Assembly (NCBI RefSeq): GCF_033026475.1
Contig: NC_090205.1
Span: forward strand, 5,909,544-5,973,543
Source: Channa argus
Taxonomy: Eukaryota
Reading direction: 5' to 3'
Length of the DNA: 64,000 nucleotides
The notes under the pieces are model-generated. The model had not been told where the DNA came from, ran no database searches, and saw nothing but the letters and a program-made list of their open reading frames with translations. Positions 1 through 64,000 of the stretch are shown in pieces. Each line of letters starts with the position of its first letter. Position 1 is the stretch's first letter. Made by a program: the position numbers and the translations under genes.

Positions 1-3000
1 CTAAAGGAGGGCACATGAGTTTCTGCGCCGGCTCCAAATGTTGGCACTGCGTATAAATCATGAGCTGCAAAATAATAAGAGCTCATTCTGAAGGAGATTG
101 GACTGATACTTTAAAACAAGTTTCCCTTCGAATGTGCATAGACATCACATTTCAGACTTGATGAGTCTTGTGGTGGCTTCACAGATTCACTTCCCCCCCG
201 CCTCCCTTCTTGAGACAATATAAAGTATAAGCTGCATACTGAGCCGCATTTAGACTTCATTGATCCTTCTTACATAAGTAAAAATTGTGCAGTGTCATTG
301 CGTCGCTGCAGAGGAGATATTTCATAACGTCTTTGTCTGCCAAGGTTATTCTTCAATTTGACAAATCTACCTCTCTTACCCTGAGTCCAGTCCCACTAGT
401 TCTGTTATTCCACAGGAGATCCACTATTGTTCACTTCCATTTTACAGCTGATGCTGAAATGCTGTGATAAATGGTATAAATGGTGGAACCTTTGAACAAA
501 AATGACTAAGCAGTGGATTCACAGCCCCTTACACACAACAAATAGTGATATTCTCGTGGGCCACACTCTGTCACCCTGGTTTCACCAAATAGAAAAAAAC
601 ATTTTCGCATGTGCAGTGGCGACTTTATAATGAAAATGACAAAATCTCCAAAATAAAAGAACAGTGTTTTCTTGCTCATTTTTTCATGATAGCCCCTTAT
701 ACAATAAAGATTTAACTATGCATTCAGTTGTGGAGAAACAAAAACACCACTTACACTAATACAGCTCCTGTTGATGTACAATTATGTCCATCTTTTCTGT
801 GTTTGCTGGTATATTTTAGTTTCATCCGAAGATAATGTTGACGCTGAAAGCTTTTCAAAAATCTGATTCCAAAGCAAATCGAAAGCTCTCAAAGAGCAAA
901 GGCTTCATTCCTCATTCGACATGTTACATCAGTGCTAAATCACACACGGAGAACACAGTAAAAGAGGCAGAGTTGCCAATTTCTCCACCAGCAGCAGCCT
1001 TAATAGACATGAATGCTTTGAAACCACTGGCTGAATGTGTGTGTGAATTTCTCATCAATAGGTGAACCAACCCCTGCTTTGAAACCTTTTGTGTAAAGTG
1101 AAGAAACACAAAACCCCACTGCACTGTCTGCTCTGCACCATCACATCACTGATTAAAAAAAACAAAACAAAAACAAACAAAAAACATACTTTGCTTTTGC
1201 TATGGCAACATACATGACAGGAAATTAAAATGTCTGAAAAAATGAAACATAGCAGAGCAAACTGACCTCCAGTACAAAAAGATGAGTCCAAATTGTTCAT
1301 GCCAGCAGGTTACTCCAACCAACTGTGCCATCCTTTCTCCAAAATTCTATTTCTATACAACTAAACTGGTAAAGTGCAAACAGCAGTGTTTTCTGTTAAC
1401 ATAATGAAGATATGTTGATGTGATGTCATGTGAAATGTTTGAAAGGAGTAATTATAAATTAAGAGGGTTGTGATTATGTAAAACAAAACAAAAAATAAGA
1501 ACAAATTTTGAAAAACAAAGAGTGAATGTGTTGAATGCTTGCAAAAATTTAACAATATATTCAAGTTAAAAACATTGGTTAAAAGAGAAATTATATGTAA
1601 ATACAAAGATATTAATTTTTAATTGTTGTTGCTTTGGTTGCTAGAAATTAGCTAAGATGATGTATAGATTTGAGTAATGGAAAGTTTAGATGGAGTGGTA
1701 GAATGTTAAGCTAAGGCTTTGAACTACACCATTTTTTCTTCCCAAACTGAGATAAACTAAGTAACTAACTAACCAACTCACAAATATGATGCCAATAAAA
1801 ATGTTCCTGGACTAACAAATATTCCATCTTGCAGTTTGTCTGAATACAACATTATTAAACATGTTGATGGTTGTGTTGAAGCAATTAGGTTAAGATTACT
1901 AACCGTTTTAAAAAATTTGGTCCCTACACACCTGCCACAGAACTTAGTTGGTAAAAATCATTGAAAAGGTCCCAGTTAGTTCTCCGCTTATGATATGTCT
2001 AACGTTACTTACTCTTATACAAATCCTTCCCTACTTATTATAGAGGCACACATAGCAAGTTGAATAACTTATCAATGCAGAGGGGTCATTAATGCTGCTC
2101 GAAAAGTAAAGGACAAGAATGTATTCGTTGTCAAGACAAAGGTGAGTTCTTATTACGGTAGTTTACATTTCCTCTCGCTACTAAACGTGACAAGCCATTA
2201 GTGTTGGTGTCGGGTTGGTAAAGTTAACACAATATCTTTTGACATAAATATGATCAAAATGTTTTACCAGTGTCAGGTAAACCAATTCTTTAGCTTGAAT
2301 CACCCACCACTGACAGGCTGTGGCCCATTTAATGTGCTTGTCGGGCAGGGATGGTAAAAGTGTGTTCACATGTAGGTCTCATAGATCCATTTGTTAATAT
2401 CTGTAAACAAACTGGAGCAGATGATTTGGGGGTGCAGGCATATATGATTTAAACACACCAAAGTCCTGCTGGACTGACTGAAATGAGTCAAACCATCAGT
2501 GTACAGGTATCAAACAGCCATCAAACCATGGTCATCATCCACATTCAGCTAACCCGATAAACAGTCAGTCCTGCCCACTTATTTTTTACCCTTCGCTTGC
2601 AGACATCTCGTTGGTAGAACTTTGGCTGCCAACAATCTTTGCTCCTCTGCTTCCAGTTAAGTTAATTGGAAACTTTTCAATATGAACAACCTGAAAGGTT
2701 TCAGGGCGCTAGTAATTAAAATGCCACCTTAGGGTTGTCTCCACTGCTGCAATGCTAACAAAGCCTTTTTGGTTTTAGTCCTTCATAATGAAATCGTTCG
2801 TTCTTCTCGTGAAGCAGATACAAGAGATATAATCTGTTTTTCACCAAACATTAGTCCCCATTAGAGCAGACCTCACTCAGCTCAGGTGATATGAGAAGCT
2901 GGCAGCGTATTTTAAAGCAATAATTGCCACAACTTGCTTTCTTTTACTAAATGTAGCAAATAAAGTAATCAGAAATTAAACAAAATCATTAAATCAGAAC

Positions 3001-3249
3001 AGAACGATCTTCTGATTCCATTTAAACGGCGTACGAACGCAATAATGAAGTGACGAGGTGACATGACACAGTTAGGCAGTTGAGGCCAATCTCAAGCAAA
3101 GACGAATGTTAGTAAGAAATTGGAGCGGATGATGGGTCAGAGTTCCGACAGGAGGGCGGTGTTTGATTCCAGCGTCCAGGTGTTCTTGTACGTTTCCAGC
3201 TAATATTGTTACTAGTCACCAATATCAAGTAAATTTTAAATTGAAGTTT

Positions 3250-3478
3250 CAAATGGATCTGCATTTACGTTCAGATACAATAGATAAACCGGGTAATATA
3301 TTGACAACAACCCAAACCATCTTAAGTTTCACTTCTCTACGGTTTCATTATATGGTGAAAATACTGAGATGATTTGAAGATGAATTGAAGTTTCAAATCG
3401 TAATATAATGACAACAACCCAAACCATGATAAGTTTCACTTCTGTACGGTTTCATTATATGGTGAAAATACTGAGATT
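3250..3478 (+). repeat. Local tandem duplication (about 134-bp unit, 2 copies; the second copy carries an internal deletion of about 25 bp)
   Basis: attgaagtttcaaatggatc…tgacaacaacccaaaccatcttaagtttcacttctctacggtttcattatatggtgaaaatactgagat is repeated as attgaagtttcaaatcg…tgacaacaacccaaaccatgataagtttcacttctgtacggtttcattatatggtgaaaatactgagat. Confidence 0.85.
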
Positions 3479-4954
3479 TTTTTAATCATGCACTTATGAT
3501 GCAACGTTGGATGTTGTTTTGCCAGTGCTTGCCATCTTTGACGGCTATCAGTGATGTGCACATATACCCCTGTGTATCCTAATGCAGAGGAAAATAAACA
3601 GTGAAAGCTGTGAGGACATGGGCAGCCTAATCTAACAGAGCAGCTCGGTCTTAATGCAGAAATCCATCGATGTACTGAGGGGTTTTGTTTGTTGAACATT
3701 ATGCCATGTTTCACGTCCTTTGAACACGATGATCAATTGTTGACATCATGCAACACAGTAAATTAAGCATGAACAATCTGATGCATGAATTAAGTCATTT
3801 TAAGACACATTGTGCGCTTCCTGCCAGGACCTGCAGACCAGCAGTTTGGCTGGGTATGTATGTAAAACACTCATGAAGCTCGCCCCCTCCCCGATCAAAT
3901 GAAGATTTATCGAGTGGCTCAGTGATATCCTGGGATATAAATCATCAGCACAGAGCAGACAGATGTGGCAGGTCATTTCCTGCCAACAATAGTGCTGTTT
4001 TCACCCATCGTATGTGTTTATATCAACCTTTCTGCCACCTCCCTGTTAGCAAGTGGAGATAAAAATACAACTCTCAACATATTTTTTAAATGATATTCGT
4101 TGTTGTATGGAAATGTTTTGCCTTAAAGCAAACAAGAACACACTTTAGATAAACATCCATGTAATTATTTGCTGTTATTAGATTTGAAAGTTTTCTTTGC
4201 ATAAAGTCAAACTGCTATTGCAGTTATGTTATTGCAGAATTGACTCTGGAGTCATTTGTAGTCTGTACAACTCTAAATTCCATCTATTATTGGAGTTTTC
4301 TGAGCTGCTGGATAAATGTGCTCTAAAAAGATATTTTTTAATTCAAATGACTCCAAAAACAATCAGCATTAATGCATGTTTTAATTGCTTATAGCAGCTA
4401 TTAGGAAAACCATTTCAAAATAAATTATTGTTTAATGAATTAATGAATGATGAAAAAATGACTCAGGTCTCAGGGTCTTTTGGAAACATTCCTGAGGATT
4501 CTGATCCATGTTGATATGATTGCATCAGATAATTTGTGCTGATTTGTCAGCTGCACAGTCGTGCTGCAAATCTTCCAGTCAGGTGTAGCTGCACTTCGAC
4601 ACAATCTGTCAGGGTGTAAAACCAACTTGTTTCAAAGGTGATGCACCTGCAGACATAATTGAGCGTTAAATCGTCTAGCAGCAGCGTTAAGAGCGTCTAC
4701 AGATAAATTCTACCAATGCTAAATAGAGACAAGAGAGGATTTAGTTTGGTAATGACTGGCATATCAGTGTAGATTTAGAAAAGTAGCTCACAGTTCCTCA
4801 GGATATGGCAAGCACTTATCTAAGACTTAATCTTGTGTTTTGGTCAGAAGCACAGTGATGGCCGGCAGCTAGTTTCAGTAAAAGGCTGTGAGTTAGAAGA
4901 AGTAAGTGCTCATGTGTTTGTTGATTATGCCTGTTAAGATGAGGCAGGACAGGA

Positions 4955-5205
4955 GGACTGGTAGCTTGGTAGACCCTGGGACATTTGAATACACAGTTAA
5001 CTCAACAAAACGGACCCTGGAGACTGGCCCGCATTCACACGCTCACCACTTACCGCTCACAGGGTCAGTGGTTCGACTCCCGGTCAGCCTGGCTACATGT
5101 TAATGTGTCCCAGGGCATGGCCCTGAATCCCACAGTTGCCTTTGATATTTGCTACTTGGTTGTAAGTTGCTTGGATAAAAGTGTCTGCTAAATGACTAAT
5201 TTACA
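4955..5205 (+). mobile_element. tRNA-derived SINE copy (teleost SINE with conserved tail)
   Basis: It has a tRNA-like head with a B box (ggttcgactcccggtcagcc). Its tail, …ttgtaagttgcttggataaaagtgtctgctaaatgactaat, matches the widely conserved teleost SINE 3' tail (gtaagtcgctttggataaaagcgtctgctaaatgac). Confidence 0.75.
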
Positions 5206-5269
5206 TTGCCATCATTTGTTGGAAGACAACTAATTCTTTCAAAGGTGTATTGGAGAGATTGTGGCGACA

Positions 5270-6060
5270 TTGATAGTCGTTGGTGTTTCACTGCAACTTC
5301 ACCAGAGCAAATGTGCTACAGATGTGAGGTTTGGCCGTGCTGCCACGAACCTTCTCTTTGCTTTGGGTGAGGTGCACGTGGGAAAGTACAAATAGAAACA
5401 TTTGTTGGATCTATGCAGTGGGCTGTAGCATGGAGATGAACCTGCCACCCAAAGAATCCTTCCACCTGTCTTGTACGATGCACTTCTACATTATTATTTG
5501 ACACAACGTTTGAGGTTCCAAACGAGTGGACACCCAATTTGTGGCATGTTGTACTGCGTTCAGAAATGGTGACCGTGGAGGCCATTGAAATGCACGGAGC
5601 TCATTGTCAAAACAGATTGAAATGGCTTTTGCAACATGGTGCTTTATCTTGCTGGAAGTAGCCATTAGGCGATGGCCATAAAGGAATCCACAAGGTCAGC
5701 AACAATACTCAGATAGGCATTCAGACAATAATTGATTGGTGATAAGTGTCTCAAAGTGTCCCAACGAAACAATTCCCACACCTTTACACCATAACCATCA
5801 GCCTGGACTATTGATAAAGGGCATGATGGGTTTGTGCTGTTGACATCAAATTCGAAACCTGTTTGTCTCAGCAGAAACCAACTTTCATCAGATCACATCA
5901 CTTTTTCCAGTCTTCAGTTGTTAGTTTTGGTGAGCTTTGCCTCTGTGTACCCGCCACATTCCGAACTGGTCTTTTACTGTTGTCGTCCATGATTCTCAGT
6001 GTGTTTTTAATTCTGTATGAGAGTTATCAAAGTCTCAAACCATCTGACTGTTCTCGTCCA
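5270..6060 (-). mobile_element. Tc1/mariner-like DNA transposon remnant (degenerate transposase with DDE domain, frameshifts and stops)
   Basis: The minus-strand translation gives …EDWKKVMWSDESWFLLRQTGFEFDVN…QADGYGVKVWELFRWDTLRHLSPI…LNAYLSIVADLVDSFMAIA*WLLPAR*STMLQKPFQSV…. This matches the Tc1-family consensus …EDWKKVLWSDETKIELFG…GGGSIMVWGCF…LNATAYLSIVADHVHPFMATVYPSSDGYFQQDNAPCHKAQIISNWF. It is interrupted by stops and frameshifts, so it is non-functional. Confidence 0.7.
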
Positions 6061-6807
6061 TCTTTCTAATTTATCCATAAGGCTAACTGAGGCTAAGGAG
6101 ATGCAATGTTGTCAGACTTGAGCCAGTAACCATAGGCAGTTAAATTCGCTGCTTAGAGGGTCCTTGGTCAAGACAGTAAAAACCCCAAACCCCTAAAAGC
6201 CCCTAAACTTTTATTTATTTATTTTTTTGCACCATTATGAGTAAACTCCCCAAATCCTGGAAATCCTCAAAGGAGCCTGTCTGGCACATGGTTGGAAGCT
6301 GCATAAGTACACGCATGCACAGGTGCACCTGTAATCATATTGTAGCGCTCGGTGAAATGACTGATGTTGACATTTGTCTCAGAAGGACAGTGTTGTTTGT
6401 GTAAAATGCTGCATGTAAAAATTATTAAAGTTAGCTCTGTGTGAGATGCAGCGGAGACTGTGAAGTGTCTCCCTGCAGTCGGAGACAAATGGCTCCACTC
6501 CATCACAGCCCCAAGCATCGGCAGCTGCTCAAATGTCAATCTTTATGGCACTCCGCGGCAGAAAACGACAAAATGTAAATGTCATCTTCATAAAAAATAG
6601 CCTACATTGCACGGGAATAATTAAATAGGAAATCGTGGTGACCCACGTCTTAAGCAAATATTGCCTGTGTGCAGACTAATTAAAATGTTTCACAGTAGAG
6701 ATGAATGAACTCATCGAGAGATCAGCCTCCTAATCATAGTTATAAAACTGCCTGAATAACTATGCATTTTGTTCCAAATTGTTCATATTTGTTATCATTC
6801 TTACACC

Positions 6808-6836
6808 CCCCACCCCCCCCCCCACCCTCTCTCTCC

Positions 6837-6879
<43 letters not shown>

Positions 6880-6893
6880 ACATTGCATCCAAT
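6808..6893. repeat. Compound microsatellite (C)n-(CT)n-(CA)n
   Basis: cccccacccccccccccaccctctctctccctctctctctcacacacacacacacacacacacacagacacaca. Confidence 0.95.
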
Positions 6894-9750
6894 CACACTA
6901 CCTCTTCCATCGAACCACCACATCTGTCCTGACAAGCAGGTGATAATTTAATTCAAGTGAGAGGATAATTGAATTTAAGAGAGCAAGTAAAGCATATCAA
7001 TGAACTAATCTGATCTTTTTTCAGTTCATTAAGAAATTGCCCGCCCATGCTAGCAGCAGCCTTCCTCCAAGACTTGTAGCGTCGGTTTCATCACATGTAA
7101 AGGGTTCAATTCGGCAAAAAGAATGGACACTAGGAATAACACGAAGTAAATTATTTGGAGTCTATGTCAGCAACTGGTTTGCATCATTGTGCATTGACCT
7201 TGTTGTCGTACACATGATTTCAGTTTTAAATCCAATTTGTTTCCGTGCTAATGACATTTGTGCTGAAATTATACTAATTGTAGTTTATAAATTGCGATTA
7301 ATTGCTGTGCATGAGTCAAATTCATCCCTGCAGAGGTTTTACCCGAAGCTGCTTCCACATCTGCTTTCGCTGACTTATAAAGTATAATTTCAGTTTTGGA
7401 TACCCTCCAAAATGTGGGAAGTGAAAATTAAAGAAGGCAGACAGAATGATAGCATGGTTGATGTTATCTCAGGCAGGGAATAAATATGGCGCAGCACAGA
7501 GGATAAGACCTTCACAGTTGTGTTCAGATGGAGACTCTTACTCAGATTGCTTCCTGCCTAAATTTTTATTGATCTCTTCCTTCAGCAAAGAGGTCACGCT
7601 GTTACCGCCTTACTGTGCATCGGCGCTGTAGCCACCATTTAGCACACTGATAGCTGTTTTATCTTTTGCTGGGAATATGATGACCTGCTTAGTTTTCCAC
7701 TATAGGGCAGGCACCATATTGTTGACCTAAGGGAAATCAAAATGTGCTTGAATGTGCTCAAATAGATAAATATAGTGATATACAAGCATCCACACCTTTT
7801 TTTTTTACCTGAATAAATGCCAAGTAGAGAAGATAAACTTCCTAAGACACTGCAGTTGAACGGTAGTTTTAGCAACATTTTGTTACCATTTCTGTCTCCG
7901 TGTTAAACTAATCTGCTGCTGCCACTATTCATACTTTACGGGGCAGATGTAAGAGATGTATCAGTTTTCCCACTGAACTCATGAAATATCAATCTGTTTC
8001 TTCAAATTTATGGAGCTTGCAGAGGATTTTCCTGTTTGTGGCTGCAATTTTTCAGCAGGACAACAAGTGAGCAATTAAGCTTTAGTCCTAGTAAGTAAAA
8101 TGAACGAATAAAAGCTTTTTCTTTTCACGGCACAGCACAAAAGAACAAATTTGCATTTGTATTTGGTACTGTTGCTGTTGTGTACATCACCCTTTGCTAA
8201 TTATAGAAAAACAGCTAATAGCGAATGAAACACTAATATTAAATGTGAGAGTTCAATCTTAACCTGATTGATTTTTAATTTCCCATTGCCAAACTGTGCT
8301 CTACTTCCACAAGAAACAATGCACCTCACATGTTGTGTCCAGAGACATTCGTTTTGCCCCGTTTACTTTTAGACACATTTTACAGCGGTGCATTTTAAAT
8401 GTGCTTAAATTTCTGCAGAGCAACAGTAACTTTTGTTGACTGCTAAGTGAATGAGGGAATGAGAAGTGAATGTCTTTTATCGACTGACTGACTAAATCGA
8501 TACTTGTAGATTGTGCATGTGTGAGATGAGGTGTGCAGCAAATAGACTAGTATCTTCAGGGTCCTTGGGTTCCTGAGGTGGAAAACTGTTTCCTTAAGTG
8601 TCTAGCAGTCACTATGTGTCATTTCCTATAATATTTTTCAAGTGTTTTTTTTTTTTGCTCTGACAGCAGGTGGGAGTCTGCCGCAGAACAAAGCTTCTGA
8701 CTGACCGGTGGGTGTTCAGTATGCATGCTGGAGAAAGCCACTGTTGACGTTTCAATCACTTTCACTTTGTCCTGCGGAGCAGAAAGTGGTTGTCAAGGGG
8801 ACAAAGCCAAAGAGATGGAGGAGGAGGAATGAGACAGAAGAGGAGCAAAGAGCAAATTGTGAGATGGAAGCTAAGCTACAATTTAATCATAGTAATAATT
8901 ACAGTATTATTGTTTCCTTTTAAAGCGTAATTCATGCATTGAATTCAGTTTAAAGTGTTCAACACACGAGCGAATAATGAAGAAGCACATGACACATGAT
9001 ACCATGTTAGGCATTGTGAAGTTAAAGGGCATGTACATGTTTTTATTTGTCACAAAGGTCAAGTCTCTATATGAACATTGAAACTGTTTTTCACCTGCTG
9101 TGATCAGTCACACGTTCACACGGGTCAATAGGAAATCTTCACCTAACACAGCTGTGGTTCAAGTGTGAAAAAAGTCCACAGTTATTCTTTTGTGCAAAAG
9201 GTTATTTCAGAATGTTTCTACATTACCGTGAGGCGTCCGCTGGATCTTGGTTTAGATGAAATGGAGAATTCCAGCAACACAAATTCAGTTGAATTTACAG
9301 CAACAATCCGAGACCAAAATAAGATGAAAGAAGTCATACGCTCATTATATCATTTCAGAGTATACGGATGAATTAATATCCACCACTGGGGTGAACGTGG
9401 CTGATGGGTTGACACGCTGACCAGTCCACAGCTATGCAGCACCGTGATGCAGTGTGTGTTTTTATACCTCTGCATCATCTCCAGCATTTAATATTTCCCA
9501 TGTTGTCTTCTCTCCAACATAACATTAAAACCACAAGCTTGTGTTAATGCTGTAGCAGGTGAACTGGTGAAAAATTCTGAGCGTTGTTAGAACTTTTAAG
9601 CTTTATGTAAGAGTAACAAATCAATCCTCAAAAAGATACTTGAAGTCAGTGGAGCTTGTCCAAAACCCCCCTGACATGTTCCCTTTTTTTGTTGTTTTCG
9701 TTCGAAATCCAGCAGCAGAGTTGTGAATCAACCGAAAGCTGTCAAGAGTT

Positions 9751-9782
9751 TTTTTTTTTTTTTTTTTTTTTGAAGTCCTGCG
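9751..9782. repeat. Poly(T) mononucleotide run (about 30 nt)
   Basis: gagttttttttttttttttttttttttttttgaag. Confidence 0.95.
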
Positions 9783-11204
9783 AATGAATAATGCATTACA
9801 TTAGTCTGCCTGAAATTAAGGCACGGATTTGTTTTTCTGCATCATTACGGGTCAGGAAAGACTGACCTTTGGCAATGTTTCTCAAAGGAAATGACGCTGT
9901 TTTTGTAACCCTGCTGATGTGGGTCAGAATCCAAAATGACCCCTAAACTCTGTAGCTTGCATTTGATCTGACAGACAGATTGCCTGACTTATGGGAGAGT
10001 GCATAGCGATTCGCTGGTAGGGCCAAGTAAAATAATTTCCTGTTTGTTTTCTTCTAGCTTCAAATCCCTATACGATAAGTGGGCCATATGTAGTCTCAAC
10101 TATCAATAGTAATTTGTCAGCCTGCTTCGGCCAGTATGCTAGCAGCTTGCTCTTTGTTAGCAGAAATAAATTATCTGTCTCAATTAGTCCGAAAGATGAG
10201 TAGCAAATGTTTGAGCTTCCTGAAATCCTCAACAATGTTGGGGATGTTTTATAATAACAGTAAAGGTTTACAGACAATTCACCAGTAACACGAATCTGTG
10301 TGCTGAAGATCACAGCCAATCCATCCAATGACAGGAGAGACGTTTTCATTTTATTTAGTGCACACATGCTATTTTTAATACAATCCTAATTACCAGTGGG
10401 TTATGTGTTTCTAAACAATTCAACAGTTTAAAAAAGTAATATTCCACTGGTTTCCAACCTGGGAGGCCCTGACCTCACTAGGAGTCACTGAAGCTTTGCA
10501 AAGTAAAAGTCGTAAGGTTGTTAAAAAACCTTTGTTTAAGAAAATACAGTAAAATAGACCTGTATCTCATCATTTTGATGTTTTCTGTGAGGAACAGTAT
10601 ATAAAACCGTTACTTTTACATGTGAAATATTGTTTAAGACACAAAAATCACACAGTACGAGGACAGAATGAGAACCGCTGCCCTAAATGACACTGACTCG
10701 TGACATTTCCATGTTAGACCCCTGACTAAGTGGCCTAATAAACACAATAGTGTTTTTTTTATCAAGACAACCGGAGCTTGTCTACAGACCCGTCTTGGCC
10801 CCAATCAGCAGCAACATTGACATTTCACAGTAAAATTGAAACAGCCACTGCAGCATCTACGTATATGTATGTCTATCTATCTACTTTATATCCATGGAAT
10901 GACTCCCGCCGACCCTCGTCACACAAACAGCACAATAGTTTGAGTTGGTCATTCTATATAATGTAGGTACATGTAGTGTGTTGATCATAATGTTGCAGAT
11001 CTTGTAGCTAATACTAAAAGCTGATTTGCACAATATAGGGATGTAAATGCAAATTACTTTTAGTAGTTGTTGTTTTTTTCTAGTTGAATTGTTTAACAGT
11101 GTTCAAATTATATTTATAAAATGTGATGTATTTCTTTCTTCTACTTTTACAGTCTTTTTTACACAAGGTGTGAACTTCTCCCACCTCTGTCCACAAATGA
11201 CTGC

Positions 11205-11465
11205 TGCCAGACTTGGCTCATCAATGTTATTTCAGAGGCTGAAAATGGTCTGCACTTACGGTATACAGCACTTTACCACCTTGCCTGTACCCAAAGTGCT
11301 TTATTCACCCATTCACATGTATTCACGCTGATGGTGGCAGCTGGCATGTGAGCTTGACCCACCAGGGGCAAGTTCGGGTTCAGTGGAGAGGGGGAGTTGG
11401 AGATCTAACAGGATTTTTGAGTGACCTCTCTACCTGCTGAGCCACAGCTGCTCCAGTGTCGTTCT
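11205..11465 (-). mobile_element. tRNA-derived SINE copy (minus orientation)
   Basis: The reverse complement begins ggagcagctgtggctcagcaggtagagaggtcactcaaaaatcctg… (a tRNA A-box-like head). It carries the conserved body …gtgaatgggtgaataaagcactttgggtacaggcaaggtggtaaagtgctgtataccgtaagtgcagaccattt. Confidence 0.7.
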
Positions 11466-14400
11466 GGAAACACTGCAATAAAATCAACTAAGGAGCTTTC
11501 TGTAAGAAAGATAGACATTTCTCCATCGTTACATACAGTATGTCTTCATTTTGCCCAGTCCTATTTCTGGTTAAACCTTAGAACCTGCAGCACTCGCCTC
11601 CACAAACTGCAGGCATCTTGTTATTGTGAGGTTGCCTGCATCTGCACAACAGGACAAGAGGTGGATTTTTCAATGGGGAACAAAGCAGTGGACTGATCAG
11701 TCGGCATCGCTGTCCGTAAAGCAATAGCACTAGCATTGCTTAAAATCTGAACTGCAGAAAAGAATTCAGCTATGTCTGATTCAATGGGAAGAAAAAATGT
11801 TGCGAGTATTAACAGAAATTTCAGTGACATTCTTGGGCAGAAAGTGACGGTTCATGGGTTTTCTGGGTCTCCATGTTCCCCATGGGCTTTACTTGAGGTC
11901 AGGCCTAGTCTTATCTCCTTTCAGGAGTATAGTTTGATTCTATTTCTTGGTTATTGGTCATTTTACCCTCGGACACGCAGAATTGGAAAGGACATATTGT
12001 TTCTCGGTGGCCTTTGAGCACAGAGATACTCAGTCACTTTGAAATCCTTATAGCAAACATTGTTTTTGAGCACACAGAAGTAGTGATTCAAGAGTCCAGC
12101 AGCAGCGCAGCTATTCCCAAACCTACACTTCAACCCAGAGTAGATGCCGAGCACCAGCGCTGAGCATGTGGATGTCAGCCTGAGAGGTCATACCAGTCCC
12201 AGTGTATCCATCATAGCTGCCAGCCAGGTCAGCCTGTCAGATCCCCATGGTGAGCCGCCTTCCTGGATCAGAGGGGACGCTCTACTGCCTCTCCGACCCT
12301 TGGAAACCTCAAGGGGATACAGCGAGGATCTGACACTGATTCAATGATTTGAACTTGCAGAATATAATAAGTTAATCTGAATGAAACCCCACAAGGTGAA
12401 GAGGGGTGTAATTGAAAGGGTAAGATTGAGAGGAAATCACAGGGTCTCTAATTCAGAGCTATGGGCAGGTTGTGACTCATTCTCAGGAAATTTGTTCAAA
12501 TCTAGATTAAGTTATATTTGTATGCTTGGGAACTTAATAACAATCAGAGCTCACTGTGCTGTAAGCCCTTGTACATGGGTATATTGTGCTTTCAAACATT
12601 TGTCTCTTGTTAGTGTCTCGAGTTTTGCGGACACTGTTGCTAGTGAATCAAAACTTCCATTAAAAAAAGAAGCCAGTAAAAATCAACCACATTATCCATG
12701 TTTTCCAGTGCTTAAAACTGAAATTGTGTTAATTAAGCTGATTTATACAATACCCTTTTTGTGGTCACACAATCAGACAAGCAGCTTCTGTTGTCCACTA
12801 AATGCCATGATCCAGCACATTTCAGCTGAGCCACCTCACCAGCAAAAGAGACGTCCACAGAAGCCCGTGTCTCCCACATAACCAATGTTACTCCCATGTG
12901 GCAGAAAAAGCAGAGTGTTTATCATAGTCAAAACTGACTGCAGCATCACAATTACTGTCTCCACATGCGTCTCAACAGAGTCTCAGTGTACCAGCCTCAG
13001 ACCTCCTGTTTCTCTCCCCGCCAAGTACAGACTGTGAGAGCAGCCCACATTGCAGGCATGCGCTTACTATAATACAACCCACCAGGCAGGTTTGTAAGGA
13101 TGTTTGAGCTTTATATAACAGGTATCTTGAGTTAAGCTTTGCATATCAGCTTTGCAAACCTTTTCACGAAGAAGAAAATGTACTCATAATGAGCACAAAG
13201 AGAAATTTGTCAGTTTACCCGATATCTCCACAGGGTACCTTTAAACACTAAACCTCTAATTGTATGTGTGTGTCTTTGTTATCCCCTTGCGCACCTGCCT
13301 CTATTTTTGTTCTGCATTTTTGGGAATATAATATACTGTGTGCAAAACGCAGCGTATGAATTGGTGAATAAAATTAATCAGTAAAATCCCCTCTTATTAT
13401 TACGATCACTGATTAGACCTCATAGAGCCTTTTCAAAGAGCCATGCTTTGTTATTTGAGGCGCTGTCACCCAAGCAAACATATCTGATTTGATCTTAACC
13501 TCAGGTTGACATTTTCATAACATATTTATGTCAGTTAAAAATGAAATGTTTTGGGTTTTATACTGATGCACGACAGCTGTCTGACACATTGAAAGCATTT
13601 AGATTCACATCAAAACATATCAATGCTCGTATCAAATTCACGACTTAGACACTGGTTGTATCAGTTCTCATCAGATAAGTAATACGCAATCTCCTTTAAA
13701 GGGCAGCTTCATTGATTTTTGGCTCTAGTTGGGGGAGTGCATGTATCCAGATGACATAATCTGGAGGAGCAAGAAGCAAAAGGATATTTTAACCCATGTA
13801 AGCAGAGGGAAGTTTGGCATCATTCAGATACATGCACGCACTCCCCAAACTCAGGATGCGAGCTGAAAGTCAGTGAAGTCACCCCATACAGTACAAATGA
13901 CAGGGAACTGGTTCAATGCAAAACACACAGAAAAGTGCCATACGACATTATCATTATGCCTTTTTGTACAGCAGACGGAGCAGAGCAAAGATGGGAAAAC
14001 ATCTACAAACAAGCACATATCACACAAGGCAAAATTGGTGTCTGGAAAACCAATGAATATGAAAATGAGAACGCCCAGCTGACACTGTCCGTGGTGCTGA
14101 ATGCCTAAAATCACATAGTGCTGGAGGCACGTGCCCAACTGTCTTCTGTGCCTTCATTCTCTTCCACCTTTCTATACTGTTGTAGCTCAGTCGCACTCCA
14201 CATTTTAATCTCAGTCATTGGAAGCATTATTTTTTTTATTCCCATCACAATTCACCTCCATCGATACTTGCAAAATCACTCTAAGATCCTTAGCAATAAT
14301 AGAACATTTCCCTAGCACCACTGATTGCTTCAATTGGATTTCAATGCTCCAGGCAGATTAGGGAAATATTGATGCTTGGGTTACAACTCCAACTTCGAGG

Positions 14401-16249
14401 GTGGTGATGCTGCATCATGGCCCTAATAATAAGATTGAGGGGCAGGAACGATGGCGTCGTGAAAGAATCAACACCCCGAGTCACAGTCAGTAGTAAAAAT
14501 ACAGTTTGTTTTTATGGCCGAGGAGTTTTGATCGGTCCTCAATGGGTTTTAAAGCAACGGTGACACACTGTATGTGTTTATGAAGCTCCAGAACTCAAAA
14601 TTCTACCGTTTAGATACGAATATCACAGCAAAATCAGCTTTGTATGATTAAAGGGGACGTGCACAGTCCCTTTTGTGTGTCATTTTCTGTCATCTTTGGC
14701 AGCATAGCCTCATTTGATCCCTGTGTAAGTCTCTGTGTAAGGGATTATTACATTCCAATTCTAGTCCCTGACAACTTGATAACCAAGAGGTTCCAAATTC
14801 ACCTTGCTTTCTAACTTGAAATCACAGCCACGTCTGGGGAAGACACAGCTGTGTAAAAATGTTTTCATATTCTTTTACCAGTATCACAGAATAAGCCTGA
14901 ATAACAGGGGGAACTTTGCCTTCCGTGTAAAAATAAAGAAATAATAAATACCTCAACTGTAGGTGGTTACTCAGGCCCGAGCTACAGTATGTGGTATCGT
15001 ATATGAGCCATATGAGCCCATGATGGCAGCAATGGGATGCAGAGCTGTTGCCTCTAAGCCAAAAATAGTTAGGTTTCATAAACCTTGTCTGTGCACACTT
15101 CAGCACATCACAGGTACAAACGGACCATTAAGCTAATGGAGCTGAGCAGACAGCACATGTTCAGTTGCCATCTTTACAGAACTCACAGGGAGCCAATTAC
15201 AGCAAATCCCCCTTCTCTGTGTAGAACAGTTCCTCATTCCAAGCAGCTTTGCAGAGGCAGGCCAAAAAAGACCAGGCCATAATTATAATGAGCAAAAGGT
15301 AAACAATCCTACAAACTGTCAAAACACCAGCTAGTCGTTGTTTAAGGTTTGTGCATGTGGAACAAATTATACCTTTAGGGACCATTTGTGAAACATTCCA
15401 GATGCAAAAACACCTGGGTAATGATGGATAAAGAAACATTTGGAAACCCTCTGACTGACTTTGATTTTTCATTTAGGGTTTGACAGCAGCCAAACCGCAT
15501 GAGGTAAATGTGACTTTTTTCATTTCAGTTGTATTTACTGTAGAATTACAAACCGGCCAGGGTTTATGAACAAAAGTCACATGGGCTAAAAAGTAGGTTT
15601 CTTATTGAAGAGCGCTGCTGATACCCAAAGCTTACAGTGCCTCAATATCTGCTTTAAGCCCTAAGCACTGAACTCTCACAGACTTTAAATAACATCTCAT
15701 GCACTGTCTAGGCTAGTGTCGGTACTGACTTGATTGATGAGGATTTGATGGACTTCATAGGGTCCGACTTGGAATATGATTAGTCAGTAGTGTACAGCAG
15801 TGTACAGTATCTGTCCCCTGAGGTTTGCATTAATCATATGTGACAGTTGTGTTAAATCTGAAACCTCAAAGTGTTCCAGTGGAAAGTGCTTGTTTTCTTC
15901 CATCTCACACCTCCCACATTACTGTTTTTGATTTATCTACAGTAAGTGCAGCCCACCTACACGACGGGCTTGAAACATACTAAACAACAGTGCAGCCTAA
16001 CCCTGTGGACTGTTTAATGCAAAGTAGTCACCTCGTTCTAATTAGCAGTATCTACACTGTAGTCAGTGGGTCACCTACTACCCATCAGTAGGGGGATGGG
16101 CAGGTATCGGGGTGGGAAAAACCCACTTGTTTCCTGATGAAACTGTAGTCAGTGTTGAGAGGGTGGTCAGTGTACAAAGCATAGGACCGACAAGCCAAAG
16201 ACCCAAGAGTATCTCTGTTCCAGAGTCTCGCTAAGCTCGGGAAGACAAC

Positions 16250-16400
16250 CACTGACGCTACGGTCAGTGAAAGATTGTGTATGTGTTTAAAAATAATAAA
16301 ACACATTTTCTGTAAAATGACCTCTATTGCATGAGCCCTTCTGGCCCTAACCAACTCCTGAAACACTAGCATAAAATATTTTAGTAACACTGTAGACACA
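16250..16400 (-). repeat. Inverted copy of the 21420..21560 repeat family
   Basis: See the 21170..21560 feature. The encoded peptides are similar (LQCPVCVSTVLLKYFMLVFQELVRARR versus LQCPDCPTTALLKHFMVVFRWLQRLVRVRR). Confidence 0.55.
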
Positions 16401-16704
16401 CAAACTGGACATTGTAGCAGGATCACAAATCATGGCAATAAACAAAAACGGACAGTTTGCTGCAAGATCTGATATTTTGGCAGCAGAAAATACATTGTCT
16501 GGTAACATTTCACTGATATGTTCAGTATCAACATATTTGCAAATAAAAAAAAAAGGGCTGTGGTGGAAATTACATTTTTCTGGAGAACGTAATCCCGTTT
16601 GCAGTTTGGATGTATAGGAACATCATTTTAGGAGACATGGTTGGCTGTGCCTGCTGCTAAAATGCTAAAAGCTCCTTACAGTATTCATGCACACCCAGTG
16701 ATGG

Positions 16705-16795
16705 CAGCTGCCATTCAAGGTGCACGTCTGACCCTCTGTGCTTCCCAGAAAACTACTCTACCACCTGAGCTAGAGGTGGTGTAGAGTGGGCACCT
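16705..16795 (-). mobile_element. Truncated head fragment of the same SINE family as 11205..11465
   Basis: gatggcagctgccattcaaggtgcacgtctgaccc…ctctaccacctgagctagaggtgg parallels gatggtggcagctggcatgtgagcttgaccc…ctctacctgctgagccacagctgc at 11340..11460. Confidence 0.45.
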
Positions 16796-18545
16796 ACTGT
16801 ACCATATGTAAGAGCAGATAACGGGCCACTGAACAGTCTGATCCAAAACATGTGGACAAAACAAACACTGATTGAGTGGAGCTGGTGAAATTCCATGTGC
16901 ATTGGAGTGTGAGCACGTCACCATGCTAAATCTTAAATCAAGTGCAGCCTCAGAGAGCTGCTGGAGTGGCTGCAGACTATATAGCCTTCCCTCCCGACAC
17001 AGAGCACGCCTCAGCTGTGCTTCTCAGGCATCCATCTTTATTTTAATCAATAAAACCATCCAAACACACCATGTAATGGCATGTGCTTTACGCATATAAC
17101 CACAACCAGAAGCATCTTTATAGGCTCCAAGTCAATTTTTTTCCGTTTTGCACTAGAGCAGGGATCGTGTATTGCACTCTGAGAGCTGTCACAACAGTAG
17201 TAGCCACTTTCTGCGGCTGAATGCATCTGGGTTACACAGACTAGGAACTAAAGCTGCTGCTTTTTCCACATCAGAGCTGATTGAACCTGTTCTATTGCAG
17301 CTCCTTCCTTTAATGACCTGCCATAAGCGTTTTTTTTTTCATGGACTTTATTTTTAATTTTAAAAAAGGGAGATTACATCAAGGGACAATTGCTTGGCTT
17401 GTCTCAGCTCAGCTGTTATCTCTGAGTACAACTTGTAGAATCCCATGTAGAAGTGACAGTGGTTGTTTCCTCTGTAATGTCTTCAGCGTAGTTTGATGAG
17501 CACAATTTTGCTCTGAACGTGACACACTTATTTTCATTTTACTGACCCCGCTGCCTTTCTTTAGTACCACTCCAAAGAGTTGAAATGTTCGGCCCCATCG
17601 ACACCCCCCGTAACTCAAAAAATAATTTGTTTAGATTTCATTATGCAGTACTTCAGACTTATTTCTTGTAACTATACCGTATCTTTGAATTGGCAAACAA
17701 TAATGATAAACAGAGGTAGACTGAAATATTTTTGTTGCTTGCATAAAACATGTCTCCATTTTTTTTGTTCTTGGTAATAACTCAAGTGTGTGTTGTTTCT
17801 GTCCCAGAGCCCGTAAATTGTGCATCTCTTTTATCAGTCCTCGGAGACTGCTGCAAATTTACAAGAAGATGGGACTTGTGAGGAGAGGAATATCTGCCTC
17901 TGTAGGGTCTGTTTCCTATCTGTCCCTCAGGAAGCCATTACTGTGAACTAGCTTTGTTTATAGGGAACGAGTCTGGATGTGAAGCAAGCTAAGGGAAGGA
18001 ACATGGTGAAATGTTGTTTGTCTGGATAAAGACCAAATGTTTCACATTCATAGTTATTTTTTCTCCTCAAAGGAGGACCTTGTTTTACATTAGATGAAAA
18101 AATAACTCTGATAAAATTCCAGTGCACTCATCCACAGACAGAAATAACCTAAATTAGCTCGATATAGCAACAATTTGCATGTTAACATCTAACTCACTTC
18201 AAGCTCTGCGGATATAAATTAAAACAATATCATGAAATATTATTGCCCTTTCCAATAAGTAAAAAAAACACCAGACAGCCACTCGTGTGTCTGGCTGCTT
18301 GCTCCCATTAGCCACTGCAGCTCTCCACTCCCATTCTTCTTCTCAGCGGCCCTTTGTTAAAGTACGGTGGCAGTGTGACTCACCTTGTTTGCTCATTACA
18401 CGAACACAAAGACAGTCATTAGAGTAAAAAAGGCTTTCATTTCCAACTACCAGACCCCGGTAAAGAAGCATAAGTCATAACTTAACACCCTAAATAACAT
18501 CTCAAATTATGCACGCACTTAACTTTAAAATTAGAGACAGCTAAA

Positions 18546-18584
18546 TTTTATATATATGTAGAGAGAGAGAAAGAGAGAGAGAGA
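18546..18584. repeat. (TA)n/(GA)n microsatellite
   Basis: tatatatatgtagagagagaaagagagagagaga. Confidence 0.9.
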
Positions 18585-20926
18585 TCCAGCAACACCTGAC
18601 AGTTCTGGGTTGAAATCCAGAACTGGATGATTGTGTGCCCCACTTTCCTGTCCTACTCTACACACCAGCTAGTTAGTTAACTAGGGAATCTTAATAATAA
18701 TATTCATTGTCAATTTCAGTTTCATGCCATTTCATTTTAAATGTTCTAGTTTTTATTGTCAAATGTTAACAAACAAGGGTTGTTTTGACTTGAAGGCCTT
18801 TAACTTAAAATTCTTTGTTGAATGAACAAATGTCTGAGAGTTCACTCAACTCATTAAATCACAAAGTAATTTGACTTTTAAAAAAGTACATTAGAAGATT
18901 TTCCCAGCATGCATTGTTTCAGAGATAAAGCTCGAAATGTCAGACATGTATGCGTTAAATACATGTTAAATTTGGTCATTGTTGTTAGTTTTCACAATAA
19001 TAAAACAGCATGTACCATAATGAATTTAGTCATGACTTCAGTGCCGACGCCCATCCACTGAATTTATCAGTGACTAGGAAAAGCGTAAGCAGATGCTACA
19101 AGGTAGGTTATCTTGTTAGCTGCAGAACGTTTTTATTTTTTTTGACACTGAAATGGTAAATCTTAAAAAAGACTGAGACTATTTTATAGGTGCTTTACAA
19201 AAGTTTACAAAACTACCAAGAGCATTCAATAAATAATCAAATTTAACTAAACAAACATGTTATTTAATCAAAATATCATTTAGTTTTCTTAGAAAAGAGA
19301 ATTTTATCATTAAATTGAAGGGGGTCATTTCACCCATAGTTTTAAGTTGATGAGTTATATTTTACAGTACATGTACATAGGAACGGGTACAATATGTCCA
19401 CAATATTTAGTATACAAGCAATTTCACATAAATGAAAATACTTGGATGTGAGTTGGCAAACGGACATCAAAGACACCCAGTTTTGAGAGCCATCCCAATT
19501 AAGTGTTCGAAAATCAAAGGAAGATGTGATGTATGAAGCTAATGTGGAACATTAACACCCATTAACAGCATACAAAAACCAAATGCTTTTTTTAGTCTCC
19601 ATAATGACGTTTTTCATTAGACATAACATAACTCTTGTCACTTGCCCAGTGTGAGGTGGGATAGGCTCCAGTCGAGTGCAACACTTTGGGATAGTTTGCC
19701 GGGAACTCTGCATGCTCCCACATATTAGAAGCTAAGCACTTTTTAGCGCGATCATCTATTGTGAACAAAAAGAAGAATCCTCACAGAACAAACAGCAGTC
19801 ACACAAGCTTTCATCCGTTTTTTCATTCGAAAACACAACATGCATACAAATATGTCCTTTCAGAGGGCAGGTGGGAATTTATCACCGTTGTATTATTAGG
19901 AAGATTGAACTGAAATAGAAATTGACAGCAAAGGCCTCGACACAGCCTGTTTGTCATTAGAAACTTTTGGGTATTTTCAAGTAAAGGATCATCAGTAAAG
20001 CAACTTTAGGCTGTCAGGACTCTTTGAGAGACACTGAGAGGCACTGTGCAACATCGCTTAGTGGTGCAAAGATGAAATGAAGGTCAACATGAACAAACCT
20101 GGCTATTGTGAATTGGAAATACAGTGTTCAAACCCTGACCTTCAGAAGTGGCCTCTGCTAATGATGCTAATGAACTCGTCTGATGTCCTCCCACGTTGCC
20201 TCATTCTCCTCTTTCAGTCTTGCTAATCACATCATGGCACAATATTTTTTGTCCTTTTAACAATAACATTGATGAATGTTAAGGTCATTTATCATCAGTG
20301 CTATCAGCTCCTGGCAGCAGGTTTTAATCATCCCCTGATAGATAAAGCCGGAGGTATAATATCCAATACCGCACATCTTCTAGAGTAGGAAATGTTATTA
20401 AAAAGTTGCAAAGCTGGTAGATTGTGAGACTCGCTAACTGCAGAGGAGCTTTCTGTGTCAATATGTTAGTGCAGGATATCTACAGTCAGAGTACAATGAG
20501 AGCGCTCTATCATAAGAGCTGAAACTCCAGTAACCTCCAAAAAGCATCCAGACTTCCAAGCTCATATATCATATCATGTAGCAGCACTGAACATGAGCTT
20601 TGCACCAAAAGTTATTTCATCTGAGCACAAATGTAATAGCATTTTAGCGTTTAACAGCAATCCTGCAGATGTGGTCAACAGTAAGGCAAAAAATTACAAA
20701 ACACTGCAGTAATTTCTGCATCTGTTGAGAGTCTGTCAATGGAGCAAAGGTGTGTTTTCACTCTGACGTGTGTTATCCGAGCCTGTAGGACAGCAGGCCT
20801 GACTCAGGAATGATTTAGTCCGTGTTTTAGAATTTGTTCATAACAAGTCACTAAAGCCAGTCTTGAATCACTAGAATCTTCTGGTAGGAACCTACAAACA
20901 AATGACTCATATATAATCATATGTAT

Positions 20927-21110
20927 GCGGCTTCGTAGCTCAATGGGTAGAACAGCAGGATGGGATCAAATCCCAGCATACCCACCAGGTGTGTCTCTGA
21001 GCAAGACACTCAGAGGTAGCTACCGGTGGTGCCCCCCTGTGGCTGCCCACTGCTCCCCCCCCCCCCAGGGGAGGGCTCTGAGTCTTACTGGTAAAAGGGC
21101 ATCGGAGCAG
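20927..21110 (+). mobile_element. tRNA-derived SINE copy
   Basis: It has a tRNA-like head, gcggcttcgtagctcaatgggtagaacagcagg…ggatcaaatccc, with no matching acceptor stem, so it is not a genuine tRNA. The body …tgtctctgagcaagacactcagaggtagctaccggtggtgcccccctgtggctgcccactgctcc is typical of fish SINEs. Confidence 0.7.
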
Positions 21111-21169
21111 ATAATAATGGAAACACGCTTTAAATAAGTCAGAGGACCGAAAGTCAATAATGCAACACT

Positions 21170-21560
21170 TTATCCTAAAAATTACAATCCTGCACAACTA
21201 AAATGCAAATGCATTTAGCTTTTCCCGAGAAATGTAATTTAAACCACATTAAGTTTCCTGTGAACATAATGATAAAATGTGACATGTATCGTAAATGGGG
21301 AGTTGGAAATATGTTGGTACTGAACATAATTATAAAATGTTAACAGGCAATGTATGTTTGTCTGCCAACATTCACAATCTAGGAACAAAATATTTGTCTT
21401 CGTTTTCTGCCATAATATGCAATCCTGCACTACAATGTCCAGATTGTCCAACTACAGCGTTGTTAAAGCATTTTATGGTTGTGTTTAGGTGGCTACAGCG
21501 GTTGGTTAGGGTCAGAAGAAGATCGAGGGGTGGCTTAATAAAGGAAAATCATTTTACACA
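21170..21560 (+). repeat. Interspersed repeat with internal sub-repeats, homologous in inverted orientation to 16250..16400
   Basis: aatcctgcactacaatgtccagattgtccaactacagcgttgttaaagcattttatggttgtgtttaggtggctacagcggttggttagggtcagaag is similar to the reverse complement of 16250..16400 (gatcctgctacaatgtccagtttgtgtgtctacagtgttactaaaatattttatgctagtgtttcaggagttggttagggccagaag). The ORFs 21295..21657 and 16085..16426 are translations of this repeat. Confidence 0.6.
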
Positions 21561-21857
21561 AAAAATGCATTTCTATAGCTTCCACCCTCCCCAACTCCCT
21601 CCCGTCAGCTCAACTGTCATTCAACTGTCAATCCTTACGTTCACTACAAAAACCTAATCACATTTACAGTTTAGTAGTATGGGAAAGTAATTATCAGGAG
21701 ACAGGGTTGTAATAATGACCAACATCTGCACCAACAAATGCTGTGTGATAGTGTGTGATCAGCAGGACTGGCAGCTTAGGCTACATCATCAGGCAGTTTA
21801 TCCAACATGTAAATATGTCTCGTTAACATAAGGATCTACATTTTCCTCACACAGTGC

Positions 21858-22018
21858 AGGGTTGCTGGAGCTCAGCTGGTAGAGCAGTCGCCATTACCAA
21901 AAGTGTGTTGTGGATCCTGGTGGGTTTGCATCATACCAAATGATAATGAACTACTGTGCCCACTAGTGGTTAGAGCAGGAACCTATTAAACCATATGTAT
22001 GAGCTGATAAAAAAAAAG
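21858..22018 (+). mobile_element. tRNA-derived SINE-like element with A-rich tail
   Basis: It has a tRNA A-box-like head, ggagctcagctggtagagcag, and ends in gataaaaaaaaagg. No cloverleaf-compatible acceptor stem is present. Confidence 0.5.
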
Positions 22019-25000
22019 GTAACATGCCTTCGAAAGTGTAATAATAGAAGTTACATTACCAGTCAACTAAACCTGATGCTATTGCTAAACCTGCTCAGAA
22101 ACCCAGGTGTTGCTTTTCTTCTTTCCATCATCTTAGTGTTAGACCGTATGGGTTATTCTTGTCTCTCTCTGCCATTTGTTTTTTAGTCCTGTTGATCCTG
22201 ACGCTCGTCTTCTATTCTCATTGTTGGTAATAAGTCGACCCACCAGTTGGCGGTGGCTATATGATTTCCCCCGACACATATGTTGTGATCATCTTCTTTC
22301 TTGTTCTTTTTATGTTTTATAGTGGCTGGCAAACTGTGAAATGAGTCACCATCAACACCCACTGCAACGCAGTGTGTCACTGGCGTGTATTTCGCTTTAA
22401 CGTTGTAACCTTTGTTCACACCTTGTTGCTTGGGGACACATAGGACAGTGTAGTGTATCTTAGTCAGCACATCAAGTCTCACTCGACCATTTTAGAAAGA
22501 GCAGAATATAGCAGCTTATATGAAAAAATGTCCGTTTTAGCACATTATTTTTATTGTCTGGGGGACGTCTGTTTCATAGCGTCCCTTTAAAGGGGAAACA
22601 CAAACATAAAAAAAGTGCAGCTTACAGCAAACCACCACACATCCTTATTTCTATCACCCGAGAGTACGGCAATCAAAAATATATATAATCGGATTAAAAG
22701 TTGGTATTTTCATGACCTTAAATGAGCAATGTTATACACCTTGAGTCAGACAACGTACTATTCCATATGTATTTAGGAGTCCCAGATCCTTACGCTATGG
22801 GTTTCATTTTGCAGGGTTGCAATGTGGTTGAAATGTGCACATAAACAAGCAAAAGGTTTTGAATATTTCAGAAAGGAGGAAAACAGATTTCAAGACTTAA
22901 GTTAAACTCACAACTTTTGAGCCCCTACTTTCATGGCAGAGTATTATCAGCTGTTGCAGAAACATATTTGCACTAGTCTTGTTTCCCTGTGTTTATGCAG
23001 AGCAGGTGCGATGGTGCAGCTCATTTTGACATAAAATTGTGCTTATGTTTCTGTCTGTTTAGACGTCCAAGCAAAAGCAAGAGACTTGGAAGTACGATGT
23101 CCCTGAGAGCTCAACACACACTACCACTTAGGAGAGAATGCAAATAGACATAACACTAGGAAACTAAAAAACATATGGACAACACGTGTGCAGCATGTAG
23201 AAATTAAAACACAAATCAATACAGAGATACGCTTCAAAAACCTCCTCGTAATGAGACTATATTAAATTAAAAAGGAGTCAAACACTGCAGCACTAATCAT
23301 GAAGACCTTCACTTCTGGCTATTACCATAAAAACAGCCAGCCGAGGTCTATGCAGCATGCCATCCATCCAGTCTGCCAACCTAGTGGTCACTCATGGTAC
23401 TACAATCCTTTTTGACGATTGTCCACAGTGTTAAAATGAAAAAAGTCTGTAAAACAGCTGGAAGTAGAAATTAGAAAAACGTTTTCTTATGCATTTTAAC
23501 TGATGGATGATTTATAATTGCAATGATTTCCATGCTCTAGAATAGCAAGTTTTATTTTTGTGACTAAATCAAGACGCCATTCGGCTACATCATCCATCCC
23601 AGTTTCTATCCTGCAGATGCTACTCTGAAATTATCCTCAAAAAAATTCTTCCTTCTTATCATATTTGCTTGATGTTGCTCGGGAAATTACAATATTAAAC
23701 ACTAATGCAGGTGCGCAGTAGATGCAGAAACTGTTTTTGGGCTCATGGGTGGCTCATGGTTTTGATTCAAGTTAAATGGGCATCCATCTACCACCCCTAA
23801 GTCTGGGATTCAATTCTAGTTAAAGATAAGGTTTGCAACATCTTCCATGTTACTTCAGGCCTCACACCTCAAAATGTTACACATATGTTCAGTATCAACA
23901 TGCTGTGACCTGTTCAGGACGTCTCGTTAGTTTGACGAAAAATTGAATTCCGGTGAAGGAAGGCTGGCAGCACACACCCTCCTGTATCTGGTTGTGTAAG
24001 TTGAGTTGAGTCATGGCAGCTGGACTTCTTCCTTGTTAGTACGAAATGTTTCACTACTCATCCAAGTAGCTAGAAGAACCGAACGTATGAGCTACTGCAG
24101 CAGTGACTCACTTTCTACACAACATTACCTGGATGACTGAGAATCTTCACAGAAATAAAGAAAAATCCTATAATCACCTGCACATATACCACGGTGTCTA
24201 AGCCACTTGTGGGCTTCCACTGCCTCATCACATGCTTACGACTGACATTCAAGATAATCACCTCAGTATCGACACATTCGGTGTCACTCGCTTATCTATG
24301 GTATCTTGGATCCACAGATATTTTGGATTAATTTCAGGGCTGTCATTTGGGATTTATTCAGTATTGATTATAGTGAACCAGATTTGTTGAGATTTGCATG
24401 TATCCTCGGGCTCAGTTTTAAATCTGGAAACTCATAATCCCTGAATGAGACACTAAGCCCTCTCAAAGGCGCCATTTGTGAGCATTTTCCATGGATCTTT
24501 CACAGTAATTGGCAATTTGCACCACTCTCCCTTACCACACAAATTATTTTACAATGTATTTTTAATAGATATTAAGAGCTGTTATGCAGTTACTCTCTGA
24601 CTCACACTCCCTCCTCTCCATCACATGGATGCAGGGTTTCTGCGGTTCCCCTAAAAAGCTGGAGTGTAATTCTCAGTGGCCATGGGCAAAATCCATCACT
24701 TGGAGATTTTCCTGTGACCGTAGCTGCGGAGGCCGGATTGTTTCATTCCTTTTGTGTAGAATACTGCACTATACTTATTTATCCACTGATGACTGTGCAA
24801 AGGTGGAGTGGGGTTCACAAGTCACAAGTTGTTGCTAAAAGTGCCCATGCTTGTATGAAATGTAGATCAAAATAGCCTGGGAGGTAAAGCTGTGCTTTGC
24901 ATGTCCGGGTCCTGCCAGTTCCGTTGCTGCAAGCATGAATCTTAGGTTGGTGAGGATTGAGCTCAGACTGTGGAATTTTAAACAGTATCTGGACAAGATA

Positions 25001-28000
25001 ATCATGCCTCACTTCCTGAGATTGCTCTTTTTCAAGAGCTGCTTGAGAGGGGCTCTGCAATCTATAGTAATGCTTGAAGCTTTAGAAGACAAAATTCAAT
25101 GTTGGGGGCTAGACATAGCAGGGGAAAAGTGACAGAAATTTTCCCTCAAGGCTTCTTAAACACTTTGGTTAGAAGCAAGACATCTCAGTCATTTCATTCG
25201 CTGTGGAAACTCATGTGAACACTTAGGTTTTTGGTGACTTTTTGACCTTTTCTTGGACCAATCAAAATTTAATCTTCGCCAGTGGTAGATGAGGATCTTT
25301 AAAAGAGTATAAGAGGCAATATATCAGTGATGAAATACTCTAGTACAAGAGCAAGCCATGCATTCAAATTTGTATTTAGGCTGTCGAAAACTCTACCATC
25401 GGCATCAAAATATTCAATGAGTACCAAAAGTAAAATTACTCGTTATGCAGACATATTATGCACAATTACATGCTTAACAGAATTTGTGTCCCTGTGATAT
25501 AAAATTCAGTTCAAATACTCATGTAAAGCATCCTAGAATTCTACTTACATACAGTACTTAAAGGTGTATTGTGTAAGATAGGGGCCTATTAACAGAGATG
25601 GAATATAGTATTCATAATGATATTTTGATTTAAGTGTAATCACCTGGAAATAAGCATCATTATGTTTTAATTATCTCAGAATGAGTCTTGTACTTAAGGA
25701 GCTGGTGACCTTTTCTCAAGCGCAGCCATGTTGTAGCCCAGTAGCCCCAACGAACCAAACGCTGGCTGCAGAGAGGGAATTTTGCTTAGGCTGCAGTCGC
25801 TATGTGCAGAACCAATATAATAAAATCTTTTTAGGAATTACAAGCCTCTCTTACTTCCCTTTGGTACCTTTGGGTTCTGCTCTTGCAGTGGTCGCCGTGG
25901 AAGCACCTCACCCTCGCCTGGCTGACTCCTCCACCTCCTCTGCTCCTCCACCCTCTTGTTCCCATAAAGCAGGTTAGCTAAATCGTCTTTCTCAGTTTGT
26001 AATTACCTAACGTAACCTCACGACTTGACATATTGCTACTTGATATGACTGTAGACAACATAGGCTTGCTCACACTTGGAAAGGAATCCGTACGGGGTAT
26101 TGTATTGTAATGTTTTCAGCCAGCTGCCATAAATAACACAGCAATTTACAAACTAGCGGCTATGATACTTCCTGCAAATATTGTATGTTCTAGATCTTTT
26201 TTCTTTTTTCGGGGAGTTGCATCGTCAGGCCACAATTTTTCATGTGCATACAACATAAATGTGTGTTATATTGCACATCCATGTTGCCCAGAGGATAAAC
26301 CCTTTCCATTTACATTTTTGAAAGTCCATTACCCCCATTTTCTTTGGTGTGCCACCCTCGGGAAAACCTGTCAATTTTATCATAACACAACTTCTCGGGT
26401 AATCATTTTCTTTGTGTTGCTGCTTTGTGCAGCCTCCACTAATGGTCAACCGTGATTGTTGCCATTCATCATTTTTCACCTGCCTGAGCCTGAGCCGCAT
26501 TCATTACTTCCCACCTGCCAGAGCAGAGCCGGGCAATAGAATCACAGAGCCTGAGTGGGAAACAGAAAATCACAGTGATTGAACGTCAAGGGAAGCAGGT
26601 GTCAAACTGGTATTGGCCCTGAATGACACACAGGCCCCTTGCTTTCCCCTGTCACTTTAAACTGGTAAGTGACCTTCAAAATAGAAAAGCTACACCAATA
26701 CTGTTGTGCTGTCACAGTCTGATGGTGGATGCTGATGGATGAGCAGGGGGGTACTGAGGCCTTCAGAAAGCACACAGATCATTAAGATGTGACCACTGGG
26801 AGCAATATTGTGATGCTGACTCAAGTGAGCAACAGCCTTGATGAATTGTTTGATGTACTAGAATATGACTGTTATACTGAAACAAAAAGCACAACAAACA
26901 AAAAACACATGAGACCCTTAGTTTGGAAATCCTGACTAATAACCTGAGATATTAATGCAGCCCTGGGTCCTAAAAATTCCATTACAATGCGACTAAATTG
27001 AAAATGCAATTAGAGTTTTTTAGGCAAAGTCTTAAGTGAATGATTGTGTTCTTGGGATATTTTTAGAGGATACTCGTGGTTTGTGTTATAGATTGATAAA
27101 CACCTTGTGCGTGAAGTGACGGTTACATATTGCTACATTAAGCAGACCACAATCTTTCATTGCCTTTCATCAGTTTAACCGAGTGATGTGAGCGCTTAAA
27201 CATTAGTATAATAATATTATATAATCAGATATTTTTGTTGAAATCCTCACAATTAACACTTGAAACAATGAAATGATGTTATTGTCAACATATCTTATGT
27301 TATGTATATTATGTTATGGAAAATGTAATTTACTAAAAAAAATTGCATTTGCATTTTACAGTAGTTGCATAGCAACATAAAACATTTTTAAAGAGACAAC
27401 TTTAAGTAACTGACCTGGTGTATCTTGTAAGAAATAAGAGCTTGTCAGTGGAACCCAGCACATTTTCCAAACTCATAATTAAGGGGTTCAGTTACTAAAG
27501 TGGATTAAAAAAAAGACGTTCATTGCGATACATTTTTTATCTGAGGAACATTTCGAGGAGCTGCACGCTGGAGTTAAAGTCCACGTTTTTTCCAAAGAAC
27601 CCTGCTAAACTCACCAGCTTTAACTCAAAGTCACCAGAAAAAGGAAGCAAGACACAAAACTTAAAAAAAAGACTGTATTTGCAAGTTCCCTACTTATTTA
27701 TAAAGTGCATGTTTTGAAATGACCTATTTTCTATGGAATAACAGAAATGCCAATATCTCATAATGTATGAAGGAAACTCTTTTATGTTGGTAAAAATTGT
27801 AACTGGGGCACCAGTACATTTCTCCCACAGAATATTTACTTTTGCTAATTATTTCTATATAATTAGATGAGAGCAATGTTGAATAAAAGATTGTTTACAT
27901 CGATGTTCATATAAACAAGAAAGAGGATCAGGAAATGACCGAAATGACTCCAGCTGTGATAGAATCATAGTTTGAATCAGCTCCACTTATCGCCAGCATC

Positions 28001-29432
28001 AGCTGACCTCAGCCCACACGTTACGGGCCCTGTCTGGTTAACCGGTGCTGTAATAGGGAAATACCTGCAGAGATCCTGCAAGGCTTTGCTGTCTCTGTCC
28101 AATTAAATCAAGGCAGATAAGTGGGATATGTGACCCATGCAAATGAGAAGAAAAAGCAATTTTTCCAAATCCTTGACAAGGTGACCACTGCCCTCCATTT
28201 ATTTGTGTTTCATTCATGTATATAAATCAGATGAACTGGACTTTGATCCACTTTTTTGCTTTTGATTCACACAGTAACTTCCAGCTGTGTAACCAGCATC
28301 AAATTGCAGTGTATTTAGTATTCCCCACTGTGACGCCTTGTCTCTGTTGTTCTGTTATCAAGTCACTTGTGATGTGATATAACTGCCCTGCTGTCACTGA
28401 TCCTCAGCCCTTCAGAATAATGATGGTGATATATGGGTGTTTGTGCAGTGGGGTCCTCTGAAGCCTGTGAACTGTGCTCCTCAATCTCTGTCCATCTTGT
28501 TGTTATTTAACGGCACATCAGAGAGATTGCATTCTCGCTGGACGGGAGATGGCTTCTGTGATCCTAACCACATGACAAATTGCACAATATTTGTTCTTTG
28601 AAAATGGGGGAAACTAATAGAGCCTTTTCACAGCAGACATTTTGAATTATCATAGTCGGAAAAGCACAAGTGTTACTAATAACATTAAGAAAAGCTCTGT
28701 TCTACTCAAGTGTAAGCGCTGACAGTGAGCGAGCTTGCACAGCACCATGATACCGTGAAATCAAAGAAACTAAATGGAATTCATCCATCATTACTTTTTA
28801 ATATTAGGCTCATTCGAGATGAACTACTCCTTACCTGGAAAGCAGATGAAAGCGGCAGGCAGTGACAAACAGCTTCCAACCACCTTCAGAGTCCGTACAG
28901 GAAGTCATAGAAATACTTAGGTGGAAGAGCTGCTCGTGATTTATTAATATCTTATCAGCCCAATCAGTTCAATCAGTAGCCAGCAATTGTTTTAATTAAA
29001 ATCTTCTGTATGACACGGATCCTTATTAAAACTTTACAATGTGTGATCATCGTGACAGCATTACTGGTTTAACCGTCAAATTACTAAATCATAATTACTT
29101 TCTGTGTTACCAGTGGTCATATCATTAGCTGCTGCACAAGAACGTGTCTGCCCTAACTGCATTGCTGCGGCTCTCAAACTAAACTTTAGTTTAAACGTGA
29201 GTTTTGTTCAAACTATACATGGGGACATAGGCAGCAGGTGCGAGGCAATGGTTTTCAGCCCAATATTATCAGAGCCTCATGAGCCTTTATAAAAATCCTC
29301 ATGTTCTAAAAATTACCGTAATTTTATTTTTTACATCAAAATATCTGATATTGCAGTGTTAGATTTTTTGGCCGTTTTTCATTCCTGAAGCATCAAAAGG
29401 CGCCGCTTTGTTCAGTCCCCTCTCTGCTATAT

Positions 29433-29461
29433 GCTGATGCTCAGGGTGCCTGAGCATCAGC
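29433..29461. repeat. Perfect 13-bp inverted repeat (hairpin, 3-nt loop)
   Basis: gctgatgctcagg gtg cctgagcatcagc. Confidence 0.9.
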
Positions 29462-32400
29462 GTGGAGCAGCATGTAGGTGCATTGCGTAGTACTGTGGAA
29501 ACCCAGACGTTTGAATATTTGACACCTTAAACAATAACGTAGTCTGTGGAGTGAAAACTCTTCGCAGGGAGGTGGACGGGTAGTGGGTGGTACAACAAGA
29601 CACAGGACTTTTCCACAGGAGACTGGGTTTCGACTCTAGCATGAGACGGTGTTTGCTTTAAAGGTGACAGGGACACAACTTGGCTTATGTGGGTACTACA
29701 GGAAAGAAGTACGTGTGTGTTGTCACATTTTGTTTCATGTAATTTATCTTCTAACTTCATTAGACCCTGACGTTTTTGTGCCTAACCCTGAGCTATGTTG
29801 TCTCCTAACGTACACTTACCCTGAACCTAACGCACTTTTGGTTTGCATATAAAGTCTTTCCTTGCAGCACGTGCTTAAAGATACAGAAATAATGTGGTCT
29901 GGCTTAATAGAGAACAATTTGACATTCACTTCACAGACAGTGTGATAAATGTTAAACAAAGCCACAATCTTCCTCCAACCACCTAACCACACTTTCTAAA
30001 CCACACACAGGACTAGTTTTAGTTAAATTAAGGTCTTTGGTGCGACCATTCTTTACTTTGAACACCAACCATCTACCACAACCATTCACATACTTTATAA
30101 AAAAAAAAATTACATTAAAATCATTTTTAAATATATGTCACGTAGCAACATCATCATAACACAATTCTGTTCTCTTTACAAATGCATTTTAATTGCTTAG
30201 GACAGTAAGTTTTGTTGTTCACTCTAGTCTATACTTGTTTGGTGGCATCTCAGACACAGGTTAGGGTGTGGAAGAGCTACATGTAGGTTAGAACAGTCAC
30301 AGATTCTCCTGTTATATATTAGCTGAATGTCTGCAGCCTTTTGACTAAAGTCACTTTCAAAAACACAACCGCTAAAATGAAAAGTTTCTATAAAATATAC
30401 TTTTGTTGATCCAACATCAATCGTAAATCCATCTCAACCAATCAGCTCAAGTCAGGCATTTCCCATCGAGCCCTGAAGTTTTGCAGCCAGTGGAGAACAA
30501 TCTGCCTGCAGCCACCTTGATCTCTTGAGGTTATGGTATCAGATTACCATGCATGCATAATGTCAGAGCAAATATGGGTCAGGCCAAACTGAAATCTAAC
30601 TGTTATGTATTGGGGGCAATTGGTAGGCTTGGCTCGTCTCAAATGAGACTATTTATATCTGAAATTTCCTAATGGAATGTGTTCAAACATTTTCTTTAAA
30701 AAGATCTGTTGTATATTTGTTCAGTGTCTGCAACACCAAGCAGCAACACAAACATGTAGATGTGCAATAACAAATCCATTGCTCAGTCTCCTTTGGTTAA
30801 GGTGAATGTTGCCACTAATCGGGAATCACAGCTAGACTTTGTGTGTCTCTCCCCTCTGTCTCCTCGGCCTTCATGTAACTGATAACTGCACAGCTTTGCC
30901 TTCCAGAGCCACTTCATCTGCTCCTCATTCGATTATTGTCCCCTATTCCAGTGTTCAAGCCACATTTGTCTGTTTCTTGTCTGTTCTTTCCAACTTTTGT
31001 AACATTTTGGATTCACCAGCAGGATTTTTGTTGCCTATTCCCCTCGGACTGTTTGCCTTGTTTCCAAACGCTTGCCTATGACTGACCTTTGCTTGCTCTG
31101 ACCTCACGTCCTGTTTTTCCTGCCTGGCTTTGCTTGCCTGAGCTTTGAGTAAGCCTGTTTTCTCGTGCATTAAAGCACGCTCTCGCTGCATCTGCCAGCC
31201 AATCTGCCTGTTTTGTCTGCGTTTGGCTCCACTGCTAGTGCATCTTCTTATTAGCAATGTGACAAAATGTTTGGATAGGAATAATATAATTTCAGTTTTT
31301 GTCACAATGAATCATCTGATGGGACAAAGTAACCTCAACTCGCTGTGCTCCCTGTTTGTATATGGGCTGAAAACATAAAAGTAATTAATTAACTAATGAA
31401 AACATGGAGAAAATGTAGGGATACACAGCCATTGTCCTTGTTGGCTAACATGGACATAGATATTGTCCTAAGAATTTCCCTGTCAGTAGGACGTTTGAGC
31501 AAAATGTATTCTATAGATAGAATATTAAATGATACTGTACTAAATTCTTAAACGTGCCCTGAGGGGTCAGGGAGCCCATGGCCCAGAGCCTCTGAAGCTG
31601 CTGTACATGCTCTACAAACAATTATTATGTGATAAAACTCAATTAAGACACCAAATGGACACAATTGATTTGGAACTAGACACAAAATGTCCAAAAACAG
31701 ACAAACAGGCTCAAAATGACATGTGTGGTTTAATCCACAGTTCTGCTTATGGATGCTGGAGTGTTGTACTGTGTGACTGATTTATTCTTGATGGTTTCAG
31801 TGTGTGCACAGAAAGAGTTCTGTCTTTAACCACGTTTGGAATTTCTGGACTGGAGGTGCTGAACATGCAGACTTTTTGTTCCACTGACTGAGGTAAGGAG
31901 CTGGGACCTTTTGCTGATTTGTGCACAGACCATGAGACGCCGTGTGCTGGCAAAGAGCAGTGGGTGGGAGAGATTGTAGACCTGGATGAGGGTGTTTAGA
32001 TAGAAAGGTGCTGTTGAGTTGAACACTCTGTAGGTAATGAGTCAGAGCACTGAGCCTGATGCAGGCAGCTACTGGAGTCCAGTTGCAGAGATCTGAAAAG
32101 TGGTTTGACGTTTGTCATTGTGATTAATCACAAATGAAACGTGCTGCTGTATTTTGGATCATGCTGGTAAAACACTGCAGCAGTCACAATAGTAGATTTG
32201 ACAGCCTGCACAAAGAGCTGGATAGCAGATTCTGATATTGCAGAGGGCAAATCTGCAAATCTGGATGCCCATTTGATTAATATCGAAGATTGTGTGGTAG
32301 CACAACTAAAGCCTGGAAGTTGGCGCTTGTTTCCCTCCTTGTGTTGATGTGTAAGCTTTAATTAAGTATAAGAAAATCCCTGCAGATCTGGGAGTGCAAA

Positions 32401-33569
32401 CATTTTACAAGCTTTTCTAGGATAGTTCGGTTGCCATTTTCAAACAAAATTTTCATTTTGCTCAAAGAATCTCAGGAAACGTGCCCCTGAAAAACTGGCA
32501 CTAGAGCCTGGTAAATCTGGCCTTCACTCAGTGGTTCCTTAATAACCTTGGACACGCGAAGCCGAGATCTTGAGCACAAACAGCTATTATACAGCAAACC
32601 AGACTAATGATGCTCCTGTACCCACAGCCTTGTACTTTCCAGAGCCTTTCCTTTGTCTGAGCTTCAAGGCTTTGGAAATAGATTGACTGCTGAGGCTGAT
32701 GCTGACAGACTCAGCTACATGTGCTCTCCCAGCTGCTGCAGGGAGAAGCACAGAAGAAGAAGAAGAAGTAATGTGACACTCTCCCTTGGCTGCTAGAAGA
32801 GCAGAGGCTTTTTCATCTGTTACTCTGCAACCAATAACAAGTCCCTGCAGCGCTTCCAGTCCCAATATATGTGCTGCGGCTTTCCACTTTGATCATTTCT
32901 CATGTTCGTCCAGCCTTCTGAACAGTAACTAATTGTTTTTGCCTCTGTAGGTTGTCTTTGCTTTTCACATTGACATGCTGCTTCTTGGATTTCAGAGGTA
33001 TCCAGATTTACTAGTTAGCGCATGGTCAAATCATCCATCAACCCAAAGAACGCTGCATCTTAGGTATATTTTAAATGATAATCCACTTGCAGTAAATTCG
33101 TTCATGCAACTCAAAGGAGCTTTTGTTGGCCACCGCTTGGATGTTTGGGGCAAACACGAAATCACACAGTTACACTAAATTCTCAAAGGAAGTTTTCTGA
33201 TGAGTCCTACTCTAAAGCCACAGACTGTATTACTGTATATGTTAGGCAGAGGTGTTGTATACTGCTCCTGTCTTCTTGCTCTTTTTAGTTGTTTCTCAGC
33301 TCACTGTCCTCCTCCAACATAACACTCCACTAACACAGTGCAGCGATGCCTCCAGGTGTCCGCCTGTTGTTCCAGGTCCACAGGTCTCAGGCTGCAAAGC
33401 CTTTTCTGGTCTTTATAGCAGCTCTTTGTGCCTCCTGCTTGCTATTATCTTAATATCAGCGTGAGGTTAACATGGTATTGGAGAACAGTACAAGTACAAG
33501 TACACAAGGGCAGCATGGAGGTTTTTGTTAGAGAAGACATGGCAGCAAATACATTCTTGTATGGAACAG

Positions 33570-34150
33570 AATTGTGACGATTCTGTTCCTGGTGTTGAGT
33601 TTGTCCCTTTTTTTCTCCGGATTTACTTCCGGTCTCCAGCTTTTATTTTGTAGCCCCTCAGTTTACTTCCTGTCTTAGTGTCGCTTGTTCCCTGTCCTTT
33701 TAAATCCAGCGTTCCCCCTCAGTTCTTTGCCAGTTGTACCCGTCTGTTCGGTCTGTGGTTTGGTTTGGTTTCTCATTTGTTTTCCCCTTTTGTTCAGATT
33801 CCCTGTTTAGTGATTCTTCATCTATGTTCGTCAGTTTTTAGACTCCAGTTGGTTCCTCGTTTGTCCCCGGTTTGACCCTGTTTGGTTCTATTTCCTTAAT
33901 TTGGGTTTAGTCATTTATCTGTCACTGTTCACTGGTCTTCTGATTTTGGCAGTTCTTATTAATTTTCCTGTTATTCTTTGTTTTAATTACTTTGGCTCAA
34001 TTCAGCGTTAACATAGTTTGGTGTTTCTTTTGTTCTCTGGTTGGTGTGTAATTTCCTGCTTTCCAAGTGTTTTCTCTCCCTAGTCCTTACAATAAAACCC
34101 CTTTTACTTTAAACCTCCTCTTGCCGTCTTCTTACTGGGCTTCTTAAAAT
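33570..34150 (+). mobile_element. Interspersed repeat copy A, same family as 55287..55810
   Basis: It is colinear with copy B over about 500 bp of DNA similarity. It ends with …ccttacaataaaaccccttttactttaaacc…, an AATAAA-containing tail consistent with an LTR U3-R-U5 or a non-autonomous element end. Confidence 0.65.
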
Positions 34151-37100
34151 GTAATATTAAACATGTGACAATAATTGCAACCAGGCTAGTGTTTCTGTAA
34201 CATAACGAGAATATGCTGAAAATTCATTCAAGTGAAAAGAACAAAATACATTGATACTGAACATGTCAATAATTCATAGTCAACCCTAATATTCAAATTT
34301 ATAGTACAACATCCAGTTTTTCAGAATGCAAACGACTCTTCCAAATCAGCACTTCTTCAGTTTAACTACAAAACTCAGATTTACTACAAAAACCTAAAAT
34401 GACGCACTTTTTTAGGATAAAGCATTGTCGATGCCGATGCTCCGTTTGATGGCACGTTTCCTTATCCCATCATGCCAGGTGGACATTTCAAAGAAATGTC
34501 ATCACCTTAACTTTGTGCAGCAGTCTGCAGTAAGCATGAATCAAGTTTATCAGGCAGAATCATAATTATTGTGAACATTAATGGTAATTATATCTTTTAA
34601 GCTTCACTAAAGCCATGTTGGCCAGAGCATTTTCCAGACCCGCAGTCCACGACTCCCATCAGAGGAAAAGCAGCACCAGTTGTCTCGGTAGGTGACACCA
34701 AAACGGCGCGTGTTTACCTCGAAGCTCTCTAGTGGTCGTAGTAATTATGAGAGGAACAGATGAGGTCATGTTGTAACAGACAAACATCCCCCTGGTGAGG
34801 AGGTCTCAGGGGATGGATGGGTCAACAAACAACACTGGACTTTTTTCTTTTTTCTTTTTTTTTTACTGTAAAATCGTCGAGCTGGAGGAGAAATTCCTTT
34901 CTGCCATTGTAAGTTTCCAGGGTGCAGAGACTTGGCATGTTAAGCCTTCACACTTTTCACTATATTACTCAAAGTGTGCTTCCTCGCTAGTACTTATAGA
35001 AACACACCCACACAGGCACAGTCCCTCCACTCATTTCTTTTTTTTCACAGCTGTGTTATTATTTGTTATGTCAGTCAACTACTGCATTTTTCAGTTTGTC
35101 ATGTGAGTCACACAGAGCCATATGACTCACAAGACAAACAAAAAAATAAAATAAAATACAGCAAGCTGTTATAAATACTGACTCATTGTTTGCGCCTTCC
35201 TGTCAGTATTAATTCTGTTCATCTACAGATATGTCCTGTAGATAAATCATTCAAAAATCGTGGTTATTATGAAGTTACTCTTTAAGAGCAGAAATTTATA
35301 CCTTTACATTCCCCATAAAAAAACTCTCTCTTTAAATTTAGTCAATTTTTATTTCTTTGAAAAAAAAAAATCCATCGATTGAAAAAATCCTGCAGGAAGA
35401 ATGTTGCTGACTTAATCAGCCGTCTGAATGTAGCCTGCAGTGTTTAGAGGGAGAATCTTTGCATGCTCTCCAAAGAGATTTACATAAAACATACAGTACA
35501 AAGCCATGTTTTCATTATGGCTGGACTCCAGGGTCACTATAACCTATATTTGACAGCAGTTGAACGGCGTTTCACAAGTTGTTTTTTGCATCGCGTTGGT
35601 TATTCGTTGTGTGCAGACTGATACATTTTTAAATAACCAAACCTGAGGGACCAGAGATTTGATAGTTACCTATTTATGATGTTTTCCCTTTTCTGCTTAA
35701 AAAAATCCTCATTTCTATCTTCTTTCCCTCCTTCTCTCTTACACTGCTACTGTACAGTAGGTTTGTTTATTAATCCATCTTGGCAGCATAATCCAAAACC
35801 CCATTGTAGTTCTGGTGTTGTAATTAAAATAATTAGTTAATCCTTCAACATAACACTTCAACATTTGGCAGTAACAAATACACACAAACTCCTCTTCTAT
35901 GATTTAATAATATGCCCCTCCTCCAACTTAAGGTCCACATTCCCTTTGTTTCTCTTCTCTCTGTTATTTCCCACCTTCTCTAAGTTAATTTATTATTTCG
36001 TCAAATAATAACCCACATGTAATATATGCAAAGAGAAAATCAAATACCAGACACACAATAGGATTATTAAAAGAAAGAAAATTGAATTAACTAAATAAGC
36101 AGAAGCACAATTGATCATATTACATCATGAATCATTTTGCCTTTCTATAAATAGAAATCATACAAATACGTGGCCTTTCATGATGTAATGACAGAAGTAG
36201 AGCAAAGGTGGAAAAAAATAAAGAGGTCGAGCTTTGGTTTTGCGACTTCTGTGGGGATGTGTTACACTACACTAACTGACTTACTTAATTTTATGTTGTA
36301 GAAAAAAAAAATGAAAGCAATCGATTTTTTTCCCATTGTGGATAAATGCTGCCTGCCTACTGCTTTGCAAAATGATTATCATTCTTGTAAACAAAATCAT
36401 TTGAGGGCTGCTGTACACTTCTGTAATAGGGCCACTAATTACTTGTTTTGGTGTTAGTAAAGACATCAGCCATGGTAGAATATTGACATTAGTCCTGGGT
36501 AGAACCAGACCTGATCAATTCTCTCTTAATGAGCTCTCCACCTCTCTCTTCTCTCTCCACATCTTTCATTATTCCTCTCCGTCTGCTGAGCTTGCTCCTT
36601 CTGCATCGCTGCAAGAAAAGAGGACGGAGAGCGGTGAAGTGGCGAACTGGCTCATCCGTGAACCTTTAAAGGTCACAACTTACTGTATCTTGGCAAGCGA
36701 CCACGGAACATTAAACACTGCAGATGCATCGTGCTTTTCATTTTGTTGTGTCAGGTTGATCTACCGAGGACGAGCAGCATTTTACCGGGTGATGGTATTT
36801 GGAAACTTTAATGAATAATGCACCTTTTCAAACTCATCACACAAATCACGAGCCTTAAATATTATCCAGGGAGCATCATTACTTAGATGTTGACTGGTTA
36901 TTTCCAGTGAGAAATGAAAAAGTGTAGTCGTGCTCTGTCTCTCCCAAACACAGGGCAGGTGTAATCTTTGAATAGAGTGTAGAAATCAGCCCAGTGTTAG
37001 GAGTTTAACACAATCCCGGTTTATGTTTAGCTACAAGCCCCCCCCACCCCTTGTTTTGTGTGAGCAAAGATTTATTTTTAACCCAACTTTTCACATCTTC

Positions 37101-39774
37101 TAGGGAACATTTTCCTCAGCCTCTTTTCCACTATGTGGCGCGCCACAGGAAACCATAAGCGGGTTTTGTTAGTGATACGTGAACAGCAGCTCAGCATCAG
37201 CCTGCTCAGAGGGGGGGTGGCAGGTGAGGTTGTCTGAGAGGTCATCAGCTCCCACTGGGCAGGAAGCAGCTGATCATCCTCCTCTGCTCGCGCTGTAAAA
37301 CCGAAACGATCAGTAACCCTTTGCCACCCACTGTTCTGCCTGTAGGGTGTAGTAACACTATATGGTCATGGACTGGCTGCACTGTGAACACTTAGATGAC
37401 TACAAATGTGTCTGTGGTCCAAAAAGTGAAATAGGACCAATGTGCAGGAGAAAAAGAAAAAAAAAACGTTGTTCAGTGGTTAAAGAAATGTAACTTGTAT
37501 TTATTCTCCTTTGGTCAACTGTGATTTTCTGCTCCAGTAAGAGAACAAAGCTTAAATCTCCAGTGACAGTACACCACTGCCAACTGCTGCCACTGGTCAG
37601 GAAAGGTTAACGTTTTCGCTTAACTCTGAACACCTCACTGTTACATTTTCTCAGGCTAAAGAGTTTTTGCTTTGACACGAGCCAATGCTGATCCTGTGGG
37701 CAACGCTTTGCACCAGAGTTAATACAAAGACAATGTGTGATGCTGCTAATAGGAACATTACTTGTCCATTAGCATTATTTACATACATACAGTATTATTA
37801 AAGATACAACTTTCCTTTAGCTAACAAACCTTCATTTGGCACATGTATAAATAATAAGTGAACTACAATATTGAAGTTGTATCAACCTGAAATTGCAAAT
37901 ATCAGCCGGTGACAAAAGATTTGTTCATTTTACTGAACTCCTCTATTTTATAGTCCCGTTTTACATTAATGAGCGTTTAAACTAACTATTAACTGCAAAC
38001 ACAGTTTTGCAGGGGGCAACTTTGCAGCCGGATTTAGTTTTTTATTAATATACTGAGAATTTACTGTTTATAATGTAAATGACAAGTTGCAAAAACATTA
38101 ATAAAATGTTCTCAGACAACATAATATCTGAGCTTCTAGAAAAATGGTCAAAAGGCACATTTATTAGTTTTATTTTATGTATTTTTACTCCTCTAGCTGT
38201 TTTTTTCTTACTTATTGATCAGTAGTTTGTACTAGTACTTTTGTTATTGTCTTGGTTTGCAGGGAGTTTTTTCCAAAACACAATTTTCCTATGGGATCAA
38301 TAAAGTGGTTTGAATCTGACTTCAATCTTGAAAACACATGCTGTTATTAGTATTTGTTATAGCTGTGTTTAGGCACTAACAACTCTGGGTGAAGGTTAGG
38401 GGAGTAAAAACCACACACACAATCCTGAGCAGAGTTACGACTGTAGGGTTAAACTCTAATCTGTGGTGCAAAACTTGACTCAGCTCATGCTCATGAATGC
38501 AGCGCTTCATTACATGTATTCAAAAAATATGTTGCAACTCAACATAGCCCGGCGGCTAAAAGCTGTTCCTACAAAGATGTAATTGTGGTTGCATAATGTT
38601 TAGAACATTGCTTACAGTGTGGTCTCACAACTAAACCAAAGCTGAGAGCACTATGCATAAAGATGAAGGACGTTTTCAAACCCATTTGTTTGCTCGATCA
38701 GAATGAGTGGACCAATTTGTAAACTTGGTCTGTTTTCCCCTGCATCACTACAAATCACAGGAGAATTTACTTGTCTGCTTCTTGGTTAAAGGGATCTGGG
38801 CTGGAACAGGAAAATAAACACGGGAAGTGGATCCTCTTCTGGACTAGTGAATATCCCTCGAGCCCTGATTCCAGCTAAAACCAAACCAGCTGCTCCAGAG
38901 TTCATCTAGGACTAGGTCAAGGCCACATCCCGTAAAAGGTCTTGGCGTAGTTGTTTAAATCTGCACCAAAGTGCAATTTCTGTGTTCAGACCAAGAGTTT
39001 TGAAAATGAGTTTGGTCATAACAGCCTCAGTTTGTTCCTCTGATTTGATAATCACCTTAGGTTTGTCCCTGCAGCATTCACTACAAGACAGGTACAATAT
39101 GTATTACATTTTGGCTTGCGTTCCTGCGTCGATACCGTGACTCAATCTTGTTACTGGAGTTTTCTCCTGTAAGCGAGCCTCAGTGAAAATTAAACATTTA
39201 GGAGGACATGGCTGATTAATGGGATATTCCAACGGTTCCTCTCTCCTGCCCTGGGCTGCAACGGTAAAACCTTCTTCATCTATTACTTTTTTTTCAGTCA
39301 GATTACTTAATATGAGGGTAAGATCTCGTAATCACCTTAAAATTATTAACAGTAATTAAATCATACCATCTGCTGAGTAGCCAAGTCATTGCAAAGTCAA
39401 TACATGATGTCACAACTTGTCATGCATCTCTTCAATCGACAAGCATTTAAACGTCCTTCACCGTAGTTTTTGTGGCATGTCGAACATTGTTGGCACTGGT
39501 CAGTCGTTGGGTTTTCAGCATGTTGAATCAGCTTCACTCCCATTAGTTAGAAAAGGCAACCGTGGTGTTGGTGGGTGTGAGTATGACCTTCGTGTTTTTA
39601 CTGTCAGCGAGAAACAGAACACCACCGTGGAGGCTCACTGCTCTTCTCAGCTCCTCTCGCCAGTAGCTGATGCTGTTCATTTCTTTGTGTTGCAATTGAA
39701 AGAAATTGTAACTGCTGTGCTGTGTCTACACTTGCTTTTCAATTGAAGGTTCATGAGGTGCATGACAAGTTATG

Positions 39775-39965
39775 GCAACAAAAAATGGTCTCCACTTACA
39801 TAGCTCTCCTCTGCCTAATTGGTGCCCAAAGCACTTTGTGCTGCTTCTCATTCACCTCACACACACTCACACAGCGCTGGGGGAGCTGGCCTCACTGGGA
39901 GCAACTAACTTGGGGTTCAGTGTTTTGCCCAAGGAAACTTTTGCAGATAATCCATCATGTGATGT
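39775..39965 (-). mobile_element. SINE copy (minus orientation), same superfamily as 20927 and 11205
   Basis: The reverse complement reads …cttgggcaaaacactgaaccccaagttagttgctcccagtgaggccagctcccccagcgctgtgtgagtgtgtgtgaggtgaatgagaagcagcacaaagtgctttgggcaccaattaggcagaggagagctatgtaagtggagaccattt. This is the conserved ctttgggcacc…aggtag…agcgctat…agaccattt motif. The plus-strand ORFs 39722..40014 are translations of this repeat. Confidence 0.65.
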
Positions 39966-42900
39966 TGTTTGTATGAACTGGTTTGAAATTTACAGTAGTA
40001 GCCAGAGCAGTTAAGAACTGTATGACTATGACCTGTATTGTTGGGAAAATTCACAACCAGCATCACCGACAGCATGTTTCTTCTGATTGTATAATATCTT
40101 GTTGTGTTTCACTGTTGCAAAATAAAGACGTCACTCGTTTCCTGGCAAATGTGCAGTTCACTGTGCATATAATGATTAGACAAAGGCATCTGACGTAGTG
40201 GCATGAACGCTCCACTCAAGCTTCCATCCGTTCAGTCTGCACTGACAGTGACCTTCCTTTGGCTGTCACTGTCCGGGGAACCAGCTGTTCCTGTCAAGCA
40301 GCACAGCTTCCGAGGAGCTGAGAGGGCGGCACCCGGAGAAATTGTCCAGCCCTTTTACCAACCTGACTGTTATTGGAAATCCAAAGGATGAAAATGGCTT
40401 TTAAGTAGGCTCGATAGGGAGTGAGGAAGAAAATGGCCTTTCCTGCATCCAGGAGAGCTTTTAAAAACCCTTCCCTCCCTGAAAACACACAAACCTAGAC
40501 TCAACATAAATGTCACATACCATTCTATTTTTCAACCTGTATAGTAAATTAGAAATGACTCTACATCCTTGTGCAATCGCGTTCTTGCCACTGTGGCCAT
40601 CTACAAATATTTGATGTGGGTTATGTATGGTGCCGAGCAACATTTCTCTCAGAATGGTGACTGCATATAGAGAGACCTTCAGTCTACGACTGGAAATTAA
40701 ATGCATGGGGAAATACCTTATGATCCAGAGCCAGAAAGATGCACAAGAAGCCCCTTGCATCCACATTCATATGATGCTTACACTTGTTCAATCAGTGGTC
40801 TTTCATTTACAGAGCTGAAAGCATGTTGCAGCTCAAAGAAAAAAAAAAAAATCATTTAAGCTGTTTTTATAACAATAATATCTCCGTGGCTCATTTATTG
40901 TACTTCACGTGTACTTTGCTCGTACAGTAGCTGTCAGATACATCAACCTTTGAGTTTTACTTTGCACAGACCATAAACTATTTCACCGTTTGATTTCTGA
41001 TTCACAGCACTCTGTTCCTCTCCCTACTTCAGTTTCTAAGTACATTAAGTAGAGCTCAGTGATTCTTTTATAAATTCCAAAGTGGAAGCTTGAAATCTCA
41101 TTGACACCTGGAGCTTTTTCTCCACAGTGCAACTTGTTAAGAGGGGCCTTAACTTTTGTTCCCGATCCTCGCTCGAAACCCGCAACAAGGTCTGTTTGCT
41201 TAGTGTCATCCTCCTACACGCGACACCTAGGTCGCACATTTTGGAGCAAACATAAAAAAGATTAAAAAAATACTGCATACAAAACAACTCTGAGAATATA
41301 CAAAAGAAAAAGATTAGTTTTCTTTTTCCTAAGAGCTGTGTTTATACTGTGGTGGTATGGCTTGCAAAAAAAAAATAAAAAATTATAATAAAGCAGCACT
41401 TACAGCAGCAGTAGTGACTAGGTAAGTTAAAGAAAAAAAACATACTTAGCTTCCATCATTTATTGAGACGACCAGTATTTCGACCACAACTGGTTATTTT
41501 CCAAGGGCTTTGAAAAAAAAAGGGCTTTTTTTGTAGTATTTTACTACAATGAGCACCTTGATTTTGGTGTGTATTCACTGAAGGCATCTTTCACCCTGGC
41601 ACAATAAAGGGAACACAAAGTATTTGAACTATACTTCACAACAGGATAATAAAATTAATCTTGTCCTCGCAGGGCACCGTTATGAAAGATGCGTCTGTAA
41701 ACTGCCCACAAGGTCAGTTTTACTGCTCGTGTTATAAATTCTTCATCCCCAGGTGTTTTATGTTTACAAATCTTTTCTAGAGACAAAAAAAACAGTAATG
41801 TGAGAGACATTTGTCCCCGCGCAGTGGACGGAGCAGCCCTTTTACGCAGATGAAGCCAGCGGCACGTCCCGGAGGGACCGCACGAAAAGCACGACCTCTG
41901 GGGAACACAGAGGTTGCGAGCTTGAAAGATCCAGACAGGGAGGGAGGTTTGGCGATAGTGATCCTCGTTGTTCTTAATCCAATGCGAATCAGCCGTATCT
42001 GTTCAGTTACAAATTCCACGGTGGTTTATCTTATCTTTTATCTCGCAGAGGTCATCTGAAATGAGTCCACCTGGAGTCAGCGTCTATTCATTGGGTCGTC
42101 TTTTTTTAAGGGTCCTGAGTGCTTTGCTTTTCTTAATACCTGATTCACATAGTGTTATACTTACATTATATGTCCGTGTGCTGTAAACAGCTATTTAGTG
42201 GGATTTGTTGGTTTCAGCAACAAACAAGTCTTATTTAGATACAAATCCTCATTGATACAGCTCAACAGTGAATGGTCTGAGACAGGATGAGTCTAAATGG
42301 GAATTACTGGAACCTACAGGGCAAACAAGAGAGGTTAATTGGAAATATAATTGTTATTAATCTGTATTATGATTTTGCAAGGCTGTAGGTTAAGCGAGCA
42401 CAAGATGGCCCAAACAGGTTTACTTTGATTATCCTGCATATTTGTGACTAGCACTACAAAAGCATGCAGCTAAAACGAGACACAAAAGGAAGAGAGGAAT
42501 AGGAGCGCAGAGCCGAGAGCAGAGTTTTAAATCTATTTTGGAGATAATATACAAGACCTATAGACGGCTGTATTAACTGTTAGTCTGAGAAGCAGCAAAA
42601 GTCAAATCAAAGGCACAACAGCTCAGCTTTGAATTGCTGCTTATCAATTATTAAAGCGCCAGAGCTACTGCAAGTTAGCTGCAGCTTTGTGGGATATTTG
42701 TGTACACTTAATGGTGCAGACTTGAGTCCAAATACACAACATCCAGATGTGCTGCTCAGATAGGTCGTTCAGAGGGTTAGAAAATGAAGCTAAAGAAAAC
42801 CCGGCTCTGAAAGGATCAGGTCAGATGGAGGAGAGCCTGCTTGGGTCAAGACTCAGGCTTATTACTTTTTTCTTTTCTTGTCGACTCGAGTAGGAATTTT

Positions 42901-45900
42901 TTATAGAATTTTATTGTGACTGCTTAGCAAGTGCATACTTGCCTCTGCCAGGAATTTCCAATCCCTGTGCAGCAGAGGCCATGCACTACCTACTATTGAA
43001 AGGTGTTACTTTTGTGTCTAATTATTTTCATAGTACTCGGGCAAATGTTGTCACATGTTTTTTTTTAATTATATATTTCACTTTAGATTGAGATTTAAAC
43101 ATGGAGAAGTACTGCATTTTTAACCAAACATGGTTAAAAATGCTTATTATTTAAGGGCTTATTATTAACGTACATAAGCCAAATGTGCAAAAGCTCAAAG
43201 TAAAACCGCATTCAGAAGACTGTACATATTCACTGCTTCTTCCTCCCTTGACAGATGCCATGTTCTATATTTGAACATGTGTGTCGAGATGTTCTGGTTA
43301 TTGTGTGTGTCACCGGGAAATAAACATGTTGTGGATGATGACCTACAAACTCCTGATTTTTTTGCTGCTTTGTTTGCTGATTTACTTCAGACTGTCACTG
43401 AAATCCCAAAAGGTCAGAGAAAAATGAAAAGTTGGTGCCAGCTCCTTCTCTGTGGGAGACCAGCGAAATTATGATGCCATGCGGTGCGGTGATGTTTAAC
43501 CAAGCTACACACGAGCGGCAGCAGCAGGACTGCAACCTGGATGAGCTGTAGACCTTTGTTATTGTCCCAAAAAGGAATAAAACCGGCTCCACTGGATGAC
43601 GTGCGTCTTCATTCCAAGATTTTAAAAAATGTTGAGATGTTGAGCTGAAAAGGTGCTTTCCATGTAGATGTCCAACATGCAAAACAGTCTCTTGCTTACT
43701 TCAGACTGCTGCACAAATTTAAAGTGATTCGAAAAATTTTGCGAGACTATTAACTATGAACTATTACTATAAACTGTAGGTGGTTTGTACCAGCTAGAAA
43801 GTAAATGACCAAACGATACATGTAAGCATTTGGTGATATCTAGTGGTGTAAATGTCATCTCAGATGAAACCCACCCGGGACACGCTCTGACTATTCCCCT
43901 GCCATAAGTCATGTGAGAAAAGGTGACCACCATCTTGGTGCTTGGCACCAAAAGTGGTGCAGACTCAACAGGTACCTACTTACCTATGTGGGGTTTCAGT
44001 AAACGGCCTTCTTAGTCAAATCAAACAACATAAATGCGTAAAGTTATTTTATTTAATTTATTTTATTTTTTTATGTTGAGCAAGTGTTTTGGACTGGACC
44101 AGTGTGTCTGTCTGATGTGTTTCTAATCATTTTTGGGCAATAAAAGCAGGTTTCAGACTTGCACACGTTACCTATGAGCAGATTAGTGCCTGTGTGACAA
44201 TTGTTGACGATACAATTAATTGAGTCCTTTAACTATTTATTTGGATGTCATTCCTTTTAACTTGAAATGCACCACCTTCCTGTAGAAAAAACACACCCTG
44301 ATACTCCACCAAGAGACACATTTATACTGAAAAAGATGAGAAAAATGTTGCAATGTGCCTCAAGGTCAAGTTAACTCTCTGGAGTGTTGACATTCTGCGC
44401 TAATGAAAATGTAGCATTAGAACAATACCTTTCAGCAGTGGTGTCAGGTACTGTTACAAATAAAAGGGTAAAAGTCTGGGTTGTTTTGGAGACGAAGCCC
44501 AAGAATAATAAGTGTCCATCTATAATTAAAGCGATCTTATAACAAGACTGAATTGGGAAAAAAGAGGTGCAGTGAAAATTGTCACAGCAAGTCCTCAATT
44601 ATCGCTCACTGCAGTATCGGGCTAGTGTTATCTTTCTTATTGTTAACGAAGTGTACCAACAAGTTTTGTCTGTGATCTATGCCTTTTATGTAGTCAGTCC
44701 CAGTTTTTATTTATAGAGGGCAGCTCACAGTCTTCCTTAGCCACTGAAAGCAGAATTAGGGTTTGCAAGGCAGTGAAGGTTTCCACCCGGTTGCATCATA
44801 AAAACGCATTATTGGAAGCCTCATTCAACACAGTGCACCCTAGCGACGTCTGTTGATGAGGGAAAATATAGAATAAAATAAAACGACTCGTGACACGCTG
44901 TGTAACGTGCAGAAATATTCATATCTATGAACTGATCATCATTTTCCAAAAGCCTCACTGACTCACACAGTCAGAAGCTCTTGCCCTGAGGTTAGTGATA
45001 CTCTGATATCAGTGTGCCAGAAACTCTTGGCTCTCGATACAAGTGTTTAACTTGTTAAGCCGCTAAACAAGGAATTTCAGGAGTTTAAAAAGCTTGGAGT
45101 TAAGCCACGAACAGATTAAAATTAACCAAATACCACCAACCACCATACAAGGAAGACTTTTTTAAATTATTTTTTCTTTATTGATCTCAGTGGGAAATAG
45201 TTGTTGGACAGCTGCACATGCATGAGCTGCAAGGACATTTGACATGAAGCCAGGAGGCTCATGGACAGTAAGTTTTGCAGACAACTGCTCTTCAAACTGA
45301 GGCGCAGCTGCTTTACTGTGACAAAACGGTAACACGTTAAAGACCCAAGTGGTCATGAACGTGCCATTGAGGTGCCATTCAATAAAATCTTCTTCCATCA
45401 CATTCCCCACTCGCTTCGGGTCCATTAACGCCACCAGTCACCAATTGCCCATTAGAACACTTTAAACACAATGAGCTGGTTTTAACTAGAGATAAACACT
45501 GAATCTCCAAAGCTTGTTTAACCTTTGTGAAGTTACTGTTTCAACAGAGTGGGGCCTCACGAAGGAACAATTTTGTGTTCTTACTTAAATTTTTCTCATT
45601 AGTGGAGCTCCCTGATATCCAAATGATTAAGGCACACACCACAAAATTGCAGTGTCTCTTCTTTAAATGTCCGCTCTCTTCTATCTAATGATGACCAAAA
45701 AAAAAAAGCCCCCATCTTAATTGTGAGATTCATTTCCACATGAAGTGCACATTCATGAGATCATTAACTTACCAACAGCCCTAAAAGGATCACGTTACGC
45801 TGCCTGTTCTGCTTTGTTTGTGGGAAACTTTAAAGTGTAACACTAAACAATGTCACGCTGTGGAGCGTGTGACACTGGGAATTATCGGGAATTAAGCAAA

Positions 45901-48900
45901 CCAAAACGAAACAAATTCAGTCCCTGGTACAGAAATCGGAGCTTGTATCAAGGCCGATGGCGTCTGCAGCTTCAGTATCACTGGTGCTTCAAAAAGTTGT
46001 TCACTGAGTTCAAGAGCTGTGAAAGCCAAAATGTTCTCATAATGACTATTAGTCTCCAGTCAGATCATGTTGTAACTCAAATGAAATGATAAATATTAAC
46101 CACAAAGTTAAAAGACATCAGTGAAACCAGGTCCTGACTAAGACACATCAATATTGAGTGTCTGAAATAACATTTCTATCTAAAACCTTTGCTCACCATA
46201 TCTATTATTTACAGCTACAATAACATCTACACCTGATGCAGCACTTTTGAATTACTACTGTTTTAACGATTTAAAGGCTTTGTTGACTTTTATTGCACAG
46301 ATATGAGATTTCAAAAGCTTAAATCACATTTAGAATCCAAACGAGTTTAGTAATATAAACCTCATTCAACACACAAAAAAAAATAAGTTAAAACTAGATA
46401 GAAACCAGAGGATGCTGTTCACATGCTGGATTTTAAGTTAACACACAGATACTGCATGTTGATAACCACATTATCTTTTCAAGTCAATTTGGACATTTTC
46501 TTTATTTCAGATTTAAAAAATCAGTGGATGTTGCATTTTAGGATCAGATATTTTGGCAATAAACCAATAAAATATGTTTTACTGGTGCATTCAGTGTCAT
46601 GTTGGTGTGACTCAACAAATATGTTCATTCAAAATATCTAATCAGAGTATTTTGCTCCTGCAAACACATATTTGCTGTTGCAAATCAAATGAAAAAAATA
46701 ATAATTTCAAGGAGACATGGTTCTCCAGACAGGTTATAATGAAAGAACGACCATCTGCTACAAGCTCTGACAAGCTATTGGACATTATTCTGTATGGCTC
46801 CATAGTCGGTGTGACAAAACCTGCCTGAGCTGTTCATCACTGGTCATCTAACTAAGCCACTCAGGTGTGAAGGGAAAAGGTGCAGTGAACATGTAATATA
46901 AGGTAGAACCACACATTGGTGGAGGCATCACTGCGTCAATGAAAGCAATATCCCAAAATTGTGAAATTTAAAATTTTCTGTTTATCATGTAACTTTTTAT
47001 TTGACTCAAACAAAAACTAATTTCTCCCATTTTCCGTCTTGTTTCTGTGCCCAAAACCTTTGTTTCTTTTCACAAGAGGCCCTGGGCAGCACAGAAAAGG
47101 TAGTGGACTGTTGGCCTTGGCTGGAAGTTGTCAACTTTTTCTGGAAGTTGGCCTCTTTAGACTCCTTGCAGGGCTCATCACTTAGACCGATGACTGTCCA
47201 TATAGTCTCTAACCATAACCATCCACAGGCCAACGTCCATCTTTAGCTGAAATTGAAAACACATTTCCTGCCAAAACTTGTAGTCTACTATCTTTTTCTG
47301 CAACCAGTAAGTCCTGATTTTCACTCCTAAAATACAAAATGTAGTGTTTAAGAATGTTACTGTTTCCAGATGACAGATACATGTGCATACTGCATATGGG
47401 ATTAACGCACTTGAAAACATGTTATATGTGACCTGATGTGGAGGTGGGAGGTGGCAGAATTAGTCTTCTATGGTCTGATGGTCTGAAAGACTCGAAGACT
47501 CTAAGTCTCTAAGACTAAGAACAGTAAACATGGGTTGGAGACGGTGGGATGGTGGGTAATGGGATTGCTCCAAAACTTCAAGCAGAAATTCACGGATTGG
47601 TTAGGAGAACCTCGCTCTAACACCTTTAAATGTGAATGCACCGATTGCACCTGCTGTTCAATGAGTCGGGCCACTGGAGGCTTTGGCAGCACCTGTTTTC
47701 AGGTATAATTAGTTTTGGACCAGTTTTCTTCTAAAATATTTTTGAAATATAGTCGCGTACCGACTCGTAGGAAAAGCAGTAACTGTTGACAGAGGCATCA
47801 AAGTTTTTGTTACTGATTATTATTCAACCAGGACTGCAAAACCTCTCACAGAGGAAGAGACAGACACCCTAGAAACCCACTACCTGTTCCCCACTCAGAC
47901 TGTCCTCAGTGGCCTCTGTCGCCATATTCTGACAGCTTCTCCTCCCACAAGTTCAGTCCCCAAGATAACAAGGGGTGCCTGACCCTTTGGACTCTCCTCT
48001 CAGCCACATCGCTGATGGGCTCCGACACAATCTGAGCTGACAGAAACATGAGGCAGGGTGGAGGGAGGAGAGCAGCCTGACTGTAATGCCATCCGCCTGG
48101 AGAATTGTCAGCACATAACGACACAGGCCTCTGAGTTTTTTTGGTCATCACTGGCAACAGGCTTCTTTTAAAACACACGCCAGCCTTTTAAAGTCTAGAT
48201 ACCCAAGCTAAAACACATCCCAAACTGTCTGAGTGTAAAATCCCCTTTGGAAAGAACTGAAAAACTGTGCGGATATGAAAACTGTACTCTGTATGCTTGT
48301 GCTTCTGAAGTCTACAGTGTGTGAGTTCTGTGGCAGCAGATAGGATCTGAGTGTCGTGTGATTCTGTTGTCACCACATGCTGCTGCAGACAGCTTTCAGG
48401 CAACAGACTGTGAGGACATGCTGAAGGTCTTCCGCACTACATCAGACTGCATCTGGGTTCAACTCTATAAAGCAGGGAGACACCACCACAACTAAAAATA
48501 AAACCTGCACCACCAAGGGCCTCAAAGTAAATCAAAACAATGGGCTGTGCAAGGAAATACTTGTGTTTATAACAGAAAAGTCAGAAGTAGGTTTCAGTTT
48601 GGTTTGCTACTGCCACATGGAAGCGTGTCTCATTCACAGAACACTATACATGTGGTACCAACACACCCAGGTGTTGACCACCCAATGAATCCTCCACCCA
48701 GGCTTTAACAACTCCACCCAATGAATTTGGGAGCGAAAAATGAAAATGAAATCCACCAGAAAAAACACAAACAATTACAATAAGCCAACAAAAAACAAAA
48801 TAACAAAATGTATCATACCTCATATTAAAGGTTACACGGACCCTCATCTGTCAATGTCTAGCTCTTAAAGGAGAGTGTCCATCCTTTTTGTCATAGTCTA

Positions 48901-48931
48901 TTAAATAATAAAGTGCAACAAAACACATTGG

Positions 48932-49175
48932 GCGGCAGTGGCTCAGTTGGTGGAGTAGCCGCCCAGTTTGTGATCCGCTCTTTGCAACAACATGTCAAAG
49001 TGTCCCTGGGTAAGACACTGAACCCCTAACAGCCCATTCCCATCCCCCAGCTGTCCAGTGCCCATCCCAAACCCGGTAGAAACTGTGGAGGGTTGCGTCA
49101 GGAAGGGCATCAGGTTTAAAACTGTGCCAAATCAACATGCGGACTAATGATCCGCTGTGGCGACGCTGAACTCAA
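48932..49175 (+). mobile_element. tRNA-derived SINE copy (family with …gcgtcaggaagggcatc…tgtgccaaatcaacatgcgga…gatccgctgtggcgac core)
   Basis: The head ggcggcagtggctcagttggtggagtagccgcccag is followed by a body that I recognise as a high-copy percomorph repeat core. Confidence 0.65.
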
Positions 49176-49325
49176 CAAAGACTCAACTCAACTGTCCAAC
49201 AAATCACTCAAAAAAATTAAAAATCGGTAGGAATTAAATGTAAAGTCATAAGTTTGGGGGGTGGGTAAGTGAAAGTGCAGAGCATGACTGCATGTGCTGT
49301 AAAAAGAAAGAAAAAGCAAAGCAAC

Positions 49326-49348
49326 ATGGCCCTAACACCCTAACCCTA
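49326..49348. repeat. Short interstitial telomere-like (CCCTAA)n tract embedded in an interspersed repeat
   Basis: ccctaacaccctaaccctaaccctta. Related ctaaccctga/ctaacgca motifs recur at 29770..29830, and inverted at 21505..21525. These are part of a repeat family whose copies end in …cctaacgca(c/g)t…tttg…(g/t)(c/a)tata(ta)aagtc (49360..49410 and 29820..29856). Confidence 0.6.
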
Positions 49349-50669
49349 ACCCTTACCTGAAGTTCCTTGCCCTAACGCAGTCTTTGTGTATATATAAAGT
49401 CTCTCCCATGGAGCGTTCAATAGTGACACCAAAGTGTAACCGTGGCATCAATGTGATACGTAAAACACTGCGCGGTTTGACGCTTCGGGAAGCGCAATTA
49501 TCTGACACTGTGAGATGAGAACGTGTTGAACCAAATGACTTTTTGCTTTGTGATCCAGTTTTATTCGCTGGCTTAGATAAAAAGTTCTTAGACCTGCTGT
49601 CACGTATGGTTTGAGGACTGGTGAACCATCGAATATCATAAAGATGCTCAGGAGTCTGGATCTTAACCAGCGTGTTCTTTCTCTATTCTTTACTTTTATG
49701 ACTTTCATGTTGTAAAATGGACTGTTTTACAGTTTTTGGTTGGTTTTTTCTATTGGTTTTTTTTTTCATCTTCAAGAGGCCTGAAGAAATGAAGTTAACA
49801 CCAACACTTAATGGTTAGTTTGAAAATTGGCACCTTCAAATAAAACACAGCTTGGAGGCAGTGATTATTGTTTCACTTCCAAGGAGAAAAAGTGTCAAGA
49901 TTACAACAAAGCTACATGTCCTTTGTTCAAGTCTACCCACCTCAGAAGAACACTTTAAAATGCTTTAAAATATAGTGTTTTACATGTTTTGGAGCCTTTT
50001 GTCAAGCAAATTTCAAGTCTACTGTAATGATACTGATAAATAAATGGACTGAACAGAAGGTCACGGTTCTTTCTCTAAGACCACCCGATGGGTAAAGATT
50101 GCATGTCTCCTTTTTTAAACTTTGCAGCAAACTTGTGCAAATGGAACATTGTTCTAATCCTCAATCGCTCCTGTTTTGTTAACGGATGGCAAATTTTTCC
50201 TCCTCATTTTGAAAATAAGTTGGTTGTTCACTGAAAAGAAAAGTTATCTTGCAGACGAAAATGAACTTTTGTGGGCTAAGAAAAATCTTGTTATACTTTT
50301 ATCTACTGTAGCTAAACACGCAAAAATAGAAATGGAACATGAGGATGGGCCACTGACAAAGCCATGAACAAAGAAAAGCACCCAGTGGAGCCGGAGAGAA
50401 AACAGGAAGAGAGGGATTGATGTCAGATTCTGGTTCAGGCAATTCCCGTCTGTGACTCACTAAGAGCACTGAGAGCACTTCAATTCCCACCAGATTCCAA
50501 CATTTCTCATATGTAGGTTCTTATTTATATCCTGTCTTTTCCACGCAAAAGTTGAAATTATGCAAATTTTATGTGGGAAGGACACTGTACACTGACTCAC
50601 ACTCGAAGAACAGTTCATTAATGTTTTTTTTTTCCACACACTATCCTCCCACTCATCCACCCACCTTCA

Positions 50670-50691
50670 CACACACACACACACACACACG
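50670..50691. repeat. (CA)n microsatellite
   Basis: cacacacacacacacacacacg. Confidence 0.9.
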
Positions 50692-53119
50692 ATCACAGTG
50701 ACACAAACATGCATACAGTAAGACTGGGAGGAGAAAATGGCCAATCTGACAAATGAATAACGATCTGCCAACAACGGCATTTTATCGTGGTACAATCAAC
50801 ACATGCCAATGGAATCTCTGTGATCAGTAATTGAAACAGACAAAAGGGGGCTCGCTTTGATCTTGACAGACGAAGACCCTCCGACTGAGTCAGGTTGTAA
50901 TGAAACGTGGAGCCATGATGGTAAATATTTAGCACGTTTGCAGTTACAAGACTGCAGTGTGTCGAGCTTTGCACAGCCGAAGAAAATGGGGAAAAACACT
51001 GTGAATACTGCAATAAATTGGTATGGAAATATTCAGAACAAAGTATGAGTTATGCATTTCAAATTTCTGTATTTTATGTAAAAGTATCAAAGCTCAAGCA
51101 TTCTTAAAGCACATATTAATGAATATAATATTATCGGATTATAATTATTAATAAGATAATGTGTTTACCACTTCAGTGTTGCAGCTGCTAAATGGCATTT
51201 TGATAATTCTATATTCTGTAGCTTATATTTATTATGTAATTAGAAACTACAATGTTTTCCCCTGAAATTATGTGAAATGAAAGCATGCAGGAGCAGAAAC
51301 TGAAAATAGTAATAATGGTACTAATGCCTTAAAACTGTGCTGGGTTACTTTGCTCCTCATTGGAAAAATACAGAAAAATAAGCCCAGACTGAATTTCTTT
51401 TCTGCCAAACATGTACATGTGTGCGCACAGTAATGTCGCCCCCACACTAGTCGAGATTGCAGCTATTAAGTGTCTTATGGCGAACTCACTCCTAAATGGC
51501 ATTTACTGTAAATCGTGTCTGCACATGTACAAACATGTAGCTTAACTAAGGGGTAATGTGAGCAACAACTGTTGTCCTGTCAGCCACATGTACACTTGTC
51601 AATAATTTCATCGCCTCCCCTTGAGAAGTGTCCTAATGAAGCTATAGGCTGCACATAGATAAAAAAACGAACACCCACCATGTTTCATTGATTAAATGTG
51701 TAAAAGGGAAAAAAAAAAAAACTTTCAAGGACACTTGTAGTTTTCAGCGACCTCACATCTGAGATGGACTAATGTAGTTCTCACCATAAGGGACACCTTC
51801 ACAGTTTATAGGAGCAGCCTTGAGGGAGAAGGCCAGCCAGAGTCAGCCGCTCTATGGGCTTGAGGGAGGCCTGAGTGGGCCTGCAGCTGAAAGGGTGCCC
51901 TTCATTTCTAGACAGCGTGCCCTTTTTAAAATACAATCATGGGTAGAGTGTGAGGGGCAGCCTTACTGTTGTCTGTCCCCATTGCTACATTAACTCACAA
52001 ACATGGCCTCAAGAGCCTCATCTGGGCACAGTGTAGCTGGAGCCCCGTGGTCAAAAACATGACCTTCAACTCCCCGTTCTAATCAGGCTCCTTCTCAGCA
52101 TATGGATATACAGTTCTCTGAGTGGATGGGAGGCAGAGCATTGGTTCGTCCGTGTCTGCAATATTCAGTATGGGAGGAAAACACGCAGAAGATACTGCAT
52201 AATGTAGGCAATTAGAGAGAGACTATGGTTTAGGAAACACCTCATCCCCTAGAAATGATGCTGCATACTGGTAAATTGGTTTCCTAATTTGATAGGAAAT
52301 ATAATTGCTACCTGGATTATGTTCACCGCCAGTGGTTTTTCCATTTAAGGAAGTGTTTTTGTTCTGCACACATGTTGCAGAGAGCTTTTGAGTTGCCCTT
52401 TGGGATCAGTTTGGGGGAATATTGTGGTCTCCATTAAAAAAAAAAAATTGCAGAGAAAACCAGTTGGCAGTTGGATTCATAAATAATGTTGATTCTAAAA
52501 CATGAACGAATCCAAGAAGTATTGCATTTCCTGTATCGGTGTTTCAAATTATTAGCATATGAATTTAATTGCGGTGACACTGATGCATCACATTCTTCAA
52601 GGCTGCTCCGACGTCCGCTGTAAGCATTTAGCAGGAACGTTGTCAAATGGTATTTAACGATGTTCTGCCCAAACTTGGTGTTTTAAAGCATGTGCACCCT
52701 CCGTCACTCGTCCTTTACGGAGCATAACGGATACTCCGTACACATAGTTCTCCAAATACTGTGAGTTATTTAATGCGCCATTTATCAATCTTGAGAGATT
52801 TGGCAGTTACACGAGACCTCAGGCAGTCAGAGAAGTGCTTTTTAGGGACATTCTGGTGTTTAAACATTATCTTAAATTAAATCACATGCTGGCTAAGGAG
52901 TAACCATTAAACAGCAGGCGACTGCCAAGCATCCTACCTGCAGCAGTGGCCAGAAACGTGCAAACTGGAACAAACTGTGCATAATTTACAGACAGGAGCA
53001 GGCAACAAATGCTTTTAGTGAGCAGCGGGAAACTCGCTGTGTGTTCTTTATAGTATTATTTTAACTTTGCCTCAGAACTCCTTTATAATTATGAGTGGAC
53101 CTGTTGTTCATTCTCACCA

Positions 53120-53125
53120 TTTATT
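53120..53125 (-). terminator. Polyadenylation signal AATAAA for the GRHPR-like transcript (3'UTR about 53100..53177)
   Basis: On the minus strand AATAAA (plus-strand tttatt at 53120-53125) sits about 55 nt downstream of the TAA stop. The expected cleavage site is about 15-25 nt further 3' (around 53095-53105). Confidence 0.5.
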
Positions 53126-53177
53126 TATAGACAAAATATTCCATCATTTCCAGCAGTAACATCAGTCAGCCTAAACT

Positions 53178-53340
53178 TTAACAGTTTGGTTGCTTGACTT
53201 CATTTGGAACAGGTAAACCTTTCACTGCAGCCAGGGCATTTTTGACCATCTTCTCCAGTATTCTTTCTGCTGTGCTGTAGGTATTGATGCCGATGTGGGG
53301 GGTGAGCAGCACGTTAGGCAGGCCAAGGAGTGGATGATCC
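53178..53340 (-). CDS. GRHPR-like terminal coding exon 5 (catalytic His in LTPHIG), stop TAA at 53178-53180
   Basis: The acceptor is ttatgcag|GGATCATCC. It encodes (R)DHPLLGLPNVLLTPHIGINTYSTAERILEKMVKNALAAVKGLPVPNEVKQPNC*, matching human [45 protein letters not shown]. The summed CDS over the 5 exons is 990 nt, giving 329 aa (human GRHPR is 328 aa). Confidence 0.8.
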
Positions 53341-53416
53341 CTGCATAAGATGAAGTAGAAGAGCTGTTAGTATTCAATTTAAGTCTATTTATTCAGTATA
53401 GCACATTTTTTTCAAA

Positions 53417-53513
53417 GAGGTGAGACCTTGGTAAAGGTTCGGGATGAGTCACATCCAATGCTGCAGCACGAATTGTTCCCGACTGGAGAGCTTTGACTAA
53501 GGCATCTTGATCC
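53417..53513 (-). CDS. GRHPR-like coding exon 4
   Basis: The acceptor is tgtctcag|GT. It encodes [32 protein letters not shown](R), matching human [33 protein letters not shown]. The donor is CCAAG|GTCTCA, a weak but GT-containing site. A 93-bp intron precedes the exon and a 76-bp intron follows it, both compact as is typical for fish. Confidence 0.75.
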
Positions 53514-53606
53514 AGAACTTGACCTGAGACATGACAAAAGCATTATTGCTTATTTGAGCCCTTGTAAGTCAAGATCAATGCGGTCTAGAAACCACGCCGC
53601 CCTCAC

Positions 53607-53785
53607 CTCTGCTGATGTTGATAAGTATTGCTGTGGGTTTCATGAGGGACAGCTCTCTGTGTCCAATGAGGCCTGTTGTGTCCGGAGTTAATTTGACAGC
53701 GATCGTGACAAAGTCCGAGCGCCTCAGCAGGTCACTCAGGCTCTCGCAGTAACTCGCACCAACTGCCTGCTCCTCTGCTACACTC
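53607..53785 (-). CDS. GRHPR-like coding exon 3 (catalytic-domain part, ...INISRG)
   Basis: The acceptor is ggtgttcag|G. It encodes (R)SVAEEQAVGASYCESLSDLLRRSDFVTIAVKLTPDTTGLIGHRELSLMKPTAILINISR(G), matching human [58 protein letters not shown]. The donor is AGAG|GTGAGG. The ORF 53575..53793 covers this exon. Confidence 0.85.
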
Positions 53786-54121
53786 CTGAACACCAGGAGA
53801 AATGAGTGTATAAGTTACTGGACACATACACCAAGTGTTCCAGACGTACAGATCATTGAATCAATCTTTTTTTTTTTTTTTTCTTCAGTTAAAAAAGTAC
53901 AAATCAGTGCAATGTTCACTGTACCTGTTAATCATTAGTTGGTTAAAGTTAATCATTTCTCTGAGCAGCAATGTTTGATTTTGGATGTTTAGTGTCGCAT
54001 GCTGTCACAATGTCAACAATGCATATTTGAATGTAACATATGTGTAATACTACATACTGTTTAAAAACATTAAAGAAACATTTTGATGTGTTTCTTTTTA
54101 CCTTTTTGTCCTGCTGTGATA

Positions 54122-54293
54122 AAGGATCTTCATTTCAAACCCTTTGCTTCTTTGGGCGATTTTGTAACCGACTTCTCCCATTCCAATGATCCCCAGTGTC
54201 GACCCTGTGACTTCAACTCCCATCAGTGATCCAGGTAAGCTGGTGGTCATTGGGTCCACAGCAATTTGATTACCTATCAGGAAAAAAGTCTAA
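54122..54293 (-). CDS. GRHPR-like coding exon 2 (NAD-binding Rossmann GxxGxGxxG)
   Basis: The acceptor is ...tttttcctgatag|GTAATC. With phase 1 it encodes [57 protein letters not shown], matching human [48 protein letters not shown]. The donor is AAAAG|GTAAAA. The reading frame is continuous with exon 1, and the exon 1/2 junction position matches the human protein exactly. Confidence 0.8.
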
Positions 54294-54812
54294 ATGAGCA
54301 TTTTATTTATTTATACCAGAGCCCTGTTTTAAGGGAACCTTTGACCTACCTGTGTTTATTTAGTGCCTACATGTTACACTAATGTCTTTATACCTAAATA
54401 TAACCAAAGCACAGTGACTGTTCTCCCTTTGAAAAATTGGCAACACTTTGATTTACAGCCCGTGACTTACAGGGTAAGTACAGTGAACTTACTATGTACT
54501 TGTAATCACTCGTGTAACGGTGTAACTCCACAGTACCTATGAATACATATTTGTTCTAACCTGATAACAATAAGCAAACTTTGGAGAATAACAGCGTAAC
54601 AAGATGACAATAAGAAAAATGCCTACAGTGTAGGCATTTTGTAGAGAAGCGGTTCTTATTAATTAATGTCAAGTTTGCTTATTGTTACCAAAGTCTCAAC
54701 AATTATGTATCCATAGGTGGAGGAACACCGTAGCTATCTCTTTTAGGATGCACTAATATCGGTGTCAGTGTTTGGTTAAGGGATTCTCGTTTGAATGGTT
54801 TTGTCTACTCAC

Positions 54813-55191
54813 CTTCCAGGATCCTGCGAGCCGATGCCAGAAGCAGACCCATGGCTAAATCTGCTGTGGAGTCACTAACCACACCAGGCGTGTTGGCCAA
54901 TTTGACCCCAAGGCTATTGATATATGGCACGTCCACGTGATCGATGCCCACTCCTCCACTGGCCACCACCTTCAGGGAGGGAAGCATTCCAAGCAATGCA
55001 GGCTCCGCTTCAGGGAGGAACTTCCATATGAACAGAGCCTGGATTTTGGGGCCATGAAGCGCTGGATTTTGTAGGAACTCTTTGTAGCAGATAATTCGGA
55101 AGTGCTGTGTCAATATGTGCGACAGCTCCTGAAGGTAACCACACTCCCCGCCCACCTCTGAGATCAATGCCCATGGCTTGTCCTCTTCCAT
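54813..55191 (-). CDS. GRHPR-like (glyoxylate reductase/hydroxypyruvate reductase-like D-2-hydroxyacid dehydrogenase), coding exon 1
   Basis: The minus-strand ORF 54805..55251 translates to ...MEEDKPWALISEV...LKVVASGGVGIDHVDVPYINSLGVKLANTPGVVSDSTADLAMGLLLASARRILEG. This aligns colinearly with the N-terminal half of human GRHPR (…LKVISTMSVGIDHLAL…[28 protein letters not shown]). An AAG|GTGAGT donor follows the exon; the GT lies at 54812-54811 on the plus axis. The start is taken at M21 (ATG at 55189-55191) because it aligns with the human M1 region. In-frame upstream ATGs at 55234-55236 and 55249-55251 remain possible alternative starts. Confidence 0.8.
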
Positions 55192-55286
55192 TAGCTGATG
55201 ACATAAAAGACATAAAAGGTCTTGAAGTGACAGCATTGAGTTTTTGGTCATTTTAGTTGATTTATCATGTGAATTAAATAGTCTTA

Positions 55287-55810
55287 CCTTGTCAAGATCC
55301 TGTTCCCAGTGTTTAGTTGGTCCCTGATTTCCCCAGCTTCGCTTCTTGTCTCCAGCTTTTATTTTTTAGCCCCTCAGCCTACTTCCTGTCTTCAGTGTCA
55401 TCAGACCCTGATCATTTTCACCTGCTCCTCTGTCCTTTCAAACCCTGCTTGTTCGTCTTTGTTACGTTGCATGCCTCTGGACACCCCACCCACCGCGCTT
55501 TTCCCCTTTTGGACTGCTGTTTCTCTGGTCCACCTGTTCCCCGTGTTTTACATCTGTCCGTTTGGACTGAGGTTGCGTTATTTTTGGTCACTGTTTAGCT
55601 GCCTCTGTTTTACACTCGGTTTGATTATTAGTTTATCCTTCTTTAATCCTTTACTGTTCATCCCGTCCCTGTGTGTGCACAGCTCTGCTGGCTTTGTGTG
55701 TTCATATGTATGTTTGTGTGTAGTTGTGTATTTGTCCCATTTCCCTCTTTCTCCAGCTCAGTTGGAGCTCTCTTTGCATCTCCTTACTTGGCCCTTAAAA
55801 AACAGAAAAC
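55287..55810 (+). mobile_element. Interspersed repeat copy B (unclassified TE fragment, possibly LTR-like) abutting the 5' end of the GRHPR-like gene
   Basis: Copy B (gatcctgttcccagtgtttagttggtccc…ctccagcttttattttttagcccctcagcctacttcctgtcttcagtgtc…) is clearly homologous to 33570..34150 (gattctgttcctggtgttgagtttgtccc…ctccagcttttattttgtagcccctcagtttacttcctgtcttagtgtc…). Both copies are in the same orientation. The ORF 55309..55815 is the low-complexity, pyrimidine-rich translation of this repeat and is not a gene. Confidence 0.7.
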
Positions 55811-58299
55811 ACTAACCTGTGACATATCTAAACATTGTTAGATTTTGTATTTAGCCTATGGTGAATATTAAATGTGTCATTCTGTACAAAACTCTAACCT
55901 AAAAATTTAAAGAAATTACATAAATTACACATTTCTTTTCTGTTCTGTTCTCTCATTTCATTGTAGTCATATGTCATTTTTGTAAGAAAGACTTCACCTT
56001 TTTTTCTTTTTTTCACCTTTTTGTAATCACATGTTATTTTGCTTTTTGAGAAAAGTTAAAGATTTGACACAGCAGGATAATGTAAAAACCAAACGAGGGC
56101 TGTTGTCGCCCTGTGGTTTAACCATCCACTGCTCACAAACGTGTTATTAATAAAAGAGCTTATGCAGTAAACAGTATGCAGTCTATATTATATAAAGGGT
56201 GATGTGCATTGAAGAGTTTTTATTGCGTTGAGTTGTTTGTGGAAAAAATACAAGAGACAGTTTATTATTCAAAGCAGTCATGTTAAATGTCTTAATGCAT
56301 GACTGGAGGGCACCTCTATTTCTTTCTATAAAATAATTTATACTACAACAGATGCACTGAGTGTCTAAGATAGTTACAATACTAGTAATTAAAAGGTTCT
56401 AAAACAGCAAAAAAAACAAAAAAAACTCACTCCGACTTATAAACACAGTCTATAAACTTTAAAAAGATTAAGAAAAAAACTTCAAGCTTCCCACTATACC
56501 GCACATGCTGGAACACACAATATGAACACACATTGTACATATTTATTCTAGTACTATCTAAAAAAGAGATGGACTTTAATGCTTATTTTTGATTTTATGG
56601 TTATTATCATCCGAACCAAAATGAAAAGTGGCACCTCAAAAAAATATCATCAGCATCAAAGTTGACGACAGTGATGATTATATCTTAATGTAAGCTAAAT
56701 GATCACTCGTGGCGGGGCATTGGAAGGAAAACACATTAAAAGCATAAAAATATTATCCTAAAGCATTAGTGATTCAGATCTACGGGAGAGACAAACACGC
56801 GACATGAAATAGATGAGGTCCTGAAATAAAAGGGGTAAAAGCAGGTCACCATACTGTAAGCTTAGATGGATCACAGGGTGGACGTACTGCGCATAGATGG
56901 ACAAGGGGCCCATGGGACTGAGGATCTGACGTCTGACCGAGCCCAATAAAACATGTGACCAAAAATAATGAGCCATATCCTGAAAGTATCCCAATCCACT
57001 GAAGACCATCCACCAAACGTCCACAGAACAGACACAAAACAAGTAAAAACAGGACACATGGCCCCAAAACATGCATTTATTAATCAAAACCAGACAATAA
57101 ACTTAATCACTGACAAACTTGCACTAATTCAGTAAGAGAAGAAAACCACTGGAAACATATTGTCAATACAGCAAACGAGTTGTGCAAGAGTGTTATCAAT
57201 TGCCTGTCGTATCTATGGTGCTGTCACCATCACTACTGGATGTTTCTTATTAATATTTTTAATCCACTTACTCCGTCCTCAGATGACCGCAGAGGCCTTG
57301 CAAACTGTCGCCGTGCATTTGAGAAAGCTTTGTTTTCCTGCTCCAGCGTACGGGCATAGCATACAAACGGCTGCATTGTTGGACAAACAGGCCTGTCAGG
57401 AACACATTTTATGCACGCACAGACCCATATCTCAAATTGCCTTTATTACAAATCATATCGTGACATAGAAAATATAAATATGACATACCAATAAATTGCT
57501 AAAGTGTGGGTGTAACTGTCTGTTGGAAATTATGTTGCTATACCACTGAGCTGTTTTCCCAATTATAGTGTGGTGGCAATGCAATCACTAAAAGAAACAA
57601 CCTTTGGTCATTATTTTAATAGAGAACATAATCCAGCCGCAATTATGTCTCCTTCAAAAATATTGGCTGTTGCAAATTAGTTATATACTGTAGTATAAAC
57701 ATAACTTCAAAGTGACAGGAATGTGAAGGCACACCTATAAACCGAGCGACCCCCTTTGTGTAATTGGATTCTCTTATACATTGTAATGATGTTTGTTGTT
57801 GAGTTCAGTTATTCAGTATTTTACATTAGAGAATAAAAACCTTGCCTCTTATTGCGGCCGGTAATAGGAGGTTGTTAACACCATTTTTACCCAAGCTTCA
57901 GCCGTGTCTCCCTGTGCAAAGCCCTGAGAATGACAAATGCCCAATCAGTATTCTTAACCTCAGTGTCGTAGGACAAGTCAATATTATTTTGTTGGTATCG
58001 GGTGGATGTGAGAGATAAAGTTGCCTAACGATGCAGCAAAAATATTTCACATGAATGCAAAAACTTCACACTCCCACCTTTAGCTCGACTTCACTGCGAA
58101 CGCTGCACCGCCGTCCCTCGAACTGCAGCACTGCAGCAGAGGGAGGTTTTCTGCACAAGATGAAGCAGGAGGAGCTAAAAGGAGCGAAGGGGGTCGGTTT
58201 TTATTCATGCACCCTTTGTGCTGGGTTCTGCTGATGACTGCTGAAAGTCCAAAAAAGGGTACAAGGTGGTCGTGACTGAATGAATTATAGGAATAGCTC

Positions 58300-60260
58300 C
58301 TTACATCTTATATACTGTGTTCTTCTGCAGACTAATGGTGTGTTACAGCTGGGTCTTTTCACCTCAAGGTAACATGTGTTGCACTTCTACAGTTGAGTGA
58401 ATTTGAGGCAAGAACTTGGTAAAAGTTCAGGAAGAATCTCATCTAATGTAGAAATTGTTCCATCCACAAGTATAAAGATCAGTTTTTCCAATGTGTTTTT
58501 TTAATAATCTCTCCTCAACACCAAGCACAATGTTCCCCCCTCTGCTGATGCTGCTGCGGGTTCAGCTCTCTGTGGCTAAGGAGGTCTGTTGTGTCAGGTG
58601 TCAGGTAACAGCCAGCGTAACTAATTCCTCAGCAGGTCATCAGGCTCCCGCAGTAAGTCGTCCCACTGACTGCTCAACGTCTGTGTTTCTGAACAGGGGT
58701 AAAGAATGAGCGGATTCACGCTGTTTTGTTACTTTACTATTTTGGATTTTCCGGCTCCCTAATGTGATAATAATGATTTATTAAAAAAGCAAGCGACTTT
58801 TTCTTTGACCCTCTTTCCAGTCTTTATTCTTATTAGACCAGTATTATGGGATACTTTCTTGTAATTATAGATACAGGGGTCATAATCACAAGATAAAGCC
58901 TCCAGTCTTTTTTCTTCATATAGTGAATGAAATGCCCTTGTGCATTTTCCTGCCTTGTTTTAAAGATTATGGAGTGAAAATCTCGGTCACAGTACATTGA
59001 CAATTAGTACGACAAACAAACACAACAGATCATAAAACGACTCGTAATACTTGTAATACTACATCATGGAATGTGCATCATTTTTGCACATTTTGATAAA
59101 TAAAACTATTTGTTGACAGCTTATCTTTTGAGACATTTATCATCTTTTGCCCTCAAGTAGCAGTTTATACATAAGTACAGAACCATTTTAAATGTAATCT
59201 TGGCGCTGCTGTTTTGGTCGAGGCAGCCCAGAGGGAGTGTCAGCTCAAAAGCAACCCACACACATCGTCCAGAAATGCTGTTTATGCTCAGAAGTGGACA
59301 CTCAGAACCCTTTTACCTTCTGGTCCTGTTATGATACAGGATTGTTGTGTCAAGTCTTCTGCTTCTTTGAGCTCTTTTATAACCAGCCTTCCCTCATATT
59401 ACTTCCGGTGAGTGGACGTAACAGGAGCCACTCAGTGGAATGAGAACATGTTTGTGCTTTGCTATGTGGGTGGTTACACTCTCCAGCTAATTAAAGGTCT
59501 GTGAATGAAAATTGTTTTTATTCATTAATCTCTGGCTCTCATGGTGTTTTTTTCTTTAAGACACCATCCTCAGTTTGTGTGACCAGAAAAATCAAGCTGT
59601 CTTTAGACCAAATTACAGCCCCGTTCCATGGATGGCAATGATTCTATCGTGTTACGTTAGACTGAAGTATTTAATCAATTACTGCAAATCTTACTAAATC
59701 TTTCTAGTACCTTTGTCGGTTCTCTGACTTTTCATACCAACACGATCTTGTCAAACACATTCATTTCTAAATACCTGCAAATATAGCATTCCCATCAGTC
59801 TGAGCTGCATTTTGAGTTTATTGTGAAACGTTAACAGCATCCTAACACACAATATAAATATCTGCCGAGCATAAAAAATACAGTTTCCCACATTTTGGGC
59901 TATTTCTCGACTTCCTTCCTCTCAACAATGTTACAAGCCAGTGCCTGAAGCAAGCCTATGGCAGCAACTGCAGTGGCACTGCTGACCGCACCTTCACCCC
60001 TCGACTGGTAATGAATGGCACGAACAGATGCTCACCGCCTGCCCCTCCATTGGCTACCACCTTCAATAAAGAAGCAAGCTGAGCAAGTAATGCTCAGCTG
60101 CACAAACACGGGCTGGATTTCAGGTCCACGTACTGTAGCTGGAGGGGTTGCAGGAATTCCTTGCTGCAGTTGATTTGAAATTGTTGTTTCATTATCTCAA
60201 TTACCCTGTCAAGGAAACCTTGCTCTGAGATCGGAGCCCACGGCTTGTTCTTTTCTATTA
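58300..60260 (-). pseudogene. Tandem GRHPR-like pseudogene (decayed paralog directly 5' of the intact copy, same orientation)
   Basis: The exon-1 homolog at about 59912..60258 translates to ...IEKNKPWAPISEQGFLDRVIEIMKQQFQINCSKEFLQ..., compared with intact ...MEEDKPWALISEVGGECGYLQELSHILTQHFRIICYKEFLQ. The start codon is ATG→ATA at 60256-60258. A roughly 15-nt deletion creates an in-frame TGA (…SSPCLCS*). The VGIDHVDV motif is replaced by AGGEHLFV. There is an in-frame TAG, and the GTGAGT donor is lost (ggaaggaagtcg). The exon-2 homolog lies at about 59340..59430 (tctgcttctttgagctcttttataaccagccttccctcat versus tttgcttctttgggcgattttgtaaccgacttctcccat). The exon-3 homolog lies at about 58540..58690 and carries internal deletions. 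The exon-4 homolog lies at about 58412..58480. Confidence 0.75.
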
Positions 60261-60649
60261 CCTGAGAGGATGGAACACAAGGGTCACTCAAAAGCTGCCT
60301 GTCATGGAAGAGTGAGGGTGGACGACTCAAACGTGAAAAGTTGTTCCTCACATTGGCCTTTATTACAAGTAATGCAATAAGCACGAGCTGATATTCATCT
60401 TAACTCAAAGCTGTCCTCTACACAACCCCGTCTCAGTGAAATAAAGTTCATTTTTTATTCAACTAAAGGGCAGCACTACATTACATTGTCAACAACACAC
60501 ACTTGGCGTTCCAGCAGTTAGCAGCACTGTACACTGAGCTGCTTTTTCCAAAAGTTGTTACAGTAGATATTTACAGCTGTGTGTGGATTCCTGCAGTGTG
60601 TGCGAATGTGGGATAAAGCACGATTAAGGCAGGCTGGCAAAACACTATT

Positions 60650-60693
60650 ACTACTACTACTACTACTGCTACTGCCACTACTAATGCAGTGTC
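60650..60693. repeat. (TAC)n trinucleotide microsatellite
   Basis: ctactactactactactgctactgccactactaatg. The poly-Leu ORF 60579..60815 is an artefact of this repeat. Confidence 0.9.
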
Positions 60694-63600
60694 ACAGTAT
60701 TGCATCACTGTGTGTCACCTTTCAAAGCTTTCGTTGCATTAGTTTCCAGGTTTTAAAGTCACTTGACCGTCTCATCAGAAAAAAGACAGTGAGACACGTA
60801 AATGGCTGTATATGAATTAAAAGAATTATTCAGGGTAAATATGAACTTGCAAATGCTGTCAGTGGGCTGTTCCTGCTCTGGGAGAACTAAACAGCTAATA
60901 AATAAATAATTTCTGAGGCTGTTTCCCCAAACCCATCACAGCTTTGTCACTGGGATTAGTGAATAGAATAATGTTGTCATTTTTTTCTACATAGCGAGCC
61001 AGCTACCTGGCTTTGCCTAGGAAAAACAAAAGCAAAAAGCAGAAATAATGTGAGCACTAGGCTGAATACAGTGAAACAACATGGGAACTGATAATCAGGT
61101 TAATGCAAATAACATAAACTAAAGTTTAAAAAACAACAAACTTTTATTAGTTTTTCTGTGGACACAGATGGCTGCATGTAGCAGTGTCTAAATCTTTTGG
61201 TTGTGGTCTGTTGCAATACTGTGTCCGTGGGACTCAATTGTCATTTACTGTAGGACGGAGTGTTTCTTAACGTCAAGGAGAAATTGTTGCTTGTCGTTGT
61301 TTGTTTGGAACATGATGCACATTCTTGTCTTTTTATACTTTTTATAAGGGTCTGTGTAACACAGGCTAAACATTTCTACAAGTTACAAACTCCATTTCCA
61401 GAAAAGAGAACAGCTCATTGTAAAACTTTGAATAATTTGTGAATTTCATCATCTAAGGTACAACATATCTATAAACCAAGAATCTGCGGGTCTAGCAAAG
61501 CAAATAACTTATATTTTAAACAAAAATGGGAAATATTCTCACAAATATTTGAATTTCTCACTTTGAACATTTGATTTTGACTTTGTGTTAGATGCAATAA
61601 AAGTTATGTTTCATATCATTTACAAATCACTGCATTTTTTTTTACAGGTTACAGAGGATAGCAGCTTTTGCGAGGTTTGAATTTGAGCACTGTAAAAGGC
61701 CTTTGTTGATGAGAGTATGAACATGAAATCTTGCATTGCTACTTGGCTCTTCACTGTGACTCAGATGAGATTTATGATGTAGGATGAACACAGAACGAAA
61801 TGTAAACTTAATATTGATCATAACATACGCGTGGGAGGAAATGAATAATTGTCATGAAGATGCCTCCAAAGTAAGAAGACATTTTAGAGAAGCAGACCCA
61901 CGAGGGACGAGGGGAAGATTTTAAATAGCATAAAACCTTGATTCAGTTGTGGCTCTGGAGTCGAGAAACTAAAGGTACAAAGATGAGGATTAAACACGCT
62001 GGTCTGTTTTCATCTGCCCTCACATCTGAACTTTCTCCCATTGCTTTGGTTTTTTTTAGCATTAGTGACAGAGGTTTGTCTAAACGAGAGCTGATCCCGA
62101 CCATGCTGTGTATTCAGATTGTTCTAAAAGTAAGAGTTTAGTAAGGTGCAGAGCTGTTTGAGGCCTCACATCAGTAAACGCTTGTAATGTAAGTGTCATT
62201 CTACAGAGCACGGGTAAACAACATATTAAGCATTTAAGGGCTTGCTGAAGTAATTATACCCAAACAGACGTTGTAACAGCATGAAACAAATGGAAGAATA
62301 AAACTACACTATGCATAAAGAAAATGTCAGCAAAGCTTACTGTAGCACCTAACAGTGGTGCCCTTTCTCTTTTCTTTTTTCTTTCTTCCCCCTCAAATTT
62401 TGATTTCAGTGAATTTCCCTCTTTCTGTTTGGGATTGAGCTCTATGGGTCATGGGAGAAGGTAAAACAGTGGGAGACTGATGCTGCTTCAGCAGTAATGT
62501 AGATGTTGTAGCGTGGTGGTGAAGTCTACTGCATGTTCTATAACACAATCAATGGTCTTAGAAGCAGCCAAAGTAAATGTTTTTATTAATATTGATTAAG
62601 AGGTAACATGCAAAAATGACAAACAACTACAGACAAATAAATTAACGTAAGACATTTAAAGTCTTTGTCAGTCTGTGGTGTGTGGACAGGGTGAAGGACG
62701 TTTCATCTCTCTGAATCGAGGGACCTGCTTTCTCATGATCCATCCATGATTCTGTCACCAACATCTCCTGACATACAGGAGGAGAGCGTGTTATTTTTAC
62801 ATCTGCCCAGTAAACGCCATCCATGTGTTCCCTGCACACCTGCTCCTCATTCCTTCATTACCCAGATCACTTTCTTTGCTCTGTAGCTTTAGCAGGTACC
62901 ATGTTTTCGTTATGTATTTAACTTTTAAAATCGGAACAGTTCAAAAGTTTGGCTTTCATGTTATCACATCTGGGAGCAAAATACAAGCAAAAACCATCCT
63001 GCGCTAATTAATCAATTCAGTTATTGATCGGAATTTCATCTCCGCAGAGCAGTGCAGCCATCGTGGTGATTATCCCTTACATGTCTGACTAATTTTTTCT
63101 CGTTAGGCTTGCTATTGTTTCTCCTCTGCTTATTATGCGTCTCTTTTGATAAGTCTTGCTGATGGGGGACCACACATTTCCATAACCCATCCCCGCTGTA
63201 ATATGAAAAGAAAGAACGGCTGCACGCTTCAATAATCTTTTCTTGTCTTGAGTCTGCAGACACACTCTGCATTTGGACCATAAAACCTAAAGGCTCCATT
63301 TGCCGTTCCCCACTGCTAAAGCCCCGCTGAGCTGACACAGTCTCTCCGTTTCATTAATGAAAAGCAAAAGGAATGAGGTCCTATATGGATTTCATACTTA
63401 AGCAAGACTGCAAAACTGTAGGAACATAGGAACGGAATAATAACTAACATCCGAAAAGTTTTTTTGTAAATGTATTTGGTTTGAATCATCACTTTAAATC
63501 TATTATGACAAAACAAAATGCCACAGGGATAGTGAGTTAATAGTATATAATTATGCATTCCAAAATAATTATGAAGAGCAAGAAACATTTGTGCTTTTAG

Positions 63601-64000
63601 TCTATCTCACTCTAATCATGAAATATTGTGTTGAAATTACAGTATCTCTTCTTTCTGCTAATAACAGACTATTCTTGTTGAATGCCAGCCCTTCTCCCAG
63701 AATACAGCTCAAATGTATTTAGTCTATTCATTAGGGTGACAGCAGGGCACGTTTAATCGGCCTGTGATTTCCTTTTTCACCAGGATCTTCATTATGCAGA
63801 GAGAAAGTGACCGGAGACTTTAGTTTAACATGCAAGAACATTAAATAAGCTAAGAAAAGTTCTGTCAAGTCAAGGCCAGGTGAAGGTTTGCGGGAGTGAC
63901 GTTTCTTCAGTCGATCTTCGGCACAGTGACTGGTAAAGCTGCTGCTCTTGTGACAATATAAACAACGATGCTGCTCCACAAGCTTCGCAGCATCTCTCTC

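Follow-up and report, generated by a model that had tools for sequence, protein, structure and literature searches.

Among the closest described relatives of the genes considered here are human GRHPR and archaeal and bacterial glyoxylate reductases (PDB 2GCG, 2DBQ), together with a 'probable 2-ketogluconate reductase' (9M0T). The catalytic residue set of this family consists of Arg, Glu and His, and stands beside a GxGxxG dinucleotide-binding motif. Tandem gene families have their classical pseudogenes of the unprocessed (duplicated) kind, those of the globins being an example. As for tandem GRHPR-like genes in teleosts, I found nothing specific in the literature.

This report concerns a stretch of 64,000 nucleotides from the snakehead Channa argus (the window; NC_090205.1, positions 5,909,544 to 5,973,543), which contains an intact gene of this family, here called gene A, and a broken relative upstream of it. 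An earlier note, made from the sequence alone, described the broken copy as a tandem, unprocessed pseudogene of the GRHPR-like family lying 5' of a functional copy, which stands, and as a young duplicate of that neighbour in early-to-mid decay, which does not, given its affinity with another paralog and the lesions that it has in common with Channa striata.

Results

The intact neighbour

The spliced translation of gene A agrees from end to end (100% identity) with the annotated protein P0001 of C. argus, which is 329 aa long and named 'glyoxylate reductase/hydroxypyruvate reductase'. Both 2-Hacid_dh domains are present (PF02826, E 7e-59; PF00389, E 6e-18), and the GxGxxG motif and the TPHIG histidine in exon 5 are both intact. 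Among solved structures, glyoxylate reductases and human GRHPR come nearest; the matches to 2GCG, 2DBQ and 9M0T (E 4e-54 to 4.5e-59) span the catalytic and NAD(P)-binding domains and are a likeness at the family level only. Gene A and its paralog B, described below, are by family putative GRHPR-like 2-hydroxyacid dehydrogenases, a designation that implies no substrate assignment beyond the family level.

A degraded copy of exons 1-4 upstream

The earlier note placed homologs of exons 1-4 about 5 kb 5' of the intact gene, on the same strand and in the same order. A BLASTN comparison of 52900-55500 with 57500-60800 bears this out with four colinear same-strand matches (Table 1), so the similarity is not restricted to exon 1. 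Both copies lie on the minus strand with the pseudogene upstream, and their start codons are 5,067 bp apart. Exon profiles made from 11 intact fish copies and run with nhmmer over both strands of the whole 64 kb match gene A and the four pseudogene places, and nowhere else. The similarity is well clear of chance, with shuffle z-scores of the pseudogene exon alignments between 9 and 98; the local alignment of exon 4 scores 9, and exon 2 as a whole aligns to positions 7-172 of exon 2 of Enoplosus armatus B with a z-score of 22.7.

Table 1. Coordinates of gene A and of the pseudogene remnants in the window, with the matches that support them.
Feature	Position	Strand	BLASTN match (gene A vs pseudogene)	nhmmer exon-profile match	Remarks
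Gene A, intact neighbour	53178..55191	minus			5 coding exons, 329 aa
Gene A coding exons	55191-54813, 54273-54102, 53785-53607, 53523-53427, 53340-53178	minus
Pseudogene coding exon 1	59920..60258	minus	54829-55198 vs 59936-60265, E 4e-19	60257-59921, E 7e-58	339 nt vs 379 nt in intact copies
Pseudogene exon 2	59317..59498	minus	54096-54181 vs 59311-59397, E 3e-12	59393-59317, E 1e-12	GxGxxG motif for NAD(P) binding wrecked; splice acceptor (AG) and donor (GT) kept
Pseudogene exon 3	58540..58688	minus	53650-53811 vs 58563-58715, E 6e-20	58682-58541, E 8e-22	149 nt vs 179 nt in intact copies
Pseudogene exon 4	58415..58511	minus	53417-53460 vs 58405-58448, E 9e-6	58463-58415, E 2.5e-4	secure alignment for 3' half only, 58415-58463
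5' end remnant of B gene	60259..60613	minus			homology to Enoplosus B upstream region

Two further statements of the note did not survive closer alignment. Exons 2-4 were said to be visible at the DNA level only, but tblastn finds exons 2 and 3 as protein (E 8e-5 and 0.02, respectively). The introns were said to be collapsed, but exons 1-4 with the introns between them occupy 1,844 bp; in gene A they take up 1,765 bp and in Enoplosus B 1,937 bp. The spacers at the ancestral intron positions between exons 1-4 measure ~421, ~628 and ~28 bp (gene A has 539 and 316 bp for the first two). The acceptors of exons 1-3 and the donor of exon 2 are kept. A processed pseudogene (retrocopy) of a family member would account for the homology and for nothing more. 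Intron-sized spacers, surviving splice signals and homology to Enoplosus B that reaches into the promoter-proximal region all contradict it, leaving this origin with next to no probability.

No homolog of exon 5, the exon of the TPHIG histidine, could be detected for the pseudogene, either with the exon-5 profile across the 64 kb or by local alignment. A match to the exon-5 acceptor region (53332-53365 vs 58142-58176, E 0.07) was dropped. As local z-scores at the expected place are at most 3 and the profile is silent, exon 5 is treated as deleted or unrecognisable. A third copy farther upstream was considered on account of an exon-5-like stretch at 60532-60641 (z 2.7-4.6) and rejected: nhmmer misses it, and the stretch matches the promoter-proximal region of Enoplosus B.

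Upstream of the former start codon, BLASTN aligns the pseudogene with the region upstream of Enoplosus B (73% over 78 nt, E 2e-6), and an alignment of the 400 nt upstream of the two start codons likewise recovers this homology. In order, the remnant consists of a TATA-like block (TGTAAATATC, ~60566-60575), the presumed 5'-UTR exon, its dead donor (G/TTAAGA at 60398-60403 vs CAG/GTAAGA in Enoplosus B), the former intron, and an acceptor CAG kept directly before the GTA-ATA start. Judged by its likeness to Enoplosus B, this segment would once have held a promoter and a 5'-UTR exon.

Lesions and coding capacity

The damage to exon 1 listed in the earlier note is all present. The start codon is ATA (60258-60256) in place of ATG, the frame read uncorrected from it meets TGA at codon 55 and TAG at codon 101, and the exon 1 donor has changed from GT to GA. 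The exon has also lost 12, 16, 1 and again 16 nt in four deletions and gained 5 nt in one insertion. The note was right, too, that the VGIDHVD motif is degraded (GVGIDHLD has become GAGGEHLF), but not in labelling it a dinucleotide-binding signature. We take VGIDHVD to be a motif of the catalytic (substrate-binding) domain; the true GxGxxG site (GIIGMGEVG / GIIGMGGIG) sits in exon 2, where the pseudogene has EVI*xGRxG with a 1-nt deletion.

The remaining exons fare no better. Exon 2 has a ~13-nt insertion and 1-2-nt deletions, and exon 3 deletions of 7 and 20 nt and a donor changed from GT to GG, all common to C. striata. Three 1-nt deletions in exon 3 are specific to C. argus, and the exon 4 donor is GT>TT in C. 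argus and kept in C. striata. Of the four recognisable donors, only that of exon 2 survives (those of exons 1, 3 and 4 are gone), and indel events number more than 20: the decay is advanced. The longest stop-free run on the gene strand is 101 aa, so there is no long ORF and no full-length frame to be recovered with other exon boundaries. Unlike its relatives 2GCG, 2DBQ and 9M0T, the pseudogene no longer matches the family profiles; its frameshift-corrected translation of 212 aa is without a Pfam hit at E<=0.01. When a profile was made from the exon-1 ORFs of C. argus and C. striata and searched against 5.8 billion proteins, no similar predicted protein came up, and Rfam has no match within 52000-64000. 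The pseudogene encodes no enzyme.

Could the copy nevertheless be a coding gene with different exon boundaries, its lesions being errors of assembly or sequencing? C. striata does keep the ATG, and an ORF of 136 aa runs from it, but this ORF is off the ancestral frame after about codon 42 and does not survive unbroken in C. argus. Two species, assembled independently, show the same large deletions, and the ruined GxGxxG, the missing catalytic-His exon and the lack of a Pfam match to the corrected translation speak against it as well. I regard this as scarcely credible.

Kinship with a second paralog

A search of the same locus in related fishes for an intact second copy was successful in two species. 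Enoplosus armatus (L001) has B (P0088, 10001-12388), annotated 'probable 2-ketogluconate reductase', followed on the same strand by A (P0006, 14115-15912), the two with identical exon lengths of 379/172/179/97/157. Thunnus albacares (L003) has B (P0081, 10001-12563) followed by A (14337-17166). The note's remark that tandem GRHPR-like arrays are known in teleosts thus finds support in the Enoplosus and Thunnus loci only. Intact B occupies the same place upstream of A as the pseudogene, with the same strand and exon structure.

The pseudogene is the ortholog of B. Its exon 1 has a DNA identity of 68.8% with Enoplosus B (counting gaps; 79.0% on ungapped sites), of 62.1% with Enoplosus A and of 59.7% with the Channa A gene beside it. 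After frameshift correction, the translated protein matches Enoplosus B at 69.3% and Channa A at 55.7%. The K2P distances of the DNA are 0.225 to Enoplosus B and 0.39 to Channa A. In neighbour-joining (NJ) trees whose B clade comprises the two intact species only (Enoplosus and Thunnus), bootstrap support for placing the pseudogene with the B copies is 85% for exons 1-4 and 92% for exon 1 alone; the A clade is separate from B with 98%, and the pseudogene joins Channa A in 0% of 300 bootstraps. Exons 2-4 alone give the B grouping just 21%, probably because of gene conversion between A and B, which is visible in exons 3-4 of Enoplosus. Conversion between A and the pseudogene within a species was considered and rejected: neither Channa pseudogene is closer to the A gene of its own species than to that of the other, once it is allowed that C. 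striata A is uniformly the more distant.

These data bear directly on the idea that gene A was recently duplicated and that the extra copy is in early-to-mid decay, so that the divergence between the two would date a young, lineage-specific event. The copies are adjacent, on the same strand and in the same exon order, and exon 1 is still 60% identical to A, all as such an origin would predict. However, the distances and bootstraps just given favour B over Channa A, the B-then-A arrangement exists with an intact B in Enoplosus and Thunnus, and the pseudogene with most of its lesions is present in C. striata. A young duplication is therefore very improbable, and the pseudogene is better read as a decayed copy of B.

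Relics of the B type also lie upstream of A in Micropterus (86.2% identity to Enoplosus B, 78.7% to Micropterus A) and in Mastacembelus (79.7% to Enoplosus B, 68.6% to Mastacembelus A). Mastacembelus has in addition an exon-5 relic, found by the exon-5 profile, and neither genus keeps exon 1. In Betta, B was not found upstream of A.

Timing of the loss

Aligned over the whole locus, C. argus and C. striata are 76-77% identical. Common to both are deletions of 12, 16, 1 and 16 nt in exon 1, a 2-nt deletion, the ~13-nt insertion and a 1-nt deletion in exon 2, both long deletions in exon 3, and the loss of the donors of exon 1, exon 3 and the 5'-UTR exon; the tally is at least nine indels and two coding-exon donor losses. 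Since the pseudogene and most of its lesions are found in both species, inactivation probably predates their split. Loss of the start codon, the first lesion in the note's list, is specific to C. argus and hence a late event.

With roughly nine indels in common and 3-5 private to each lineage, decay would have gone on for long before the species separated. A small stem excess of substitutions at codon positions 1 and 2 suggests instead that inactivation came shortly before the split. The two approaches to dating, by indels and by substitutions, disagree. Between the two Channa pseudogenes, divergence is 0.117, 0.198 and 0.206 at codon positions 1, 2 and 3, first positions differing less than second and third (chi-square p 0.03); for gene A in the same two species, positions 2 and 3 differ by 0.080 and 0.170. 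The sole absolute date obtained is an upper bound, the Parachanna-Channa split, placed at ~29 Ma in PMC12896699.

An island of low divergence around exon 1

Exon 1 and ~140 nt upstream of it are 7-8% (0.074-0.081) diverged between the two Channa species, with exon 1 itself at 8.1%; the local non-coding mean is 14.3% (0.143), and the other exons and introns of the pseudogene differ by 20-38%. Uniform neutral decay does not predict so low a divergence in exon 1. Of equal-sized windows in the aligned 13 kb, 19% are as conserved or more so, and the signal of the island is therefore weak and not that of an outlier.

It is conceivable that the enzyme is dead but that part of its gene has been exapted, the old promoter, former first intron and exon 1 (~60017-60401) now serving as a non-coding RNA exon, as an alternative exon or promoter of gene A, or as a cis-regulatory element. 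Besides the low divergence of the island, the kept TATA-like block and the acceptor retained before the start codon would fit such a role, as would the C. striata annotation P0002 (396 aa), which opens with a pseudogene exon (L002, 10001-10150) spliced to gene A. Yet nearly a fifth of the surrounding windows match the island, the donors of the 5'-UTR exon and of exon 1 are ruined in both species, and Micropterus and Mastacembelus do without exon 1. Nor was there an Rfam match, or an ORF product or transcript-derived protein in the database of 5.8 billion proteins, and the P0002 model may be an ab initio artefact, its pseudogene exon falling in the poorly conserved exon-3 region. On balance, exaptation of some part of the copy is unlikely. 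A narrower proposal is that purifying selection maintains the ~390-bp island of former first intron and exon 1 in snakeheads, where it would act as an lncRNA exon, as an alternative exon or promoter upstream of gene A, or as an enhancer of that gene. This would account for exon 1 being much better preserved than any other part in both species, but I consider the proposal doubtful to a slightly greater degree.

Discussion

The segment from 58415 to 60613 (minus strand) is very probably an unprocessed pseudogene, orthologous to B, the ancient tandem paralog of gene A, which in Channa has decayed. The tandem pair would have arisen before the divergence of the percomorphs sampled here (Thunnus, Enoplosus, Micropterus, Mastacembelus and Channa), and Enoplosus armatus and Thunnus albacares still have B intact. 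In the line leading to the snakeheads, B probably lost its function before C. argus and C. striata separated and then drifted more or less neutrally, acquiring frameshifting indels, stops and splice-site losses until exon 5 could no longer be recognised. Any present function of the copy as a whole seems improbable on this evidence.

The copy should accordingly be annotated as a pseudogene of an old paralog. The earlier note's suggestion that it might help to date a recent duplication has to be given up, the pseudogene being closer to Enoplosus B than to Channa A and having most of its lesions in common with C. striata. Its presence probably also explains the inflated gene model of C. striata, whose first exon lies inside the pseudogene. 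More broadly, of the two GRHPR-like reductase genes in this ancient tandem pair, the upstream one has decayed in Channa, Micropterus and Mastacembelus and is still present in Enoplosus and Thunnus. The case is a small and ordinary one of recurrent paralog loss, and it leaves current understanding unchallenged.

Of the genes with which the Channa copy can be compared, its nearest neighbour is the less close. Gene A (P0001) has the same family membership (PF00389, PF02826), five-coding-exon layout, strand and locus, but it is intact and conserved, and a paralog of the pseudogene, not its parent. P0088 and P0081 are the genes most like the pseudogene in both DNA and protein (79% of ungapped exon-1 sites, 69% of corrected codons), but they are intact ORFs of 327 aa with canonical splice sites, whereas the Channa copy is without a start codon, a reading frame, three donors, GxGxxG and exon 5.

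Finally, the Channa copy is an ordinary unprocessed pseudogene. Like the globin-type pseudogenes, it keeps its intron-exon structure and promoter remnants beside a functional relative, it has frameshifts, stops and splice losses, and its second and third codon positions, though not its first, have diverged about equally. There is no essential difference from these, save that the paralog from which it descends was long functional and is functional still in other lineages; it thus resembles the lineage-specific loss of an old gene more than the failure of a fresh duplicate.

The gene and its decayed relative

The intact five-exon gene (gene A) encodes a product of 329 aa that is 100% identical over its full length to P0001, the annotated Channa argus glyoxylate reductase/hydroxypyruvate reductase, and this match independently validates the gene model. 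The Pfam matches of this protein (PF00389 at 6e-18 and PF02826 at 7e-59) are to the catalytic and NAD-binding domains of the D-isomer-specific 2-hydroxyacid dehydrogenases, and the nearest solved structures, at E 4.5e-59 to 4e-54, belong to glyoxylate reductases, a "probable 2-ketogluconate reductase" and human GRHPR; "GRHPR-like" is a fair family label. A splice acceptor CAG (55194-55192) stands immediately before the start codon. About 0.8-1.1 kb 5' of that codon, a block shared with Channa striata (56019-56320; 12075-12389 of the C. striata locus L002; 75% identity) is likely this gene's promoter and 5'-UTR exon.

Sensitive BLASTN of the gene A region against 57500-60800 returned four colinear, same-strand matches (E 4e-19 to 9e-6), as expected from the earlier note, which had described homologues of exons 1-4 in the order and strand of the intact gene. 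The similarity extends beyond exon 1 to exons 2, 3 and 4 in BLASTN and in searches with one nucleotide profile per exon, built from 11 intact fish copies; across the whole 64 kb these profiles match gene A and the pseudogene only, and shuffle z-scores for the pseudogene exons run from 9 to 98. Exons 2-4 had been thought visible at the DNA level only, but tblastn with protein A as query detects exons 2 and 3 as well as exon 1. Exon 5, which carries the catalytic histidine, has no profile match in the 64 kb other than in gene A. Directly 3' of pseudogene exon 4, at the expected place of exon 5, lies a stretch (58039-58409) that is fairly well conserved between C. argus and C. striata (divergence about 0.12) and in which no resemblance to exon 5 or intron 4 of an intact copy is detectable; one possibility is an insertion in place of exon 5.

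Exons of gene A and the pseudogene, and the stretches most conserved between C. argus and C. striata
Feature	Position	Strand	Gene A counterpart	Evidence
Gene A exon 1	55191-54813	minus		five-exon model, every junction canonical AG/GT
Gene A exon 2	54273-54102	minus		same model
Gene A exon 3	53785-53607	minus		same model
Gene A exon 4	53523-53427	minus		same model
Gene A exon 5	53340-53178	minus		same model
Pseudogene exon 1	59936-60265	minus	54829-55198	BLASTN E 4e-19
Pseudogene exon 2	59311-59397	minus	54096-54181	BLASTN E 3e-12
Pseudogene exon 3	58563-58715	minus	53650-53811	BLASTN E 6e-20
Pseudogene exon 4	58405-58448	minus	53417-53460	BLASTN E 9e-6
Pseudogene exon 1	60257-59921	minus		profile E 7e-58
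Pseudogene exon 2	59393-59317	minus		profile E 1e-12
Pseudogene exon 3	58682-58541	minus		profile E 8e-22
Pseudogene exon 4	58463-58415	minus		profile E 2.5e-4
Conserved stretch	63058-63391			divergence 0.033-0.063 (all six)
Conserved stretch	63408-63742			
Conserved stretch	51758-52091			
Conserved stretch	50195-50529			
Conserved stretch	47878-48211			
Conserved stretch	44790-45124			

Loss of coding capacity

Decay of the pseudogene is advanced. The start codon is ATA instead of ATG, exon 1 read as it stands has an in-frame TGA at codon 55 and a TAG at codon 101, and its donor is destroyed (GT to GA), all as previously described. The reported loss of VGIDHVD is real in that the motif is degraded (GVGIDHLD to GAGGEHLF), but it is not the dinucleotide-binding signature; in this family it is part of the substrate-binding domain, and the GxGxxG motif, carried by exon 2, has been destroyed as well. 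Three of the four donors are lost, exons 1 and 3 have shrunk by a net 40 and 30 nt, and the frameshift-corrected translation has no Pfam match. The introns have not collapsed, contrary to the earlier note: exons 1 to 4 span 1,844 bp in the pseudogene, compared with 1,765 bp for gene A and 1,937 bp for the Enoplosus ortholog, which is intact, and intron 2 is longer than that of gene A. Otherwise the earlier note gave a good description of a real feature.

Stop-free stretches on the gene strand reach at most 101 aa. The C. striata pseudogene keeps its start ATG, from which a 136-aa ORF runs out of the ancestral frame; it is interrupted in C. argus. A profile of the pseudogene ORFs of both species matched none of 5.8 billion predicted proteins, and Rfam gave no match over 52000-64000.

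Orthology to an old tandem paralog

Two other fishes carry an intact second copy, B, directly upstream of A. Enoplosus armatus encodes two homologues of A on one chromosome, P0088 (B; L001 10001-12388) directly upstream of P0006 (A; 14115-15912), on the same strand and with identical exon lengths, and Thunnus albacares has the same layout, P0081 and then a second 327-aa gene. The Channa pseudogene has the position of B in the locus and B-like sequence: its exon 1 DNA is 68.8% identical to Enoplosus B, 62.1% to Enoplosus A and 59.7% to Channa A, its frameshift-corrected codons are 69.3% identical to Enoplosus B and 55.7% to Channa A, and K2P distances over exons 1-4 are 0.225, 0.33 and 0.39 to Enoplosus B, Enoplosus A and Channa A. 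Neighbour-joining trees rooted with a third paralog, "C", located on a different chromosome (copies from Enoplosus and C. striata), place both Channa pseudogenes with the B genes of Enoplosus and Thunnus at 85% bootstrap (exons 1-4) or 92% (exon 1 alone), and unite all A genes at 98%; the pseudogene joins Channa A in 0%. Exons 2-4 alone give the same B grouping at an uninformative 21%. Enoplosus B and A are about 93% identical (92.7-92.8%) in exons 3-4 (L001 11573-11937 and 15247-15609) and only 78-84% identical in exons 1, 2 and 5 (78% in exon 1), a pattern suggestive of gene conversion between these tandem paralogs; such conversion would blur the phylogenetic signal in exons 2-4. The Channa pseudogene is the ortholog of the old paralog B, not a copy of its neighbour A.

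Age of inactivation

The C. striata locus aligns with the entire pseudogene and intergenic region of the window, at 76-77% identity. Both species share deletions of 12, 16, 1 and 16 nt and the donor change GT to GA in exon 1, a 2-nt deletion, an insertion of about 13 nt and a 1-nt deletion in the GxGxxG region of exon 2, deletions of 7 and 20 nt and the donor change GT to GG in exon 3, and a dead 5'-UTR-exon donor. C. argus alone has ATA in place of ATG, an insertion of 5 nt in exon 1, three single-nucleotide deletions in exon 3 and a lost exon-4 donor. Because lesions are common to both species, inactivation is older than their split, which is younger than the Parachanna-Channa split at about 29 Ma (PMC12896699). 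The young tandem duplicate of the earlier note is thus a B ortholog already dead before the two species diverged, a history that is the reverse of young.

Two lines of evidence disagree on how long the copy had been decaying when the species split: about nine shared indels against three to five per lineage suggest a long period, and the small excess of stem substitutions at the first and second codon positions suggests a short one. Since the split the pseudogene has diverged equally at codon positions 2 (0.198) and 3 (0.206), consistent with lost coding constraint; gene A of the same two species gives 0.080 and 0.170.

The 5' end and conserved stretches

The acceptor CAG before the ATA is conserved with Enoplosus B and Thunnus B, and therefore a 5'-UTR exon presumably once preceded coding exon 1. 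Farther upstream, 60537-60613 is homologous to the region upstream of Enoplosus B (E 2e-6) and includes a TATA-like block (about 60566-60575); it would be the former promoter. An (ACT)13 microsatellite (60644-60683) lies immediately upstream, and its C. striata ortholog has AGT/GGT repeats.

Substitution divergence between the two Channa species is 0.081 in pseudogene exon 1 and 0.074-0.077 in 60017-60401 (coding exon 1 together with what was the first intron), below both the non-coding average of 0.143 and the 0.20-0.38 of the other pseudogene exons and introns. Such an island might have been kept by residual constraint, for example through a regulatory or non-coding RNA role, but this is a weak hint and an improbable reading, since 19% of equal-sized windows within the aligned 13 kb show equal or stronger conservation, the donors on both flanks are dead, and exon 1 is not kept in Micropterus or Mastacembelus. 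The lowest divergence in the aligned 20 kb falls in six other stretches (see table), where the C. striata record calls no gene; candidates for their nature are UTRs, exons missed by the annotation and conserved non-coding elements.

In the C. striata annotation, the 396-aa 'hypothetical protein' P0002 has 67 additional N-terminal residues, from an exon inside the pseudogene (L002 10001-10150), overlapping its exon 3 (L002 9983-10099), and a second, small exon shortly before gene A (L002 12405-12461); in the window these exons correspond to about 58665-58500 and about 56000. Either the annotation has been misled by the pseudogene, or these residues hint at transcription that reads through from it into A.

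Fate of B in other fishes

Two further percomorphs carry relics of B. Upstream of its A ortholog, Micropterus salmoides has only B-type fragments of exons 2-3 (L006 7919-8017 and 9052-9132; 86.2% identical to Enoplosus B vs 78.7% to its own A), and Mastacembelus armatus has fragments of exons 4-5 (L004 8794-8876 and 9256-9331; 79.7% vs 68.6%). The 10 kb upstream of the Betta splendens A ortholog (L005) hold no recognisable B remnant, and the Thunnus protein is the only clear second B member found among annotated proteins with Enoplosus B as query. Given these relics or absences upstream of A, and a sole further annotated B in Thunnus, B is an old and repeatedly lost paralog. In Channa, what is left of this ancient tandem paralog is an unprocessed pseudogene of an ordinary kind, at a late stage of decay.
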